DNA of 64,000 nt from a virus: the IMG/VR virus record IMGVR_UViG_3300025009_000051, positions 119,717-183,716 of that record. One strand, written 5' to 3'. Under the pieces are notes generated by a model that was given only the letters and a program-made list of their open reading frames with translations, searched no databases and was not told where the DNA came from. A program made the translations under genes and the position numbers. Positions 1 through 64,000 of this stretch are shown here, piece after piece (position 1 is the first letter of the stretch; every line of letters begins with the position of its first letter).

Positions 1-81
1 ATTTGATTTATTTAACACTTGAAATTGAGTGAGAGCAATATCATTTTTAGTTATCTTATTTTTTGTTTTAGTTCGTTTCAT
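1..81 (-). CDS. Partial hypothetical protein running off the left edge (MKRTKTKNKITKNDIALTQFQVLNKSN...)
   Basis: ATG at 81 just downstream of the M16 peptidase stop; frame stays open to the window edge (manual translation). Confidence 0.5.
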   Translation of the reverse strand, partial: MKRTKTKNKITKNDIALTQFQVLNKSN

Positions 82-84
82 ATC

Positions 85-1191
85 TTAAACAAATTCAATT
101 TTATCAATACTAAAATGAAAGTTATTAAAATATTTCTTATACACTCTAAACACATCTTCAAGAGTCATAGTATCTAAATAATTTTCTACGTACCATTCTT
201 TATCCATAAAATATTTTCCAACATTTGAAAATCTATTAATATTATCTTTAGCAAATTCAATTCTATTCAATTGTTTAAATATTCTAAATCTTTCTTCAGT
301 CAAATATTTTTCTGGATTATCTAAAACATAGTTCAATATCTTTTCTATTTTATTAGCTGATTTAATATCATCTGTAAGAGTTTGAAAATACAATACTCCT
401 TCTTTATTTGTAATTGGTTCTATCAGCATTGATAAATTATAAACCAATCCATATTTTTCTCGAATTAACTTATATAATGGACTATTCAATCCTTCACTTA
501 ACATTCCAGATATAAAATCTACAATTGCATAATCATCTTTAATAATATTCTTACTTATAGAAATAATAGATACTTTATTAAAATGATTCTTATCTTGTGG
601 TTTATAGGTTGGATTATCTTTAAATTCTATTTCTTTATAATCTTTCCTTGGTAAATATTTTATTTGTTCTTTAAATGGATATGATTGAGAAACATTTATA
701 ATAGCAGTAGGAGCAGAAAAATATTTAGAATAAAATTCATTTGCTTTTTCATATGTCAAACTTTTTAAATCTTTTATACACCCGATTGGTCCATAAAAAT
801 TTAAATACTTTCTGAATAAATGTTCATGATGGAAAAACGGTTGTTGATCAAAATAATCGGAATATTCTTGTAGAATTATGCTTTTTTCATTTAAGAATGT
901 TTTTTTATCTACATTAAATGAAGAAATATTTTCTAGAAATTTATATTTAAATCTATCTATTAATTTATCTAATCCTGTAATATGAAATGCTATTTCAGTG
1001 TTGGTCGTAAAAGCATTATTGGAAATTGCGAATTCATCAAATTTATTATATAAATGCTTATTTTGACCGTGCAGCAAATGCTCCATTAAATGACTAACTC
1101 CTCTAAATCCTATTTCTTCATTTTGAGTGGCACCATTATAAAGTATATAGAATCCAGCTAATTGAGTTTGTGACGAAATATTATATATCAT
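85..1191 (-). CDS. M16 (insulinase/pitrilysin) family zinc peptidase
   Basis: Inverted zinc motif HxxEH (SHLMEHLL), SNNAFT, downstream EKSIILQE, C-terminal LYKLIREKYGLVY typical of M16B. Confidence 0.85.
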   Translation of the reverse strand: MIYNISSQTQLAGFYILYNGATQNEEIGFRGVSHLMEHLLHGQNKHLYNKFDEFAISNNAFTTNTEIAFHITGLDKLIDRFKYKFLENISSFNVDKKTFLNEKSIILQEYSDYFDQQPFFHHEHLFRKYLNFYGPIGCIKDLKSLTYEKANEFYSKYFSAPTAIINVSQSYPFKEQIKYLPRKDYKEIEFKDNPTYKPQDKNHFNKVSIISISKNIIKDDYAIVDFISGMLSEGLNSPLYKLIREKYGLVYNLSMLIEPITNKEGVLYFQTLTDDIKSANKIEKILNYVLDNPEKYLTEERFRIFKQLNRIEFAKDNINRFSNVGKYFMDKEWYVENYLDTMTLEDVFRVYKKYFNNFHFSIDKIEFV

Positions 1192-1204
1192 TTTATTTTT
1201 ATTA

Positions 1205-1213
1205 ATAAATATA
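1205..1213 (-). promoter_or_regulatory. Putative late promoter motif TATATTTAT upstream of the M16 peptidase
   Basis: Same 9-mer found upstream of structural genes; 13 nt from the ATG. Confidence 0.45.
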
Positions 1214-1216
1214 AAA

Positions 1217-1513
1217 TTAATTTAAAATTTTAATTCTTTTAGCTAAATACCAAATTCCACCTTGCTTCTCAGGTCTATTCATTACAATTGGATTATCTTC
1301 AATTTCTACTTTCATCCAAACTCTATTTTTCATAGATAAATGCGGAGCATTCGGTGAACCAGTACAATGCCAATAAGGTCTTATTTTAAAATTTTTAGTT
1401 GGAATATTTTCTGCTTCTAACCATTCATTTACAGGTAATCTTCTTGTATTATTGATGAATAAAGAAGTGATGTTTCCATCTTTTAATTTTCTAAATAATT
1501 TATATGCAATCAT
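1217..1513 (-). CDS. Conserved-looking phage hypothetical protein
   Basis: 98-aa ORF in a tightly packed operon (AYKLFR...RPYWHCT...APHLS...WYLA). Confidence 0.7.
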   Translation of the reverse strand: MIAYKLFRKLKDGNITSLFINNTRRLPVNEWLEAENIPTKNFKIRPYWHCTGSPNAPHLSMKNRVWMKVEIEDNPIVMNRPEKQGGIWYLAKRIKILN

Positions 1514-1806
1514 CTTCTCATCATTTTTTTAATTGCCTCTTTAGATTGTATAGATGTTTTGACATCTATAAATTTTTGTTTTTCTTTTTTAGTTAATATT
1601 TTTTTAAAATTTTTAGAGATTGGATTAATACCAATTATTGATCTTTGCCCCGTTTCAATATTCGTCCAATTTATTGGATTAGAATCAGTCGGAAAATTTT
1701 CATAAAGAAATTGTTCCAATTTGCATGCTTCATCAAAAGAATATAACCCTCCGATATGTTTGTTTAAAAATTGTAATTTTGATTCTATGATTACCATTAC
1801 AAACAA
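1510..1806 (-). CDS. Hypothetical protein
   Basis: ORF track; overlaps neighbours in operon fashion. Confidence 0.55.
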   Translation of the reverse strand: MFVMVIIESKLQFLNKHIGGLYSFDEACKLEQFLYENFPTDSNPINWTNIETGQRSIIGINPISKNFKKILTKKEKQKFIDVKTSIQSKEAIKKMMRR

Positions 1807-1994
1807 ATTTTAAATAACTCAATATATTTAATTGTTTTATCTAGACATTCGGCTATTTTCAAAGTATCTTCTTGTTCTTTAGGTTTATGCCACATTAATT
1901 GACCCGTATTTTGTAATATATTCCTTTCATCATTTAACCATTTCAATAGGTCTATTGCGAGCATATTAGAATTGTTTTCTTGTTTTGTTGACAT
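1797..1994 (-). CDS. Hypothetical protein
   Basis: ORF track; co-directional operon. Confidence 0.55.
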   Translation of the reverse strand: MSTKQENNSNMLAIDLLKWLNDERNILQNTGQLMWHKPKEQEDTLKIAECLDKTIKYIELFKICL

Positions 1995-2005
1995 AATTTT
2001 ATTAT

Positions 2006-2224
2006 TTATTCTAAAAGATGATTTGTCAATAATAAATAAGTATTTTTAAGATCCTCTAATGAAGTCAATCTTTTAATTGGAAAAGTTTCTCCTGTCACTT
2101 CATCATACTCTGAAAATACCCATCCTTTTCCATCGTGTTCTATACAATAGTCATTATCATAAAATAAGACATCTGATTCTTTATTAAAATAGTTTAATGA
2201 TTCTATTTCTTTTTTAGTTAGCAT
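2006..2224 (-). CDS. Hypothetical protein
   Basis: ORF track; abuts the helicase stop. Confidence 0.6.
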   Translation of the reverse strand: MLTKKEIESLNYFNKESDVLFYDNDYCIEHDGKGWVFSEYDEVTGETFPIKRLTSLEDLKNTYLLLTNHLLE

Positions 2225-3973
2225 TTATTTGATTAATTGATTGATTATGTCTTTAAAAATTGATTGTTTTTTATTTCCAATATATTTTGCTTCATATTTT
2301 ATTCCAGCATTTATTGCATTTGTTATTACCATTTTATCTTCTAATACATCATACATATTAATATCAAATGTATCTGCTCCGAGAAGGTAATATATGTTTG
2401 CAACATTTTCTTGGCCCATCCTATGAATTCTATCCTCCAGCTGCAAAAGATCGTCTGGCATCCAGCTTAATTCTACAACTGCTAAATTTGAAGCGGCTGT
2501 TAGATTAAATCCAACTTTACCACTATCTATATTTAAAACGATTAATTTTTCATTTGGATCATCTTGAAATTTTTGTACATATTCTTGTCTTTGTTCAACA
2601 GGTGTACCACCATAAATTCTATTACATTTAAAATGATCTGCTATTGAATCCAAGATCGCCACATGATAAGCGAAACAAACCAGCTTTTGCCCACTTTGCA
2701 AAAAAGTATATATCCATTCAATAACATTGTTTAATTTTCCATGGGCGGTTAATTGTCTTAAATAATTTGCTCGAATTAATGCTTCATATTTTGATACTTT
2801 ATTAATTGCTTCTATCTTCTCTAATTTAGAATTTAAAGCATTTAGAACTGTAGGTATTTCATCATCATTTATATCTTCATTTACTACTTTATTTTTTAAA
2901 ATAAAATTAACCAAATCTCTTTTAGCTAATTCATATTCTTTTCTATTATCAATGTCTAAATATACAATAGAACGAACTTTATCAGGTAATTCTTTTAATA
3001 CATCTTTTTTATTTCTTCTGATATAACAAACTTGTCGTAATTTTTCGTGTAATTCTTCAAGATTACTTGCTCCATATTCCCACCCATAATATCCTTCTTT
3101 AGCATCGCAGTATCTTAATTTAAAATTTTGAGAACCTCCAAAATCTTGTAATCTATCTAATATTTTTAATTGATGTACCAAATCTAAAGGAGCATCTCCC
3201 GTAGGAGTTCCTGTCAATAACATTTTATATTCTACTTTTCTGGATAGTGTGAATACAGCTTTAGATCTTTGTGATTTATGTGATTTGACGAAATGTGATT
3301 CATCTACTATCAATAATTTTATTTTTTTCTTTTCTAATATTTTTAAATACTTTGTCAAAGCTTGATAATGAATGATGATTATATCTGCTTCAAAATTATC
3401 TTTTTTATTATTTCGTATAACAGATATTCTTTCTTTATCAATATCAATCCATTTTAATATTTCATAATACCAATTTAATTTTAAACTATTTGGACATATA
3501 ATGGTAATAGGATATTTACCTAATGTAAAAAAAGAAGCAATTGCTTGAGGAGTTTTACCTAATCCTTGTTCATCGCCTAATAATACTCTTTTATTTTTAA
3601 GAATGTATTGAACCCCAGCAGCTTGAAAAGGTCTTAAGGTTAGTTTTAAATTTGGTATTATAAAATCAGTAGATTCGGCAGCACTTAAAATTTTATTTTC
3701 TTTGTTCAGTTCTTTTAATTGTTCTACAAATACCTTAAATTCTAAAGGAGTTTCAAAATTATAATAAGAACAAAAAGCATCTAGATATTCAAGAGTAGTT
3801 TTATTTAAAGGAACTTCCCAAAAATATTCATTCCAATTAAATTTTCTACCGGGTATTTTTTTAATATTTTCTTTTAATTCAGCAGACATTTCATCATTAA
3901 AGAAATGAGGATAATGAATGGTAACATAATGTTTTTTTCTTCTTTCAATTAATTTTATATGATAATCGCTCAT
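2225..3973 (-). CDS. SNF2/SWI2-family SF2 helicase with N-terminal HARP-like domain (SMARCAL1-like)
   Basis: LRPFQ Q-motif, GDEQGLGKT Walker A, IVDESH Walker B, LLTGTP, QLEDRIHRMGQ motif VI; N-terminal IKKIPGRKFNW..FWEVP resembles HARP. Confidence 0.88.
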   Translation of the reverse strand: MSDYHIKLIERRKKHYVTIHYPHFFNDEMSAELKENIKKIPGRKFNWNEYFWEVPLNKTTLEYLDAFCSYYNFETPLEFKVFVEQLKELNKENKILSAAESTDFIIPNLKLTLRPFQAAGVQYILKNKRVLLGDEQGLGKTPQAIASFFTLGKYPITIICPNSLKLNWYYEILKWIDIDKERISVIRNNKKDNFEADIIIIHYQALTKYLKILEKKKIKLLIVDESHFVKSHKSQRSKAVFTLSRKVEYKMLLTGTPTGDAPLDLVHQLKILDRLQDFGGSQNFKLRYCDAKEGYYGWEYGASNLEELHEKLRQVCYIRRNKKDVLKELPDKVRSIVYLDIDNRKEYELAKRDLVNFILKNKVVNEDINDDEIPTVLNALNSKLEKIEAINKVSKYEALIRANYLRQLTAHGKLNNVIEWIYTFLQSGQKLVCFAYHVAILDSIADHFKCNRIYGGTPVEQRQEYVQKFQDDPNEKLIVLNIDSGKVGFNLTAASNLAVVELSWMPDDLLQLEDRIHRMGQENVANIYYLLGADTFDINMYDVLEDKMVITNAINAGIKYEAKYIGNKKQSIFKDIINQLIK

Positions 3974-5886
3974 TTAATCTTTTTCTTAAATTTTTCTGGT
4001 AAGTAATCAAAATATGCGTCTTTAGATTTTACTTCTGATAATTCTGTTTCATATCCATTTTCTTGTAAAATATTAATCACATCTTCAGATAAAAGTAGAG
4101 TATTTTCAAATAATTTTTCTGCTATTAATTCTACTAACTGTTTATAATCTTTAATGAGTTTTTCAGTTTCTTTGGAACATTCTTTTATTATTTTTCTTAT
4201 CTCTTTATTCTGTTCTTTGATAGAAGAATAAGCATATTCAGATTCTTGTTTATTTTGAACATAAATTAAATCATCATTTAATCCGTGCTTATAAATTAAT
4301 GCAGCCAAATTTGTAGCAGAAGAAATATCGGACGCAGTTCCAGTTGAAATGTTTTCACTCCCAAAAAATATTTTCTCTGATATTGGTCCAGCTAAATAAC
4401 ATTTTATTTTTGATAATATTAATTTTTTGTTTGATTCATGATCCGGATATTCAGTAAAAGTTAATCCAAGACTATCTGCATCTTTATCTTGTAATGCGAT
4501 ATATTTTGGAATTAATTTGGTATCAATAATATTTACTACCGCGTGCGCGGCCTCATGTATAGAAGTAATGTATTTAATATTTTTATCAATTGAAATCGAA
4601 TCAGAAATATATGGTTTTATAATCCATTGATCATTTTTAAACAAAAGAATATTATTATTCTCTTTGTCATAATCTAAGCTTGAAGAAGTTGTATTTTCTT
4701 CTAATAATTCACTGATAATTAATTCTTCAACATACTGTTTTATATTTTTCTTTATTCTCATTCCTTGAGTAGGAAATACAAATTTGTCATATAAAAAATC
4801 TACAAAATTATCACTATATTTAAATTCAATTAATTTTATTTCTGATAAGAGTTTTTTAATTACTTTGATATAATCTTCTCTTTTAAATGAATAATAAATA
4901 ATATGATTGTGACCTAATCTCGCAATGTGTTCTGGATTAAAATATGTTAATAACGCATCTTTAATATTTTTAATAGTGATTTTAGAAGTAATATCATACA
5001 ACATATCCGCGGGTATCTTTTCAAATTCAAAACTCATGGTATATAATTGATCCAAATTACCAATCACAAATATCAAACTTTTTCTTAAATCATATACTTT
5101 TGGTTTTAAATCTAGAATAGCATGTTTAGTTAAAATATCAATTATTTCTTTGATAGAGTATTCTTTTTTTCTATTTTCTAATAACTTTCTATATTCTAAT
5201 CTATGATGAATTTTTATTTGCCTTAAAAATTCATCATATATAAAAGATTTTCTTTTTTCTTTTAGTGAAATTGTTTTTCGTTTAGTAATATTAATGTTAG
5301 ATCCATAATCATATTCAAGTAATAAATCAAAATATTCAGAATAATTTTCTTCAGGTATTATATTTTTATTTAATTCAATTCCTCTATTTTGTATTTCTTC
5401 TAAAAATTTAATAAATTCTTTAATGCTCGAATGTGAACTATTATACATTGAAACAGTTTCTCCGGTATCTATAAACTTCCAAATAAAACTTTTATTTGAA
5501 TTGCTTTCGATATTATATTGATTTCTTATTGCCGCATATTGAATGTCATCAAATACTATTATTGGAGTATTTGTGTCATACATATAACTCATCTTATCAA
5601 ACTTATAATATAAAGTACCATCGTCTTCATGATAAGAAGGAGCCATATCAAAAGAAGAATATAAATGAGATAAATCCAATTTTTTAACTAAAGAAGATAT
5701 CAACTCACTTTTACCTACCCCTGTCATTCCCCATAAATTTATAATGGTAGGAAATGTTTGCTTATCTCGATATAGAAACCAAGGTTTAATGAAATTAATT
5801 AATTGATCAATTTGATAATCAATTCCGACAAATTCTTCTTTTAATTCTTTTTTGACTGTTTCTAATAAAATTATTTTTTCTTGCAT
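3970..5886 (-). CDS. AAA+ ATPase (Clp D2-like) fused to a C-terminal M41/FtsH-type zinc peptidase domain; no transmembrane segment
   Basis: GMTGVGKS Walker A, IVFDD Walker B, PEHIARLG; C-terminal IHEAAHAVV, LAGPISEKIFFG, STGTASDISSAT as in the FtsH protease domain. Confidence 0.8.
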   Translation of the reverse strand: MQEKIILLETVKKELKEEFVGIDYQIDQLINFIKPWFLYRDKQTFPTIINLWGMTGVGKSELISSLVKKLDLSHLYSSFDMAPSYHEDDGTLYYKFDKMSYMYDTNTPIIVFDDIQYAAIRNQYNIESNSNKSFIWKFIDTGETVSMYNSSHSSIKEFIKFLEEIQNRGIELNKNIIPEENYSEYFDLLLEYDYGSNINITKRKTISLKEKRKSFIYDEFLRQIKIHHRLEYRKLLENRKKEYSIKEIIDILTKHAILDLKPKVYDLRKSLIFVIGNLDQLYTMSFEFEKIPADMLYDITSKITIKNIKDALLTYFNPEHIARLGHNHIIYYSFKREDYIKVIKKLLSEIKLIEFKYSDNFVDFLYDKFVFPTQGMRIKKNIKQYVEELIISELLEENTTSSSLDYDKENNNILLFKNDQWIIKPYISDSISIDKNIKYITSIHEAAHAVVNIIDTKLIPKYIALQDKDADSLGLTFTEYPDHESNKKLILSKIKCYLAGPISEKIFFGSENISTGTASDISSATNLAALIYKHGLNDDLIYVQNKQESEYAYSSIKEQNKEIRKIIKECSKETEKLIKDYKQLVELIAEKLFENTLLLSEDVINILQENGYETELSEVKSKDAYFDYLPEKFKKKIK

Positions 5887-5899
5887 TGTTTAAATTTAA

Positions 5900-7192
5900 T
5901 TAAAAATGTGTTGGTATATCATCAATCGTAATTATTTCTGCAGCTTTAAGAAATCCAATATCAGTTTTTACCTTGCCTACCATCTTGCTATTTTGTTTAG
6001 AATACTCAGGAAGTTTATCAAAAATTTCTGTCATTATTTTTACTGTTTCGGCTAAAATTTCGAGAGTTATATCTTTTTGATTTGCCACTGCATATGAAAG
6101 AGAAGCGTTTACTAATTCTCGAATTTGTGCTCCTGTCAAATTATTAACTATACTTATAATTAATTTTTCTTTCTGTAAATCTTCATTTGAATATATTCCT
6201 TTAGCATACAATTTAAAACAATTATAAGCATACTCGCCTGTCAACGACCCCATGTGTATTATTTTATCAATTCTTCCAGGACGCTTTAAAATTCTATTTT
6301 CTATTACTTCTGGATAATTTGTTGACATTAATATATATGCTCCTTCTACCATTCTTGGTTGGTCCATACCATCTAATACATTTAATAAGGTAGATCCTCC
6401 TTCATTTAATATATATTCCGCATCTTCAAAAATAAGTAGAGTGGATACTTTATACTTCTTGCACAGTTGTAAATGACCAACAACCACTCGCATATTATTT
6501 GCATAAATTACACATTTTTCTTTGGCATATTTTTGAGCTAATTTTATTCCTGTAATTGTTTTACCTGTTCCGGGTTCTCCAATAATTAATCCTTTTCTAA
6601 TTCCGGGCATATTAAATCTTGTAAATAATTCAACATTGTTGAAATAAAAATCAATATCCTTTTCTATTATACTAAAATTTTGATGAATTACTTCGTTGCT
6701 AAACAGTTTATCTTTTTTGGTATATATCAATTGGCCGGTTCCTGTCATTTGAAGATCATATATTCCTACTTTTGGTTTTTGCGAAAGTCGAAACACTTGT
6801 TCAGACATTTTTAAATATTTCATCCAAGTTTCTTTTTCTCCAACCACAAGTGATTCAACTCCTCCTGTTTTCTTTAGTCCTGACCACCAGTATGAAAACA
6901 ATAAAAATGAATCATCAGAAAAAACAACTTTAAAAATTCCAGTCTTATCTGTGGCTGAAATTGCTTTCTTTTTATTTAATTTTACATTAATCGAAAAACA
7001 TGGAATCACTTGAGAAGAAATTGGAATTATGTCTTTAACATATAATTTTTTCCGTTTAGAAAATATTTTAAGATTTTCTAATTCTGAATACCCCATTCTA
7101 TAAGAATAATCCGCAATCAGAAAATCTTTAGTTGGTTTAATACTTCTATACAATTCCATTAATTCTTTATTTACACTCTGCAACTTTGTCAT
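5900..7192 (-). CDS. Classical AAA-clade ATPase
   Basis: GEPGTGKT Walker A, LIFEDAE Walker B, LLNVLDG, STNYPE sensor 1, RILKRPGRID second region of homology. Confidence 0.88.
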   Translation of the reverse strand: MTKLQSVNKELMELYRSIKPTKDFLIADYSYRMGYSELENLKIFSKRKKLYVKDIIPISSQVIPCFSINVKLNKKKAISATDKTGIFKVVFSDDSFLLFSYWWSGLKKTGGVESLVVGEKETWMKYLKMSEQVFRLSQKPKVGIYDLQMTGTGQLIYTKKDKLFSNEVIHQNFSIIEKDIDFYFNNVELFTRFNMPGIRKGLIIGEPGTGKTITGIKLAQKYAKEKCVIYANNMRVVVGHLQLCKKYKVSTLLIFEDAEYILNEGGSTLLNVLDGMDQPRMVEGAYILMSTNYPEVIENRILKRPGRIDKIIHMGSLTGEYAYNCFKLYAKGIYSNEDLQKEKLIISIVNNLTGAQIRELVNASLSYAVANQKDITLEILAETVKIMTEIFDKLPEYSKQNSKMVGKVKTDIGFLKAAEIITIDDIPTHF

Positions 7193-7556
7193 AATTTCTT
7201 ATTATTTCAGTTTTTAATTTTAATTCTCCTAATTCAGTTAAATTATATATAATTTCATCCTTTATTTTATTACAGGTATATTTTCCTCCAAATGATCCGA
7301 CAGAGTTAGTAATGGTAAGAAAAAATCTATGATACACAATGTGTTCTGACTTCATAAGAATATACAATCCTAATTCAAAAATACCGTTACAAATTAAAGA
7401 ATTTAAAAGAAGAGTATCTTTAGAATTAGAAGTGTATATTTCTACATATGGAGATCTTTCAGAATAACTTATTTTCTTTATTGATAGAATTTGAAAAGGT
7501 ATTTTATTCTTTTCTATTTTTACAATAAAGACAGATGGAATTTCATTTATTGTCAT
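7167..7556 (-). CDS. Hypothetical protein
   Basis: 129-aa ORF, co-directional. Confidence 0.6.
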   Translation of the reverse strand: MTINEIPSVFIVKIEKNKIPFQILSIKKISYSERSPYVEIYTSNSKDTLLLNSLICNGIFELGLYILMKSEHIVYHRFFLTITNSVGSFGGKYTCNKIKDEIIYNLTELGELKLKTEIIRNYDKVAECK

Positions 7557-7565
7557 ATGATTCTT

Positions 7566-7817
7566 CTACCATCTTTTATTTTTGAGTGGCATGGTACGAT
7601 ATGCTTCCCAAACTCGACTTCTTAAATTCTTATCAGAAGTGTAAAGTTGCAATGCTCTTGATAAAGATATTTTTCTTCCTTTATCTTTTACTCGAGTGTC
7701 ATCTACACTACATTGAGCGGAAGCGGCTACGATTAATTCATTGGCTTCATAAATTCTACAATAAGTGATTCGGTCTTCATATGACCACTTAATTTTTAAA
7801 TTTTCGATTTTTAACAT
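7566..7817 (-). CDS. Phage hypothetical protein
   Basis: 83-aa ORF (ASAQCSVDD...KGRKISLSRAL). Confidence 0.65.
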   Translation of the reverse strand: MLKIENLKIKWSYEDRITYCRIYEANELIVAASAQCSVDDTRVKDKGRKISLSRALQLYTSDKNLRSRVWEAYRTMPLKNKRW

Positions 7818-7819
7818 AA

Positions 7820-7843
7820 CAGTATATTTTTAAATTGTGAATT
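7820..7843 (-). repeat. Copy 1 of a duplicated 24-bp gene-leader sequence
   Basis: cagtatatttttaaattgtgaatt matches 8058-8081 at 23/24 positions. Confidence 0.8.
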
Positions 7844-8055
7844 TAATATTCGGAATTTATAAGAAATTCTTCAACATCCTTTACACTAAAACATCTTGCG
7901 AATTTACCTGTATTTTCATTTAATACTATCACAAAATCAAGTGCACCGTAATTAAACGCCAATTTAGCTGCTTCAATATCAAATACACATAAAGCATTAT
8001 ATTTTGGCATTACTGGCTGGCAATCTGAATATTTTTCATCTAGAATTCTTAACAT
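7843..8055 (-). CDS. Hypothetical protein
   Basis: 70-aa ORF between the two leader copies. Confidence 0.6.
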   Translation of the reverse strand: MLRILDEKYSDCQPVMPKYNALCVFDIEAAKLAFNYGALDFVIVLNENTGKFARCFSVKDVEEFLINSEY

Positions 8056-8057
8056 GA

Positions 8058-8095
8058 CAGTATATTTTTAAATTGCGAATTGCGAATTGTGAATT
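8058..8095 (-). repeat. Copy 2 of the leader plus tandem heptamers AATTG(C/T)G x3
   Basis: aattgcg aattgcg aattgtg aatt at 8071-8095. Confidence 0.8.
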
Positions 8096-8101
8096 CTTTT
8101 A

Positions 8102-8109
8102 CAAATGTA
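8102..8109 (-). promoter_or_regulatory. Bacteroidota-type -7 box (TACATTTG)
   Basis: Matches TAnnTTTG in an intergenic gap upstream of 8055. Confidence 0.55.
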
Positions 8110-8125
8110 AATAATTTTTTTGATA

Positions 8126-8410
8126 TTAACAAATTGAATTTGCGATTGCACTATCGTTTGCATAGAAATTCTTTGCTAATTGTATTTCTTGTAATTTTAT
8201 TTTATAAGATTCTTTTATTTGATCAATAACTTCATCAAAATGTTTGCTTGCATTTGCATCAAAGGTAGCCTCTGTAGGATGATCATAATTTCCTTTAAAT
8301 TCCACTTCAAACCCATTTTCTCGTAAAAAATTCTTTAATAATAATATCATTCTAGATTTGCCAGAATTATATTGGCCAGATACTGTAATAATTAAATCTT
8401 TCTTTTCCAT
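8126..8410 (-). CDS. Small protein with a Walker A-like motif
   Basis: ITVSGQYNSGKS; too short for a complete P-loop kinase. Confidence 0.55.
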   Translation of the reverse strand: MEKKDLIITVSGQYNSGKSRMILLLKNFLRENGFEVEFKGNYDHPTEATFDANASKHFDEVIDQIKESYKIKLQEIQLAKNFYANDSAIANSIC

Positions 8411-8428
8411 TTCTTAATTTTTTATTAT

Positions 8429-8794
8429 TTATAATATACGATTTCCATGCAGAATAACAAAATATAATTTATCTGGTTCTGCTCCCCATTCTGGATTTCC
8501 CGTTCTTATTTCAATTCCCCTATGTTCATATTTTAAAATTCTTTCTAAATCAGTTGATTTTGGGTAGCCTAACGTCATTGTGTTACAATCAAATGTTTTT
8601 GGATTTATGCTACCTTTATTCAAAACTTCTTTGAGTTCGTTTAGTTGTAATGGGTATTTGTTCATATCCCAAGAAAAATCTTTTGTAAGTCGTTTAATCC
8701 AGTATGTATTTATCTCTCTATAATCTTCAGTTTTAATTCCTGATTTTGTCAATTCAAACCATTTAGTTTTTAATGCTAATTGTAGATTTTTCAT
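8429..8794 (-). CDS. ASCH/PUA-like domain protein
   Basis: LQLALKTKWFELTKSGIKTEDYRE and C-terminal GNPEWGAEPDKLYFVI. Confidence 0.7.
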   Translation of the reverse strand: MKNLQLALKTKWFELTKSGIKTEDYREINTYWIKRLTKDFSWDMNKYPLQLNELKEVLNKGSINPKTFDCNTMTLGYPKSTDLERILKYEHRGIEIRTGNPEWGAEPDKLYFVILHGNRIL

Positions 8795-9084
8795 AATTTA
8801 TTTATTACTTTCCTGCAAGTTTCTATTTCAGTTAAAACCACATATGCCATATTATCGTTTCCCAATATAACTTCTGATCTGTAATGCTGGTTTGCATATG
8901 ATCTTGTTTCAACAATTATTTTTTCAATATTATTCAATTCAGCAGTTACTTTGTCGATTGCATATTTTTCCATAGCTTTTAATACATCAGAATATTGGAA
9001 ATAAAAATTTTCAACATTATCAAGATCCGCATCCTCACTTATCGTGCAACAAGTAATTCCATCTAAAATTTCTTCTTTAGTCAT
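8791..9084 (-). CDS. Hypothetical protein
   Basis: ORF track; co-directional. Confidence 0.6.
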   Translation of the reverse strand: MTKEEILDGITCCTISEDADLDNVENFYFQYSDVLKAMEKYAIDKVTAELNNIEKIIVETRSYANQHYRSEVILGNDNMAYVVLTEIETCRKVINKL

Positions 9085-9090
9085 ATAATT

Positions 9091-9441
9091 TTATTTTTTC
9101 TTAATTTTAAAATCTTCCCAATTTAAAGGAGTATTTTTTTCTGCAATAAATTTTAAATGTGATATAACTTCATCTTCAAGAGGATATATCAATTTAAATT
9201 CTCCTTCTGCAAAAGTACCATACAATAATTCATACTCCGGATTTAATTCAAGAAATTCATCTAAACTTTTAGAATATAACAATCCAGTAGATTTAAGAGT
9301 TAAGATAGAATATCTAATTGCCATAAACCAATCTCGAACAACATCATTAGAAGAAAATGATTTGTCAGTATGGCAATTATCTGTTAAAACATCTACTCCT
9401 GTATAAATCTTTTCTTCAAAATTTACTCTTATTATAATCAT
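9091..9441 (-). CDS. Hypothetical protein
   Basis: 116-aa ORF. Confidence 0.6.
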   Translation of the reverse strand: MIIIRVNFEEKIYTGVDVLTDNCHTDKSFSSNDVVRDWFMAIRYSILTLKSTGLLYSKSLDEFLELNPEYELLYGTFAEGEFKLIYPLEDEVISHLKFIAEKNTPLNWEDFKIKKK

Positions 9442-9456
9442 AACCGTTATTAATTT

Positions 9457-9666
9457 TCACACAAATATTCCAGAAGTTAAATCAACCTGCATTTTAAATA
9501 GTGGAGCTCTACCAGATAACTTACAAATAATATCTATTGCTTTTTTTAATTCAGTAGAAATACTTTTTTTATTATTCATCATATCTTGAAATGTTTTAAA
9601 TCCAAACTCTCTCGCCAAATCACTATAAAATACATTTAATTTAATGGTATTGTCGTATTCTTTCAT
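9457..9666 (-). CDS. Hypothetical protein (start moved to MKEYD)
   Basis: ATG at 9666 lies downstream of a TATATTTAT motif at 9695-9703; the upstream extension is low-complexity. Confidence 0.55.
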   Translation of the reverse strand: MKEYDNTIKLNVFYSDLAREFGFKTFQDMMNNKKSISTELKKAIDIICKLSGRAPLFKMQVDLTSGIFV

Positions 9667-9757
9667 CGTTGTATTTTTTATATGTTTTATGTTTATAAAT
9701 ATAAAAAATATTTTTTTAAAATAATGAATTATAAACAATTTTATTGATATTTCAAAA

Positions 9758-10015
9758 TTATCTTATAGATAATGACCATCTCTTTGCAGTTGGAAATTTC
9801 TTTTTGTACATTGCTTTTACTCTAAGTCTAACGAGTTCTTGAATTTGTCTATCATTCATCCATTTGTATTTTTCTTCGGCTCTGGTATTACAAATAATGT
9901 CTACTTCTTCATCTAATAGAAATTCATGTCCGTGTTTAAAATAATAAAACCATTCTTTTAATCGTTTAGTTTTAATGGCAAATAATAAATTATTCCGATC
10001 TCTTTGCTTTCTCAT
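9758..10015 (-). CDS. Hypothetical protein
   Basis: ORF track. Confidence 0.6.
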   Translation of the reverse strand: MRKQRDRNNLLFAIKTKRLKEWFYYFKHGHEFLLDEEVDIICNTRAEEKYKWMNDRQIQELVRLRVKAMYKKKFPTAKRWSLSIR

Positions 10016-10019
10016 AATA

Positions 10020-10331
10020 CTATTTATTAATTTTTGTTTTCCATTTTTTAAATTCTTTCACTGACATATTTTTAACAGCACGAAGAGTTGAAACAAGATA
10101 CTCAGATTTTTTATTTAATTCATCTAAATTCGCTCTAACTTTTTCTGATGTGCGTTTATATAGCAAAAATTCATCTTCTATTTTGTGTAGCATTTCATCT
10201 CTGGTAATATACTTGATATTTGTTCCAATAATATTCTTTTCAATGCAAATAGAATTATTTTTTTCGATTTCTTCTTTGAATTTTCTTAATTCGTCATATT
10301 CTGTAAGACTGATTGTGACTTGTGGTTCCAT
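10020..10331 (-). CDS. Hypothetical coiled-coil protein
   Basis: MEPQVTISLTEYDELR start, typical of phage ORFans. Confidence 0.65.
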   Translation of the reverse strand: MEPQVTISLTEYDELRKFKEEIEKNNSICIEKNIIGTNIKYITRDEMLHKIEDEFLLYKRTSEKVRANLDELNKKSEYLVSTLRAVKNMSVKEFKKWKTKINK

Positions 10332-10340
10332 ATTGTTTTT

Positions 10341-10724
10341 TTATTTTTTAATTAATTTATTTTTTTCCCATTTAAATTCTCCAAGTATCGTACCATTTTC
10401 AATAGTATTTTCTTGAACAATATCTAGAAATTGATCTAAATATATTTCGACGGTAAATCCTTCAGGATGGATTAATATCGCCCAATTTTGACTCATTCCA
10501 AATCTCCAAGAAAATAATTTCCAACCACTTCTATAAATTTCTTTAAATATATAAATTTTAAGATGATCTACCTCTCTCCAAGAAACAAAATTCTTTGGAA
10601 GTTCTCCTTTCAAGGTTAATTTTGTTAGAAACCCAGTTGGGGGATATTTTTTAGTTATTTTACCATCGATTTTTAGAAGATATTCATCTTCTTGTAACAT
10701 ATAACCTTCTTTATATTTTTCCAT
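10341..10724 (-). CDS. Phage hypothetical protein
   Basis: 127-aa ORF (WRFGMSQNWAILIHPEGFTVEI). Confidence 0.65.
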   Translation of the reverse strand: MEKYKEGYMLQEDEYLLKIDGKITKKYPPTGFLTKLTLKGELPKNFVSWREVDHLKIYIFKEIYRSGWKLFSWRFGMSQNWAILIHPEGFTVEIYLDQFLDIVQENTIENGTILGEFKWEKNKLIKK

Positions 10725-11160
10725 TTTCTATTTCCTTTATTATTTGTTCCTTTGTAAATTTATAATTATATGGTACATTTCCATGACTTGAATAAGAAGT
10801 ACCAATTAACCATTCTTTAAAACTACTTCCTTTTATATTGCCATTTTTTGCCATAAATACAATTTCTTCTAATTCTAATTTATCACCGTAATTTTGAAAA
10901 TAATCAATAAAAATTCCAGTATAAATTCTTCCATCATTGTAAGTATCTTTATCACGATGCACAATTTCAAAATATTCTGCAATCTTTGGCAAATATTCAA
11001 TGTCAACTTTGGTCAAAAATTCACCGTACATATTATTATATCGATCTATTTCAAAAAGTCTAAATCGGTATTTTTTGTCAAATGTAAATATATTTTTATT
11101 TATATCCAAAGATTCAAATTTAAATAACTTCACAATTGCGTCTCTGGTTTGTTGATCCAT
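10711..11160 (-). CDS. Hypothetical protein
   Basis: 149-aa ORF. Confidence 0.65.
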   Translation of the reverse strand: MDQQTRDAIVKLFKFESLDINKNIFTFDKKYRFRLFEIDRYNNMYGEFLTKVDIEYLPKIAEYFEIVHRDKDTYNDGRIYTGIFIDYFQNYGDKLELEEIVFMAKNGNIKGSSFKEWLIGTSYSSHGNVPYNYKFTKEQIIKEIENGKI

Positions 11161-11280
11161 TTGTTTTTTTTACTTCTTCAATTTTCTTATCTAATTCTTT
11201 TTCTTTTTTAATAAAAGATTTTTCAAGTTCTAATAGTTTTGTTTCCATGATATGTTTTTTTATTTATTATTTAAATTTTA

Positions 11281-11411
11281 AAAAATTGAAGATTCACACA
11301 TATTGCCTGATATTGCTCTTGGGTACTCTCACGCCCTCAGGAGTATCAATTACGATTTCGGACATCTATTATGAATATATGTGTAACCGCTATTTTTCAT
11401 CTTCAATTTTT
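11281..11411. repeat. 131-bp element bounded by perfect 13-bp inverted repeats with a nested 8-bp inverted repeat; candidate structured RNA
   Basis: AAAAATTGAAGAT (11281-93)/ATCTTCAATTTTT (11399-411); ACACATAT (11296-303)/ATATGTGT (11377-84); interior 29/61 G+C by hand count. Confidence 0.7.
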
Positions 11412-11565
11412 ATTTAGTTTTGTTATTAAAATAAAATCCCCAAAATAACCATCTATAAATCTTTTTATCATTGCTACCTAATTTATAAGAAATAGAATTC
11501 AAACAAGTTGGTTTCCAATATTTATACCATGCTCTTGGGGCGTGCTTATATATCCAAATTTTCAT
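11410..11565 (-). CDS. Small Trp/Tyr-rich hypothetical protein (51 aa; not in the ORF track)
   Basis: Manual translation MKIWIYKHAPRAWYKYWKPTCLNSISYKLGSNDKKIYRWLFWGFYFNNKTK; starts 1 nt after the upstream stop. Confidence 0.55.
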   Translation of the reverse strand: MKIWIYKHAPRAWYKYWKPTCLNSISYKLGSNDKKIYRWLFWGFYFNNKTK

Positions 11566-11566
11566 A

Positions 11567-12211
11567 TTATTTAGTTTTTAAGGTAAAATATTTTATCGTA
11601 TTATTTTCATAGATGTAAGTTTGTAATCCGAATAACCAAGCAAATTCAAGATATTCTTTTTCATTGTCTGCATAAAACACATAATCATATTTTTTATTTA
11701 ATTCAATTAATTGTCTTATCTTCTTTATCTTACCTTTATTCGCATAAATTTTATTTGGCAAAGAATATTCTCTTTTGGTAAACCAATCTTCAGTTATGGT
11801 TGGATTAGCTGAACATATTATTGTCTTATTTCTTAAAAGACATAATTCATATAATGGTTTAAATGATTTTTCTGTAACAACCCCATCAAAATCTAAAGCA
11901 ATCACGACGTTTAATCCTCTATATAATTTTAAATTAGGAAAAAATCTATCTCTACATTTTACAATTGCATCTGGTTTATTAATATATTCTCTCGAAAAAT
12001 GATGAACTAATCTTAATCTATTAGTCATATATTCCATATAATCAAATAAAGACATTTCTAATAAATTAAGATATTTTTCAATATCAATTTTTCTTCGAAT
12101 AAATATTTCAGTGAATATATGTTTTATGTGAATTACTTCTCTTCTAACTAAAAGAGTTTTACATAAACCATATTCAGAAATTGATTGGGGTATGTTTGTT
12201 AGATATTCCAC
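11567..12211 (-). CDS. HAD-superfamily phosphatase-like protein
   Basis: IALDFDGVVT motif I, ICSAN motif II, FYADN motif IV. Confidence 0.6.
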   Translation of the reverse strand: MEYLTNIPQSISEYGLCKTLLVRREVIHIKHIFTEIFIRRKIDIEKYLNLLEMSLFDYMEYMTNRLRLVHHFSREYINKPDAIVKCRDRFFPNLKLYRGLNVVIALDFDGVVTEKSFKPLYELCLLRNKTIICSANPTITEDWFTKREYSLPNKIYANKGKIKKIRQLIELNKKYDYVFYADNEKEYLEFAWLFGLQTYIYENNTIKYFTLKTK

Positions 12212-12214
12212 AAT

Positions 12215-12496
12215 CTAACCTTTTATTTTAGGTATGTTTTTATTGAACTCTTTACAGATATTAGCCATTGCTTCAAATATATCTGATAAAGGTTGATTAG
12301 TTGAACTAATTGGAGAATCATCTTTATATTCATTTTCTTTATCTCTTCCAGGTACTTCTTCAATAAATTCATAAGTAAAATCATTGTGCTTGCACCAATC
12401 TATAATTTGATCTTTTGTAGCATTACTAAAAAAGCAATCTTCAAATTGTTCTTGATTTCCTTCAAACACATCTCCGTTGTCAATTAATATTTTCAT
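12215..12496 (-). CDS. Hypothetical protein
   Basis: First gene after an early-type promoter. Confidence 0.65.
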   Translation of the reverse strand: MKILIDNGDVFEGNQEQFEDCFFSNATKDQIIDWCKHNDFTYEFIEEVPGRDKENEYKDDSPISSTNQPLSDIFEAMANICKEFNKNIPKIKG

Positions 12497-12517
12497 GTTC
12501 TTTTGTTTTTATTACTA

Positions 12518-12525
12518 CAAATTTA
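12518..12525 (-). promoter_or_regulatory. Bacteroidota-type -7 box (TAAATTTG)
   Basis: TAnnTTTG about 20 nt upstream of the ATG at 12496. Confidence 0.6.
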
Positions 12526-12567
12526 CAAATAAAATTTGATATAAAAAAATATTATTTAAAATAAATT

Positions 12568-12903
12568 TTAAGTTTGATAATCAGGATCTTTTGGTGGAGC
12601 AAAGTCCATCATAATTGCGGTTAGAGTTTTAAATAAATGTTTTGTGCTCCACATCGCTAATATGTGTTTTTCACTCCAAATCATATATTCTGCGTCTACT
12701 TTATAATATCCGCCGTCGTCTGTTACAATAATCCAATTTTTGGTTGTTTGTGGATCATTACCTTTATAATACGCAAAACAATGTTTCCAATTTCGATTGT
12801 TATGTGGTAATAACTTTGATTTAATAAACTCTTGAGCAGAATCTGGTAATGTGTCTCCTTCAAATTCTTTCCAACCATTACAATTAAAATTTATCTTTTT
12901 CAT
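12568..12903 (-). CDS. Hypothetical protein
   Basis: 111-aa ORF with its own promoter. Confidence 0.65.
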   Translation of the reverse strand: MKKINFNCNGWKEFEGDTLPDSAQEFIKSKLLPHNNRNWKHCFAYYKGNDPQTTKNWIIVTDDGGYYKVDAEYMIWSEKHILAMWSTKHLFKTLTAIMMDFAPPKDPDYQT

Positions 12904-12923
12904 GTTATTTGTTTTTTATACTA

Positions 12924-12931
12924 CAAATATA
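12924..12931 (-). promoter_or_regulatory. Bacteroidota-type -7 box (TATATTTG)
   Basis: TAnnTTTG followed by TAGTATAAAAA, as in the other copies. Confidence 0.6.
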
Positions 12932-12961
12932 AACTAAAAAAATGATTTAAAAAAATAATTT

Positions 12962-12970
12962 TATATTTAT
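12962..12970 (+). promoter_or_regulatory. Putative late promoter TATATTTAT
   Basis: 19 nt upstream of the resolvase ATG. Confidence 0.55.
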
Positions 12971-12989
12971 TTTAAAAATATTTTACGTC

Positions 12990-13436
12990 ATGCCAATAAA
13001 ACCGAGATCCGCGAAGAACAAGGGCTACTCCTTCCAAAAACAGATTGCCTCCGAATTATTAGAATTATTCCCAGAATTAAAACCTGAGGAGATTGTATCT
13101 GCGCCAAGTAGTATTGCGGGTGAAGATATAATGCTTTCTGAGAATGCTCGGAAAAAATTATCAAATACTAATTTTGAATTGAAGAGACAAGAAACCGCCA
13201 GCATATGGGCGTGGTTAGAACAGGCCGAAGCGGAGAGTAGAAAATTAAAAACAAATCCAATTCTAATATTCAAACGAAATCATTCTAAGGCGTATGCTAC
13301 TATAGAATTTGATTTCTTAAAAGAACTTTTATATAACAATATGAGATATCAGGAGATATTAGAACTGCAAACAGTAGATTTAACCAAGCTAAAGAAAATA
13401 TTCACTGAAAAGTTTCTTGAAGAAAATTTATTATGA
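12990..13436 (+). CDS. Holliday junction resolvase (PD-(D/E)XK, Hjc-like phage type)
   Basis: SAKNKGYSFQKQIA...GEDIML...FELKRQE...WAWLEQAE...PILIFKRNH. Confidence 0.75.
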   Translation: MPIKPRSAKNKGYSFQKQIASELLELFPELKPEEIVSAPSSIAGEDIMLSENARKKLSNTNFELKRQETASIWAWLEQAEAESRKLKTNPILIFKRNHSKAYATIEFDFLKELLYNNMRYQEILELQTVDLTKLKKIFTEKFLEENLL

Positions 13437-13444
13437 AATATTTT

Positions 13445-13636
13445 TTAATGTTCATCATTGAAAGAAGCAAAAAAAGTTGATATTAATAATCCAATTGCTA
13501 ACACTCTGCCCCACCAAGTTGTAAATAATAACCAGTGCAAAGGATTATAATCAAATGCAATAAATGCACCTAATAAATACCATAAAGCTAAAGTAGCAAC
13601 AAAAATAAAAAGTTTAGTTGGTATTGAATTTCTCAT
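13445..13636 (-). CDS. Small two-TM membrane protein
   Basis: Two hydrophobic segments; ATG at 13636. Confidence 0.6.
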   Translation of the reverse strand: MRNSIPTKLFIFVATLALWYLLGAFIAFDYNPLHWLLFTTWWGRVLAIGLLISTFFASFNDEH

Positions 13637-13899
13637 ATTATTTTTTTTAATTTTGTTCCGCAATAGCCACATTCTATATATCCATCTTTTTCAATATTTT
13701 CTCTTGCTCCACAAACATCACATTTTATAATGTCTACAATTTCTTTTTTTACTAAAGAACCCGATAAATAATTCTCATCTTTTTTTGATAAAGAACCTGA
13801 TAAATAATTTTCAGTTGGTTCTGAATAACACATATTTCCCATATTTTTATTTTGTAAATAATTATTATTTTGTCTTATTGTAGGAATTGTTCTTCCCAT
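13633..13899 (-). CDS. Small zinc-ribbon protein with an internal 12-aa duplication
   Basis: CDVCGA...ECGYCGT; ENYLSGSL twice. Confidence 0.6.
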   Translation of the reverse strand: MGRTIPTIRQNNNYLQNKNMGNMCYSEPTENYLSGSLSKKDENYLSGSLVKKEIVDIIKCDVCGARENIEKDGYIECGYCGTKLKKII

Positions 13900-13904
13900 T
13901 GTTT

Positions 13905-15398
13905 TTATTTTAAATTATCTAATAATTTTGTTCTAATTTCTGATAATGTAAAGTCTTGAATTAATTCACCATTTTCAAAAACAGTTTCTAATAATCCTTG
14001 ATTTTCTTCTTCATGAGTACATTGATCTTTTAATTTTAATTTTCCTTCTTCTTCATATACTTGTAATAAACCTTTAGCAGATTTTTTAAATCCAGAATCA
14101 GTTTTAGGATTTTTATAAATATCTCTTTCTTCTCCATTTACCATTCCCCAAGTTGCTTTCATTGCAAATCCAAAAGTATCTCGAGTAACATATTCATATG
14201 TAAATGAACCAATACCTAATACAAGATTACTTGCTGAAAAACCTTTTTGTTCTAATAAAGTTAAAATTTCATCTTGTCTTCTTAAAGTAATAGAATCTCC
14301 ATATATCAATCCGATTTTTGGATTTAATTCTTTATAACCTTTTTCATTAACAGTTCCTCCAAATACATCCCATAAAATTTCATAGGCTCCTTTTCTTTGA
14401 CTTTCGGTAATCATTGAATAAGGTGATTCATTATCTCCACAAATAATTTTTACTGGATCTCCACTATCTGGACGAATAACTAATCTACCATCTCTATTTA
14501 AAATTTCTTCTTTTAAGGTAGGTAAATATTCATTTAATACTTTCCAGAAATCAAAAGTATCTGATACGATACTCACAATTCCATTTGGATATAATTCAGT
14601 AATTAATCTTTTAAATGTGCTAATTTCATCAATATCATCATTAATATATTTTGCCGATAAACTCATTACGCTATGCTCCGTTGCAGGAACCGATCCACCA
14701 ACTAATTTTTTTGTAGCGTCTGCATTATAAAACATTTCTAAAAAATCTATGGCAGGTATTGAATCTGTACCAGTAAAAGAAATAAGATGTCCAGCAGCAC
14801 TTTGTAATGCATCTTCTATTCCACTCATTCCTCTAAAACTAAAATCGTGTCCTTGCCATTGAATAAATGCCCTATCATATCCAGTTTTTGCTGCATGTTC
14901 TTCAAATCTTTTTCTATAAAGAAATGCTGTTGTTGCTGAAGTTATTGGTTTCCATAAAATATTACTCATTAAAGTTTCCAAATAATTTGTTAACCAAAAG
15001 AATTTTGGAATTGTATTTATAATGGTTAGTACAGGAATTCCAATTGGAACCAATGTTCCTTCTTTAATAGCTTTTATTTTTATGGGTAAATATCCAAGAT
15101 CATATAAATCAGAAATGTGTTCCACTGATATTGCATCTTTACCTAAATAATTATCCATTCTTTCTTTATACTTTCTAAGTAATTCTTCTTTTGGTCGATT
15201 GAAGAAATCTTCATTCCATTTGTTAATTAAATATTCTTTAATGAAATATTGTAAGCCAAAAAATACAATTTCATTTACACCTTCTATTCTACTCATTCTT
15301 GGAGTAAAATTTGAATATACATATTCTGTTCCTTCAGGGTACTGGCGCCTGTGATCTGCTTTATACCCATCAATTAAATGCATTGGATTAATTTTCAT
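13905..15398 (-). CDS. Nampt/NadV-family phosphoribosyltransferase; probable Namat of NARP1
   Basis: DGYKADHRRQYP, SNFTPR, GHDFSFRG, SVPATEHSVM, SIVSDTFD, VIRPDSGDP, LIYGDSIT, KKSAKG. Confidence 0.9.
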   Translation of the reverse strand: MKINPMHLIDGYKADHRRQYPEGTEYVYSNFTPRMSRIEGVNEIVFFGLQYFIKEYLINKWNEDFFNRPKEELLRKYKERMDNYLGKDAISVEHISDLYDLGYLPIKIKAIKEGTLVPIGIPVLTIINTIPKFFWLTNYLETLMSNILWKPITSATTAFLYRKRFEEHAAKTGYDRAFIQWQGHDFSFRGMSGIEDALQSAAGHLISFTGTDSIPAIDFLEMFYNADATKKLVGGSVPATEHSVMSLSAKYINDDIDEISTFKRLITELYPNGIVSIVSDTFDFWKVLNEYLPTLKEEILNRDGRLVIRPDSGDPVKIICGDNESPYSMITESQRKGAYEILWDVFGGTVNEKGYKELNPKIGLIYGDSITLRRQDEILTLLEQKGFSASNLVLGIGSFTYEYVTRDTFGFAMKATWGMVNGEERDIYKNPKTDSGFKKSAKGLLQVYEEEGKLKLKDQCTHEEENQGLLETVFENGELIQDFTLSEIRTKLLDNLK

Positions 15399-15423
15399 AA
15401 CTTGTTTTTTTTAATTTATTCTA

Positions 15424-16296
15424 TTAAATTTGTATGTCAAATTGAGTTATATTTTTATCTTTTATTGTCGAAAAAGAATTAGTACAATAAATTCCTTTAA
15501 AATATTTTTTTAATTCTTTGGTTCCTTTAGAAAAAATTCCATGAGTAACAAACAAATATAAATTACCAGCATTTTTCTTTTTTAATTCTTCTGCTATTCC
15601 TATAAATGTTCCTCCCCCATCACAAATATCATCTACAATTAAACAAGGTGAGTTTTTTAAATTTTGAGTCAATACCATAAAATTTGATAGTTTACCTGTA
15701 TTCACATCTCTTGTTTTAGTACATTGAATGACACCTTTAAAATAATGTATAGAACTCAAAATTTTATCAATTTTTTTACTTGAACCTACATCCGGTGCAA
15801 CCAATAAAAGTTCTTGTTCTTCATCTAATCTCTTTTTTTCTATATCATTAATTTTTTGAAATGTTTTTAAGATATAAGAATGATTAGATAAATTAATACA
15901 GTTATTTAATAATGCTGGAGTTACATCTGAATGAGCGTCTAGAATATAAACAGCATTAAAATTTTGTGAATTAATTAAATTAGTAAATACTTTCAATGTA
16001 AATGATTCACCGTCTACACAATATCTATCTTGCCTCGCATATGGAAGGTAAGGAATAACTAAATCAAAATTCTTTACTCCTTTTAATTCTAACGCATTTT
16101 TTGCAATTAAAATTTTCATTATATCATTTCCATTTCTTATCCTATGTGTGATAACTACAGAATCAATAATAGAATAATCTATGTTGGTATTTAATTTAAT
16201 GTGCAATTCTCCACCATTGAATTCAATAAAATTAAATTCTATTTCGGGAGCCGGTAGAGAAATAAACATTCCATCTAAATTTAAACTTCGTAACAT
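15424..16296 (-). CDS. Ribose-phosphate pyrophosphokinase (Prs)-like protein; probable Adps of NARP1
   Basis: FNGGELHI, IPYLPYARQDR, LDAHS, VAPDVGS, LIVDDICDGGGTF, VTHGIFS. Confidence 0.88.
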   Translation of the reverse strand: MLRSLNLDGMFISLPAPEIEFNFIEFNGGELHIKLNTNIDYSIIDSVVITHRIRNGNDIMKILIAKNALELKGVKNFDLVIPYLPYARQDRYCVDGESFTLKVFTNLINSQNFNAVYILDAHSDVTPALLNNCINLSNHSYILKTFQKINDIEKKRLDEEQELLLVAPDVGSSKKIDKILSSIHYFKGVIQCTKTRDVNTGKLSNFMVLTQNLKNSPCLIVDDICDGGGTFIGIAEELKKKNAGNLYLFVTHGIFSKGTKELKKYFKGIYCTNSFSTIKDKNITQFDIQI

Positions 16297-16319
16297 ATTT
16301 ATATTTTAAATTTGATTAT

Positions 16320-16496
16320 TCATCTTGTTAAAATTATTAGCCCACCAAAAATAATAAAATATCCTATTAATCCGGCTATACCGGTTATCATTTCATTTTC
16401 TACATTTGTAGAAAATAATACGGAAATAATAATTAATGGTATCCCAATTAAAAACATAATTAAAATGATAATATCATCGTTCGTATTTTTTTTCAT
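16320..16496 (-). CDS. Small two-TM membrane protein (58 aa; not in the ORF track)
   Basis: Manual translation MKKNTNDDIIILIMFLIGIPLIIISVLFSTNVENEMITGIAGLIGYFIIFGGLIILTR; the + strand 16312 ORF is its shadow. Confidence 0.6.
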   Translation of the reverse strand: MKKNTNDDIIILIMFLIGIPLIIISVLFSTNVENEMITGIAGLIGYFIIFGGLIILTR

Positions 16497-16545
16497 AAAA
16501 TTTCTTTTAATTCTTTGATGTCATCTATTAAAAATTTAAAATGAT

Positions 16546-16743
16546 TTATCCATTTTTCCAAATAAAAAAAGTTGTTTGATAGTCCACATATATTAATCTT
16601 TCTCCTACATCTAAAATTGTTTTTGAATCAAAATAAGGTGCAACAACAATTCCAACGATATTTTCAGAATTTTCATACTGTGAATTTAATTTTACCATTA
16701 CAACCTCATTTAATTCTACTGAATGTTCTTTTTCTACCCACAT
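16546..16743 (-). CDS. Hypothetical protein
   Basis: ORF track. Confidence 0.55.
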   Translation of the reverse strand: MWVEKEHSVELNEVVMVKLNSQYENSENIVGIVVAPYFDSKTILDVGERLIYVDYQTTFFIWKNG

Positions 16744-16747
16744 AAGT

Positions 16748-17059
16748 CTAAAATGGATTAATATTTCCTGCTTTCATAAGTTTTACATCAATTTCTCTAT
16801 ACCATAATTCACACGAAATTACAGTTATCGGTTTTGATATCCGGTCTCCTAAAATATTCATCGTTTCTGTTTTTTCTTTCCAGGTGATCCCCACCACCTC
16901 TAACTCAATTGGTAATTTCTTTTCTCTAAAATAAGAAACAAAAGATTCTTTTACTTGGACCATGTCTCCTTTTCTTGGAGGTTCAACAAAATATTCTGGA
17001 AATTTAGATCCTTGATATTGATCTAAATTAGTTCTAAAAATTACTTTAACATCGTTCAT
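16748..17059 (-). CDS. Hypothetical protein
   Basis: 103-aa ORF. Confidence 0.65.
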   Translation of the reverse strand: MNDVKVIFRTNLDQYQGSKFPEYFVEPPRKGDMVQVKESFVSYFREKKLPIELEVVGITWKEKTETMNILGDRISKPITVISCELWYREIDVKLMKAGNINPF

Positions 17060-17072
17060 AATTATTTATTTT

Positions 17073-17255
17073 TTATTCATGTACAATTTCAAAATTTGAA
17101 GTAATATCTTCGACTTCAACTACATTGTCAAAAACATAAAAGAATTTAACACTACCAAGATCTACACAAATGTATCCATAAATACCGTTTCTTTTTGTAT
17201 AGAATGCACCGTTGTATTCTATAGTTTTTCCGTTCAGCTTATCAATTAATTTCAT
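17073..17255 (-). CDS. Hypothetical protein
   Basis: ORF track. Confidence 0.55.
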   Translation of the reverse strand: MKLIDKLNGKTIEYNGAFYTKRNGIYGYICVDLGSVKFFYVFDNVVEVEDITSNFEIVHE

Positions 17256-17259
17256 AGCT

Positions 17260-17763
17260 TTATTCTCTAAAATTATCCCATTTATTTAAACAACATTTTT
17301 TATATTTCTTACCTGAACCACATCCACATAAATCATTTCTTCCAAGCTTCTTAAATTTTTGAAATTCTTTAACCTTGATTTCGTGCTCTTCTTGACGTTT
17401 ATTTTCTTTTTCTGTTCTTATTCGTTTTTCTTCTTCATCTATTGCTGCTTGACCAGCATCATCTTCTTTAATATTCACAAAATCATTTTCATCATATTCT
17501 TTAAACATTTCAAGTAAAGGATTTGGAGGAGTAAGAAGATAACTAAACATAGTTTCCCAATCTTTCTTTTGTTTTTCTTTATATCGTAATCGTTGTTCGA
17601 ATATTTTTTCTTCTGGTATTTCATTCAATGGAGTTGGAGAATAAATCGTTCCACAGATTCTACAAGTTTTTTCTCCAGAAGCATCAAAATGCTTTTCATC
17701 ATGTAAGGTATAATCTTCACAAGTTTTACAATATTTTCTATATCTAAAAATTGTCGGCGCCAT
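17260..17763 (-). CDS. Zinc-ribbon + SEC-C motif protein
   Basis: CKTC...CRICG at the N-terminus; [18 protein letters not shown] at the C-terminus. Confidence 0.8.
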
Positions 17764-17766
17764 AAA

Positions 17767-18264
17767 TTATAGATTATTGAATTGAATAAATAAATTTTCC
17801 ATTTTAATATCTTTAACGATATATTCAATATTGTATAATTCATCGAAAAATTCTTTCTTTTCTTTTTGATACATCTTATATTTTTCTGAACTGAATATTG
17901 CAGAGTGTTCCATGTTTGCAATTCTATCACAAAGTTTTACAATGATTGCATCTGGATTAGATTTTATTTTTGGATACGTCTTTGCTTTTCTTTCCTTTCT
18001 ATTTCTTCCATATTCATCTGTAACTGCAAAAACAATTTCTGCTATTTCTTCTCCAAATATTTCTTTAATGTTACCATATGAAATATGTCCATCTTCTATA
18101 CTATCGTGCAAAATGCAACCAACAATAATTTTTTCTGGAAATTCGTATTTTGCTGCTATATTTGCAACACTTTTGATATGATACATATAAGGAAATATAT
18201 CATAACTTTGATTGGAGTGAACTCGTTCTGCGATTAAATACGCCATTTCTATTTTACTTAACAT
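17767..18264 (-). CDS. HD-domain hydrolase of RelA/SpoT (Mesh1/small alarmone hydrolase) type
   Basis: HSNQ...PYMYHI...ILHDSIED...EIVFAVTD...AIIVKLCDRIAN. Confidence 0.8.
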   Translation of the reverse strand: MLSKIEMAYLIAERVHSNQSYDIFPYMYHIKSVANIAAKYEFPEKIIVGCILHDSIEDGHISYGNIKEIFGEEIAEIVFAVTDEYGRNRKERKAKTYPKIKSNPDAIIVKLCDRIANMEHSAIFSSEKYKMYQKEKKEFFDELYNIEYIVKDIKMENLFIQFNNL

Positions 18265-18270
18265 CTTCTT

Positions 18271-18306
18271 TTGTTTTTATATTACAAATATACAACGAAT
18301 AAATGA
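18271..18306 (-). promoter_or_regulatory. Early promoter cassette (TATATTTG at 18285-92), near-identical to 20831-20866
   Basis: 35/36 identity between the two copies. Confidence 0.7.
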
Positions 18307-18322
18307 CAATAAAAAATTATTT

Positions 18323-18616
18323 TTAATTTATTTTTTTAAAACAATCACAAGATTTACAATATTCTTCTGATATTTTTGTTCTTAAATTTGTTTCTCCTAA
18401 ATCCGTCAATGTCCAGCATCCCATTCGACCGTTCAATGCTTCCGGGTAATCGCACCATTTAGGTTGTTTAAAATTTTCCAAAATATAACCGATAGTTCGT
18501 TTTTCTTCAATTAATTGATCTATCTCTTCTTGAGTCAATTCGTGAAAATATTTCTTGTTGGGATTTGTGATATTAATCGGTGTTTCTGATTCAATTATTA
18601 TTTTCATTTTCTTCAT
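18323..18616 (-). CDS. Hypothetical Cys-containing protein
   Basis: QPKWCDYPEAL...GCW...CKSCDC. Confidence 0.65.
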   Translation of the reverse strand: MKKMKIIIESETPINITNPNKKYFHELTQEEIDQLIEEKRTIGYILENFKQPKWCDYPEALNGRMGCWTLTDLGETNLRTKISEEYCKSCDCFKKIN

Positions 18617-18926
18617 TTATTTTTGTAATTTTAAATCCTGCATTCTTTAATTGATTTTCAAAATCTACACAAATATTTCTATATTTTTGAATTCCCCCGT
18701 CACATCTGGATAGGAATAAAAACAAGTCTACACCTTCATCATTTAATACCCAATCAAATCCTTTTGTAAAAACTTGTATAGTTGCATTTACAACATACAA
18801 TCTTTTCTTTTTTGTCATTGTTTCGACATTTCGAATACAAAATAAATTTGAATGTCTACCAATTAGTAGGTTATCCAGATTATTGTTAATCTCATCAAGT
18901 GTTTCTTGATTAATTCTTATTTTCAT
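18591..18926 (-). CDS. Hypothetical protein
   Basis: 111-aa ORF. Confidence 0.6.
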   Translation of the reverse strand: MKIRINQETLDEINNNLDNLLIGRHSNLFCIRNVETMTKKKRLYVVNATIQVFTKGFDWVLNDEGVDLFLFLSRCDGGIQKYRNICVDFENQLKNAGFKITKINEENENNN

Positions 18927-19108
18927 ATTTTTTTATTTAATTAAAAGAAAACTGCATCGTTTAGGTTGTAGAAGTCCAATTTACAAAGATAAAATTCCTA
19001 CTGCACAAACAATAAGGATTAAAACAAAAATTGTTTTTTGACTTAAAGTCATTTGATCAAAATCTTTTTCTAATAAAAACATATCTTTTTAATTTTAAAT
19101 TTATATTA

Positions 19109-19116
19109 CAAAGTTA
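19109..19116 (-). promoter_or_regulatory. Bacteroidota-type -7 box (TAACTTTG)
   Basis: TAnnTTTG in an intergenic gap. Confidence 0.5.
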
Positions 19117-19139
19117 AACGAATTTATTGAATAATCAAA

Positions 19140-19340
19140 TTATTTTATATGTTTTTTTATTTCAATAAATATCTTGCAAGATATATAAATTCCTGTGAAA
19201 ATATAAAATATAAAAAAAATAATATTTTCATCTTTAGTTGAAGTAGGAACATAATGTTCTGCAATGGTGCATAAGAAAACAAAACCTAGAGTAAGTAATA
19301 TACCCAATGCAGCATTTTTAAAAATAATTATTGGTATCAT
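19140..19340 (-). CDS. Small membrane protein
   Basis: Two hydrophobic segments. Confidence 0.55.
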   Translation of the reverse strand: MIPIIIFKNAALGILLTLGFVFLCTIAEHYVPTSTKDENIIFFIFYIFTGIYISCKIFIEIKKHIK

Positions 19341-19351
19341 AGCTTTTATTT

Positions 19352-19609
19352 TTATAGTAATTCTGAATGATAAAATTTAACGAACGGATCAACTTTAAAT
19401 AACCATACAAATTTATATTGGTCTTCTTTTGGAATAGAATCTAAAATTTTTCTGATTTGAGGTGTGTTTGTAATGAGGAATCCTCCTGTCATGTGTTCTT
19501 CTCCATTTCGTGTAATTACAGCGAATTCATTTGTCTTACTAAAGTTATTAGCAACCAATTCAACTTCTTCATATCCGTTTGTTTCGGAAGTAATGTGTAA
19601 GATTTTCAT
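19352..19609 (-). CDS. Hypothetical protein
   Basis: ORF track. Confidence 0.65.
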   Translation of the reverse strand: MKILHITSETNGYEEVELVANNFSKTNEFAVITRNGEEHMTGGFLITNTPQIRKILDSIPKEDQYKFVWLFKVDPFVKFYHSELL

Positions 19610-19621
19610 AATTGTTTAGTT

Positions 19622-20260
19622 TTAATTAAAAATAAAAAATATAATATATAAGAGTAAACCTATTGACATAAATAATAAATATGCCCCAGACAATTGAAAT
19701 TTTTCATCTATTTTATTTTTTGTCTTTTCTTTATTATATGCTAAATTTCCAAAAATAGCAAATAAGAAATACAACAAAGAAATTATTTTTAATACAAAGA
19801 ATAAAAAAGAACTTTCAGCATACATTTCAGCAGTAAAACACGCTGCTCCAATAAGAACAACCATCATACTACACACAAACGATATCCAACTAATAGTAAA
19901 ATAAAATTTTGATTCATATTTTAAAAATTGAATTGTATCTTCTATTCCGGTTCTATATTTATTAAAAATTCTATTCTTTTCAGATTTCTTCTTTTTATTT
20001 TCTTTTAAATTTCTTTCTTGCCGTAATATTTGTAGACAAAAGGAGAAATCTTCTTCTGATACATCTGTTCCCATTGTTTCCATTTCAATTAAATATCCTA
20101 ATTGAATTTTTGCATCTTGAATATCTTTTTTAATTAATGAAAAAGTATCATGATATTCTCGATATGATTTTTCAGTTATCATAAAAGATTTTTTTCCACA
20201 TACCAATTCTTTTGTATTGTAATATGGATCGATTTCTTTAGGTCGTTTTGGTAATTCCAT
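19622..20260 (-). CDS. Coiled-coil protein with three C-terminal TM helices
   Basis: Hydrophobic stretches in the last 100 aa. Confidence 0.65.
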   Translation of the reverse strand: MELPKRPKEIDPYYNTKELVCGKKSFMITEKSYREYHDTFSLIKKDIQDAKIQLGYLIEMETMGTDVSEEDFSFCLQILRQERNLKENKKKKSEKNRIFNKYRTGIEDTIQFLKYESKFYFTISWISFVCSMMVVLIGAACFTAEMYAESSFLFFVLKIISLLYFLFAIFGNLAYNKEKTKNKIDEKFQLSGAYLLFMSIGLLLYIIFFIFN

Positions 20261-20266
20261 AATATT

Positions 20267-20524
20267 TTAGTGAAGGTATAAATAAACATTTACAAATAAT
20301 CTTAATGCATTAATTGCAGTCGAATCTGCTCTTTGAATTGCTCCTTGTAAATCATTATTACAAATTGCTTGAACAAAACTTCCTCCTCTCATTACATTAT
20401 CTCGAGTATTAACAATGCTCATACAAAGATTAGTTATGTGATCAAGTTCAACTAAACTTGTACAATTATTTGAAATTAAACTAATATTTTTTTCAACATA
20501 TTGTTGAACAGCTTCTCGTTCCAT
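20267..20524 (-). CDS. Phage hypothetical protein
   Basis: GGSFVQAICNNDLQGAIQRAD motif recurrent in phage ORFans. Confidence 0.65.
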   Translation of the reverse strand: MEREAVQQYVEKNISLISNNCTSLVELDHITNLCMSIVNTRDNVMRGGSFVQAICNNDLQGAIQRADSTAINALRLFVNVYLYLH

Positions 20525-20534
20525 ATTAATTATT

Positions 20535-20825
20535 TTAAATTACTTCGTTTATTAAACACCTCATATCTTCTTCAAATCTTTCAAAATATGCAAACAAGTC
20601 GTCTACATTCTCCAAAGGAATTGTATATAACAATTCATCTTTAAACCAGTGCGGATAATTTTTAACATCTTCTTGAAAAGAATCTGGATATGTATTTTCA
20701 TATTCTTTTTTATCCGTTCCCTTCAAATATATCTTAATGAATTTTCCATCTTTAACTGCCTTATGAGTATCATTTTGTTTAATAATACTGTTGACTTTCT
20801 TTGTTTTTAATGCTTCTAATTCCAT
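20535..20825 (-). CDS. Hypothetical protein (start moved to MELEAL)
   Basis: The track start at 20855 overlaps the promoter box; ATG at 20825 fits. Confidence 0.6.
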   Translation of the reverse strand: MELEALKTKKVNSIIKQNDTHKAVKDGKFIKIYLKGTDKKEYENTYPDSFQEDVKNYPHWFKDELLYTIPLENVDDLFAYFERFEEDMRCLINEVI

Positions 20826-20830
20826 TTCGT

Positions 20831-20866
20831 TTGTTTTTATACTACAAATATACAACGAATAAATGA
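20831..20866 (-). promoter_or_regulatory. Early promoter cassette (TATATTTG at 20845-52)
   Basis: Near-identical to 18271-18306. Confidence 0.7.
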
Positions 20867-20894
20867 AACAAAAAAATAATTTTGAATAATTTTT

Positions 20895-20903
20895 TATATT
20901 TAT
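20895..20903 (+). promoter_or_regulatory. Putative late promoter TATATTTAT
   Basis: 16 nt upstream of ATG 20920. Confidence 0.55.
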
Positions 20904-20919
20904 TGTAAATGAATTTAGT

Positions 20920-21705
20920 ATGTCTGAAAAAATTAATTTACAAACTCTAATACAATCTGAATTATCATTATTATCAAATAATTCTTATACTCATTCTATT
21001 ATTGATATCGATTTAGTAGAACAAGAATGTAAAGAATTCAAATCATTTATAAATAAAAATTACAATTCAATTCTTACAGAACAATTTCAAATAAATGAAT
21101 TGACTGGTTGGTTAAAAGATAGAATGGCATTTATAAAAGGTATTGCAGAATCATTAAAATTAAAAATAGCCGATTTAATTAAATTATTTACAAATTCAAA
21201 AGTCTATAAATTCTTTGCACACATAGGATGGAATTTAACTAAATTATTTGATTTAATAAAAACAGGATTTAAATATTATAGATTATTATTAGATAAGATT
21301 GCTGAATTTATGTCTAAAAATAAAGTAGCTAAATGGACCGAAGAAAAATTAAAACAATTAGATCAATTCTTAAGTGAAAATCCAATGTTAAGAAAAATAG
21401 CAGGAGTGGGTGTAGCTGCATTATTAGTCTATATTTGGTTCAATATGGCATTCACAGGAGATGTTTCTTATGATTTTGATATGTCAACTGTTTTAGGAGC
21501 ATTGGCAGGTAAATTTACTCTTCATACTTTATTTGCAGGAAAAGAAGGAACTAAATTATTACTTCTATTGACTACTGGATTATTAGGATTATCATTTCCG
21601 TGGCCGGGGCCTTCTTCAATTAAATTTATAAGTTCAATGATCATTGCATTGGCTAAAGCAGTTAAAAATAAAATACAAGGAGCAAAAATTCAGAAACATG
21701 ATTAA
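20920..21705 (+). CDS. Hypothetical protein with C-terminal hydrophobic Gly/Ala-rich helices
   Basis: 261-aa ORF; IAGVGVAALLVYIWF, LLLLLTTGLLGLSFPWPG. Confidence 0.75.
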   Translation: MSEKINLQTLIQSELSLLSNNSYTHSIIDIDLVEQECKEFKSFINKNYNSILTEQFQINELTGWLKDRMAFIKGIAESLKLKIADLIKLFTNSKVYKFFAHIGWNLTKLFDLIKTGFKYYRLLLDKIAEFMSKNKVAKWTEEKLKQLDQFLSENPMLRKIAGVGVAALLVYIWFNMAFTGDVSYDFDMSTVLGALAGKFTLHTLFAGKEGTKLLLLLTTGLLGLSFPWPGPSSIKFISSMIIALAKAVKNKIQGAKIQKHD

Positions 21706-22456
21706 ATTAAAATCTCTTATCTTTGAAGAAGACTTCAAACTATCTATTCCATATATATCTCATCAATATGATTATTGGAATAAAAAATTATTTAATAATG
21801 AATTACCAACTCTTCCATTTAAAATAGAACATAATAAAAGTCGAGGAGGAGCAGTTTTATATTCTGTGCTGTTAAAAACAAAAGGAAATAGAAGAAAAGC
21901 AATATTTAAGGAATTTGACCATCTTGCAATTTCAGATTTCTTTATCCACACTCAAGAAAGATTCCTTGGTATTTTAGTTCATGAAATGATTCATGTATTT
22001 CTTCTAAAGAATAATATTGTTTATACCACAGGAGGAGATAGAATGCACGGTAGAGAATTTATGGAAAAATTAAAAGAGTTACAACCAAAAGTAGATTTTA
22101 AAATACCTGTTTCAGAAAATACTGAAGATTTACAATTGAACGCAGATAAACTAAAAGAAAAAATAATTAATGTTTTATTGATGAAACAAAAAGACAAAAA
22201 TTATATTGCATTAATATCAAATACTAAACCTTTAAATAAAGAACAAATCGCAATTAGATTTAATACTTATCTAACAATTTCAAAAGACGAATTATTGTGG
22301 TTTAAGAGTAAAGATAAAAATTTACAAGTATTTTCAATGATTCGCGATTTAGGAGCAAAAGCTAAATTTTATGAAATAAAAGATGAGTTCAAACAGGAGT
22401 TATTGAAAACAGCAGCTGATATTCAAAAAATAGAACCATTTAAATGGAAACAATAA
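21698..22456 (+). CDS. SprT-like zinc metalloprotease domain protein
   Basis: YWNKKLFNNELP...ILVHEMIH...HGREF; start at MIKLKS (ATG 21698). Confidence 0.75.
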   Translation: MIKLKSLIFEEDFKLSIPYISHQYDYWNKKLFNNELPTLPFKIEHNKSRGGAVLYSVLLKTKGNRRKAIFKEFDHLAISDFFIHTQERFLGILVHEMIHVFLLKNNIVYTTGGDRMHGREFMEKLKELQPKVDFKIPVSENTEDLQLNADKLKEKIINVLLMKQKDKNYIALISNTKPLNKEQIAIRFNTYLTISKDELLWFKSKDKNLQVFSMIRDLGAKAKFYEIKDEFKQELLKTAADIQKIEPFKWKQ

Positions 22457-22646
22457 ATCAATAAATTTCTTCATCTGGTAATTTATCTAACTTATATCCC
22501 ATAGCATTTATTAAATCCAAAAATTCTTCTATTCTTTCCCTTTCTAATAATGCTCCAGAATAATTTATAAATTTTATTCTGGTTATTAAAACTCCCAATT
22601 GTTCTAATTCATAATCTGAATATTGATCTATTTTCATTTGTATTTT

Positions 22647-22970
22647 TTAGGTTTGATTCAACATTTTATTAATTATACTATCTGTAATTTTATGAGGACT
22701 AAATCTTTTATCATTTACATGAAGAATTTTATTCACTGATAAATATTCAAGAGTATTCTTCCAAGCTCCAAATACAGAATCATTATTTTTTATATTTCCT
22801 TCATCTGGAATAATTTTATAACCTTCTTTAGTTACTACATAATACCGATTAAATATATCCATTTTAGTCTGAGCGTCGGGGTATAGTTTTGTAACCTTCC
22901 TTTTAATTTCAGCAAAAATTTCCTTTTTAGTTTTTTCTTTCTTTTGTTTTTGATTACTAAAATTTATCAT
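22647..22970 (-). CDS. Hypothetical protein
   Basis: 107-aa ORF. Confidence 0.6.
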   Translation of the reverse strand: MINFSNQKQKKEKTKKEIFAEIKRKVTKLYPDAQTKMDIFNRYYVVTKEGYKIIPDEGNIKNNDSVFGAWKNTLEYLSVNKILHVNDKRFSPHKITDSIINKMLNQT

Positions 22971-22977
22971 ATTATCT

Positions 22978-24246
22978 TCATTTTAAAGTTATTAAATTAA
23001 GAACGTCTCGCATTTTATTTTTATTTACTATTATTTCAAAGATATCAAATATTGATTTGACATCAAAATTAAATTCTACAGATTGTTTATTAATTTGAGA
23101 TTGAATAACTGTTTGAATATTTTCAGATAAATCTTCTTTATTCATTTCTCGCCATTCCAATACAATATTATAAAATTCTTCTGAATATTTTACTTTTATT
23201 AATCGATAATTTTCTATTATTTCTAATTGGTTATGATAAACTAAATTATTTTCTGATACTAATTCATTAAATATAAGTTGAGGTAATACAATTTCAAAGA
23301 TTCTTTTTTCTTCTAATAATTCTTTAGATTTTATTTGAGATAAGTTTTCTAATAATTTTTGTATTAATTTTGTTGAATTTAATAATATATCAGCATTTCG
23401 AAATAGTTTTTTAATGACTTCTTTTTTAAAGGAAAGTTTATTGTGTTTTAATTTTGTACTGATAGAATGATTTTCTGAATTTTCTGAAGTGAATTTGAAT
23501 TTGTCAACTATTTTTGTGGTAATGTTAGAATCTTTAAAAATGAATCCTTCTGGAGTGTATGAAGTATAATGGCTAAAATAACTGGAGTGGAAATTTTGTA
23601 ATATAATTTCTTTAATCTCATCTTTTAAATTGTTCAATTGATCTCTTATTAATTGTTTTAATTCTTTATCTTTATTTTTTCTACTTTTTAAAATTGGTAA
23701 ATTATCAGAGTAAAGTAATTTAAAATATTCTAATTTATCTTGAATGTCAGGTTTAATTTTTTCTTTGTAAATATGTTTATTTAAAATTACAAAATTTGGT
23801 AATAGGTTTGAAATAAATACATGCATTGGATGATCTAATGTATATTGCTCAACTTCATCTATAAAAAAAGAAATCGGCATTAGAGCCGGCACATTAATTT
23901 TATTATAATCGATATTATTGACTTGATTGGTATAAAGTAATTCACAAAAGAATTGAACATTATGATTTGAATATATATCCAATAATACTTCTTGATCAAT
24001 ATCATAATGTGCTACTTTAAATTGCTTCATATATTCTATATTGTTATAGAACGAAGAATCAAATACCATTGGAGAAGTTTTTGATTTAGTGAAAAATCTT
24101 CCATCTTGAATTCCAAAAGAAAAATTTTCTCCATCTAATTTTTCAGATAACTCATATCCTTCACCTTTGTGAATCTTATCACAAACATATATAAATTTAT
24201 CATACGGTAACTCATCTAAATGAGTTATTTTCTCCATGTGTCTCAT
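22978..24246 (-). CDS. Covalent nucleotidyltransferase (RNA/DNA ligase adenylation-domain superfamily) protein
   Basis: Motif I SEKLDGENF, motif III FFCELL, motif IV EGFIFK, motif V KIVDK. Confidence 0.65.
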   Translation of the reverse strand: MRHMEKITHLDELPYDKFIYVCDKIHKGEGYELSEKLDGENFSFGIQDGRFFTKSKTSPMVFDSSFYNNIEYMKQFKVAHYDIDQEVLLDIYSNHNVQFFCELLYTNQVNNIDYNKINVPALMPISFFIDEVEQYTLDHPMHVFISNLLPNFVILNKHIYKEKIKPDIQDKLEYFKLLYSDNLPILKSRKNKDKELKQLIRDQLNNLKDEIKEIILQNFHSSYFSHYTSYTPEGFIFKDSNITTKIVDKFKFTSENSENHSISTKLKHNKLSFKKEVIKKLFRNADILLNSTKLIQKLLENLSQIKSKELLEEKRIFEIVLPQLIFNELVSENNLVYHNQLEIIENYRLIKVKYSEEFYNIVLEWREMNKEDLSENIQTVIQSQINKQSVEFNFDVKSIFDIFEIIVNKNKMRDVLNLITLK

Positions 24247-24333
24247 ATTCTTTTTTCTTTAATATTTTTAGAATTATAAACTATTTTTTGATATAAACAA
24301 AGAAAATATTAAGTTTTTTCATCTAAACACCAA

Positions 24334-25197
24334 TTAAATATCGGTTGCCTCTAAATCTAAATTCAAAAGTTCAACAAGCTTCTGTTCTTCGTGTTTGGTA
24401 GTTGGTATTAATTCTATTTCATCCCATTTTTCATACAGTGTTTTTTCTGGAAGAGTTGTGGGCGAAAAGAATTTGTGTTCTACTCCAATTTTATCGATCA
24501 CATCAATAATAGTAGTTCCACCGTCTCTGTATCTTGTAACATTTTTAATATCAAATTGTGTTGCAATTTCATCTTCAATTACAAAAAAACGAAAATTATC
24601 ATATTTGAAATTATAAGCGGGATAATCTACCAAAAAATATTTAGGTGTTTTATCTTTGGTTTTATAGCAATATTCAATTTTTCTTACGCTTTCAGGTATT
24701 TTCAAATATTTCATTGAAAGTGCTTTTTCAATTTCTTTAAAATTTACAAAAGTTTCATTTGGATAAGGATTGTTGAATGGATTTCCTTTATCATACTTTG
24801 CAACTCTTGTCATAAAATTAAACTCGGGAGTCCAATCAATTCGTCCAATTAATAATATCAAGTTGTTATTATGAGAATAAATTGTAAATGGAGATTTATG
24901 TGTATCTTCCCATACATTTTTACCTCTTGCAGTTTGCATATCTCCTCTACCCGAACCAAACCCTCCATTAACCATTTCTACAAAATAATCAGTATTTGGA
25001 AATCTAACATATAATTGATGATCTCCGCCGTCTGATCCGAATCGCAATATTTCAAAGAATGCTTTTGCCGCTTTTCTATCATTATATTCTACATTTGTAA
25101 AATAAATTGCTGTTTCGTTTTGGTCTGAACTTCTAAAAAGTTCTACATTTCTTTTTTTAAATTTGGATAATTCACAAAATTGTTTTTCTGATTTCAT
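24334..25197 (-). CDS. Hypothetical protein (start moved to MKSEKQ)
   Basis: Long ORF; the track start overlaps the upstream gene. Confidence 0.7.
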   Translation of the reverse strand: MKSEKQFCELSKFKKRNVELFRSSDQNETAIYFTNVEYNDRKAAKAFFEILRFGSDGGDHQLYVRFPNTDYFVEMVNGGFGSGRGDMQTARGKNVWEDTHKSPFTIYSHNNNLILLIGRIDWTPEFNFMTRVAKYDKGNPFNNPYPNETFVNFKEIEKALSMKYLKIPESVRKIEYCYKTKDKTPKYFLVDYPAYNFKYDNFRFFVIEDEIATQFDIKNVTRYRDGGTTIIDVIDKIGVEHKFFSPTTLPEKTLYEKWDEIELIPTTKHEEQKLVELLNLDLEATDI

Positions 25198-25214
25198 TTT
25201 ATTATTTTTATAAT

Positions 25215-25424
25215 TTAATTTTCGTGACTGCATAAACAAGTATAATGAGATCTCCAGCATATAGCACAAATAAATCCTTCATGAACGCGCATTAAAGTTT
25301 CATCTGGCTCATTCCATTCAAAACCATTATGTTTATTTATTTTTCGTTCTTGTGGAATTGCATTTATAATTTCCTCATCTACTTTCAATTTTTCGACTTC
25401 TGATAATGTTCTATAATCTGTCAT
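25215..25424 (-). CDS. Small protein with a C-terminal Cys/His cluster
   Basis: FICAICWRSHYTCLCSH. Confidence 0.6.
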   Translation of the reverse strand: MTDYRTLSEVEKLKVDEEIINAIPQERKINKHNGFEWNEPDETLMRVHEGFICAICWRSHYTCLCSHEN

Positions 25425-25425
25425 A

Positions 25426-26229
25426 TTAAATTTTATTAAAATAATTTTCTAAATCTATTATTAATTTTTGTAAATCTGCATCATAAAATCCTGCACAATT
25501 AATACATCCACATTCTATTATTTTATAACCATTATTTGTGTTGGCTATATCCATTACAAAAGCATCTGCTAATTGGAAAATATTTATCATTTTTTCACAA
25601 AATTTAATAGCATTTTCATCTACCAAATTATTCTTATAATTTACAAATCCACCTATTCTATATGTAGAATATGTTGATATTTTTCCACCCACTATCCAAA
25701 ATCTGCTTTCATTATATATTTGTTTTACTTTGGATACTTGGATTTTTACATTTTTGTTCACAAACTTATTCTTAAGACACGATTGCCTCTTTTCATCCCA
25801 CTCATATTTATCAAATACAGCACCAGTAAATGTTTTTGTATCCAATGTAGGTCGGATGAACTTTCTTTTTGTAAAATCAATTTCATCATTAATGCCACAA
25901 ATAATCGAATCATAATTTAATAAATTGTCTTTATAATAGTCTTTATAAATTTCATAATTATGATTTTCATTTGCTAAACTACCAGGATAAAAATTAAAAT
26001 TTTTACCTATTCTGGCTAATTTAAGGCTACCAAATAAAAATACATTTGTTTCTTTTGTTTTAAATTTTAAATTTTCTGTAAAAGGTAGAACTTTAACTAT
26101 TTCATAATTAAGATTCAATCTTTCCAATGAATTTATGATATTATCATAATTCTGTTCTCTGAATGTATTTTCTTGAATTATATAATGCATGATATTTAAA
26201 TTTATATTTATGAGTTTCTTATATCGCAA
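25426..26229 (-). CDS. ATP-grasp domain protein (DUF4343/R2K-like)
   Basis: KFIRPTLDTKTFTG, ESRFWIVGGKI, AFVMDIA, IIECGCINCAGFY. Confidence 0.75.
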   Translation of the reverse strand: MRYKKLININLNIMHYIIQENTFREQNYDNIINSLERLNLNYEIVKVLPFTENLKFKTKETNVFLFGSLKLARIGKNFNFYPGSLANENHNYEIYKDYYKDNLLNYDSIICGINDEIDFTKRKFIRPTLDTKTFTGAVFDKYEWDEKRQSCLKNKFVNKNVKIQVSKVKQIYNESRFWIVGGKISTYSTYRIGGFVNYKNNLVDENAIKFCEKMINIFQLADAFVMDIANTNNGYKIIECGCINCAGFYDADLQKLIIDLENYFNKI

Positions 26230-27695
26230 GCCGGTCTCCAGAATGAATTGTTATACCATCTAAGTCTTAAATTAGTCAACAATTCATTTAAATGAGTTTT
26301 ATCTATTGATTCTGGTAAATCACAGTTATCATAAATCTCATCAATAATTTTAATTTCATTTTTAGCTTGATCAATAATAGTTTGTAAATCTACTTTACCT
26401 TTTCTAATATCAATTAATTTATCTGCATCTGGACGTTTTAAAATCATTCCTTTCCCTTCAGCAATTTCACGACTCATACTTAATAATCTAACACAATGCA
26501 TTAAATTTTTTCCGTCTATTTGTTGCTTATGTGATTCAACATCTACCCATCTATTTAAATTTCTTTCCTTTAACCAAGTTTGATAATTTTGATATTCTTT
26601 ACAATGAGTAGAATAAGAATTTAAATCATATAAAATAAAAGCTTTTATTCTTTCATTTTTTGGTATTGAAGACAATCTAATTTCATTACTAACTATTTCA
26701 TCTTCTTGATTCATTTTTATAATACCATTGTATTTTATTTCCGGTTTATCTTCATAAAACAATCCAAATACCATAATATATTTGTAAGCATCTTTAGGTT
26801 GAAGTTTACTTGATTTATATAAAGGTTCTAATAAATGTTTATAAGCGTTTGATAAATCTAATACATCTTGGTATTGAATGTTTGAATTGTGTTTCATGAC
26901 ATCCAATTTAGCATTCAGATTATTAATTTTTACAAGTAGACTATCTGAAAAACCATTTACGTCTAATACTCCATATTTAGATAAGATTTGAAGTTGTTTA
27001 GATAAATGAAATGATAATAATTGCCAATCATTTATATCAGCATGATGTTTAATAAATTCAATTAATTTATCATAGGTGTGAGGAATAGGAACCAATCCAC
27101 ATTTAGCTTGATCTAAATCATTTTGTTTTAACCAATCTATAATTGGAATTGTTTCTTTTTCTTGAATGACCGAAATAAAATCAAGTGGAGTTTTTCTTTT
27201 TGTTTTTGCTTTATTCCAATTCTGAAATTTATTTTGTCCTTGACTTTTTTGTATTTGTGCCGAAGCATATCCACCTACTGAATATTTGCATTGCTTTGTT
27301 AGAAATTTTGTTCTCTCGCATATTAATTCATGTAGAATTGGATGACGGTAAATTAAATTTTCATCATCTAAAAATAGCAATTCCAGAACCCCCGGATTTG
27401 AACTTAACAACAATTCAATATATCTTCCAATTTCAAAAAATACATTGTCGCCTTTAGGATTACCTTTTGAATCAAGTTCTCCGAATGCTAATTGAGGATA
27501 ATAAGTAGAGCCCAATCCAAATAGATATTTTTCCGGTATGATATAAATGCCTTTAAAATCTTCATCACTTCCTTCTGAATTAGTACCATATAAATGACTA
27601 CCAACTCTTGCAAGCAATAAAATCTCAAATTCTAAAATATCATCAGAATAAGTAGAGTCTAAATTTCTCTCTTTTAAAAAATCCTTTATTAACAT
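26208..27695 (-). CDS. Pol-beta superfamily nucleotidyltransferase (RlaP/YcgL-like)
   Basis: VGSHLYGT...SDEDFKGIY, SSNPGVLELL, GYASAQI, DGKNLMHCVRLL. Confidence 0.8.
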   Translation of the reverse strand: MLIKDFLKERNLDSTYSDDILEFEILLLARVGSHLYGTNSEGSDEDFKGIYIIPEKYLFGLGSTYYPQLAFGELDSKGNPKGDNVFFEIGRYIELLLSSNPGVLELLFLDDENLIYRHPILHELICERTKFLTKQCKYSVGGYASAQIQKSQGQNKFQNWNKAKTKRKTPLDFISVIQEKETIPIIDWLKQNDLDQAKCGLVPIPHTYDKLIEFIKHHADINDWQLLSFHLSKQLQILSKYGVLDVNGFSDSLLVKINNLNAKLDVMKHNSNIQYQDVLDLSNAYKHLLEPLYKSSKLQPKDAYKYIMVFGLFYEDKPEIKYNGIIKMNQEDEIVSNEIRLSSIPKNERIKAFILYDLNSYSTHCKEYQNYQTWLKERNLNRWVDVESHKQQIDGKNLMHCVRLLSMSREIAEGKGMILKRPDADKLIDIRKGKVDLQTIIDQAKNEIKIIDEIYDNCDLPESIDKTHLNELLTNLRLRWYNNSFWRPACDIRNS

Positions 27696-27762
27696 AACTT
27701 CAATTTATTTTTGTATTTCGTTATAGTATTAAATTTCATATAAATTTCTTTATATTCATTTT

Positions 27763-27826
27763 TCCTAATTCAATGAGTCTCCAATGAGTTACTCTCCAAA
27801 GGCGTTAATTCGGACCTACTCGGCCC
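27763..27826 (-). ncRNA. Candidate structured 5' leader / small RNA
   Basis: 30/64 G+C by hand count; GGGCC-GAGUA-GGUCC hairpin and GAGU(AA)CUC-AUUG-GAGACUC hairpin directly after a promoter. Confidence 0.4.
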
Positions 27827-27843
27827 TATTTTCTTTTATAATA

Positions 27844-27874
27844 CAAATTTAAATATTTTTTTGATATAAACAAA
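27844..27874 (-). promoter_or_regulatory. Bacteroidota sigma-type promoter TTTG-N19-TAAATTTG
   Basis: Both boxes present with a 19-nt spacer. Confidence 0.7.
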
Positions 27875-27882
27875 ATTTATTT

Positions 27883-28089
27883 TTAAGGTTCTAATTTTAA
27901 TCCCCGTTTATAGAGCCAATTCAGAACTTCCACTAAATCTGTGCTTTTGATTAAATCATCATTTTCGATTTTATAAACAATCTTTAACTCTTCTCCTGAA
28001 TCTGAATGGTAGGCGTATTCAACCTTTTTCTCTTCTTTAAACTTATCTGTAGCAAATTCTGACATCATTTGATTGTTGTATCTCTTCAT
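27883..28089 (-). CDS. Hypothetical protein
   Basis: ORF track. Confidence 0.55.
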   Translation of the reverse strand: MKRYNNQMMSEFATDKFKEEKKVEYAYHSDSGEELKIVYKIENDDLIKSTDLVEVLNWLYKRGLKLEP

Positions 28090-28129
28090 CTATTTGAAAT
28101 AAGTTAGTAATATAAAAATAAATATAACT

Positions 28130-31100
28130 TTATTTTAAATTTTTAAGAAGTTCATGTAGATCTTCAATATAAATATCGACTGGTTCTTTCTTATTTATTT
28201 CTTCATAATTATCTTCTAATTGTTTTTTCTTTTTCTTATACTCTTCAGTAGTTTCTTTTGATAATGTATGAACAGGTAAATTTAATAAATAATTGTATGA
28301 GTCATCTATCTTATCAAATTTAAACTTTTCTAATTGAGTTATGATTTCAGTTTTAGGTGTATCATTTATTTTAAGTTTGTTCTCGAAAATTTTTATAGAG
28401 AACAAGATCTTGTTAGATAATATTTTTATGTCCTTAGATATACTATCGAGTAAGAACGTCTTTCTTTTCGTTATATAAGGTAGTCTAAAATGTAAAAAAT
28501 GAGTGATGATATCATAAATATTTTCAAACTGTTTTAATTTTCCAAATTCATCTAATACATTCAAATTTTCAGATTCATATGAAGTCAATTTTAATAATTT
28601 CATAATATCCTCTTTGGTAAAATCGGCTAAATCAGATCTTGAAAATTTAATTATGTATTCAATATTTTCTTTACTGTTATTTTCATAATCTACAATTTTT
28701 CTTTTATCTATTAATTCATTCAAATATATTTCATAATCTTCAAACTCCCAATTTGGAGGAAGTTCTGTAATCTTAATTGTATTGGTATTTATCCTTTCAT
28801 ATGTTCCACTGAATATCCATCTTTTATTTGTTTCATCGAAAAAAGTATTTTCATTATTTGTAAAATCTGGATAATAGGGTTTAATTATTTTATTTTTTAT
28901 TTTCTTACCTTTTAAAATATCAATACAAATATTAATAATTTCTTGAGGATTTCTATTTAAAATATTTGTGGCAAATCCAACAGCAATACCAGAAGAACCA
29001 TTTATTAATACCATTGGAATAATAGGTAGAAAATATTTTGGTTCTATTTCTACTCCCTCATCGAATGTAGGAGTTAATAAATTATTATCTTTATAAAGAT
29101 ATTCGAAATTTGGTGAAATTTTTGTACTTACATATCTTGCAGCACCTGCTTCTCTATCTCTAAAAGAACCATATTGTCCAATATCCAATAATAAAGGTAA
29201 ATTATTTTTAAAGGTTTGTGCCATATTAATAATGGCTCCTTCTAAGCTTACATTTCCATGATGATAGTGTTGAGTGTCTGCAATTCTACCTGCACATTGA
29301 AATACTTTAGTTTCTTTGGTTATTTTTCTTGCTTCATTTATAATTTTCCTTTGTGTTGGTTTAAATCCATCTATTGCACTTGGTATTGCTCTTTGTTCAA
29401 TCACATGATAAGCATATGACAAATATTCTTCATTTAAATATTGTGAAATAGTTTTTACATCTTTTGTATATAATATCTCTTCAACTAAATTTTCTACAAT
29501 TATTTTCTTTCTTAAATCTGTTTCTCTACCAAACCATATTTCCAATAATTCTTTTGAATTTTCGTCTAATTTAAATTGAATTAATTTTGGAGATTGAATA
29601 ATCTTTTTATACTCTTCATTTTCTAAAGCAGCTAACCCCTTTTTATAACTTATGTCCCATTTCTTTAATTCTGTTTCTTTTAATTTATGTAACCAATGAT
29701 TATATTCTGTTTCTGAATAAAATTCTAAAACTTCTTTATTGTGCTTTGCTACAACAACCGGAGTTAATATTCTAAATACTTTTCCTTGCTCATATAATTC
29801 TGGCCAAAAAGTGTAAAAGAAATTAATTAATAAACCTGCAATTGCGTCTCCGTCAGTATCAGAGTCACTCATGATTCGAATTTCATTATATCTTAAATCT
29901 GTAGCTTTTTCTCCAATTTTTAATCCTACAGCCGCCATCAAATCTTTTAACTCTTTATTTTTATATACATCAAGAGATTCAATTTTCGAAACATTCTTAA
30001 CCTTGCCTCTCAATGGAAATAAACCATGAATTTTATTATCCATATATTTTCTGGCGCCGCTTTTGGCCGAATCCCCTTCAGTAATTAAAAGTATGCAACC
30101 AGATCTATCTGTATTTTTAGCATCTATTAATTTATCTACAATGACTTTATGAATTTTTCTATTTTCTATTCTTAAATCTCTTTCCTTTGCTTCTTCTTCT
30201 TTCTTTTTTGCCCAATCAATTATACTTGCACATATTTCACTATTAAATAATTTATTTAGAAATTTTTCACTTACAATATGTTCTGTTCCAAAATCAACTG
30301 GTTTAGTAGACAATTTTTGTTTTGTTTGACTTCCAAAAGCAGGATTGATAATTGTAGAATTAATAAATAAAAATAAATGTTGCTTAATACCATATGGAGT
30401 GATATTAACCTTATATTTCTTTTTTATTTTTTCTCTTAACCAATCTGTAATTTGATTTGCTATGTATTCTACATGCTCTCCGCCTTCTGGAACAGATAAA
30501 CTATTTACAAAACTAATATGATTAAATCCTTTTGTTGACAATTTAATTGCTATCGACCAATCTTTACTTTCTTCAAATATTATATCTTCGGCCGCACTTT
30601 CAAATAAATCACTAAATTCTTTAAATGATTTATATTGATATTTTTCTTTTACTCCGTCTACATCTAATACAATTTTTAATCCAGAATTACAGGCCGCGAC
30701 ATTAATAATTTTAAATCTTATCCAGTCAATTAAATCTTTATCTATAATTGTATAATCAAATCTTTTGTAATCGGGTGTGAACTTTATTTCTGTATAATGT
30801 TCTTTTGAATTTTCTATTTTAAAATCTTCAAATACAGATAAATTATCTCGATAGGTTCTTTGAAATTGTTTTTTTCCATCTGCACTTTTTATTGTGAATT
30901 TTTTGGAGAAAATATTAGTTATACTACTACCTACTCCATTTCTACCTGCCACAATTCTATTTTCTGTATCATCAAAATTGCTACCCGACCTTAATTTACT
31001 CACGATTAAATCTGGAATATATAGATTATATTCTGAGTGCATAATTATTGGAATTCCACCGTTGTCCCAAACTGATATTTCACCTGTCTTGGTGTTTAGC

Positions 31101-31351
31101 TTAACTTTAATAGCATCTATAACATTATTTCTTAAATGCTCGTCTACACTATTAGAAATAATTTCGTTGAATATTTGAAATAATCCGGGAGAAGCATTAA
31201 TTTGCGTTGAAACCAATTTATTATTTTTTAAGCTATAAATTTCAACTGCTTGCCTTGATGTAGATCCGATCATAATTTCGGGTCTTTTTAAAATATACTC
31301 TACTTCATCTTGAATCCATTGATATTTTTGTTCTAAAGTTTTTTGTTGCAT
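28130..31351 (-). CDS. Type IIA DNA topoisomerase, single polypeptide (GHKL + TOPRIM + breakage-reunion domains)
   Basis: FNEIISNSVDE, GRNGVG, ITEGDSA, PLRGK, SDSDTDG, IDGFKPTQRK, YHHGNVSL, GAARYV (catalytic Tyr). Confidence 0.93.
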   Translation of the reverse strand: MQQKTLEQKYQWIQDEVEYILKRPEIMIGSTSRQAVEIYSLKNNKLVSTQINASPGLFQIFNEIISNSVDEHLRNNVIDAIKVKLNTKTGEISVWDNGGIPIIMHSEYNLYIPDLIVSKLRSGSNFDDTENRIVAGRNGVGSSITNIFSKKFTIKSADGKKQFQRTYRDNLSVFEDFKIENSKEHYTEIKFTPDYKRFDYTIIDKDLIDWIRFKIINVAACNSGLKIVLDVDGVKEKYQYKSFKEFSDLFESAAEDIIFEESKDWSIAIKLSTKGFNHISFVNSLSVPEGGEHVEYIANQITDWLREKIKKKYKVNITPYGIKQHLFLFINSTIINPAFGSQTKQKLSTKPVDFGTEHIVSEKFLNKLFNSEICASIIDWAKKKEEEAKERDLRIENRKIHKVIVDKLIDAKNTDRSGCILLITEGDSAKSGARKYMDNKIHGLFPLRGKVKNVSKIESLDVYKNKELKDLMAAVGLKIGEKATDLRYNEIRIMSDSDTDGDAIAGLLINFFYTFWPELYEQGKVFRILTPVVVAKHNKEVLEFYSETEYNHWLHKLKETELKKWDISYKKGLAALENEEYKKIIQSPKLIQFKLDENSKELLEIWFGRETDLRKKIIVENLVEEILYTKDVKTISQYLNEEYLSYAYHVIEQRAIPSAIDGFKPTQRKIINEARKITKETKVFQCAGRIADTQHYHHGNVSLEGAIINMAQTFKNNLPLLLDIGQYGSFRDREAGAARYVSTKISPNFEYLYKDNNLLTPTFDEGVEIEPKYFLPIIPMVLINGSSGIAVGFATNILNRNPQEIINICIDILKGKKIKNKIIKPYYPDFTNNENTFFDETNKRWIFSGTYERINTNTIKITELPPNWEFEDYEIYLNELIDKRKIVDYENNSKENIEYIIKFSRSDLADFTKEDIMKLLKLTSYESENLNVLDEFGKLKQFENIYDIITHFLHFRLPYITKRKTFLLDSISKDIKILSNKILFSIKIFENKLKINDTPKTEIITQLEKFKFDKIDDSYNYLLNLPVHTLSKETTEEYKKKKKQLEDNYEEINKKEPVDIYIEDLHELLKNLK

Positions 31352-31423
31352 AAAAATTTATTTTAAGAATTATAATAATAATAACTATAATAACAAAATT
31401 TTTCTATTTTTATTTTTGTTTGT

Positions 31424-31432
31424 TATATTTAT
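31424..31432 (+). promoter_or_regulatory. Putative late promoter TATATTTAT
   Basis: 22 nt upstream of ATG 31455. Confidence 0.5.
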
Positions 31433-31454
31433 AAATACACATTAAAAACAAAAT

Positions 31455-31595
31455 ATGAAAACAAAACAAAATATTCAATTAACATTAGATATTGAATTAA
31501 TAGATTGGTTAAAACAAAATTGCATAAAAAAATCAGAATTAGTAAATAAATTATTATTAGAATATAAAAAAAATAAAGAGCATGCTAAAATTTAA
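31455..31595 (+). CDS. Small ribbon-helix-helix-like protein (46 aa; not in the ORF track)
   Basis: Manual translation MKTKQNIQLTLDIELIDWLKQNCIKKSELVNKLLLEYKKNKEHAKI. Confidence 0.55.
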   Translation: MKTKQNIQLTLDIELIDWLKQNCIKKSELVNKLLLEYKKNKEHAKI

Positions 31596-32703
31596 TACTA
31601 AATATTATTGTGTATGTGGATTTTCACATAAAAGTAAATTATCTTTAGGTCAACACAGAAGCAGATGTGAAATATTTAAAAATTATCTTTTATCAATATC
31701 AAATGAAATTGTTTTTGAAAAATATCTAAAACAAGGAATAGCAATCTCCAGGTTGGCACAAGAATATCAAATTGATAGAAGTATAATAGAAAAAATAATT
31801 AAACAACATAAAATTCCAATTAGAACAGGAAAAGAATCTCAAAATTTGAATTCTGTAAAACAAAAAAGAATAAATACTCAATTAGCAAAGTTCGGTGTAG
31901 AAAATTGCATGCAAAATAAAGACATTTATAAAAAATTTAAAGAAACATGCATTAAAAAATATGGTGTAGAATATCCAATGCAATCAAACGAAATAAAAGA
32001 AAAATTAAAAAAAATAATATTATAAAAATATGGTGTAGAAAATACATTTCAAAATGAATTAATAAAAGAAAAATCGAAAAAAACAATGTTAGAAAAATAT
32101 GGAGTAGACCATAATACAAAATTTTTAAATTGGGAAGAAAACACAAAAAAAAGAAATTTAAAAAAATATGGTTGTGAATGGCCAATGCAATCACAAATAA
32201 TAAAAAATAAAGCTAAACAAACAAAAAAAGAAATATATGGAAATGAATATTATACCAATCCTACTAAAGCATTAAAAACAAAAATAAAAAATAATATAAC
32301 TCAAAATAAATCATACATTCCATCAATATATTCTCAAAATTTATTTTGGAAAATTTATGAGCAATTAGAAAATAAAGAACACATTTATTTTGCCAAATTA
32401 AATAAAGAATTTGGAAAATATAATTCAATAAATAATAAATATTATTTTTATGATTTTGTAGATACAAAAAATAAAAAGATAATTGAATTTAATGGAGATT
32501 ATTGGCATATGAATCCAAATAAATTTAAATCTGCAGATATACATCCAACTTCAAAATTATTAGCAGAAGAAATATGGTATAAAGATCAACAAAAAATAAA
32601 TTTTATTACATCAATTGGTTTTAAAGTTTTAATTATTTGGGAGGCAGAAGCTAAACAAAATGAAAGTATAATTATTAATAAGTGCATTAATTTTTTAAAA
32701 TAA
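31582..32703 (+). pseudogene. Homing-endonuclease-like gene (KYGVE repeats + Vsr/DUF559-like nuclease) split by a single in-frame TAA at 32023-32025
   Basis: The 31582 and 32086 ORFs are in the same frame; reading is KKIIL*KYGVENTFQNELIKEKSKKTMLEKYGVD; C-terminal FYDFVD...IEFNGDYWH...DQQKINF..SIGFKVLIIWE. Confidence 0.75.
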
Positions 32704-32706
32704 AAT

Positions 32707-32737
32707 AGGGATTACACCCATATTTGATATAATCCCT
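32707..32737. terminator. Hairpin between convergent genes
   Basis: AGGGATTA/TAATCCCT 8-bp stem, 15-nt loop. Confidence 0.4.
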
Positions 32738-32781
32738 CTAAAAAACCTACACATATGTAATATATAATTAATAATTATTTT

Positions 32782-33168
32782 TTAATTTATATTAATCTCT
32801 ATTTCTTTAAACTCTTCTTTTTTAATTAAATTAACATATAAAATTCCATTATCATATTTGGAGTTTATTCTTGTAGAGTCTATGTCGTCTGGTAGTTTAA
32901 ATGATATATCTATTTCTTCAGGACTAAATTGTTTTCTTATAAAATTAATTTTACTTTTTTCTTCTTTTTTATTTTTAGTTTTTATTGACAATATATCCTT
33001 ATTTACTTTTAATGATATATCTGTTTCATCTCTACTTATTCCAGGCAATGCAACTTGTAATTGATATTCATCTTCTTTTTCAATTACATTATATTTTGTA
33101 GAATTAACTTTTGATTCCCATAATGAATCAAATAAATTTGTGTTAAAAAAATAACTGCTGTTATACAT
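32782..33168 (-). CDS. Small heat-shock protein (Hsp20/alpha-crystallin)
   Basis: YQLQVALPGISR...ISFKLPDDID...INSKYDNGILYV. Confidence 0.88.
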   Translation of the reverse strand: MYNSSYFFNTNLFDSLWESKVNSTKYNVIEKEDEYQLQVALPGISRDETDISLKVNKDILSIKTKNKKEEKSKINFIRKQFSPEEIDISFKLPDDIDSTRINSKYDNGILYVNLIKKEEFKEIEININ

Positions 33169-33286
33169 AATTTTTAGATTTAAAGGTTAATAATTTATTC
33201 TATCAATTATGTATATAACAAAAAAAATACAATTTGTTATTTTGAATAAAATTTTATATACTTTCTATATATTCTAATTAAATTTT

Positions 33287-33598
33287 ATGAAACGATTATA
33301 TACCTTTAAATTTGATACAGAAATAAATGATTGGTTAGAGTCACAGTCTAAATCTAATCATATGTCTAAAACTCAATATCTTGTCAATTTAATTTTAGAA
33401 GATAAAGAATTACAAGAAAAAACACCTAAGACAAATCTAAATTGGGATAATAATATTTCCGATCATATTCTTTATGTTCTGAATAATAGTAGGAATTTAA
33501 TTGATTGTGCAAATAAATTAAGAATATCAAATTATGAATTATCAAAATATATTGAACAATACAATATTAAAAAGAAAGAAGGAATTTATCTAATATAA
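33287..33598 (+). CDS. Putative DNA-binding regulator (RHH-like N-terminus, HTH-like C-terminus)
   Basis: YTFKFDTEINDWLESQSKSNHMSKTQYLVNLI; CANKLRISNYELSKYI. Confidence 0.55.
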   Translation: MKRLYTFKFDTEINDWLESQSKSNHMSKTQYLVNLILEDKELQEKTPKTNLNWDNNISDHILYVLNNSRNLIDCANKLRISNYELSKYIEQYNIKKKEGIYLI

Positions 33599-33802
33599 TT
33601 TATTTAGCTCAATTAAAATCTCTTCCATTTCTAAATCATTTAATTTTCTACCTGGTTGAAATCCTATTACTTTTATTATAATATTTATATTTTCAGAAAT
33701 AGAGACAGCATTTAAAATTTTAAAAACAAAATTTTCTTTTAATTTATTTAAATATCCTTCTACTTCTACCGGAGTCATTGTTTTACAAATATATTTTTCC
33801 AT
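33590..33802 (-). CDS. Hypothetical protein
   Basis: ORF track. Confidence 0.55.
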   Translation of the reverse strand: MEKYICKTMTPVEVEGYLNKLKENFVFKILNAVSISENINIIIKVIGFQPGRKLNDLEMEEILIELNKLY

Positions 33803-33813
33803 TTTTTTATTTT

Positions 33814-34212
33814 TTATAGCAGCTCTGCCGCCTCGTTAATTAATTGTTCAAAATATTTTTGAAATTTTTCTTTTTCTTCAATTGTCTTAAAACATAAAAA
33901 TTCGACCGCTCTGCTACTGTTAGGTTGTTTAATACAATAACCTTTTCTACTTTGAGTGTAATGATAACCATCATAATGATCTCTTAATAGTTCAAGTTTT
34001 CTAAGAGCTTTATATTTATCTGGGATTATTCGATACAGCCAATCTTGTTGAAGATTACATCTCTTCTCTAATTCTTCCCAAGATTTACATTTTTGATTTT
34101 CAAAGTCTATGTCAGAAAATAACTCTATTAAAATTTTTTTAGTTTCTTCATGTCTTGCAGAAAGGTATAGATCCACAATTCTTTCTTCATTAATTTTTTG
34201 TGATAACTTCAT
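33814..34212 (-). CDS. Phage hypothetical protein
   Basis: 132-aa ORF. Confidence 0.65.
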   Translation of the reverse strand: MKLSQKINEERIVDLYLSARHEETKKILIELFSDIDFENQKCKSWEELEKRCNLQQDWLYRIIPDKYKALRKLELLRDHYDGYHYTQSRKGYCIKQPNSSRAVEFLCFKTIEEKEKFQKYFEQLINEAAELL

Positions 34213-34235
34213 ATTTTTTAAATTAAAATTTATTA

Positions 34236-34595
34236 TTATGTTTTATTTGATAACATTGAAATTCCAGTAAGCAGTCCAATAAACAATAAAGGAAATCCCC
34301 AATTTAGAAAATGAATATCATTTCCTACAAACCCACCTAAAATCATACATGCCCCAGCAATACCCGAAACAATTTGAAAAAATCCCATTAGATTTAAAAA
34401 CTTTATATATTCTTCTGCATCATCCGCCCAATACAATATTAATGAAAGCAATGTTAAACCATAAAAGATTAGTGGTAATAAAGAATAACCAATTTGTGGT
34501 ACATCTTGTTTTACAAATCCATCGACGACAAATAGAAGTGAAGTCACAACGATTAATAAATTAATTCCTGCCATTATGCCCAATAGTGTTTTCAT
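34236..34595 (-). CDS. Four-TM membrane protein
   Basis: Four hydrophobic helices, apparently two similar halves. Confidence 0.7.
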   Translation of the reverse strand: MKTLLGIMAGINLLIVVTSLLFVVDGFVKQDVPQIGYSLLPLIFYGLTLLSLILYWADDAEEYIKFLNLMGFFQIVSGIAGACMILGGFVGNDIHFLNWGFPLLFIGLLTGISMLSNKT

Positions 34596-34598
34596 ACT

Positions 34599-35054
34599 TT
34601 AATTTTTTAAGTTTTTAATAAAATAATATAAATCATTTAAAATGTTTTCTAATTTGTGTGCTTCTTCTTGTGATATTTCATTAAAAGTTACTAAATTACT
34701 TATGATTTCTGAAATATCACAAGTATGAGTCGGACTATTAATATCATTTGTAGTCTGCCAAAAATTAGCTTGAGATTCAATTAATTTAGCTATTGCAATT
34801 TGTTTTCTATTTGGTTTATGTGTATCAGCTAAAATATCGGAAATAATAAATTCTATTGCTTTTTCTGATAAATTTGTAATAGATATAATTTTTGATATTG
34901 TAGAAAATATCTCTTTACTGTCGACCGTGGTATGTAAAGTTGCTAAATAATTTGCGGCTATTTCAAATGCTTTTGCAATTTCTAATTTTCTATATTCTGG
35001 AATATCTTCTAATAATCCAGTTTGACTCCATTTTTTAATTAATTTTTCATTCAT
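34599..35054 (-). CDS. Hypothetical protein with an N-terminus resembling T4-like major capsid protein N-termini
   Basis: MNEKLIKKWSQTGLLEDI. Confidence 0.6.
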   Translation of the reverse strand: MNEKLIKKWSQTGLLEDIPEYRKLEIAKAFEIAANYLATLHTTVDSKEIFSTISKIISITNLSEKAIEFIISDILADTHKPNRKQIAIAKLIESQANFWQTTNDINSPTHTCDISEIISNLVTFNEISQEEAHKLENILNDLYYFIKNLKN

Positions 35055-35503
35055 TGGTTTTGTCTTAATAAATTAATAGCTATATCAGAGTTAATAATTT
35101 CTTTTTTATATCTACTAGATTTTTTTTGTGTTTGTAATCTAGAAGATATTCTTTCAAATAAAATATTTCTAATTCTTTCAATTTCAATATTTGTTGGATT
35201 CCAATCTTTAAAATGATACTCTTTCCAGACAGTAGAATTAAATGTAGATATCACATTAAATCCTCTTTTCAATGCTTCATATTTTAATTGTTCAAATCTA
35301 TTAGAAAGATATTTTCCTCTTTTATAAAAGAATTTTACATGACCAGAATTAAGAGTAAATTGTTCTGGAATGTTATTTATTCCATTCTTACTGGTTAAAG
35401 ATTTTCTGTAAGATCCGCATAGCTGATTTATTTCTTTTATCTCAGCTATCAAATGTGCATCTGTTAAATTTTCAGGTGGAATAAACGCATTTATTCGAGT
35501 CAT
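35051..35503 (-). CDS. denV: Pyrimidine-dimer DNA glycosylase / endonuclease V
   Basis: MTRIN...LTDAHLIAEIKE...FTLNSGHVKFFY...EALKRGF as in T4 DenV. Confidence 0.88.
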   Translation of the reverse strand: MTRINAFIPPENLTDAHLIAEIKEINQLCGSYRKSLTSKNGINNIPEQFTLNSGHVKFFYKRGKYLSNRFEQLKYEALKRGFNVISTFNSTVWKEYHFKDWNPTNIEIERIRNILFERISSRLQTQKKSSRYKKEIINSDIAINLLRQNQ

Positions 35504-35528
35504 AACTTATTTTTTTTTAAATCTACTA

Positions 35529-35536
35529 CAAAGTTA
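35529..35536 (-). promoter_or_regulatory. Bacteroidota-type -7 box (TAACTTTG)
   Basis: TAnnTTTG, with ATTG 20 nt upstream. Confidence 0.6.
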
Positions 35537-35722
35537 AATAAATAAAATGAAATAAACAATTATTTTTTCTTATTTACTATATCTTTTCTTGAGTATAGCA
35601 TAGATAAAAACAAAGCGATTATAGCAACTAATATCCTCATCCAAATTTCAAAATCTTTATCATTTTCAATATCCCACGCAACGACAAGAAAAACTAAAAA
35701 CCAAAAGTATTTCATAACAATT

Positions 35723-36121
35723 TTATTTTAAGATGTGTGAATACATCAATTCAAAAACAGTAAAATAGACAGTCAAATAAATTGAGAAATTCCAATACCA
35801 TTCGATATTTAAAATCATTAAATTCATATCAACATAAAATGGTAATATAAAAATTAATCCCATACTCATAATTATTAACATCTTACAAAAATGATAAATG
35901 TCAGTTAAGAATACCAAAAAAGTTGTACTTCCAATAAATTTTGGACCTTGAATAGGATCTCCATTTTTATATTTATTTTTCCAACTATCTGGATAGAACC
36001 ATTTATACCATTTAGATTCTTTTGGTAGGGTAGAAAAAATTGATATTGAGAAATGAAATTGTTTTGTTTCCATGACTGCAAAAGAAACGGAAATTAATAT
36101 TGTCAGAAAAAGTATTATCAT
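35723..36121 (-). CDS. Membrane protein
   Basis: Hydrophobic segments flanking WKNKYKNGD...FLTDIYHF. Confidence 0.65.
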   Translation of the reverse strand: MIILFLTILISVSFAVMETKQFHFSISIFSTLPKESKWYKWFYPDSWKNKYKNGDPIQGPKFIGSTTFLVFLTDIYHFCKMLIIMSMGLIFILPFYVDMNLMILNIEWYWNFSIYLTVYFTVFELMYSHILK

Positions 36122-36309
36122 ATTTTTGATCTCCAATTAGTTGAATTTGTTTTAAGTTTTCTAATGTTATTTAAATCGTATGGTTTTCTTTCTTCATACT
36201 GATGCATCTTTAGTCGGTTAATTTTTAATTCTTCTTTTACTCTCTGAAGTTCTTGCTTAAATTCTTCAAATCGCTTATCTAATTCTTTCGTTAAATCTTT
36301 ATAATCCAT
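36118..36309 (-). CDS. Hypothetical coiled-coil protein
   Basis: ATG at 36309. Confidence 0.55.
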   Translation of the reverse strand: MDYKDLTKELDKRFEEFKQELQRVKEELKINRLKMHQYEERKPYDLNNIRKLKTNSTNWRSKI

Positions 36310-36316
36310 AAAATTT

Positions 36317-36559
36317 TTATTTAATGTATAAATTTTCAATAATATCTTTAGCTTCTTCTAAAGCCACATCTACATCAATACCTAAATTTTTATAAAAGTT
36401 TTTACTTCTTTCAGAAACTAACCCTTCATATGCTATTTGTAATATTCTTTGATCTTCTTTATCTATATGTAACTTAAATCCTTTAAATATTTTTAAAGCT
36501 TCTTTTATCTTTCCTGAATTATATAGATTGATTGCTTGTTGAGTCTTTGTATCTGGCAT
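36317..36559 (-). CDS. Phage hypothetical protein
   Basis: 80-aa ORF; TATATTTAT motif at 36571-36579 upstream. Confidence 0.65.
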   Translation of the reverse strand: MPDTKTQQAINLYNSGKIKEALKIFKGFKLHIDKEDQRILQIAYEGLVSERSKNFYKNLGIDVDVALEEAKDIIENLYIK

Positions 36560-36594
36560 ATTTTTTTAAAATAAATATAAATAAAGTACAAAAT

Positions 36595-36837
36595 TTACTT
36601 TTCTAATTCTTCAACCAATAATTCATGTATCGTTGTACCATTACTTAAAGTATAATTTTCATCAAAAATTGAATAATCAATGATTATTGAAGTATCCTTT
36701 AATATGATCACTGTATCTCCAAGATGTTGCCGCATAGCTAAATCTGCAGAATCAATTATTTTATCCAATTTGTTTAAATCGCCAATACATCCAGAAAATA
36801 ATATGACAGCAAGAATTACTAAGATTATTTTTTTCAT
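36595..36837 (-). CDS. Putative lipoprotein
   Basis: MKKIILVILAVILFSGC lipobox-like signal. Confidence 0.6.
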   Translation of the reverse strand: MKKIILVILAVILFSGCIGDLNKLDKIIDSADLAMRQHLGDTVIILKDTSIIIDYSIFDENYTLSNGTTIHELLVEELEK

Positions 36838-36848
36838 ATTTTTATTTT

Positions 36849-37211
36849 TTATTTACCACAACAATTTTTATATTTTTTACCGCTACCACAAGGGCAACTC
36901 ATATTTCTACCTATTTTAGGATCTTTTTTTGAATTTCTTATAGGTAATATCTCAGCATTTTTTTCTTTATTGGTTAATTCCATATATTGTATATCTTCTA
37001 TATGAGCCATTACTTCCGGTGAAATTGGATTTTTATAAAGATAAGTCAAATCATCTTTAGGAAATAAATAAGTTAGTTCATCTGTATTTTCTTTATTGAT
37101 AAAAACTACATTTTCATGATCGTGTAAGATCTCAATAGCTTTTTTAGATATTTCTTCTTTCATATTATTATTTCCAATGACAATTATTTTTTTCTTGTTT
37201 TTATCTTCCAT
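36849..37211 (-). CDS. SEC-C motif protein
   Basis: [21 protein letters not shown]. Confidence 0.8.
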
Positions 37212-37218
37212 AATTTTT

Positions 37219-39240
37219 TTATTTGTAATTAATTAATTTTTTAAAATCATTTATTTCAATACAAATAATTCCCATTTTAGTAGCTTTAACTTCTTTTGAA
37301 CTTCCACTACCAATTTGTTTCATTATTAAATGTGTTACATTTTTATTTATTCCATCAGAAACAATTCCACCGTTTTCTACAATGAAATTTTCTAATCCTT
37401 TATCTCGAATTCCTGTAAAAACGGTATTATATGATTTTAATGAATCTGATAATATTTCTTGTTTCTTTTCTTCTTCTTTAAATTTTATATGTTTTAAAAT
37501 TGATTGTTCAAATTCGTCATATAATTTAATATTATCATAATAATCAAATGCTAATTCTGCACCTATTCCAGGAATTAATAAAAAATTATGATGAAATTGT
37601 GGATTATCTAAAATCAATTTTAATTGTTTACTTCCCAATTTTTTAAAACAAGAACTCGCGTGCATTAATTTAGCTTTATCACAATTTTGTAATTTAGAAT
37701 GAATGTTGGTATAAACAATTTCGGCTTTTCTTTCTCCAAATCTTTCTAACTTTAATAAATCCTCTTTAGTCAAATCTAATATTTTTTGAATTGAATTATA
37801 TCCATTTTCAATAAATAATTTTATTGTGGGTTCACCTAATTCATCTACAGATAAAATATTAAAGAATGCAAATATTTTTTGTATTACTTGTTCAAAACAA
37901 TTTGGATTTTTACAAACCAGATTTACATAATTATCATCCCAATCTAGATCTCCTCCACAAGCTGGACAATACATATTTAAAGATTTATCTTGACTCTCCA
38001 TTTCTCGAATTTCCATTAAATCTTCTTTGGCTTTTTGATACTCTTTTGAATTATTGAACATATACACAAATGGAATTGGATGATTATTAACTGCAATTAT
38101 TTTTGGAATAACTCCTCCACTTCTTATAATTGTGATTTTTTCTCCTTCGAATAATTTAAATTTATCAATATAACTTGCATTGTTTAATGTTACACTTGAA
38201 ATATTTACTCCTTCAATATTGACCGGTTTAATTTTTGCGACATAACTCATATCACCAAATTTACCTATTGATTCAAGTATTGATTTAATTTCTGTTTCTG
38301 CTCTTACTTCAAAATTACCTTTATATGCTCTTGCATAATTTGGATTCTGTGAGGATTTATTTCTTCCAATTTTAGCTCTTAATTCTTTATCATTTACTTC
38401 AATGACTAATCCATCAATTTCATAATCTGTCTTCCAATTATTATAAAGATTCAATAAAAATTCTTCATTAAGATCTTTAAAATAACTTAAACCATACGGT
38501 ACTTTATAAATATTAAGTGTATTACAATATTCAATTTGGACCGCTTTGTCTTCTTCTATTCCATTTATCACTGCTCCAAACATTATATAATCTGCATATT
38601 TTAATTCTTCTAGAATGTCATCTGCATTTATTAACCCAGAAACAGAATTTCGTGCATTTGAAGGTTCTTCTTTTCCTTTTTTGATTTGTTCTTGTTTAAA
38701 TATCTCAAAATTCTTTCTTGATATTATGCATTCTCCAATGAGATATACATCTTCTGTTTCTGATTTATTTAAGTTATGATTAATCAATTTAAAATGTTCC
38801 TTAGAATTTCTTCCATAATCTTTATCTCCTCTTGTCCATACATTCAGTATTTTCTTTTCGTTTAACAATGCAAGGCCATCTAATTTTGGAGAAATACAAA
38901 GTAAAGTATTTTCAGGAATGCCTTGAAGTCTCATCCAATTTTTTATTTCAATTAAAGATTTAACTTTAGTCATTGAAGCCATTACAATCGGAAGCTTTTC
39001 TTTTCTTGGATCATTATCATCCATTTCAAAACCAACTTTGTTTAATAAACTTGATTCAGGATAATTTTCTTCTAAATATTCCACGATTGTATCATAAACA
39101 AAATCAGAAACAATAGCGTTTGATAATCTATATTCCTGATTCATTTTTGATATTAACTCTTCCAATTCTTTTTGTGATAAAGAAGAAATAATATTTACTA
39201 TTTCGTCTTTTGTAGTGGTAATTTTTAATTTATTTATCAT
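37219..39240 (-). CDS. ligA: NAD-dependent DNA ligase
   Basis: [54 protein letters not shown] zinc finger, HhH, BRCT (VFTG..DK); start moved off the promoter to ATG 39240. Confidence 0.93.
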
Positions 39241-39261
39241 ATTCTTTTTATTTTCTATATA

Positions 39262-39293
39262 CAAATATACAGTTATTAAATGAAGTAAACAAA
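39262..39293 (-). promoter_or_regulatory. Bacteroidota sigma-type promoter TTTG-N20-TATATTTG
   Basis: Both boxes present, 20-nt spacer. Confidence 0.7.
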
Positions 39294-39330
39294 TTTATTT
39301 TAATTCAAATTTTTCTTTTTTAATACTTAA

Positions 39331-39501
39331 ATTCCAAGTGAAGAAGGATATATTTTAGATGGACATCATAGAATGGGGCAAGCTATTTTAGCTAATCCAA
39401 AATTAAAAATAAATTCTTTATGGATTCCTTTAGATATAGAAACTTTAATACTTATTGGAAGAACATATGGAAACGCAATTGGAAATGAACAAAGAAAATA
39501 A
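39331..39501 (+). pseudogene. 5'-truncated ParB/Sulfiredoxin-like nuclease domain remnant
   Basis: Manual translation *IPSEEGYILDGHHRMGQAILANPKLKINSLWIPLDIETLILIGRTYGNAIGNEQRK*; no ATG upstream of the DGHHR motif. Confidence 0.6.
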
Positions 39502-39502
39502 A

Positions 39503-39952
39503 TTAAAAATTGAATAATCTTAAAGTTCCTTCATTTGCTTGTCTACAATGATTAATTACCTGTTTACATTGTTCAACATTAAAGAAACCTATATGACATT
39601 CTTCTATAGGAATATTCATTTTTTCTGATAACCATTTATAAGTTTCATTTCTAATAGTATTCTTTTTTTCTAAAGGATTTTTATCTAACTTTTTCTGCCA
39701 AATAGGATCAAAATAAAAATGAGCTCTTTTCTTCCAATATCTTAAATTTTTATTTGCCATTCTACCTAAAGGATAATTTGTTCCTTTATGCACTCCAACA
39801 GAAGCATCACATAATGGATAATTATTGCATAGATACATCATCCCATAAGATTTTCTGAATATCTTGATACTATCTATATAAATTACAGAAGAACCACAAT
39901 ATGGACAAGATTCTACAAATTTTAAATTATTTTTGTGAACTTCTAAATTCAT
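39503..39952 (-). CDS. DUF3268-family zinc-finger protein
   Basis: CPYCG...MYLCNNYPLCDASVGVHKGT..PLGRMAN..LR...AHFYFDPIW...CHIGFF. Confidence 0.8.
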   Translation of the reverse strand: MNLEVHKNNLKFVESCPYCGSSVIYIDSIKIFRKSYGMMYLCNNYPLCDASVGVHKGTNYPLGRMANKNLRYWKKRAHFYFDPIWQKKLDKNPLEKKNTIRNETYKWLSEKMNIPIEECHIGFFNVEQCKQVINHCRQANEGTLRLFNF

Positions 39953-40134
39953 CCCCCTTCAGAGTTAATAAACTTGTATAATTCAATTAATAATAAAGCT
40001 GCTTCTGGTTTGTTAAGAACCATTTTACCTTTTAAATTAATTAAATTATGAATAATTAATTTTTCTTCTCCATTTGGACAATAATTACTTATACTGACAA
40101 TGGGGGCTTCTATATATTTTATTTGCTGACTCAT
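39949..40134 (-). CDS. Hypothetical protein
   Basis: ORF track. Confidence 0.5.
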   Translation of the reverse strand: MSQQIKYIEAPIVSISNYCPNGEEKLIIHNLINLKGKMVLNKPEAALLLIELYKFINSEGG

Positions 40135-40336
40135 ATTTAATATTTTATCGGGTTACTATTTTATCTATATCTTTATTTAAAACATTTTTGATAAATTCCC
40201 AAGCCTGCATGACATCTCTATCAAAGCAAGTTTCTTTATCTTTAGATTTTAAATATTTTACTGCATTCCTTAAAGCATCCTCAATATGCTTTGCTTGAAA
40301 TTCATAAATTTTTAATTCTTCCATTATTTTATTGTT

Positions 40337-40543
40337 TTATGGTAGGCGATTATAATATTCTAATGCTGGATAAGGTTGAACTCCTCTCCAAACAATTTCT
40401 AATTCATCTGCTTCAATATCTTTTGTTAAAACTTCTAGATTACCATTTAAGCAAACTTGCAATATTTTAGTATCTGTTTGCGCAAAAATTACTCTATGAT
40501 TTCCTAAGAAATTTTGTAAACTTTGAATATCGATCTTGTTCAT
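40337..40543 (-). CDS. Hypothetical protein
   Basis: ORF track. Confidence 0.55.
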   Translation of the reverse strand: MNKIDIQSLQNFLGNHRVIFAQTDTKILQVCLNGNLEVLTKDIEADELEIVWRGVQPYPALEYYNRLP

Positions 40544-40555
40544 ATGTTTTAAATT

Positions 40556-40753
40556 TTATAATACAAAAAATTGATTCTTATTGTCGTTATTCTTTTCTTT
40601 TTCTTTGGCTAATTCTTTATTTGCTAAGAATAATTCTTCTTGAGAAGTAGCTAAGGTAAACACACTATTTTGTCTGTCTTCTTCTGATTTGTAGATATAA
40701 AAGGATCTTTGTTCTACAAATATTAATCCATTTATTTTTTCTTTTATTATCAT
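40556..40753 (-). CDS. Hypothetical protein
   Basis: ORF track. Confidence 0.55.
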   Translation of the reverse strand: MIIKEKINGLIFVEQRSFYIYKSEEDRQNSVFTLATSQEELFLANKELAKEKEKNNDNKNQFFVL

Positions 40754-40895
40754 TTCTTTTATTTTGAATGTTTGCGTTCATATGCTTTCAATCTGTTCTC
40801 TCTCTTAATCTCATACATCCATTGTAGCACCTGAGTAACAGTTACAAATTCATAATTTTGAGATTGCAATTCTTTTAATCTTTTTTCAAGTTCTT

Positions 40896-41180
40896 TCATG
40901 ATTCAATAATTTTTTGTATTTTTTTAACTTCTTTATTTCCATGAATTTGTTTTACCAATTCTAACATTTCGTCATAAGACATAGTAAATTGATAATATGG
41001 TTTTGTATTATTATTTAACGCAGAAATAACTTTTTTAACTTGTTCTTCTATTTCTTTTCTTGATTCGGCTACCAACTCTTCAATAATATCATTTTCATTC
41101 ATGTTATAATGAGTAATTGAATCGACCACACTGCTGAATATACAAAACTTACCATTAGGTTGTTTAATAATTTGTCTCAT
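40896..41180 (-). CDS. Phage hypothetical protein
   Basis: IIKQPNGKFCIFSSVVDSITHYNM motif. Confidence 0.65.
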   Translation of the reverse strand: MRQIIKQPNGKFCIFSSVVDSITHYNMNENDIIEELVAESRKEIEEQVKKVISALNNNTKPYYQFTMSYDEMLELVKQIHGNKEVKKIQKIIES

Positions 41181-41185
41181 AAAAT

Positions 41186-41428
41186 CTATATTTTAGTTTC
41201 TTCTTCATATTCGCTCCAATCTTCGCAGTCTTGGCACTTTTTACCTGAGCCAAACCAAACGCAAGTGTTGCAATGTTTTGGATTAATACAATTCAAGTAT
41301 TTGTCTGAACATAAATACTTGTCTACATATTCATCCAATGCTAAACTTTTTGTATTATAATTTTCATCCCAAAAATGTTGAAGAAAATTGATTAAGGTTT
41401 GTCTTACATTTATATTTTCTGATTCCAT
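41186..41428 (-). CDS. Hypothetical protein with a CxxC..CxxC cluster
   Basis: HCNTC...KCQDC. Confidence 0.6.
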   Translation of the reverse strand: MESENINVRQTLINFLQHFWDENYNTKSLALDEYVDKYLCSDKYLNCINPKHCNTCVWFGSGKKCQDCEDWSEYEEETKI

Positions 41429-41439
41429 AATCTTTTATT

Positions 41440-41769
41440 TTAAATTTTCCAATTAATATTTCTTTTTTCCAATAATCTTCTTGCGGCTTGAACACTTTCA
41501 TTATCATTGTGTCCATTTGCTATGTTAATTAATGTTTCTATTCTTGTAGGAGGTCTTATTTCTCCTTTTTCTACCTTCTGTTGATATTCTTCTCTTAATT
41601 TTTGTCTTAATTCGCATAACTTTTGATCTTTTTTTAATTGTGCATTTACTAATTTTGACCATTGTTTGTCTGAATTATTTCCTTTATTTTTATGTAATGC
41701 ACTATCTCCTATGTCTTGTCGACTTGCTCCATTGATAGAAAGATATGTTTCTTCATCTATAACCAACAT
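41440..41769 (-). CDS. Phage hypothetical protein
   Basis: 109-aa ORF. Confidence 0.65.
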   Translation of the reverse strand: MLVIDEETYLSINGASRQDIGDSALHKNKGNNSDKQWSKLVNAQLKKDQKLCELRQKLREEYQQKVEKGEIRPPTRIETLINIANGHNDNESVQAARRLLEKRNINWKI

Positions 41770-41784
41770 ACTCAGTGTCTACTT

Positions 41785-42102
41785 TTAAATATGATATTTA
41801 TTCAAACCTAACTCAGCATTTAATCCCCATTGTATTTCTGTATTTGGATCCATAATTTGATCAAACACCTTATTAATAAACAATTGAGAAAATACTTTTC
41901 TTGAAAACACTCGCGATCCAGAACCAACCTTTACTGCATCTAAACAAACTTGTTCACCTTTAATATCAACAATTCTGTAAACTACTGCATTTGAAGTTCT
42001 AAAATATTGACCTATTTGTAGTTGACTCATTATCCGTTCAACTTTTGGCAATTCCAAATTCTTCATTAAACTAATCTTGTTTTCGTAATCAATTGTTTTC
42101 AT
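41785..42102 (-). CDS. Hypothetical protein
   Basis: First gene after an early promoter. Confidence 0.65.
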   Translation of the reverse strand: MKTIDYENKISLMKNLELPKVERIMSQLQIGQYFRTSNAVVYRIVDIKGEQVCLDAVKVGSGSRVFSRKVFSQLFINKVFDQIMDPNTEIQWGLNAELGLNKYHI

Positions 42103-42141
42103 ATTTTGAATTTTTTATGTTTATATTTAATAACTATAAAA

Positions 42142-42173
42142 CAAATATAAAGATTTTTTTTGATATAAACAAA
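42142..42173 (-). promoter_or_regulatory. Bacteroidota sigma-type promoter TTTG-N20-TATATTTG
   Basis: Both boxes present; shares the TTTGTTTATATCAAAAAA upstream block with 24284-24301 and 27856-27874. Confidence 0.7.
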
Positions 42174-42190
42174 TCTTTTATATTATATTT

Positions 42191-43375
42191 TTAATGAGAT
42201 TTAAAATTAAATACTGGTTTCAAAGTATCGATTATTTCTACCGTATCCACAATTGCATTTTTTATTTCTTCAATTGATTTATATGCTTGAGGAGCTTCAT
42301 CTAAGGTTGATCTGACTACTGAAGTAGAATACACATTTTTCATTAATTTTTTGAATTCATTCATATCAATTAATTCTTTAGCTTTACTTCTGCTCATCAA
42401 TCTACCGGCACCGTGAGGAGCAGAATAATTCCAATTTTCATTTCCTTTACCTTTACATATTAAAGATCCGTCACTCATATTAATTGGTATCAATAATTGT
42501 TCACCTAATTCAGCACTAACTGCTCCCTTTCTTAATATCATTCTGCTGAAATCAATATAATTGTGAATTGTTTCAAATTTATGCTTAAAATTAAAATTCA
42601 TTTCTCTTTCAATTATCTTGGCCATTGTTAATCTATTTAACATTGCATATTCTTGGACAATTTTCATATCATTTAAATAATCATTGAAATCTGTACCAAT
42701 TAAAAATGCTAATTCTTTATCTGCTGAAGGTTTTTGAATTTTCTTTAATTCTGAATCTATATCTTTTGATCTTCCTTCTGCTTTTAATTTTTTTATTAAA
42801 TTTTCTTTTATCTTTCCCATTTCATTTAAATTCTGAAATGCTTTATCTTGATAATATTTGCATACATCTTGACCTAACTTTCTACTTCCAGAATGGATAA
42901 TTAAATAATTATCTCCTGTTAATTCTGATCTACCTATCTCGATGAAATGATTGCCGCCCCCCAAGCTTCCAATGGATAACATTGCTCTTCCTATATCAAC
43001 ATGCTTAGCACATTTTAATTTAGAAAAATCAAATTTTACTTGAGAGTCATGATGAATGTTAAATCCATGTGGAACTTTTTCTTTAATTACTCTATCAAGA
43101 TTTTCAAAATTAATATCTTTATTTTTTAATTGAATTGTTAAAAGACCACACCCAATATCCACTCCAACTAAATTAGGAGTAATTTTATCTGCTACTGGCA
43201 TTGTAGTTCCAACAGTGCAACCTTTACCCGCATGCCCATCTGGCATTATTCTTATTTTAGAATTTTGATAAGGTGCATAATTGCATAACTTTTTTATTTG
43301 CTCGAAAGCTTCATTTTCAAAAGTTTCAGCAAAAATTATTGTTTCAACTCCAAGATTATTCTTAATTATTTTCAT
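42191..43375 (-). CDS. rtcB: RtcB-family RNA ligase
   Basis: MPDGHAG, GVDIGCG, GSLGGGNHFIE, IHSGSR, HNYID, RKGA, HGAGR, DEAPQAYK. Confidence 0.93.
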   Translation of the reverse strand: MKIIKNNLGVETIIFAETFENEAFEQIKKLCNYAPYQNSKIRIMPDGHAGKGCTVGTTMPVADKITPNLVGVDIGCGLLTIQLKNKDINFENLDRVIKEKVPHGFNIHHDSQVKFDFSKLKCAKHVDIGRAMLSIGSLGGGNHFIEIGRSELTGDNYLIIHSGSRKLGQDVCKYYQDKAFQNLNEMGKIKENLIKKLKAEGRSKDIDSELKKIQKPSADKELAFLIGTDFNDYLNDMKIVQEYAMLNRLTMAKIIEREMNFNFKHKFETIHNYIDFSRMILRKGAVSAELGEQLLIPINMSDGSLICKGKGNENWNYSAPHGAGRLMSRSKAKELIDMNEFKKLMKNVYSTSVVRSTLDEAPQAYKSIEEIKNAIVDTVEIIDTLKPVFNFKSH

Positions 43376-43406
43376 TTTCCTATATTTAATAATATATATC
43401 TAACTA

Positions 43407-43438
43407 CAAATGTAAAAAATTAAAAGAAATAAAACAAA
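43407..43438 (-). promoter_or_regulatory. Bacteroidota sigma-type promoter TTTG-N20-TACATTTG
   Basis: Both boxes present, 20-nt spacer. Confidence 0.65.
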
Positions 43439-43466
43439 TAAAATTCACATATTTTTTTTATTTTTT

Positions 43467-43475
43467 TATATTTAT
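43467..43475 (+). promoter_or_regulatory. Putative late promoter TATATTTAT
   Basis: 30 nt upstream of the tail tube ATG. Confidence 0.6.
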
Positions 43476-43505
43476 TATAAAAAATAACTTTTAAAAAATA
43501 CAAAC

Positions 43506-44000
43506 ATGGCAGAATTCATAGATCCTCAAGAATTAATGTACACCAGCTTCGAACCTATGTTGAAACATAGATTTAGAATGGAAATCGATGGGATACCAAC
43601 ATATATGATAAAAAAAGTAGATAAACCTCAAGCTACTTCTACTGAAGTTGAGATTCCTCATATAAATGTTTCAAGTTTTGTTAAAGGCAAGACTAAATGG
43701 TCAAGCGAAACAACTTTAGAGCTATACAATCCAATTTCACCCAGTGGAACTGCAATAGTAATGGAATGGTTTAGAATGCATCATGAATCTGTAACAGGTA
43801 GAGATGGTTACTTTGACATGTACGCTAAAGATGTGACAGTAGAAGTACTCGGACCAGTTGGAGATATTGTTGAAAGTTGGACATATAAAGGTGCTTGGAT
43901 AAAATCTATGGAATTTGGTGATTTAGATTGGGGCACAGAAGCAGACCAAACTATGATTACTTTAACCTTGCAATATAATTTCCCCGTGTTTAATTATTAA
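43506..44000 (+). CDS. Tail tube protein (T4 gp19-like)
   Basis: FEPMLKHRF...VEIPHIN...KGKTKW...LGPVGDIVESWTYKGAWI...ITLTLQYN. Confidence 0.85.
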   Translation: MAEFIDPQELMYTSFEPMLKHRFRMEIDGIPTYMIKKVDKPQATSTEVEIPHINVSSFVKGKTKWSSETTLELYNPISPSGTAIVMEWFRMHHESVTGRDGYFDMYAKDVTVEVLGPVGDIVESWTYKGAWIKSMEFGDLDWGTEADQTMITLTLQYNFPVFNY

Positions 44001-44026
44001 AATTCAATTACTTAAATAACATAATG

Positions 44027-44052
44027 AACTCACAATAAAATGTGAGTTTTTT
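44027..44052 (+). terminator. Intrinsic terminator after the tail tube gene
   Basis: AACTCACA-ATAAAA-TGTGAGTT followed by a T run. Confidence 0.7.
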
Positions 44053-46130
44053 CATATCTTACAAATTACTTCATATTTTTGATTCGATTTTTTATTGAAG
44101 TGTGAAGTATTGTTTAAGATTTTAAATTCTTCTTTCAACTCTAATTTGTTCATTAAATCAGAACTCATATTTAGGTAGACATTATTGAAAGAATAAAACT
44201 TCTTAATAAATGTTTCTTGCCATTCTTCAAAAGATTCATATTTGATATTATCTGAATAAATTTCTGTTTCAAAGAATGGGATTGAAGTGAACACCAAATT
44301 ATACTCCTTTTCATATCGAAAATCTTCAAATTTACAATTATAAAGTTGAATTTGATTTTCATTTAATTTTAATTCTTCAATCAAATTTAATCTTAATTCT
44401 AATAATTCTTGAAAGGTGTCTTTATTGGGTTCAATTCCAATATATGTTCCTTCAGGATATTTTGACATAAAACCAAGCAATCTGCCACCAAATCCTGCAC
44501 ATGGATCAATAACAATTGGATTTATTTTATCTTTCAATAATTCTTGATAAATACTCGCTGCAAGCAAAGGTTTGAAGAATGAAATGGTAATTCTTCGAGC
44601 TGATAGGCCTCGAATTAATTGATGCAAGCTAAAATCAAATATCTCATTCGAATCATTGCAACCAATTCTATATTTTATCACATCTTGTAGAAGAGTATTT
44701 TCATACCAAGCTTGAACTGGAGTTAAATTTCCAGAATAAGAAGAATTCCAATAAGATTTAAAATTTGATTTTAGATAATTATTTCCAATTGGAGAGATAT
44801 TATTTCTAAAAATTTTATCTTTATAGATTCTGTTTAAGTCATAATTTTGAATTGTGGCAATAACTTCAGATAATTTTTCAGTCTGCTCAAGATAAGGAAA
44901 TTCTGGTTGAAAGGTTCTAATAAATTTGAATAGAAGAGGAATATATCTTATTAATTTATCTTTTCCTTTTTTATCAATATATCGTTTAAAGTATTCTTTA
45001 GAAATTATTTTCTGATAATAAGAAATTGAATAATCAGGCCGATAAGAATTTAATTGTAATGTTTCTTCATTTATTTCGGCTTTTAATTGTTCTGCTCTTA
45101 TTCTATATAAACTATAATTTGATTGTTCTATTATTTTAGTTTTTTCAAAATCATTTATAGCAGAATTAATTTGAATTATTGATAAATTTTCAAGTTTATT
45201 TGGATGATAAAATATGCCATCTATTTCATATATGTTGTCATTTATTTTTATATCAAATTCTTTATTTTCATATATAAAACTTCCAGTTGCATGCTCTAAA
45301 TTATTTAATATATTCATTTCATCTTTAGAAGGTATTATTCGAAAAGATTGTTTTTTCTTTTTTTGAGTAGTTTCTTTAATTTTTTTTACCAATAAAGATT
45401 TTCTTTTAAACCAATCATTTGAATGTAAATAATTTTCTGCATCATATCTTTCTAAACAAGTTTCTTTATATTTTAACCTATTGTTAAAATCTTTGTTACC
45501 GTATTTTTCTTTTTTTGTGTTTTTACTTTTTTCTTTAACATCTGTTCTTTGAAAACTATACTCTACATCATATAATTCTAAATTTTTTCTTTTTTGCTCT
45601 TCTTTAAATAGTTTTGTTTTAAATATATTATCTTCTCCATATTTTTCTTCAATTGTTTCTTTCATTTTATTCCACATATTCACATCTAATCTAGAACATT
45701 CCTTAGAACAATATTTCTTTGGACTATTTATTTTAACTTTAAATTCTGACTTACAATTTGGACAAATTCTAATTTCTGTTTTTATTTCTTTTGTTCTATA
45801 TTCATATTGGCATTTAGGAGAACAAAATTTAATTTTAGAATTTATTTTAACTTCTAATTCTTTATTGCAATTTTTGCAATTGATTGTTTTTCTTGGTATT
45901 TTTGTTTGTAATTTATTTGAATGAAATTGAACATATTCAGAAAATCCTTTATTTAAATTTATCCAAGAAGTTTGTTGACCACATCCACATTTACATAAAG
46001 GAATGATTCCGTTATAATCATATTTTAGGCTATAATCATAAGAAGGCATTTTATGAATAAATCTTATATGAGAAGACAATTTTCCAGAAGTGGAAAAAGA
46101 TTCATTACATATTTTACAAGTATGATTCAT
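44052..46130 (-). CDS. Multi-zinc-finger / KYG-repeat / PD-(D/E)XK-like nuclease fused to a C-terminal SAM-dependent DNA methyltransferase-like domain
   Basis: C2H2 (CKIC..HIRFIH), CKCGCG, two CxxC..FCSxxC units, EKYG repeats, FDIKI..IYEIDGIFYH, then IDPCAGFGGRLLG, YIGIEPN, FTSIPFF; ATG at 46130. Confidence 0.75.
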   Translation of the reverse strand: MNHTCKICNESFSTSGKLSSHIRFIHKMPSYDYSLKYDYNGIIPLCKCGCGQQTSWINLNKGFSEYVQFHSNKLQTKIPRKTINCKNCNKELEVKINSKIKFCSPKCQYEYRTKEIKTEIRICPNCKSEFKVKINSPKKYCSKECSRLDVNMWNKMKETIEEKYGEDNIFKTKLFKEEQKRKNLELYDVEYSFQRTDVKEKSKNTKKEKYGNKDFNNRLKYKETCLERYDAENYLHSNDWFKRKSLLVKKIKETTQKKKKQSFRIIPSKDEMNILNNLEHATGSFIYENKEFDIKINDNIYEIDGIFYHPNKLENLSIIQINSAINDFEKTKIIEQSNYSLYRIRAEQLKAEINEETLQLNSYRPDYSISYYQKIISKEYFKRYIDKKGKDKLIRYIPLLFKFIRTFQPEFPYLEQTEKLSEVIATIQNYDLNRIYKDKIFRNNISPIGNNYLKSNFKSYWNSSYSGNLTPVQAWYENTLLQDVIKYRIGCNDSNEIFDFSLHQLIRGLSARRITISFFKPLLAASIYQELLKDKINPIVIDPCAGFGGRLLGFMSKYPEGTYIGIEPNKDTFQELLELRLNLIEELKLNENQIQLYNCKFEDFRYEKEYNLVFTSIPFFETEIYSDNIKYESFEEWQETFIKKFYSFNNVYLNMSSDLMNKLELKEEFKILNNTSHFNKKSNQKYEVICKI

Positions 46131-46315
46131 ATAGAAAATATACAAAAATTAATTTCTAAAAACAAAAATCATTTTATATCTTCGTATTCAATTATTATTT
46201 TTGGAATATAATCTTTTGGTAATTTATTAATTATTCCTCTGATAAGAAAAAGATTTAGTTCTCATCATAGATAAAATAATATCATCTGATTTTATTTGTT
46301 CTAAAAATAAAAAAA

Positions 46316-47650
46316 TCATATAAAAGAGTATAAATCTATATAACTCTTTCTGCTATGATTTAATCTGAAAACACTCGCTTCATGCATTTTAATTGCATCT
46401 TCGAGTGAAACTCGATATTTAAATTTCAAGTTTTTTACAAACAAAAATAATTTTTTCCAATCTTCAATCCATTTAATCCCCATTTCCTTCCATTGGTGTT
46501 GAATTGAACTTTTTAGATTAAAGACTGGATAGAAACCATTTTTGTTTTTCTTTACCTTCCATTCATAGCCCCTTCGGGCTATCTCTATGCTTGCATTTAC
46601 TGAATCTGTGAAATCATGTTGAAGATTTCCAATGAAAGATGAATATGCAGGATTGACTGAATGAAGGTTGATTTGATATATATTTAATCTCTTTTTAAGA
46701 TTTCGAGTGAATAATTCTCTCTTCCACAAATTTCTATTCTTCCTATTTCCAAGATGATTATATTTTTGATCTGAACTTAATTTCATCTTGAATTTCAGGT
46801 CTTCTATAAAGACATTCTTGCATTGAAAATGCTTCGCAAGAATTGAAATTGATTTTGAGATTTGAATTGTTTCGAATTTTAATTTATTTTGGAAATATTT
46901 CATCTTTGATGAATTTGAACTCGAGGCTGAATCTAAAATTTTATTAAAGATAGGTCGAAGAGAATATTCTTGAGTATGAATAACTCTTCCATCTTCAAGG
47001 ATTGAAATTCCGATGTTATCGGGATTCAGATCGATTCCAATATATCTTTCATTCTTCAAATCTAAATTCTCTTCATCTTTAAATTCTTCGAAGGAAATAT
47101 AAATTTCTTTCTCTGTCAATCTGACAGAATAAGTATAACCTTCATTTTCATTTAACATTTCTAATCTTTCCAACACCTTCTTATAATTATTTCTTAGATT
47201 TGGAAGATTCAGTTCAAATCTATATTTTAGATTTAATTTGAAAATTATTTGATTATTTTCAATAATATCTAAAATGAATTGGCGGTTCCCGCCTTTTAAT
47301 TTTTCACCTTGAATATTCAAAGGAAGCAATCTCTTTTCTTTCAATTCTTCTTTTGTCATCTTTCCTTTCATTCTTTCAATAAAATTCTTCTTACCACCAA
47401 AAACAATTTTCTTCTCTTTAAATCTTAAATGAAGCTGATTAGCTTCCATAATTGCACATTGTTGCAACCAACTATTTGAATTTTCAATTCCTTTCAATTC
47501 TTTCAGACTATGCCTGATATTTGTCTGCTTCATCTTCTCTTGATATCTATTAAAAGCATATCTTACAATCAATGAATATTCACGACGAAGCTCTTTCAGC
47601 TTCTCATAAAATCTTTCATTTGCTGTGTATGGAATTTTAATAGTTATCAT
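46316..47650 (-). mobile_element. tnpB: Solo TnpB-like RuvC nuclease (IS200/IS605/IS607 accessory protein), no tnpA nearby
   Basis: IGIDLNP (RuvC-I), VFIEDL (RuvC-II), VNPAYSSFIG...TDSVNASIEIARRG (RuvC-III). Confidence 0.8.
46323..46415 (-). ncRNA. Candidate omega-RNA scaffold / right-end hairpins overlapping the tnpB 3' end
   Basis: Three hairpins: 46401-46415 (TCGAGT/ACTCGA), 46382-46398 (ATGCA/TGCAT), 46323-46349 (about 10 bp with one bulge). Confidence 0.4.
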
Positions 47651-47730
47651 TCTTTTTAATATTCTTTATTAATAAGTATAAAAAATAAAAAAAGAACCTA
47701 ATTTTTTCAAAATCCCAAATTGGTATAAAT

Positions 47731-48117
47731 TTATATCTTTTTATATTTTTTGTAAGAACATATAATATTAAAAGATGTAGAATTTAAAATTTCTTTAAAA
47801 TCTTCTCCCATTTCTTTTATTTCTTCATCGTCTTCGTCATACTTCCAATTAATAGTTATATTTGTATAATCTTGAAGAATCAATAAAATTTGAAATATAT
47901 ATTTGTGTGATGTACTATTAATCAAATTAAAATGAAAATTTACATTTATATCCGTCTTTATTTCAGATAAATTTTCCTCTAACCAAAGTATGCAATTCTC
48001 ATACATATTATCCGGAACTTGTTTAACTGAGTTTCCTGTGAAGCTATATTCTCCTGTTTCATTATTTAAAATGATTAAAGGAGTTTCTTTAGTTTTTTTT
48101 ATATATAAGTCTTCCAT
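47731..48117 (-). CDS. SiaC/DUF1987-family protein
   Basis: LYIKKTKETP...SFTGNS...WLE...INSTSHKYIFQIL...INWKYDEDDEEIKEMGEDF. Confidence 0.75.
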   Translation of the reverse strand: MEDLYIKKTKETPLIILNNETGEYSFTGNSVKQVPDNMYENCILWLEENLSEIKTDINVNFHFNLINSTSHKYIFQILLILQDYTNITINWKYDEDDEEIKEMGEDFKEILNSTSFNIICSYKKYKKI

Positions 48118-48122
48118 ATTGA

Positions 48123-48605
48123 TTATAAATTAAATTTCTTGATAAATGTTTCAGAAATAGATTGATATTTTTTTATTAAATTCACATCTACTAAATCTAA
48201 ATGTTCTTCTATAAATTTTTCAGATAATACTTGATATATAGAAATAAATTCCCAATTTAAATGAAATTTATATTTATCAATAAATGCTTCTGATAATGGT
48301 TGCCATCTAGAAACTAAAAACCAATAAATGTGATCTTTATATTTTTCTATAAATTCTTCAGATAATATTTGATGTTTTGATATACAATACCAAGAAACTA
48401 AATTAAAATTTTTTTCTATAAATTCTTCAGATAATATTTGATGTTTTGATAATAAATACCAATTTAATTTGTTACTATATTTTTCTATAAATTCTTCAGA
48501 TAAGAATAAATATTTTGATATCCAATCCCAATCAATTTTAGATTCGTCTAACACATCTAAAACTCTGGTTTCCTTATCATATGTTAAATAATCTAATTTT
48601 TTCAT
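48123..48605 (-). CDS. Tryptophan-repeat protein (22-aa WxxISxxQxLSEEFIEKY units)
   Basis: About six tandem 22-aa repeats, also visible as 66-bp DNA repeats. Confidence 0.8.
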   Translation of the reverse strand: MKKLDYLTYDKETRVLDVLDESKIDWDWISKYLFLSEEFIEKYSNKLNWYLLSKHQILSEEFIEKNFNLVSWYCISKHQILSEEFIEKYKDHIYWFLVSRWQPLSEAFIDKYKFHLNWEFISIYQVLSEKFIEEHLDLVDVNLIKKYQSISETFIKKFNL

Positions 48606-48634
48606 TGGATTTGTTTTTAAATAAGTATATTAAA

Positions 48635-48901
48635 TCAAATTAAAAATAAAATTCTTTTTTTATCAATATATTCAAGTAATTGTACAATCTGTTCAAATTG
48701 TAGATATGTCGTTACTTCATCACTTCTTAAAAAATTAAATACTTTTTTTCTTTCTATTGTTTTTTCTTTAAATTTGTCTGTGATCAAATCAATGTAATAT
48801 TCATAATCTAATTTTGTTTCAAATGATTCTTTTCCATATTTCACTTGCAAATCTTTTTCTATTTCTGTTTGATAGGTTTTTTTGATATTGTGTTGTTGCA
48901 T
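48635..48901 (-). CDS. Hypothetical protein
   Basis: ORF track. Confidence 0.55.
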   Translation of the reverse strand: MQQHNIKKTYQTEIEKDLQVKYGKESFETKLDYEYYIDLITDKFKEKTIERKKVFNFLRSDEVTTYLQFEQIVQLLEYIDKKRILFLI

Positions 48902-48950
48902 AATTTAAAAAATTAAAGTTTATGAAATATACAAAAAAAATTTTTAATTC

Positions 48951-48971
48951 TTATATTTATTATAAATATAA
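48951..48971. promoter_or_regulatory. Palindromic pair of late motifs (TTATATTTAT-T-ATAAATATAA)
   Basis: Perfect inverted repeat in the divergent intergenic region. Confidence 0.55.
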
Positions 48972-48991
48972 AATAATAAATAAATCGTTAT

Positions 48992-49834
48992 ATGGAAAAA
49001 GAAGAAAACAAAACTATCGTTCAAACCAAAACCAAAGAAGCTCCTAAATTTCTATTTCAAACTCAAGTAGAAACAGTATTATTGCCAAGTAAAGGATTAA
49101 CATATCCAGAAGATAACCAATTAAGTTCTGGAGAAGTGGATTTATATTATCCTGATACAAGTCATGAAGAAATTTTAATGAGTCAAAAATTAATTAAAAA
49201 TAATACGGTCGTAGATAAATTTTTAAAATCTGTAATAGCTTCAGATATCAATTACAATGATTTAATACCTGGAGATAAATCGGCTTTAATGATTGCTGCA
49301 AGAATTTTATTGTATGGAAAAAATTATGAAACAGAAGTTAAATGTAGGCATTGTGGTGAAACTCAACCGGCTATAATTGATTTAACTACATTTAAAGATG
49401 CAGAAATAGATTATAATTTATTGAATAGAGAGAACAGATATACGTTTGAATGTCCAAATAGAAAAGAAGTTATTACATTCAAATTATTAACTACTCTGGA
49501 TGAAGCAGAAGTAGAAAAAGAAATAAAATTTAGAAAAGATTTTGATAAAAAAAGTAATAGAGAAGCAGATACAGACTATGAATATTCTACAAGATTAAAA
49601 CATATGATTGTTTCAGTAGAATATAATCATAATGGTAACAAAGGTGTAATATCAGATCCTAAAGAATTAAATGCTTATAAAATGTTAAGCTTGGATTCAA
49701 AAGAATTTAAAAAATATTTAAAATTGGTTAATCCCACTATTGACACTTCAACATCATTCGTTTGTAAAGAATGTGGAGAGACAAACGAGATTAAGATGCC
49801 AATGCAAGCAAGCTTTTTTTGGCCTACCACCTGA
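48992..49834 (+). CDS. Tail/baseplate hub assembly chaperone (T4 gp26-like)
   Basis: VLLPSKG..YP...EEILMS..LI...DL..GDK..LMIAARILLYG...CRHC...CKEC...FFWP. Confidence 0.7.
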   Translation: MEKEENKTIVQTKTKEAPKFLFQTQVETVLLPSKGLTYPEDNQLSSGEVDLYYPDTSHEEILMSQKLIKNNTVVDKFLKSVIASDINYNDLIPGDKSALMIAARILLYGKNYETEVKCRHCGETQPAIIDLTTFKDAEIDYNLLNRENRYTFECPNRKEVITFKLLTTLDEAEVEKEIKFRKDFDKKSNREADTDYEYSTRLKHMIVSVEYNHNGNKGVISDPKELNAYKMLSLDSKEFKKYLKLVNPTIDTSTSFVCKECGETNEIKMPMQASFFWPTT

Positions 49835-49850
49835 TTATAGGAAGCAGGTG
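49814..49850 (+). other. Putative programmed ribosomal frameshift signal (U7 run + hairpin/pseudoknot)
   Basis: AGC TTT TTT TGG; CACCTG/CAGGTG stem 7 nt downstream of the run. Confidence 0.6.
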
Positions 49851-50120
49851 TTCCGTCGTATTTTTGAAATTACATATTACAGCGAAGGAGGAATTAATTA
49901 TGCGGAAGCATATGCATTTCCGGTGTGGCAGCGCAATTTCGTATATCAACAATTGAAAGAAACTAAAGAAAAAGAAAAAGCAGAAACAGATAAAATTACG
50001 AACAATCCTAAATCAGTTGCACCGACAAAACCACAAATTCCAAGTTTTGCTATGTCTAAAAATAAATCAAGTAATTTGTCTAAATATAAAGATGCGGTAA
50101 AAAATCCAAGAACTAAATAA
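49821..50120 (+). CDS. C-terminal extension of the chaperone in the +1/-2 frame (gp51/GT-like)
   Basis: GLPPDYRKQVFRRIFEITYYSEGGINYAEAYAFPVWQRNFVYQQL; no in-frame ATG upstream of this segment (the track start is a TTG inside the upstream gene). Confidence 0.65.
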   Translation, partial: GLPPDYRKQVFRRIFEITYYSEGGINYAEAYAFPVWQRNFVYQQLKETKEKEKAETDKITNNPKSVAPTKPQIPSFAMSKNKSSNLSKYKDAVKNPRTK

Positions 50121-50122
50121 AT

Positions 50123-50350
50123 TTATTCTTTATTCATTAGTCCAAGAATGGTAGAGCAAATATGATGAGAAAATAATAATTTTAATTCAGTAGGATCTTC
50201 AATGTAGTTTAATAATTCAGATATTTTTTGATGTAATATTTCTATTTGCTGCTCATATGATATTTCCAAATCAAATTCAAATCTTAAAATTTGATCTAAA
50301 ACTTTATCATTGATTTCTTGTATTTTTAGACTCCTATTAGAATAATCCAT
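50123..50350 (-). CDS. Hypothetical protein
   Basis: Preceded by TATATTTAT at 50374-50382. Confidence 0.55.
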   Translation of the reverse strand: MDYSNRSLKIQEINDKVLDQILRFEFDLEISYEQQIEILHQKISELLNYIEDPTELKLLFSHHICSTILGLMNKE

Positions 50351-50373
50351 ATTTCAAACATAACCATAAAAAT

Positions 50374-50401
50374 ATAAATATAAAAAAAATTTTATATTTA
50401 T
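50374..50401. promoter_or_regulatory. Back-to-back late motifs forming a 12-bp inverted repeat
   Basis: ATAAATATAAAA (50374-85)/TTTTATATTTAT (50390-401) between divergent genes. Confidence 0.55.
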
Positions 50402-50415
50402 TTAAAAACGACAAA

Positions 50416-50943
50416 GTGGCAAAACTAATTGATTTATTAGAAGCAAGAATTAAAGAATTAATAGATTTAAATATTCGTTTCAATAATTTTGAAAAGAAAC
50501 GAGTTAGATATCTTGGATTCTCTTTCAGAAAAAAACTCACCTATTGGAACGTAGGAAAATATATTCAAAAGGTTGAGATTCCTGGATTAAAGATAATTAG
50601 TAAGATGAAAGGAACTCTTAATGAAAAAATTAAGTTAGCATTGGAAGATGACGTACGCGTTTTCTGTAATTGCCCAGATTTTTTATATGGGGGTTTTAAA
50701 TATATTGGCACTCAATTAAAATACGGAACGGATAAGGAGCATAGACCACCCGTAATCCGCAATCCCCAAGAAGAAGGAACCGTTTGCAAACATATAAACT
50801 ATCTTTTATTAAATATAGATAATTATGTTGATAAGATAGAAGAGGATTATAAGAAAGGAAGTAAAGATAGGAAGACTGTCCTACATGATAAATCATTAGA
50901 ACAGAAAATTAAATTAATGGGATTGAAGAAAGTTAAGAAATAA
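50416..50943 (+). CDS. SWIM-type zinc-finger protein
   Basis: VFCNCPDF...VCKHI; GTG start. Confidence 0.65.
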   Translation: MAKLIDLLEARIKELIDLNIRFNNFEKKRVRYLGFSFRKKLTYWNVGKYIQKVEIPGLKIISKMKGTLNEKIKLALEDDVRVFCNCPDFLYGGFKYIGTQLKYGTDKEHRPPVIRNPQEEGTVCKHINYLLLNIDNYVDKIEEDYKKGSKDRKTVLHDKSLEQKIKLMGLKKVKK

Positions 50944-50945
50944 AG

Positions 50946-51245
50946 CTATTGTAAATCTATTATTTTTCCCCAATCCGTCCTATATTTAAAGGTAAACTGT
51001 TCTGAAATATTATCTAATAAATATTCATCAGAAAACACTTGTTTATTTTTAATTGCATCTCGAATATCTTCTATTGAGGCTCTTCCAAATTCATAACTTT
51101 CTCCAAATAAAGTAAATATTTTATCTTCATATTGAAATCCTCCTCCGCCTTTAACCTTGCTTTTATCTGAAACAAGATTGTTATGGTATGTGACATGTGA
51201 TAATATCAACTTACCATCTTCGATTATAAATTTTGGTTGTAGCAT
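50946..51245 (-). CDS. Phage hypothetical protein
   Basis: 99-aa ORF. Confidence 0.65.
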   Translation of the reverse strand: MLQPKFIIEDGKLILSHVTYHNNLVSDKSKVKGGGGFQYEDKIFTLFGESYEFGRASIEDIRDAIKNKQVFSDEYLLDNISEQFTFKYRTDWGKIIDLQ

Positions 51246-51256
51246 GATTAATTATT

Positions 51257-51508
51257 TTATATCCAATCAAGTAAAAATTCGGTTCTTGCTTTGTCTTCTT
51301 CTTTTGTTGCAGTGAAAATAATATCGAGAGACACAACTTCATCTGATTTTCTATCTAATAATATTTCTTCTATTTTTGTTAAATCTGTGTCTGTAGAATA
51401 AATATTAAAGATAAATTTATCTTTAACAGTTCTAATTTCTACCTGTACTCTAATTTTATAATCTTCAAATTCATTTTTTGAATATTTGAATCCATTTAAT
51501 TCTAACAT
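51257..51508 (-). CDS. Hypothetical protein
   Basis: ORF track. Confidence 0.6.
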   Translation of the reverse strand: MLELNGFKYSKNEFEDYKIRVQVEIRTVKDKFIFNIYSTDTDLTKIEEILLDRKSDEVVSLDIIFTATKEEDKARTEFLLDWI

Positions 51509-51530
51509 GATTTTTTTTTAATTTTAAGGT

Positions 51531-51698
51531 TTATAATAAATCAAATATATAATCCGGTTCTAAACCAAATTCTTCCAGTAAAATTTCTTCTGGATCTTCT
51601 CCTTCATATACTCTTTCTTTGGCTTCTGTTATAGCTTTGTCAGCTTCTTCAGGTGACATTTCATCTCTACTGATTAATACTTCTTTTAATGTTTTCAT
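51531..51698 (-). CDS. Small acidic phage protein (55 aa; not in the ORF track)
   Basis: Manual translation MKTLKEVLISRDEMSPEEADKAITEAKERVYEGEDPEEILLEEFGLEPDYIFDLL. Confidence 0.7.
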   Translation of the reverse strand: MKTLKEVLISRDEMSPEEADKAITEAKERVYEGEDPEEILLEEFGLEPDYIFDLL

Positions 51699-52039
51699 AT
51701 ATCGGTGTGTTTCTTAATAATTATTAAATTTTTAGGAATGAACCCGTTACTAAAATCAAGTATCCTTGAATACTTAAAAAACAATGCTTTAATTATATTA
51801 TATTCCAAATATGGATATAATTCATCGTCTGAAACATCTATATTTAATAATTGACCGAAAAGTCCTCGATCATTTAAATCTTGATTTAGTTTACTTAATG
51901 CATATCTTCTTATCGCTTTCCAATCTTCTCGCATTTGTTCTAAATCCAATGATGACGTGTGTCGAAATTCATCAAAATAAATTAAATCTTTCTCATCCAT
52001 TAAATTTTTCCAAACATCTAAAGTGGTTATTTTTGCCAT
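51695..52039 (-). CDS. Hypothetical protein
   Basis: ATG at 52039. Confidence 0.6.
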   Translation of the reverse strand: MAKITTLDVWKNLMDEKDLIYFDEFRHTSSLDLEQMREDWKAIRRYALSKLNQDLNDRGLFGQLLNIDVSDDELYPYLEYNIIKALFFKYSRILDFSNGFIPKNLIIIKKHTDI

Positions 52040-52084
52040 GTTATAAATTTTATTTCTTATCAAGAATTATTATTTTATTGTGGT

Positions 52085-52333
52085 TTATTTCAACTCATCC
52101 CTTTCATATAAATCGACAAATTCATCAAATGAACATTTTCTACTTCTATAATTTATACCTCCAAAATACCATTCCTCCCAATTAAAAATCACTATATCGT
52201 CTTCAATTGTAAGGTCATCCCAAATATATTCTGCATAGTTCATTAATTCTCTCCATTCGTCGTCGGAGTCGTCGTTTCTTCTACTTAAACCAGTTTTATT
52301 TTCTAACCAACTTATAAATTCTATTTTTGTCAT
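52085..52333 (-). CDS. Hypothetical acidic protein
   Basis: First gene after an early promoter. Confidence 0.65.
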   Translation of the reverse strand: MTKIEFISWLENKTGLSRRNDDSDDEWRELMNYAEYIWDDLTIEDDIVIFNWEEWYFGGINYRSRKCSFDEFVDLYERDELK

Positions 52334-52356
52334 GTCATAAATTTTATTTCTTAAAA

Positions 52357-52387
52357 CAAAGTTACAATAAAAAACGATATAAACAAA
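52357..52387 (-). promoter_or_regulatory. Bacteroidota sigma-type promoter TTTG-N19-TAACTTTG
   Basis: Both boxes present, 19-nt spacer. Confidence 0.7.
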
Positions 52388-52406
52388 TAAAAATTAAATA
52401 TTTTTT

Positions 52407-52415
52407 TATATTTAT
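52407..52415 (+). promoter_or_regulatory. Putative late promoter TATATTTAT
   Basis: 14 nt upstream of the baseplate wedge ATG. Confidence 0.6.
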
Positions 52416-52429
52416 AATAAAAATAATAG

Positions 52430-54313
52430 ATGTTATCAAATCAGACAACAAAAAGAGAAATAAGATATCTTGGTAAAGATTTCAACCAATTCAGACAAAA
52501 TTTAATTAATTTTGTTAAAACATATTTTCAAAATACATTTAATGATTTTGATCCAAATGATCCTGGAATAATGTTTATTGAATTAGCTTCTTCTGTTGGA
52601 GATACCTTATCATTTTATCTTGATACACAAATAAAAGAAACAATGCTTTTATATGCTGAAGAAAGACAAAACATATTATCTTTAGCACAAAGTTTAGGAT
52701 ATAAACCAAGAGTAACTTCTCCAGCAATTACGGATATAAATGTTTATCAAGTCATTCCCGCAATTGGCTCAGGAGAAAGTAATATTCCTGATTATAGGTA
52801 TGCATTAAAACTTAATCCAGGAATGATTGTTTCTTCTATAAGTGAAGATATAGATTTTATTACTCAAGCAGAAGTAGATTTTAGTATTTCTACCTATTAT
52901 AATCCTACATCAGTTGAAGTTTATCAAACAGATGGAAATGGAGAACCTACATTTTATTTATTAAAAAAATCAGTTAGAGTAGAATCTGGAACTCAAAAAA
53001 CCACAACATTTAATTTAGGAGATCCTGAAAGATATTTAGAATTAGATTTAACAGATACAAATGTAATTAAAATAGATTCTATTTTAGACAGTGATAGCAA
53101 CGAATGGTTAGAAGTTGATTATTTATCTCAAGATACCGTATTTGAACAGGTAAATAATAATGTATATAATGATGCTGAATTATCTGTTTATTCTTCTGAA
53201 GTACCTTATTTATTAAAAATGAAGGCAGTTCCTAAAAGATTTGTTACAAGGTACAATGATGATTTTAGTCTTAAATTAATGTTCGGAGCAGGTATATCGG
53301 ATATAGCAGATGAAGAAATGACCCCAAATCCAGACAATGTAGGTATTACAATTCCAACAGGAGTGACCAAATTAAATTATGATTGGAATGTAGCTAATTT
53401 TTTATATACTACTTCATATGGTGAAGCTCCACATAATACAACCTTGACAGTGAAATATACAGTTGGAGGAGGAGTAAATACAAATGTAATTCCAAATATC
53501 ATAAGAAAAGTTAAAGAAGTAGCATATAGTAATTCAACAACCGGATTAGATCAATCTTTACTGACATTGGTGAAACAAAGTTTATCAGTAAATAATCCAG
53601 AAGCTGCAACAGGTGGAAAGAGCGAACAATCGGTAGAAGAAATAAAATTAAATGCATTGGCTTATTTTGCTTCTCAAGGTAGAACAGTAAGTAAAGATGA
53701 TTATATTATTCGTTCTTATAGCATGCCTCAACAATTTGGTAGCATAGCGAAAGCATATATTACTCAAGATGAACAAATATCATTTGATGAATTAAAACAA
53801 AAAATAAAAAATCCTTTAGCACTTAACCTTTATATTTTAAGCTATAATGCAGATAAACAATTGGTAAATGCTAACACCGCAATAAAAGAAAATTTAAAAG
53901 TTTATTTAGATAGATATAGAATGATTACAGATGGTATTAATATTAAAAATGCTTATGTGGTTAATTTTAGAATATTATATGAAATAACAGTTTTACCAGA
54001 TTATTCGGCGAAAGAAGTGCTGCTCTATTGTACTGATGAATTGACTTCATTCTTTGATATAGAAAAATGGCAGATTAACCAACCAATTGTTAAAGCAGAT
54101 ATCATTCGGACGTTAGCAAATGTAAAGGGAGTCCAAAGTGTTCTTAATGTTAATTTTGAAAATGTATTCGATGAAGATGCTGGGTATTGGCCAAATGTGT
54201 ACGATTTAAATGTTGCTACAAATAATGGAGTAATTTATCCTTCTAAAGATCCTATGATTTTTGAAATTAAATATCCAGAGAACGATATTTTAGGTCGAGC
54301 AAAAAATTGGTAA
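52430..54313 (+). CDS. Baseplate wedge subunit (T4 gp6 / baseplate J-like)
   Basis: YLGKDFNQFRQNL...DPGIMFIELASSVGDTLSFY...YTVGGG...ATGG...QGRTVSKDDY. Confidence 0.85.
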   Translation: MLSNQTTKREIRYLGKDFNQFRQNLINFVKTYFQNTFNDFDPNDPGIMFIELASSVGDTLSFYLDTQIKETMLLYAEERQNILSLAQSLGYKPRVTSPAITDINVYQVIPAIGSGESNIPDYRYALKLNPGMIVSSISEDIDFITQAEVDFSISTYYNPTSVEVYQTDGNGEPTFYLLKKSVRVESGTQKTTTFNLGDPERYLELDLTDTNVIKIDSILDSDSNEWLEVDYLSQDTVFEQVNNNVYNDAELSVYSSEVPYLLKMKAVPKRFVTRYNDDFSLKLMFGAGISDIADEEMTPNPDNVGITIPTGVTKLNYDWNVANFLYTTSYGEAPHNTTLTVKYTVGGGVNTNVIPNIIRKVKEVAYSNSTTGLDQSLLTLVKQSLSVNNPEAATGGKSEQSVEEIKLNALAYFASQGRTVSKDDYIIRSYSMPQQFGSIAKAYITQDEQISFDELKQKIKNPLALNLYILSYNADKQLVNANTAIKENLKVYLDRYRMITDGINIKNAYVVNFRILYEITVLPDYSAKEVLLYCTDELTSFFDIEKWQINQPIVKADIIRTLANVKGVQSVLNVNFENVFDEDAGYWPNVYDLNVATNNGVIYPSKDPMIFEIKYPENDILGRAKNW

Positions 54314-54349
54314 CTTGCCGCGCAAAATAAAATTTAATTTTTAAATAAA

Positions 54350-54631
54350 TCATTTTATTTTTTTATATAATACCTCTGAATTATTTGAATAACTTTCATA
54401 CTCTTTTTCAAATATTGAAATAATATTATTATAATTATTAGCATCCCTAATACGTAATTCATCATCTAATTGAAATGCAATGTGATATAAACGTATTATA
54501 AAATATTCAAGACCATTTAATTTATATATATGATCGCATTTAAATTTCTGATTTGTTGTGCAAATAAAATTAAAATCTAAGTATGTATAAGATTCTTTTA
54601 ATTCTGTTGTTAGTCCATAATAATATTTCAT
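54350..54631 (-). CDS. Hypothetical protein
   Basis: ORF track. Confidence 0.55.
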   Translation of the reverse strand: MKYYYGLTTELKESYTYLDFNFICTTNQKFKCDHIYKLNGLEYFIIRLYHIAFQLDDELRIRDANNYNNIISIFEKEYESYSNNSEVLYKKIK

Positions 54632-54697
54632 AATATTTATTTTAAGTAATGTTTATATATTAATAATGTTAAATAATAAAAATTGTTTAATAAAAAA

Positions 54698-54985
54698 TTA
54701 TTTTAAATCTTTTGGATTCCATTCTGCCCAAATTGCATTACAAGCATTTAACCAATATCCAAACTTAGAATTATCTTCACATGGATATATAAAAACAGTT
54801 TCTTTTGGAAGAAAATCTCTTACTTTTTCTAAATCATTTTTATCGAACATTAAATGTGCTTTATGTCTATCGTCTCCATGACAACATTGTATAGTTCGAA
54901 TGTTTTGATTCCACAATGATTTTATTAATGGTACCAATTCACAATCTATTCTTATTCCATTTAATATTTCAAATTTGTGTATCAT
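54698..54985 (-). CDS. Small protein with a TYW3-like IDxxLxxLIxxL...TxxCCxG motif
   Basis: IDCELVPLIKSLWNQNIRTIQCCHG. Confidence 0.5.
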   Translation of the reverse strand: MIHKFEILNGIRIDCELVPLIKSLWNQNIRTIQCCHGDDRHKAHLMFDKNDLEKVRDFLPKETVFIYPCEDNSKFGYWLNACNAIWAEWNPKDLK

Positions 54986-55947
54986 TTCAATTTATTTTTA
55001 ATCAAGAATCTATCATTATATTCCACAGCATTATCATTTATATAATGCCATATTTTTTCAAACCCTAATTTATTAGCATCCTTTTCATCTGGCAAAAATA
55101 TCATATAAATTTTAGTATGCAACAATTTAAAAGAAAGATATTCAGCAATTTCAATCATTCTTTTCTTTGCATCATTATCTAATATGATATAAATAATAGG
55201 TGGTTGATACTTTATTAATTTATACAATAATTTTTCAGATATAAATTTTCCGTATAAAGGAATAGAATTAAATCTAATTGATATCGCATCAAAATTTCCT
55301 TCTGTAAGAGTTATAGGTAAATTAAAGTTAATTAAATTTTCAAATCCAATTATTTTATTTTTCTCTACATCTGGTCCAAGATAATTAGGTGTATATTTAT
55401 TATCTCCTATATATCTACCAATAAAAAAATTAAGTTCATTGTTTTCATTATAGTTTGGAATAATTATTCTATCTTTATATTTTCCTTCTTTACAATACCC
55501 AATATTATATCTAATAATGTCAATAGAAGAAATATTTCTATTTGATAAAATATTTAAAATGTTTGCAGAATATTCATCTATTTGTTTTAATTGAGATAAA
55601 GAAACAAACTCTTTCGGAAGTTGAAGAATATCTGTTTTATAATCTTCTGATGGTTTGTTAATTATAGAATGATTATATTTTTCTAAAATTACTTTTTCAA
55701 TATTCCAAATATAATCAGTAAGGTATTCAGATTTATTTAATCGTTTAAATAGAGAAGTAATGGTATATCCAGTTTCATCTGAAATCCAACAATGCCATAT
55801 TCCATAATGATTGGAATCAGAAAAATTGATTTCTAACTTCTTTTTTCTATGATGCATGAATGGAGAAAAGAAAGCATAATTTCCTTTGCTTTTTAAAGTT
55901 CCTTGACCAAGTTCCTTTTCAACTATATTTAATAATTCAGTATTCAT
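54982..55947 (-). CDS. DNA primase (DnaG/T4 gp61-like, TOPRIM)
   Basis: FSPF..H...WHCW (zinc domain), RIIIP...FFIGR, LTEGNFDAI, ILDNDA, KDAN. Confidence 0.85.
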   Translation of the reverse strand: MNTELLNIVEKELGQGTLKSKGNYAFFSPFMHHRKKKLEINFSDSNHYGIWHCWISDETGYTITSLFKRLNKSEYLTDYIWNIEKVILEKYNHSIINKPSEDYKTDILQLPKEFVSLSQLKQIDEYSANILNILSNRNISSIDIIRYNIGYCKEGKYKDRIIIPNYNENNELNFFIGRYIGDNKYTPNYLGPDVEKNKIIGFENLINFNLPITLTEGNFDAISIRFNSIPLYGKFISEKLLYKLIKYQPPIIYIILDNDAKKRMIEIAEYLSFKLLHTKIYMIFLPDEKDANKLGFEKIWHYINDNAVEYNDRFLIKNKLK

Positions 55948-55994
55948 TGTAGAAGAAATATAATAAATTTTGGTAATAATAAAAAATTATTTTT

Positions 55995-56003
55995 TATATT
56001 TAT
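55995..56003 (+). promoter_or_regulatory. Putative late promoter TATATTTAT
   Basis: In the divergent gap upstream of 56073. Confidence 0.45.
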
Positions 56004-56072
56004 TTATAAAATAGTTTGTTTATTAGAATTTTTATACTTATATTTGTTAAACAAACAACAAAAATAAAGAAT

Positions 56073-56303
56073 ATGAGACATAAAGATTTTAATAAGCCAT
56101 TAAAAAAAGAATTAATAGGATTCTTAAAAAAAGAAAAGATAGAAACGATAAAAGATGTATGGGACAGAACAAAATCTTATTTTTCAAATAAAAATATTCC
56201 GGTTGGAGGAACTGTTTCAACAATTGGTAATTATATATTAGTGAAAGGAATTTATATGGGAACTCGATTAAACTTTACTTTGAACATAAATGAAATTAAA
56301 TAA
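56073..56303 (+). CDS. Hypothetical protein
   Basis: ATG at 56073 (MRHKD). Confidence 0.6.
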   Translation: MRHKDFNKPLKKELIGFLKKEKIETIKDVWDRTKSYFSNKNIPVGGTVSTIGNYILVKGIYMGTRLNFTLNINEIK

Positions 56304-56306
56304 AAT

Positions 56307-56939
56307 ATGAACATAAAAGAAATTATCACAGAAGAAGTTTCTTCTTTCTTAAAAGAAACACAAAAGAAAAAATTAAACGAATCCAGTCATTTCAATACTG
56401 TTACTATTGGTAAGGTAGAAACAGTAGATATTCATTCTGGAGATTATAAAAATGGAACTCTTGAAAATGAAAAAGTTCTTTTATTAAAATCTGGAAATCG
56501 TCATGTATTATTACTTCCTGTTAAAGATGATGCTTCAATGAAAAAAGGAACAATATTATCATTAGACGGAGGAAATGATCCAAAATTAAATAATGGTACA
56601 TGGGAGGTGATTGCAGTATTAAATGATATTAGTCAATTATATCAATTTGTAAAAGTTCCAGAAATTAAAATAATATTTCCGGATGAAGATGCTTCTTTAC
56701 CGAACGATATGATTCTTGATATATATGAATTGGTCAATACAGAAATGAGAAAATATATCAGAGATAGAATGAAGGATGAATTTGAAAAAGATTTTAAAGA
56801 AGCATTTGGTACAGAATACGAAATTGTAAAACAAGAACCTTCCAAAGAAAGAGATAAAAAAATTGGAGAATTTATAAAGAAATATTATAGACAAGCTACA
56901 AAATCTTTAAGAGATTATTATGACGAATATTTAAAATAA
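56307..56939 (+). CDS. Hypothetical protein, possible internal head protein
   Basis: MNIKEIITEE...KKLNES N-terminus. Confidence 0.7.
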   Translation: MNIKEIITEEVSSFLKETQKKKLNESSHFNTVTIGKVETVDIHSGDYKNGTLENEKVLLLKSGNRHVLLLPVKDDASMKKGTILSLDGGNDPKLNNGTWEVIAVLNDISQLYQFVKVPEIKIIFPDEDASLPNDMILDIYELVNTEMRKYIRDRMKDEFEKDFKEAFGTEYEIVKQEPSKERDKKIGEFIKKYYRQATKSLRDYYDEYLK

Positions 56940-56961
56940 ACAATTAAATTCAAAAATAAAA

Positions 56962-56993
56962 AAATCCTGTTAATTAAATTTTTAACAGGATTT
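56962..56993. terminator. Bidirectional terminator hairpin between convergent genes
   Basis: AAATCCTGTTAA/TTAACAGGATTT perfect 12-bp stem, 8-nt loop. Confidence 0.75.
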
Positions 56994-57001
56994 CGTTTTG
57001 T

Positions 57002-57220
57002 CTACTCTTTCTCTTCTTTCTTATGCACATCATAAATATTAGTCTCAGAAACTGAAACTACTCTATATTCATTAACTCCGTCTGCATATCTTTCGATAGC
57101 AATAACTTCTGCATCCGTTGGAGATTCCGCTTGTAAAATATATCGTTCTCTTGTCTTGATTACTTTACCTTTTTCGTCTTCTGTCTCATATCGAGCTCTG
57201 ACATCATAAAATTTAGCCAT
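57002..57220 (-). CDS. DUF4494-like protein (Bacteroidota family)
   Basis: FYDVRARYE..EKGKVIKTRERYILQAESPTDAE...VSVSETNIYDV. Confidence 0.7.
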   Translation of the reverse strand: MAKFYDVRARYETEDEKGKVIKTRERYILQAESPTDAEVIAIERYADGVNEYRVVSVSETNIYDVHKKEEKE

Positions 57221-57298
57221 GATTAATTTGATTTAAATTTATAAAATATTTTATAGTTAGAAGTATAAACAATTTTCTTAAAATAAACAAATAATTTT

Positions 57299-57307
57299 TA
57301 TATTTAT
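57299..57307 (+). promoter_or_regulatory. Putative late promoter TATATTTAT
   Basis: 15 nt upstream of the structural operon. Confidence 0.6.
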
Positions 57308-57322
57308 TATAAAAAGTTTATT

Positions 57323-58363
57323 ATGGTAGTTTCAATCAATCCAATAAAGGACGCAACAATTTATGAATATTATCCAACCAAAAATACTGGTACAGATCAA
57401 ATCATAGAATTATTATATGATGTAGATTATACGTCTGCAAGTAGAATATTAATGAAGTTTAATACTGCTGATATTAGTACCATAGTTTCGGGAGTAAGTA
57501 ATCCTCAATATATTTTAAGATTATATGCCTCTGAACAATATGAAATACCTGAAGATTATACAATAAAAGCTTTTCCATTATCGCAAGACTGGTCTATGGG
57601 AATAGGAAAATTTTATAATAATCCAGAAACTGAAGACGGAGTAATTTGGAATTCAACAGGAACGGTAGATTGGATAGATTCTGGATCTGCTTATACAATG
57701 GTTTATAATTATGAAACAGGCGGGGGAAGTTGGAATTCAAATTATTCTGCAAGTCTAGATTTAAATTATGAAACAAGAGATTTAGATATTGATATATCTA
57801 CAATAGTAACTGCTTGGTTATCTGGGTCAATATCAAATTATGGATTAATTGTAAAAGTAGACGATGAATATAATTTAAATCAAGATTTAGAATTAAAATA
57901 TTTTAGTAAAGATACTCATACAGTATATGAACCAAAATTATTTATAAATTATGATACTTCACAATTTACAACTGGTTCATTAGAAGCATTAGAAGATGGA
58001 GATATTTCAATAAGTATAAAGAATTTAAGGAGTTCATATTACACTGCAGACACTGTCAGATTATATGTTCATGCAAGAGAAAAATATATTCAAAGAACAT
58101 ACAGTTTAACAAATCCATATTTGACATCTAAATATTTACCAGAAACAACTTATTATTCTATAATAGATGGAAGTTCTAAAACAACAATAATTCCATTTAG
58201 TGATTATACGAAAGTAAATTTAAATGCAGACGACGCAAATTATTTTGATTTGTATATGAATAATTTTTATCCTGAAAGACATTATAAAATAATTTTTAAA
58301 GTGGTATGGAGCGATAGACAACAAATATATGATAATAATTTATATTTCAAAGTTATAGAATAA
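57323..58363 (+). CDS. Virion structural protein with a DNRLRE-like domain
   Basis: PIKDATIYE...SRILMKF...LRLYA...W..G.G...DIDISTIVTAW...NYGLIVK...YFSKDT..YEPKL. Confidence 0.7.
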   Translation: MVVSINPIKDATIYEYYPTKNTGTDQIIELLYDVDYTSASRILMKFNTADISTIVSGVSNPQYILRLYASEQYEIPEDYTIKAFPLSQDWSMGIGKFYNNPETEDGVIWNSTGTVDWIDSGSAYTMVYNYETGGGSWNSNYSASLDLNYETRDLDIDISTIVTAWLSGSISNYGLIVKVDDEYNLNQDLELKYFSKDTHTVYEPKLFINYDTSQFTTGSLEALEDGDISISIKNLRSSYYTADTVRLYVHAREKYIQRTYSLTNPYLTSKYLPETTYYSIIDGSSKTTIIPFSDYTKVNLNADDANYFDLYMNNFYPERHYKIIFKVVWSDRQQIYDNNLYFKVIE

Positions 58364-59466
58364 TGAAAAAACAAATTATAAGAAAAAATGCAATATCAAA
58401 TGAGTGGGAGCATTATGTAGAAAAAACAAATCTAAATGAAGGATATTGGTCGCCCGGTTTATCTGGAGGAGATAATCAAGAGAATTTATATAATGCATCT
58501 CAACTTCCGAGAGTAAATAAGAATGGAATGTTAATGAGTTATAATTTTTTTAATTATCATACTGAATATTTTGATATAATTAATATAGAAAAAGAAGACG
58601 AAACAGAATTTGAAGAATTAGAAGTGATATCTATGGAAAGTATGTATGGAACTCCAATTGCAAATATAAATGGACCATATGGTTCAATTATAAATATACC
58701 AATATTATTTTCAAGTGAAGGGTCCACAGGGGGCGCAACAAGCATTGCAGAATATATTTGGGATTTCGGAGACGGTGATAAAAGCAATGAAGCAAATCCA
58801 ACTCATACATATACAAAGGAAGGAATATATACTATATCGTTGCAAGTTTCAAATGAATTCGGACAATCGGATATAAATGTAACCCTCGCAGAAATATTGA
58901 TAGAAGCACCAGAAAATTATTATCCGATTGTAAATATAAATGGACCATATACAGGTAAGCACGGAGAAGTATTGTCATTTAGCAGCGAAGATTCAGAAGC
59001 AGGAACAGGATTAATTGTCAAATATAATTGGAATTTTGGTGACGGCAATACAAGTAATTTAGCAAATCCCACTCATGAATATTTATTAGATGCTTATGAG
59101 CAACAAAGAATATTTAATGTATCATTAACAATTGAAAATAATCTTGGATATTCATCTACAGAAACGACAACCACAACTATAAAATCAACTGAACTTATTC
59201 CTGTAATTACTGTCAGTACTACCGGGCCATATTCCGGTATTGTGGGCCAATCAATTAGATTTGTTGCATCTGCAGTTTCCACAGACGGAAAAATTGTGAA
59301 TACCAAATGGGAATTTGGTGACGGCAATATTGAAACAAGATATTTAATTACAAATCATGCATATACTGAACCGGGGATTTATTTGGTAAAACTCACGGTA
59401 GAAGATATTTTAGGAAATAGCGATTCTGCAAATACAACTGCAATGATAACTATTAAGAACATTTAA
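58363..59466 (+). CDS. Virion protein with three PKD (Ig-like) domains
   Basis: Three WDFGDG/WNFGDG/WEFGDG...H.Y..G.Y.V.L.V units. Confidence 0.85.
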   Translation: MKKQIIRKNAISNEWEHYVEKTNLNEGYWSPGLSGGDNQENLYNASQLPRVNKNGMLMSYNFFNYHTEYFDIINIEKEDETEFEELEVISMESMYGTPIANINGPYGSIINIPILFSSEGSTGGATSIAEYIWDFGDGDKSNEANPTHTYTKEGIYTISLQVSNEFGQSDINVTLAEILIEAPENYYPIVNINGPYTGKHGEVLSFSSEDSEAGTGLIVKYNWNFGDGNTSNLANPTHEYLLDAYEQQRIFNVSLTIENNLGYSSTETTTTTIKSTELIPVITVSTTGPYSGIVGQSIRFVASAVSTDGKIVNTKWEFGDGNIETRYLITNHAYTEPGIYLVKLTVEDILGNSDSANTTAMITIKNI

Positions 59467-59476
59467 AAAAACATAG

Positions 59477-62400
59477 ATGCAATATTTAGAATTACACATA
59501 TATGACAAAAAAGATACTTTAATATTAAGTAATCAGAATCTATCAAATTGGTATCTTAAAGATAATATAGATGAGATTACTGGAGCTGCATCTAAAAGAA
59601 TAATTTTTAATATTCATAATTATCTAAGAAATCAAAAAATAAATTCTGGTCAATATAATTTATGCTTATTTGTTAAAGAGTCTTTGTATGAAGATACATT
59701 GAATGACACTTTTAAAATTTCTTCAATAGCAAATAATAGAAATGAGTTGATTATAGAAACAAAAAACTATGATATATTTCTTTCTATATTAAATTTGCTT
59801 CAAGCTAATACAGATCAATTAATTCTGAATTTTAATAATAATGATACATTTGAAATCAATAATTGGAGCTTAACATCCGATTCAAATTTAAAAAGAATTT
59901 CAATTTCTTCAAAGGGAACAAAATATAAAATTGCAATAAAATTAAATGAAGAATTGCCGGCAAAAATATCTTTAAATTCTTTAGTTTCTATTGAAAAAAT
60001 AATATATGATAAAGTATGGCAAGATATTGGGTTTGTTCAAAAAAATAAGGAGTATGATGTAAATGTTTTAACTCGACCAAATTTTGACATTAAAATTAAT
60101 AAAAATTCTAAAGAAGAAACAACATATTTGAGTTGGGAGGATTTGGTGTCAACAAATACCGAAATTAAAAATTTATTAGAAAATAATTATTTTAGTTTTT
60201 ATGAGCAAACTGCTACATTAAATGTAGATTTTGAAGATTTTTCTAATTTTGTTTTTTATTCGAGTGCAGAACATAGATTAATTAACTTTAAATATAAAGT
60301 ACAACAAATCGAAGATTTAAATGAAAACATTTCAAATGTTTCAATATCTTCTTATCAAGAAACATATCAAAATGATATACAAGAACTATTATTAAGTTTA
60401 GATGCTTATGAAAAATTCTTATATTATGATAGTAGCAGTTTATATTCTTGGCCCAAAGACTCGAGCGGATCATTAGAACCAATAGAAGATGTAACAACCT
60501 GGTATGAAGGCATGATAGATTCAGCTATTACTTATGACGACGATAACATAGCTGCATTAAGAAAAAATATACCTGAATTCATAATGAATGATGAATATAG
60601 CAGTCAATTTTTTATTTTTATAGATTTAATTGCTCAACATTTTGATGTATTATGGTTATACATAAAACACATTGGATATTTACACAATAAGAGTGAAGGA
60701 ATAACTTCTGGATTGAGTAAAGATTTAATTTATCATATGTTAATATCTTATGGTTGGGAACCATCTCAGAACAATCAATTTGAAGATTTGTGGAAATATA
60801 TTCTTGGAACTCAAGATGAAACAGAATTAGAATTAATAGATGAAACTGATCAAGTGTTTACTGCCGAAATGTTAGATAAAGAAATTTGGAAAAGAATATT
60901 AAATAATTTGCCTTATTTATTAAAAACTAAAGGAACTAAAGAAGGAATAAGAGCTTTAATCAATTGTTACGGAATTCCAAAAACTGAGTTAGCAATTCGA
61001 GAATATGGCGGGCCAAATAAAATTAATGTTAAATCATTAAACATAATTGATAAATTTGCTTATGCAATCAAATTAACTTCAGATTCTAATATTATTGTTC
61101 CTTATTATGCTCCCGGTTCAATTGAATTTAGATTTAAATTAACAGATAAAGAAGACCAAACTTTGTTTATTCGTGAAGACGGTGGAATTGCATTGAATAC
61201 AATTAATGTAGATGATATGTATGGATATATTGAATTTGAAATTGATGCATATACTTTTACATCAGATCAAATTCCAATATATGATGAAAATTGGTGGTCG
61301 TTTTTATTGCGTTCTACCACAAATGTAGGTGAATATGAAATATTTCTTAAGAGTGCTAAATACAATAAAATAAATTATGAATATAGTGGTTCATTTGATA
61401 TTAGTGGTTCATTAGCATATTCAGAATTTATTGATACCACTCAAGATTATTATATTGGATTTGAAGGTAGAATGCAAGAATTTAGATATTGGAACACTTC
61501 GTTAAATGAAGAAGCATTTGATAACCATGTTTTATCTCCGACTTCATATAATGGAAATGCTTCAATTGCTCCTTGGGAAGAATTAATATATAGATTAACA
61601 TTAGGAACAGATACAATAAAATATAATCATTTTGAAACTACCTATATCACTTCTCAACACCCACAAGCAGGAATGACATTTGCAGATTGTATTATAGATG
61701 GAGGAGAATCTACATCTGGAAGTTATGATATTGTCGACGGTGGAGATGCAACTTCTGGAAGTTATGATGAAATAGATGGCGGAGATTCAGACGATATAAC
61801 TTGTGGAGATATAGCTAATGCATATTTTGAAAATTTTCCAAATGAATATAATTATGAAATTGTTGTTGAACAGTATGCGCATGAATGGCCAGATACCGGC
61901 GGCAATAGAAACATATCAAATAAAATAAGAATTGAAGATAATGAATTAATTACTAATTTAGATTTAAATCTTTCTGCAGAACAATCGAGTTATGATTTAG
62001 CACCAATTGACAATGCTAAAATTGGAGTATATTTTGGTCCAAATTTAGAGGTGACGCAAGATATTGCTGAATATATGGCCGGGATTAATATTGATAATTA
62101 TATTGGTACTTCCGATAATGAATATGCAACATATTATAATAGCTTAAGATTATTGAAAGAATATTATTTGCAACAATATTTTGCAAAATACAATGTGGTA
62201 GATTATTTTAGATTGATGCCATATTTTAATAATAGTTTATTTCATCATTTAGATGATATTACTCCTGCAAGATCTGTTGTATTAAGTGGATTGGTTATTG
62301 AGCCGCATATTTTAAATAGAAGTAAAATAAGACTTTTGCGTTCAAAACCTTCGGCGGACAGTTTGACATATGATATAGAATATGATTTAAAACCTACTTC

Positions 62401-62845
62401 TACTTTTGCTGGAAATGAATATTTATATAATGAAGGAACTCTTACGGCAGATGTAAATTCAAAATTATCTGGAGAGTCAATAGGGTACGATGCAGAAATA
62501 ATTTATAATCATTATTTACCATCACAATATATTAGATATAACACATATTTTGATACTTCTGGAAATCAGCAATTAATTCAAAATCCTTATTGGTATTCTG
62601 AAGGAGTTATAACAATAATTGAAAATGCAGTAGAAAGCATACATACAAAAATAGAAAATCCTTTATATGGATATATTTCTGGATCGTTAGAATTTTTGAA
62701 TGCCAGAGTACAAGATTATAAAGGAATTGGCTTCGAAAGATTGTATTATAAAGGATGCAAAATGGTAAGTTCTAATTGGAATGAGCCTTCCGATGATATG
62801 TTTGATAAATCACCAATTGTAGAATATTGGGAAAGCCAAACATAA
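59477..62845 (+). CDS. Large virion/baseplate structural protein with a LamG-like central region
   Basis: 1122 aa; LLKTKGTKEGIRALINCYG (baseplate-type motif), SIEFRF...EFRYWN, Ser/Gly-rich. Confidence 0.65.
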   Translation: MQYLELHIYDKKDTLILSNQNLSNWYLKDNIDEITGAASKRIIFNIHNYLRNQKINSGQYNLCLFVKESLYEDTLNDTFKISSIANNRNELIIETKNYDIFLSILNLLQANTDQLILNFNNNDTFEINNWSLTSDSNLKRISISSKGTKYKIAIKLNEELPAKISLNSLVSIEKIIYDKVWQDIGFVQKNKEYDVNVLTRPNFDIKINKNSKEETTYLSWEDLVSTNTEIKNLLENNYFSFYEQTATLNVDFEDFSNFVFYSSAEHRLINFKYKVQQIEDLNENISNVSISSYQETYQNDIQELLLSLDAYEKFLYYDSSSLYSWPKDSSGSLEPIEDVTTWYEGMIDSAITYDDDNIAALRKNIPEFIMNDEYSSQFFIFIDLIAQHFDVLWLYIKHIGYLHNKSEGITSGLSKDLIYHMLISYGWEPSQNNQFEDLWKYILGTQDETELELIDETDQVFTAEMLDKEIWKRILNNLPYLLKTKGTKEGIRALINCYGIPKTELAIREYGGPNKINVKSLNIIDKFAYAIKLTSDSNIIVPYYAPGSIEFRFKLTDKEDQTLFIREDGGIALNTINVDDMYGYIEFEIDAYTFTSDQIPIYDENWWSFLLRSTTNVGEYEIFLKSAKYNKINYEYSGSFDISGSLAYSEFIDTTQDYYIGFEGRMQEFRYWNTSLNEEAFDNHVLSPTSYNGNASIAPWEELIYRLTLGTDTIKYNHFETTYITSQHPQAGMTFADCIIDGGESTSGSYDIVDGGDATSGSYDEIDGGDSDDITCGDIANAYFENFPNEYNYEIVVEQYAHEWPDTGGNRNISNKIRIEDNELITNLDLNLSAEQSSYDLAPIDNAKIGVYFGPNLEVTQDIAEYMAGINIDNYIGTSDNEYATYYNSLRLLKEYYLQQYFAKYNVVDYFRLMPYFNNSLFHHLDDITPARSVVLSGLVIEPHILNRSKIRLLRSKPSADSLTYDIEYDLKPTSTFAGNEYLYNEGTLTADVNSKLSGESIGYDAEIIYNHYLPSQYIRYNTYFDTSGNQQLIQNPYWYSEGVITIIENAVESIHTKIENPLYGYISGSLEFLNARVQDYKGIGFERLYYKGCKMVSSNWNEPSDDMFDKSPIVEYWESQT
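61697..61795 (+). repeat. In-frame 39-bp tandem repeat (DGG..TSGSYD units)
   Basis: GAT/GAC starts at 61697, 61736 and 61775. Confidence 0.8.
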
Positions 62846-62859
62846 AAAAATATTTTTTT

Positions 62860-62868
62860 TATATTTAT
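62860..62868 (+). promoter_or_regulatory. Putative late promoter TATATTTAT
   Basis: 22 nt upstream of ATG 62891. Confidence 0.6.
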
Positions 62869-62890
62869 AATAAAATTAAAATAATTAAAA

Positions 62891-63526
62891 ATGGGATACC
62901 TTCAAAATACCACAATTGAAATAGATTGTATTTTAACAAATAGAGGAAAAGAATTATTATCAAAAGGTTCTGATTCTTTTAAAATTACTCAATTTGCATT
63001 AGCAGATGATGAAATAGATTATAGATTATGGAACCCAGATCATAACTTGGGAAGTGCTTATTACGGAGAAATGATAGAAAATATGCCACTTTTAGAAGCA
63101 ACTCCAAATGAAACACAAATAATGAAATATAAATTAGTTACATTATCTTCACTTTCTACTGGTACTACTTTGGTTCCGAGAGTCGATGCAGGATACACAG
63201 AAATTATTTTGTCGTCTGGACAAGAGATTGTAATTACTCCGACCACTGTAAATTCTACAGAAACTGCAAATAATGATACTGCTGGCTATACTGCTATATT
63301 AGATAATTCTGCAATCGCTACTTTAACTGCAACCGCACTAAACTCAGAAGAGACTGCTACATCTGTTACATCTGTAGGCGCAACTTCAGTTACAATGATA
63401 GGAAGTAGTTTTAAATTAACTGCAAAAAAATTATCGGAAACAGCATATGGTACTCTTACAATAGAGGGCAATGAAACAGGTGGAAGCGTTACTATTAATA
63501 TTACAGTAAATGCATATACCTCATAA
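62891..63526 (+). CDS. Virion structural protein
   Basis: MGYL...ILTNRGKELLS...ITQFALADDEIDY..W, Thr-rich Ig-like tail. Confidence 0.65.
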   Translation: MGYLQNTTIEIDCILTNRGKELLSKGSDSFKITQFALADDEIDYRLWNPDHNLGSAYYGEMIENMPLLEATPNETQIMKYKLVTLSSLSTGTTLVPRVDAGYTEIILSSGQEIVITPTTVNSTETANNDTAGYTAILDNSAIATLTATALNSEETATSVTSVGATSVTMIGSSFKLTAKKLSETAYGTLTIEGNETGGSVTINITVNAYTS

Positions 63527-63554
63527 ATATTAAAAATTAATTAAGATAAATTAT

Positions 63555-64000
63555 ATGGCAACATCTACAATATATACTCAATTTGATACTCTTGAAGATA
63601 TAGTATCAAATATAACTCAGACTGTCACAGAAGCAATGTGGACCGGAGATGAAGGAACTTTAACAGCATTTTATACTTCTTCAACTCAAGCAACTTCTGA
63701 TTATTATATTAATGTGTATGATCAAAATCCACAAATAGAAAGTGGTGCTGCAGTTCAATTTGCAGTTGCTTTTGGAGATGTAAGTGGTAGAGGTGCGGCA
63801 GAAATAAATGAAGAAGGAAACAATGTTACCTTGACAGAATCAAAGGCAGTTTATTCACAATATCGAAATTTATTATTGACTGCAACTGAAACTAATTTTT
63901 CAATAGGTGGAGAAACATATGAAAGTATTTATGTGATCAATTTTCAAAGAGAAAGATTAAAAGAACAATTAGACCCAGGAAATTGGGAATTAACAATTAC
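63555..64000 (+). CDS. Partial virion structural protein running off the right edge
   Basis: Manual translation MATSTIYTQFDTLEDIVS...QFAVAFGD..G...AVYSQYRNLLL...RERLKEQLDPGNWEL. Confidence 0.75.
   Translation, partial: MATSTIYTQFDTLEDIVSNITQTVTEAMWTGDEGTLTAFYTSSTQATSDYYINVYDQNPQIESGAAVQFAVAFGDVSGRGAAEINEEGNNVTLTESKAVYSQYRNLLLTATETNFSIGGETYESIYVINFQRERLKEQLDPGNWELTI

Follow-up and report, generated by a model that had tools for sequence, protein, structure and literature searches.

Whether one gene of a large uncultured phage gives rise to two tail assembly proteins through a change of reading frame is the question raised by a locus in the stretch of DNA analysed here (hereafter referred to as the window), which constitutes the final 64 kb (64,000 nucleotides) of a 183,716-base IMG/VR record with an estimated completeness of 79%. 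The locus carries an open reading frame for a protein of 280 residues, the end of which overlaps, at a run of seven uridines (U7), a second frame that remains open well beyond the first stop codon. An earlier sequence-only reading had interpreted it as a tail or baseplate assembly chaperone gene with a programmed frameshift into the +1/-2 frame and an RNA pseudoknot as a possible stimulator, and had rated it as highly novel. [quoted passage not shown]

In phage lambda, the proteins gpG and gpGT are produced by a conserved -1 frameshift (Levin 1993; Xu, Hendrix, Duda 2004; PMC5009743). Tail-chaperone shifts other than -1 include a predicted -2 shift in phage Mu and a 'very likely' +1 shift in the halovirus HSTV-2 (PMC5009743), and +1 frameshifts have been described in the capsid and tail genes of the Listeria phage PSA (Zimmer et al. 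2003, cited in PMC9024508). A review of recoding published in 2016, which mentions the likely +1 case in a halovirus, presented T4 as an exception to tail-chaperone frameshifting (PMC5009743). According to the paraphrases given in PMC10885494 and PMC12846349, the T4 proteins gp26 and gp51 were later named as T4-like tail assembly chaperones (Vladimirov, Gautam, Davidson 2022, Virology 566:9). The two paraphrases of that work differ; in one, some T4-like phages are said to manage with two genes, one short and one long and fused, where others use a frameshift (PMC10885494), and in the other, poly-T slippery sequences are said to be known from T4-like chaperone genes (PMC12846349).

The analysis presented here, which combines family assignment, structure prediction and a comparison of the locus across its relatives, indicates that the gene very probably makes proteins of 280 and 375 residues, through a change of frame by some of the ribosomes at U7.

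Methods

Related loci were retrieved from IMG/VR and from metagenomes (160 loci), together with those of four GenBank phages. The class counts given below refer to the 134 distinct loci with enough downstream sequence, in a comparison set that left out the DNA of the closest relatives (P0002-P0004, 50-57% identity). A blastn search of the locus against the GenBank phages gave no match, and tblastn matched 11-14 phage records, T4 and the cyanophages not being among them. A metagenome scan with the single protein as query found nothing, and the scan with an alignment as query gave 80 loci, the best of them at 45% identity. In the case of the longer fused forms as well, a search with a single sequence found nothing, and a profile search found 11.

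The chaperone gene and the overlapping frame

The short chaperone ORF (TAC-N, 280 aa; 48992..49834 on the + strand) ends with AGC UUU UUU UGG CCU ACC ACC UGA, and the U7 run (49814..49820, + strand) is read as UUU UUU U in the 0 frame. The +1 frame, open over 49740-50120, reads FFGLPPDYRKQ... from the run onward. It comprises 99 codons, counted from GGC at 49821, and a stop codon at 50118-50120. The part downstream of the run (49821..50120, + strand), referred to here as the C-terminal 'T' domain and examined in an alignment of 30 relatives, consists of a conserved core (about 50 residues) and, behind it, a tail rich in Lys. The predicted long product would have 375 aa if the shift is +1 and 376 aa if it is -2. 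No ATG is present in the +1 frame upstream of the run in the window, and the only candidate starts are TTG 49740 and GTG 49773. The sequence-only reading had noted the absence of such an ATG, and it was likewise accurate in the position and sequence of the ORF, the run, the +1 frame, and the stem and complementary segments (CCUA/UAGG) discussed below.

The GC content of the window is 25.6% and its + strand has 66 runs of seven or more T. As such runs are common in this AT-rich DNA, the U7 run by itself carries no meaning here. Under a base-composition model, an alternative frame would stay open for 99 codons with a chance of about 3e-4. The real support for recoding comes from conservation in the relatives and not from the window alone. 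Shine-Dalgarno use is not seen in this genome, even at clear genes, and the missing ribosome-binding site at the second ORF is therefore uninformative. A search for tRNA genes found none, either in the window or elsewhere in the 183.7-kb record; thus, as far as the record goes, a phage tRNA has no role. A late-promoter-like motif, TATAAATA, is located 24 nt 5' of the chaperone ATG; motifs of this type are not enriched in the window (24 observed against 29 expected).

Family assignment and predicted structure

The short protein matches the Pfam family PF12322 (T4_baseplate) with 49.7 bits against a cutoff of 24.5, residues 56-277 being covered, and it also matches phrog_150 ('baseplate hub'). 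The E-values for PF12322 are 9e-64 for T4 gp26, 4e-52 for T4 gp51 and 5e-13 for the window protein, and a BLASTP comparison of the window protein with T4 gp26 (E 1e-5) includes the second CxxC and the terminal Phe-Phe. A total of 2562 homologues were identified at E <= 1e-5, the majority of which carry PF12322. Two CxxC pairs that form a putative zinc ribbon (C118/C121 and C258/C261) are invariant in the six closest sequences and align with cysteines of T4 gp26; the cysteines are absent from some distant family members. When 29 homologues are aligned, the conserved part ends with F-F-W-P, all four residues being invariant. The Pfam match, the BLASTP match to gp26 and the four conserved cysteines thus support the gp26-like identity suggested by the sequence-only reading.

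A confident AlphaFold (AF2) model of the short form was obtained, with a pLDDT of 90 and a pTM of 0.83. Foldseek gave no match to this model in the PDB. In a structural alignment of residues ~16-118, the top three of 48,161 chains were 3fgx (Z 6.5), 3klu (YqbN; Z 5.4) and 2ob9 (HK97; Z 5.0), all of them modest scores under the Z of 8 advised for the tool, and the match to 2ob9, the HK97 tail assembly chaperone, extends over 81 residues with an rmsd of 8.3. The three are tail assembly chaperones or their prophage homologues, and the N-terminal domain of the model, with its weak resemblance to the HK97 chaperone, is suggestive of a chaperone fold. Residues 113-277 of the model match small zinc-ribbon proteins with a Z of about 3. 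The gene is best explained as encoding a tail assembly chaperone of a large T4-related myovirus, homologous to T4 gp26 and gp51, and this identity forms part of an overall explanation that we consider moderately probable.

Run, frame and domain across the relatives

Of the 134 distinct loci, 122 have the sequence TTTTTTT followed by GG CCT or AC CCT, and their domain lies in the +1 frame. This frame was assigned by an automatic motif test in 106 of the 122; 16 did not fit the pattern of the test, and those of them that were translated place the domain in +1. Interrupted runs, also with the domain in the +1 frame, are represented by TTT CTT T (five loci), TTC TTT T (one locus) and TTT CTA T (one locus, assigned by translation). 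Four loci have TTC TTC T and the domain in the -1 frame, and one (L088, a mis-picked ORF) has neither site nor domain. All the run-bearing loci carry the conserved domain of ~50 residues and the Lys-rich tail in the +1 frame, in which the domain of the relatives runs 60-110 codons beyond the short-form stop. Five residues (F1, L4, Y33, P36 and R40) are invariant in the domain alignment of 30 relatives. The choice among synonymous codons is constrained at the site, the Phe codons being UUU in 251 of 258 cases as compared with 76% elsewhere in the same genes, and the Pro codon that follows being CCU in 122 of 129 as compared with 36% elsewhere.

The second ORF could, in principle, be an independent small gene expressed from TTG 49740 or GTG 49773 (126 or 115 aa), with no recoding involved. 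The presence of both codons in the window speaks for such a gene and against recoding, and separate small downstream genes are annotated in the GenBank entries of phages immuto, Mel-JY01 and HSE3, in none of which a frameshift is annotated. The annotated small genes, however, truncate conserved residues, and the conservation of the domain at the protein level begins exactly at the run. Moreover, in 55 of 129 relatives the +1 frame offers no ATG, GTG or TTG between its upstream stop and the eighth codon after the run. Ahead of the run this frame is open for 1 to 41 codons, and at 45 of the 129 loci for three codons or fewer. Independent initiation is thus excluded in a large part of the family, and an independent small gene is very unlikely. 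The sequence-only reading had named independent initiation and the absence of the run from homologues as the findings that would speak against it, and across the family the second ORF often lacks any possible start and the run is retained.

Four loci without the run (L010, L012, L089 and L096) have an in-frame A_AAU_UUC, a canonical -1 heptamer, at the same place, and exactly these four encode the conserved domain in the -1 frame, their +1 frame being closed. The type of signal and the target frame thus vary in step, which is what a recoding event between the two parts would lead one to expect, and these loci constitute the strongest single argument for recoding. Together with the U7 runs of the majority and the lack of start codons in many relatives, they indicate that recoding at the chaperone gene is real and family-wide. 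The proposal of a programmed shift at the U run that yields a short and a long chaperone is in this way borne out by the conservation of run, frame and domain in about 130 independent relatives. A few in-frame fusions, which are either true fusions or assemblies with six T, are present in the databases, and their junction reads xFFGL, with the two Phe residues that a +1 product would have.

RNA structures around the site

A hairpin with a 6-bp stem, CACCUG (49828-33) paired with CAGGUG (49845-50), and an 11-nt loop is predicted downstream of the run (49828..49850, + strand; -7.5 kcal/mol). It starts 7 nt after the run, and the distance between the first nucleotide of the second UUU and the base of the stem (49828) is 11 nt, a spacing that corresponds to the mRNA entrance of the ribosome when the second UUU occupies the P site. 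In a 27-nt context, 4 of 200 shuffled sequences fold as well (z -2.45), and in contexts of 36-141 nt the hairpin is unexceptional against shuffles. A stable structure (<= -9 kcal/mol) in the 40 nt after the run is observed in 15 of 76 relatives, mostly from one clade, as against about 2% of control windows. The stem of this clade covaries (75% of cells paired, 17 two-sided changes, a level reached by 0 of 500 shuffles), the figure being optimistic as the clade was chosen after the stems had been seen. The window's stem is in a different register from that of the clade, which marks it as a lineage-specific feature. Of the earlier claim of a hairpin, its existence and its distance from the run are upheld, but it is weak, stands out only locally and is not common to the family. 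The 3' hairpin of the window is thus real and well placed, but modest and lineage-specific.

The H-type pseudoknot that the sequence-only reading had added to this hairpin, by pairing CCUA (49823-26) with UAGG (49838-41) within 49823..49841 on the + strand, is unsupported. The CCUA arm is located 3-6 nt past the run, inside the mRNA channel during the slip. Stem 1 begins 3 nt after the run as against the 5-9 nt expected for an H-type stimulator. Both the arms are by-products of conserved codons, GGC CUA (Gly-Leu) and UAU AGG (Tyr-Arg). A comparable helix of at least 4 bp is obtained in 3.5% of shuffles, and a pairing like CCUA/UAGG was found in none of the 17 relatives with a 3' hairpin. A search of the region against Rfam gave no match at E <= 1.

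About one-third of the relatives have a hairpin on the other side of the site, ending 2-5 nt before the run. This 5' hairpin is more stable than control windows (mean -4.7 as against -1.7 kcal/mol, p 9e-28) and than synonymous recodings of the same peptide (-4.5 as against -2.95 kcal/mol, p 3e-10). It is absent from the window, where the 30 nt upstream fold with -1.3 kcal/mol (z 0.18), no better than synonymous recodings. The strengths of the 5' and 3' hairpins are anti-correlated over 117 loci (Spearman -0.36, p 6e-5, by a statistic that ignores relatedness).

Direction and mechanism of the shift

In the mechanism proposed here, normal decoding would yield the short form of 280 aa, and a minority of ribosomes would advance by one base on U7, with tRNA-Phe re-pairing from UUU to the overlapping UUU. 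The seven uridines would be exactly enough for the tRNA-Phe in both the P site and the A site to re-pair. The shifted ribosomes would go on to read GGC CUA... and add the 99-residue C-terminal domain, giving the long form of 375 aa with the junction ...ASFFGLPPDYR, for which the tryptic junction peptide MPMQASFFGLPPDYR is predicted, whether the shift is +1 or the mRNA has six U. The slip may be made more efficient by the 3' hairpin, the base of which lies at 11 nt from the P-site codon. A +1 ribosomal slip of this kind by a minority of ribosomes, together with the chaperone identity and the two products, is the explanation that we favour, with moderate confidence.

The direction is suggested by the variant sites. 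The interrupted sites UUU CUU UGG, UUC UUU UGG (L157), UUU CUA UUC (L003) and UUC UUU CGU (L004) all retain an in-frame UUU with U or C as the next base, which makes re-pairing at +1 possible. Several of the interrupted sites exclude a -2 shift and all exclude slippage on a homopolymer, and no mechanism other than a +1 slip of tRNA-Phe is compatible with all the variant sites. A point against it is that U7 exceeds what a simple P-site +1 slip needs, and the extra length would be explained by forward re-pairing of two tRNAs. The base before the run is T in 3% of the loci as compared with 37% at other third codon positions, a scarcity that fits avoidance of the -1 heptamer U_UUU_UUU. A strong preference for C or G over A is also observed at this base. 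The claim of a shift other than -1 agrees with the location of the second ORF in the +1 frame and with the site UUU UUU U.

Some features of other +1 sites are missing in the window. The A-site codon is UGG, the slip being adjacent to neither a stop nor a hungry codon as in prfB-type sites, and no Shine-Dalgarno-like element is present 3-10 nt upstream of the site; the G-rich stretches of the relatives are located more than 20 nt upstream of the run and encode conserved Glu residues. In phage PSA, a +1 P-site slip reportedly takes place on a Pro codon next to a stop, with an RNA structure on the 3' side. Like the PSA case, the mechanism favoured here involves a +1 slip in the P site within a gene for a structural protein of a phage, and an RNA structure is again present 3' of the site, but the slip is on Phe codons with the sense codon UGG in the A site.

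The same frame could be reached by a -2 ribosomal slip, in which the tRNA-Phe of the A site moves back by two bases, from the second UUU to an overlapping UUU, and the 3' hairpin acts as an obstacle to translocation, resulting in a product of 376 aa with the junction ASFFFGLPP. Slips of -2 have been proposed for the phage Mu chaperone and shown for arteriviruses, and hairpins on the 3' side are classic stimulators of backward and not of forward slips. The U7 run permits a -2 slip, the hairpin 7 nt past the run in the window is the usual stimulator of a backward slip, and in one clade of relatives a hairpin located 6 nt past the run covaries. The P-site tRNA, however, would land on GCU without pairing, the sites of L157, L003 and L004 re-pair at +1 but not at -2, the 3' hairpin is missing in most relatives, and the fused proteins in the databases have two Phe residues and not three. 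We therefore consider a -2 slip unlikely.

The change of frame could also originate at the level of transcription, if RNA polymerase drops one U on the T7 run in some transcripts, giving the same 375-aa protein; a few percent of slipped mRNA would suffice. The conservation of a homopolymer beyond the need of a single-tRNA +1 slip, as well as the 5' hairpin in about one-third of the relatives, would be in keeping with this. A hairpin followed by U7 resembles an intrinsic terminator, and the stem-loop-driven transcriptional slippage reportedly described by Penno and colleagues in 2015 has a hairpin-then-homopolymer layout. On the other hand, the window lacks the 5' hairpin, a run of seven is shorter than those known to slip efficiently unaided, the relatives with interrupted runs retain the +1 arrangement, and those of the -1 class use a canonical ribosomal heptamer with no homopolymer. 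In addition, the paraphrase of Vladimirov 2022 in PMC10885494 gives two separate genes as the other mechanism. Polymerase slippage as the source of the long form is thus improbable.

A more tentative reading, rather unlikely in our estimate, concerns the run and the hairpins together. The U7 run may act as a mirror image of the classical heptamer, such that the 0 frame XXX_YYY_Z shifts to X_XXY_YYZ and the two tRNA-Phe move forward together; we know of no description of such a tandem +1 slip of two tRNAs. The stimulators may be interchangeable, some lineages driving the tandem slip with a 5' hairpin that refolds and resembles a terminator, and others with a hairpin 6-7 nt on the 3' side. Alternatively, the lineages with a 5' hairpin may employ polymerase slippage and those with a 3' hairpin, including the window, ribosomal slippage.

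Gene neighbourhood and comparison with known systems

In phages immuto, Mel-JY01 and HSE3 the genes are ordered as sheath, tube, chaperone, small ORF and tape measure, and in 74 of 75 metagenomic relatives an ORF of at least 500 aa starts 100-900 nt past the short-form stop. This is the classical position of a tail assembly chaperone. The window has a tail tube gene (43506..44000, + strand; phrog_4542, E 7e-25) at about 5 kb from the chaperone gene, with minus-strand genes in between that include a 697-aa ORF with weak matches to HNH/homing endonucleases (44052..46145, - strand; phrog_1271, E 2e-7; phrog_3339, E 1e-4). On the 3' side, the chaperone gene is followed by small ORFs on the minus strand and, beyond them, by a gene for a gp6-like baseplate wedge protein. 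A single ORF in the record, of 795 aa and located at ~35.6-36.2 kb, is homologous to the tape-measure protein of the relatives, and it lies about 133 kb from the chaperone gene; hence the sequence-only reading was right in noting that no tape-measure gene is adjacent. The chaperone gene of the window is thus not situated between the tube and the tape-measure genes as it is in the relatives, and the unlinked arrangement is an exception within the family.

The locus resembles lambda G/GT in having a short and a C-terminally extended product encoded in overlapping frames, with the site a few codons before the stop and, in the relatives, a gene location between the tube and the tape-measure genes. 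As in lambda-type chaperones, the second ORF overlaps the end of the first, is conserved as a protein and is start-less in many relatives. It differs from lambda G/GT in the +1/-2 frame and the absence of an in-frame X_XXY_YYZ, in encoding a much larger protein with a zinc ribbon, and, in the window, in not being adjacent to the tape-measure gene. The genes of phage Mu and HSTV-2 are of the same kind and involve the +1/-2 frame, but their protein families are unrelated to that of the window. If the two products work as those of lambda G/GT do, the N-terminal part common to both would serve to coat the tape-measure protein, and the recruitment of tube subunits would fall to the extra domain.

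The T4 proteins gp26 (208 aa) and gp51 (249 aa), baseplate hub assembly proteins, belong to the same Pfam family as the window protein. T4 gp51 consists of the family domain and a tail of about 48 residues, and the short and long T4 pair resembles the two products proposed here. T4 has two genes for them, 26 and 51, on opposite strands and with no shift, whereas the window has one gene for both forms. The extra domain shows no significant homology to the tail of gp51, hhalign aligning the two in the expected register with an E-value of 0.15.

Implications

The value of these observations lies mostly in the pattern across the family and not in this window in particular. They correct the annotation of the locus, as the databases label the gene as 'baseplate hub subunit' and the second part as a small 'hypothetical protein', and they support the view of T4 as a merely apparent exception to tail-chaperone frameshifting, the job of one gene in the relatives being split into two in T4. 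With U7 sites and a +1 shift, interrupted runs that allow +1 only, a -1 heptamer coupled to the -1 frame and, in addition, lineage-specific hairpins on the 5' or the 3' side, the family offers a natural test bed for recoding. If lineages with a 5' hairpin do rely on the polymerase and those with a 3' hairpin on the ribosome, one gene family would arrive at the same product at two different levels of gene expression.

Organisation of the tail module and neighbouring genes

The tube gene (43506-44000, plus strand) and the gp26-like chaperone gene (48992-49834, plus strand) are split by a block of minus-strand genes at 44052-48901; one of the ORFs in it, of 697 aa, shows weak matches to HNH/homing endonucleases. 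This block may represent a mobile insertion by which the tail module has been broken up. The sole homologue of the tape-measure protein of the relatives is a 795-aa ORF lying outside the window, at about 35.6-36.2 kb of the full virus record (G000:C1) and 133 kb away from the chaperone gene.

Auxiliary genes in the window, all on the minus strand, include those for a nicotinamide phosphoribosyltransferase (13905-15398; E-value 8e-201), a 1073-aa topoisomerase II that unites the large and second subunits in a single fusion (28130-31351), a NAD-dependent DNA ligase (37219-39264) and an RtcB-type RNA ligase (42191-43375; E-value 1e-131). The plus-strand region 58363-62845 begins with a protein carrying three PKD domains (58363-59466); next comes a 1122-aa ORF that matches nothing in Pfam or PHROG.

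Sequence context of the U7 run

Of 122 loci, 87% have C or G as the base immediately preceding the run (position 49813 in the window), compared with 21% for third codon positions elsewhere; in the relatives, for example, the codon ending there is AAC in 48 cases and AAT in 4, and GAG in 10 and GAA in none. The avoidance of T at this position is explainable; the preference for C/G over A is not.

Examination of the 30 nt before the run in the related loci (L005-L165) identified, in about one-third of them, a hairpin ending 2-5 nt 5' of the U7 run, with a strength above that allowed by synonymous recodings and anti-correlated with that of the 3' hairpin. Together with the U7, this 5' hairpin resembles a terminator in its layout. 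No such hairpin is present in the 30 nt before the run in the window.

Variation within the protein family

Two database proteins of 308 aa (P0127 and P0128) represent a divergent subfamily that lacks the Phe-Phe site and in which the N-terminal part continues in frame into the C-terminal one, a form resembling T4 gp51.

Four relatives (L010, L012, L089 and L096) have lost the U run, the end of their gp26-like gene reading TTC TTC TGG instead. An A_AAT_TTC heptamer is present in frame in these loci, and the -1 frame encodes the C-terminal domain. This amounts to a change in the type of shift inside one protein family.
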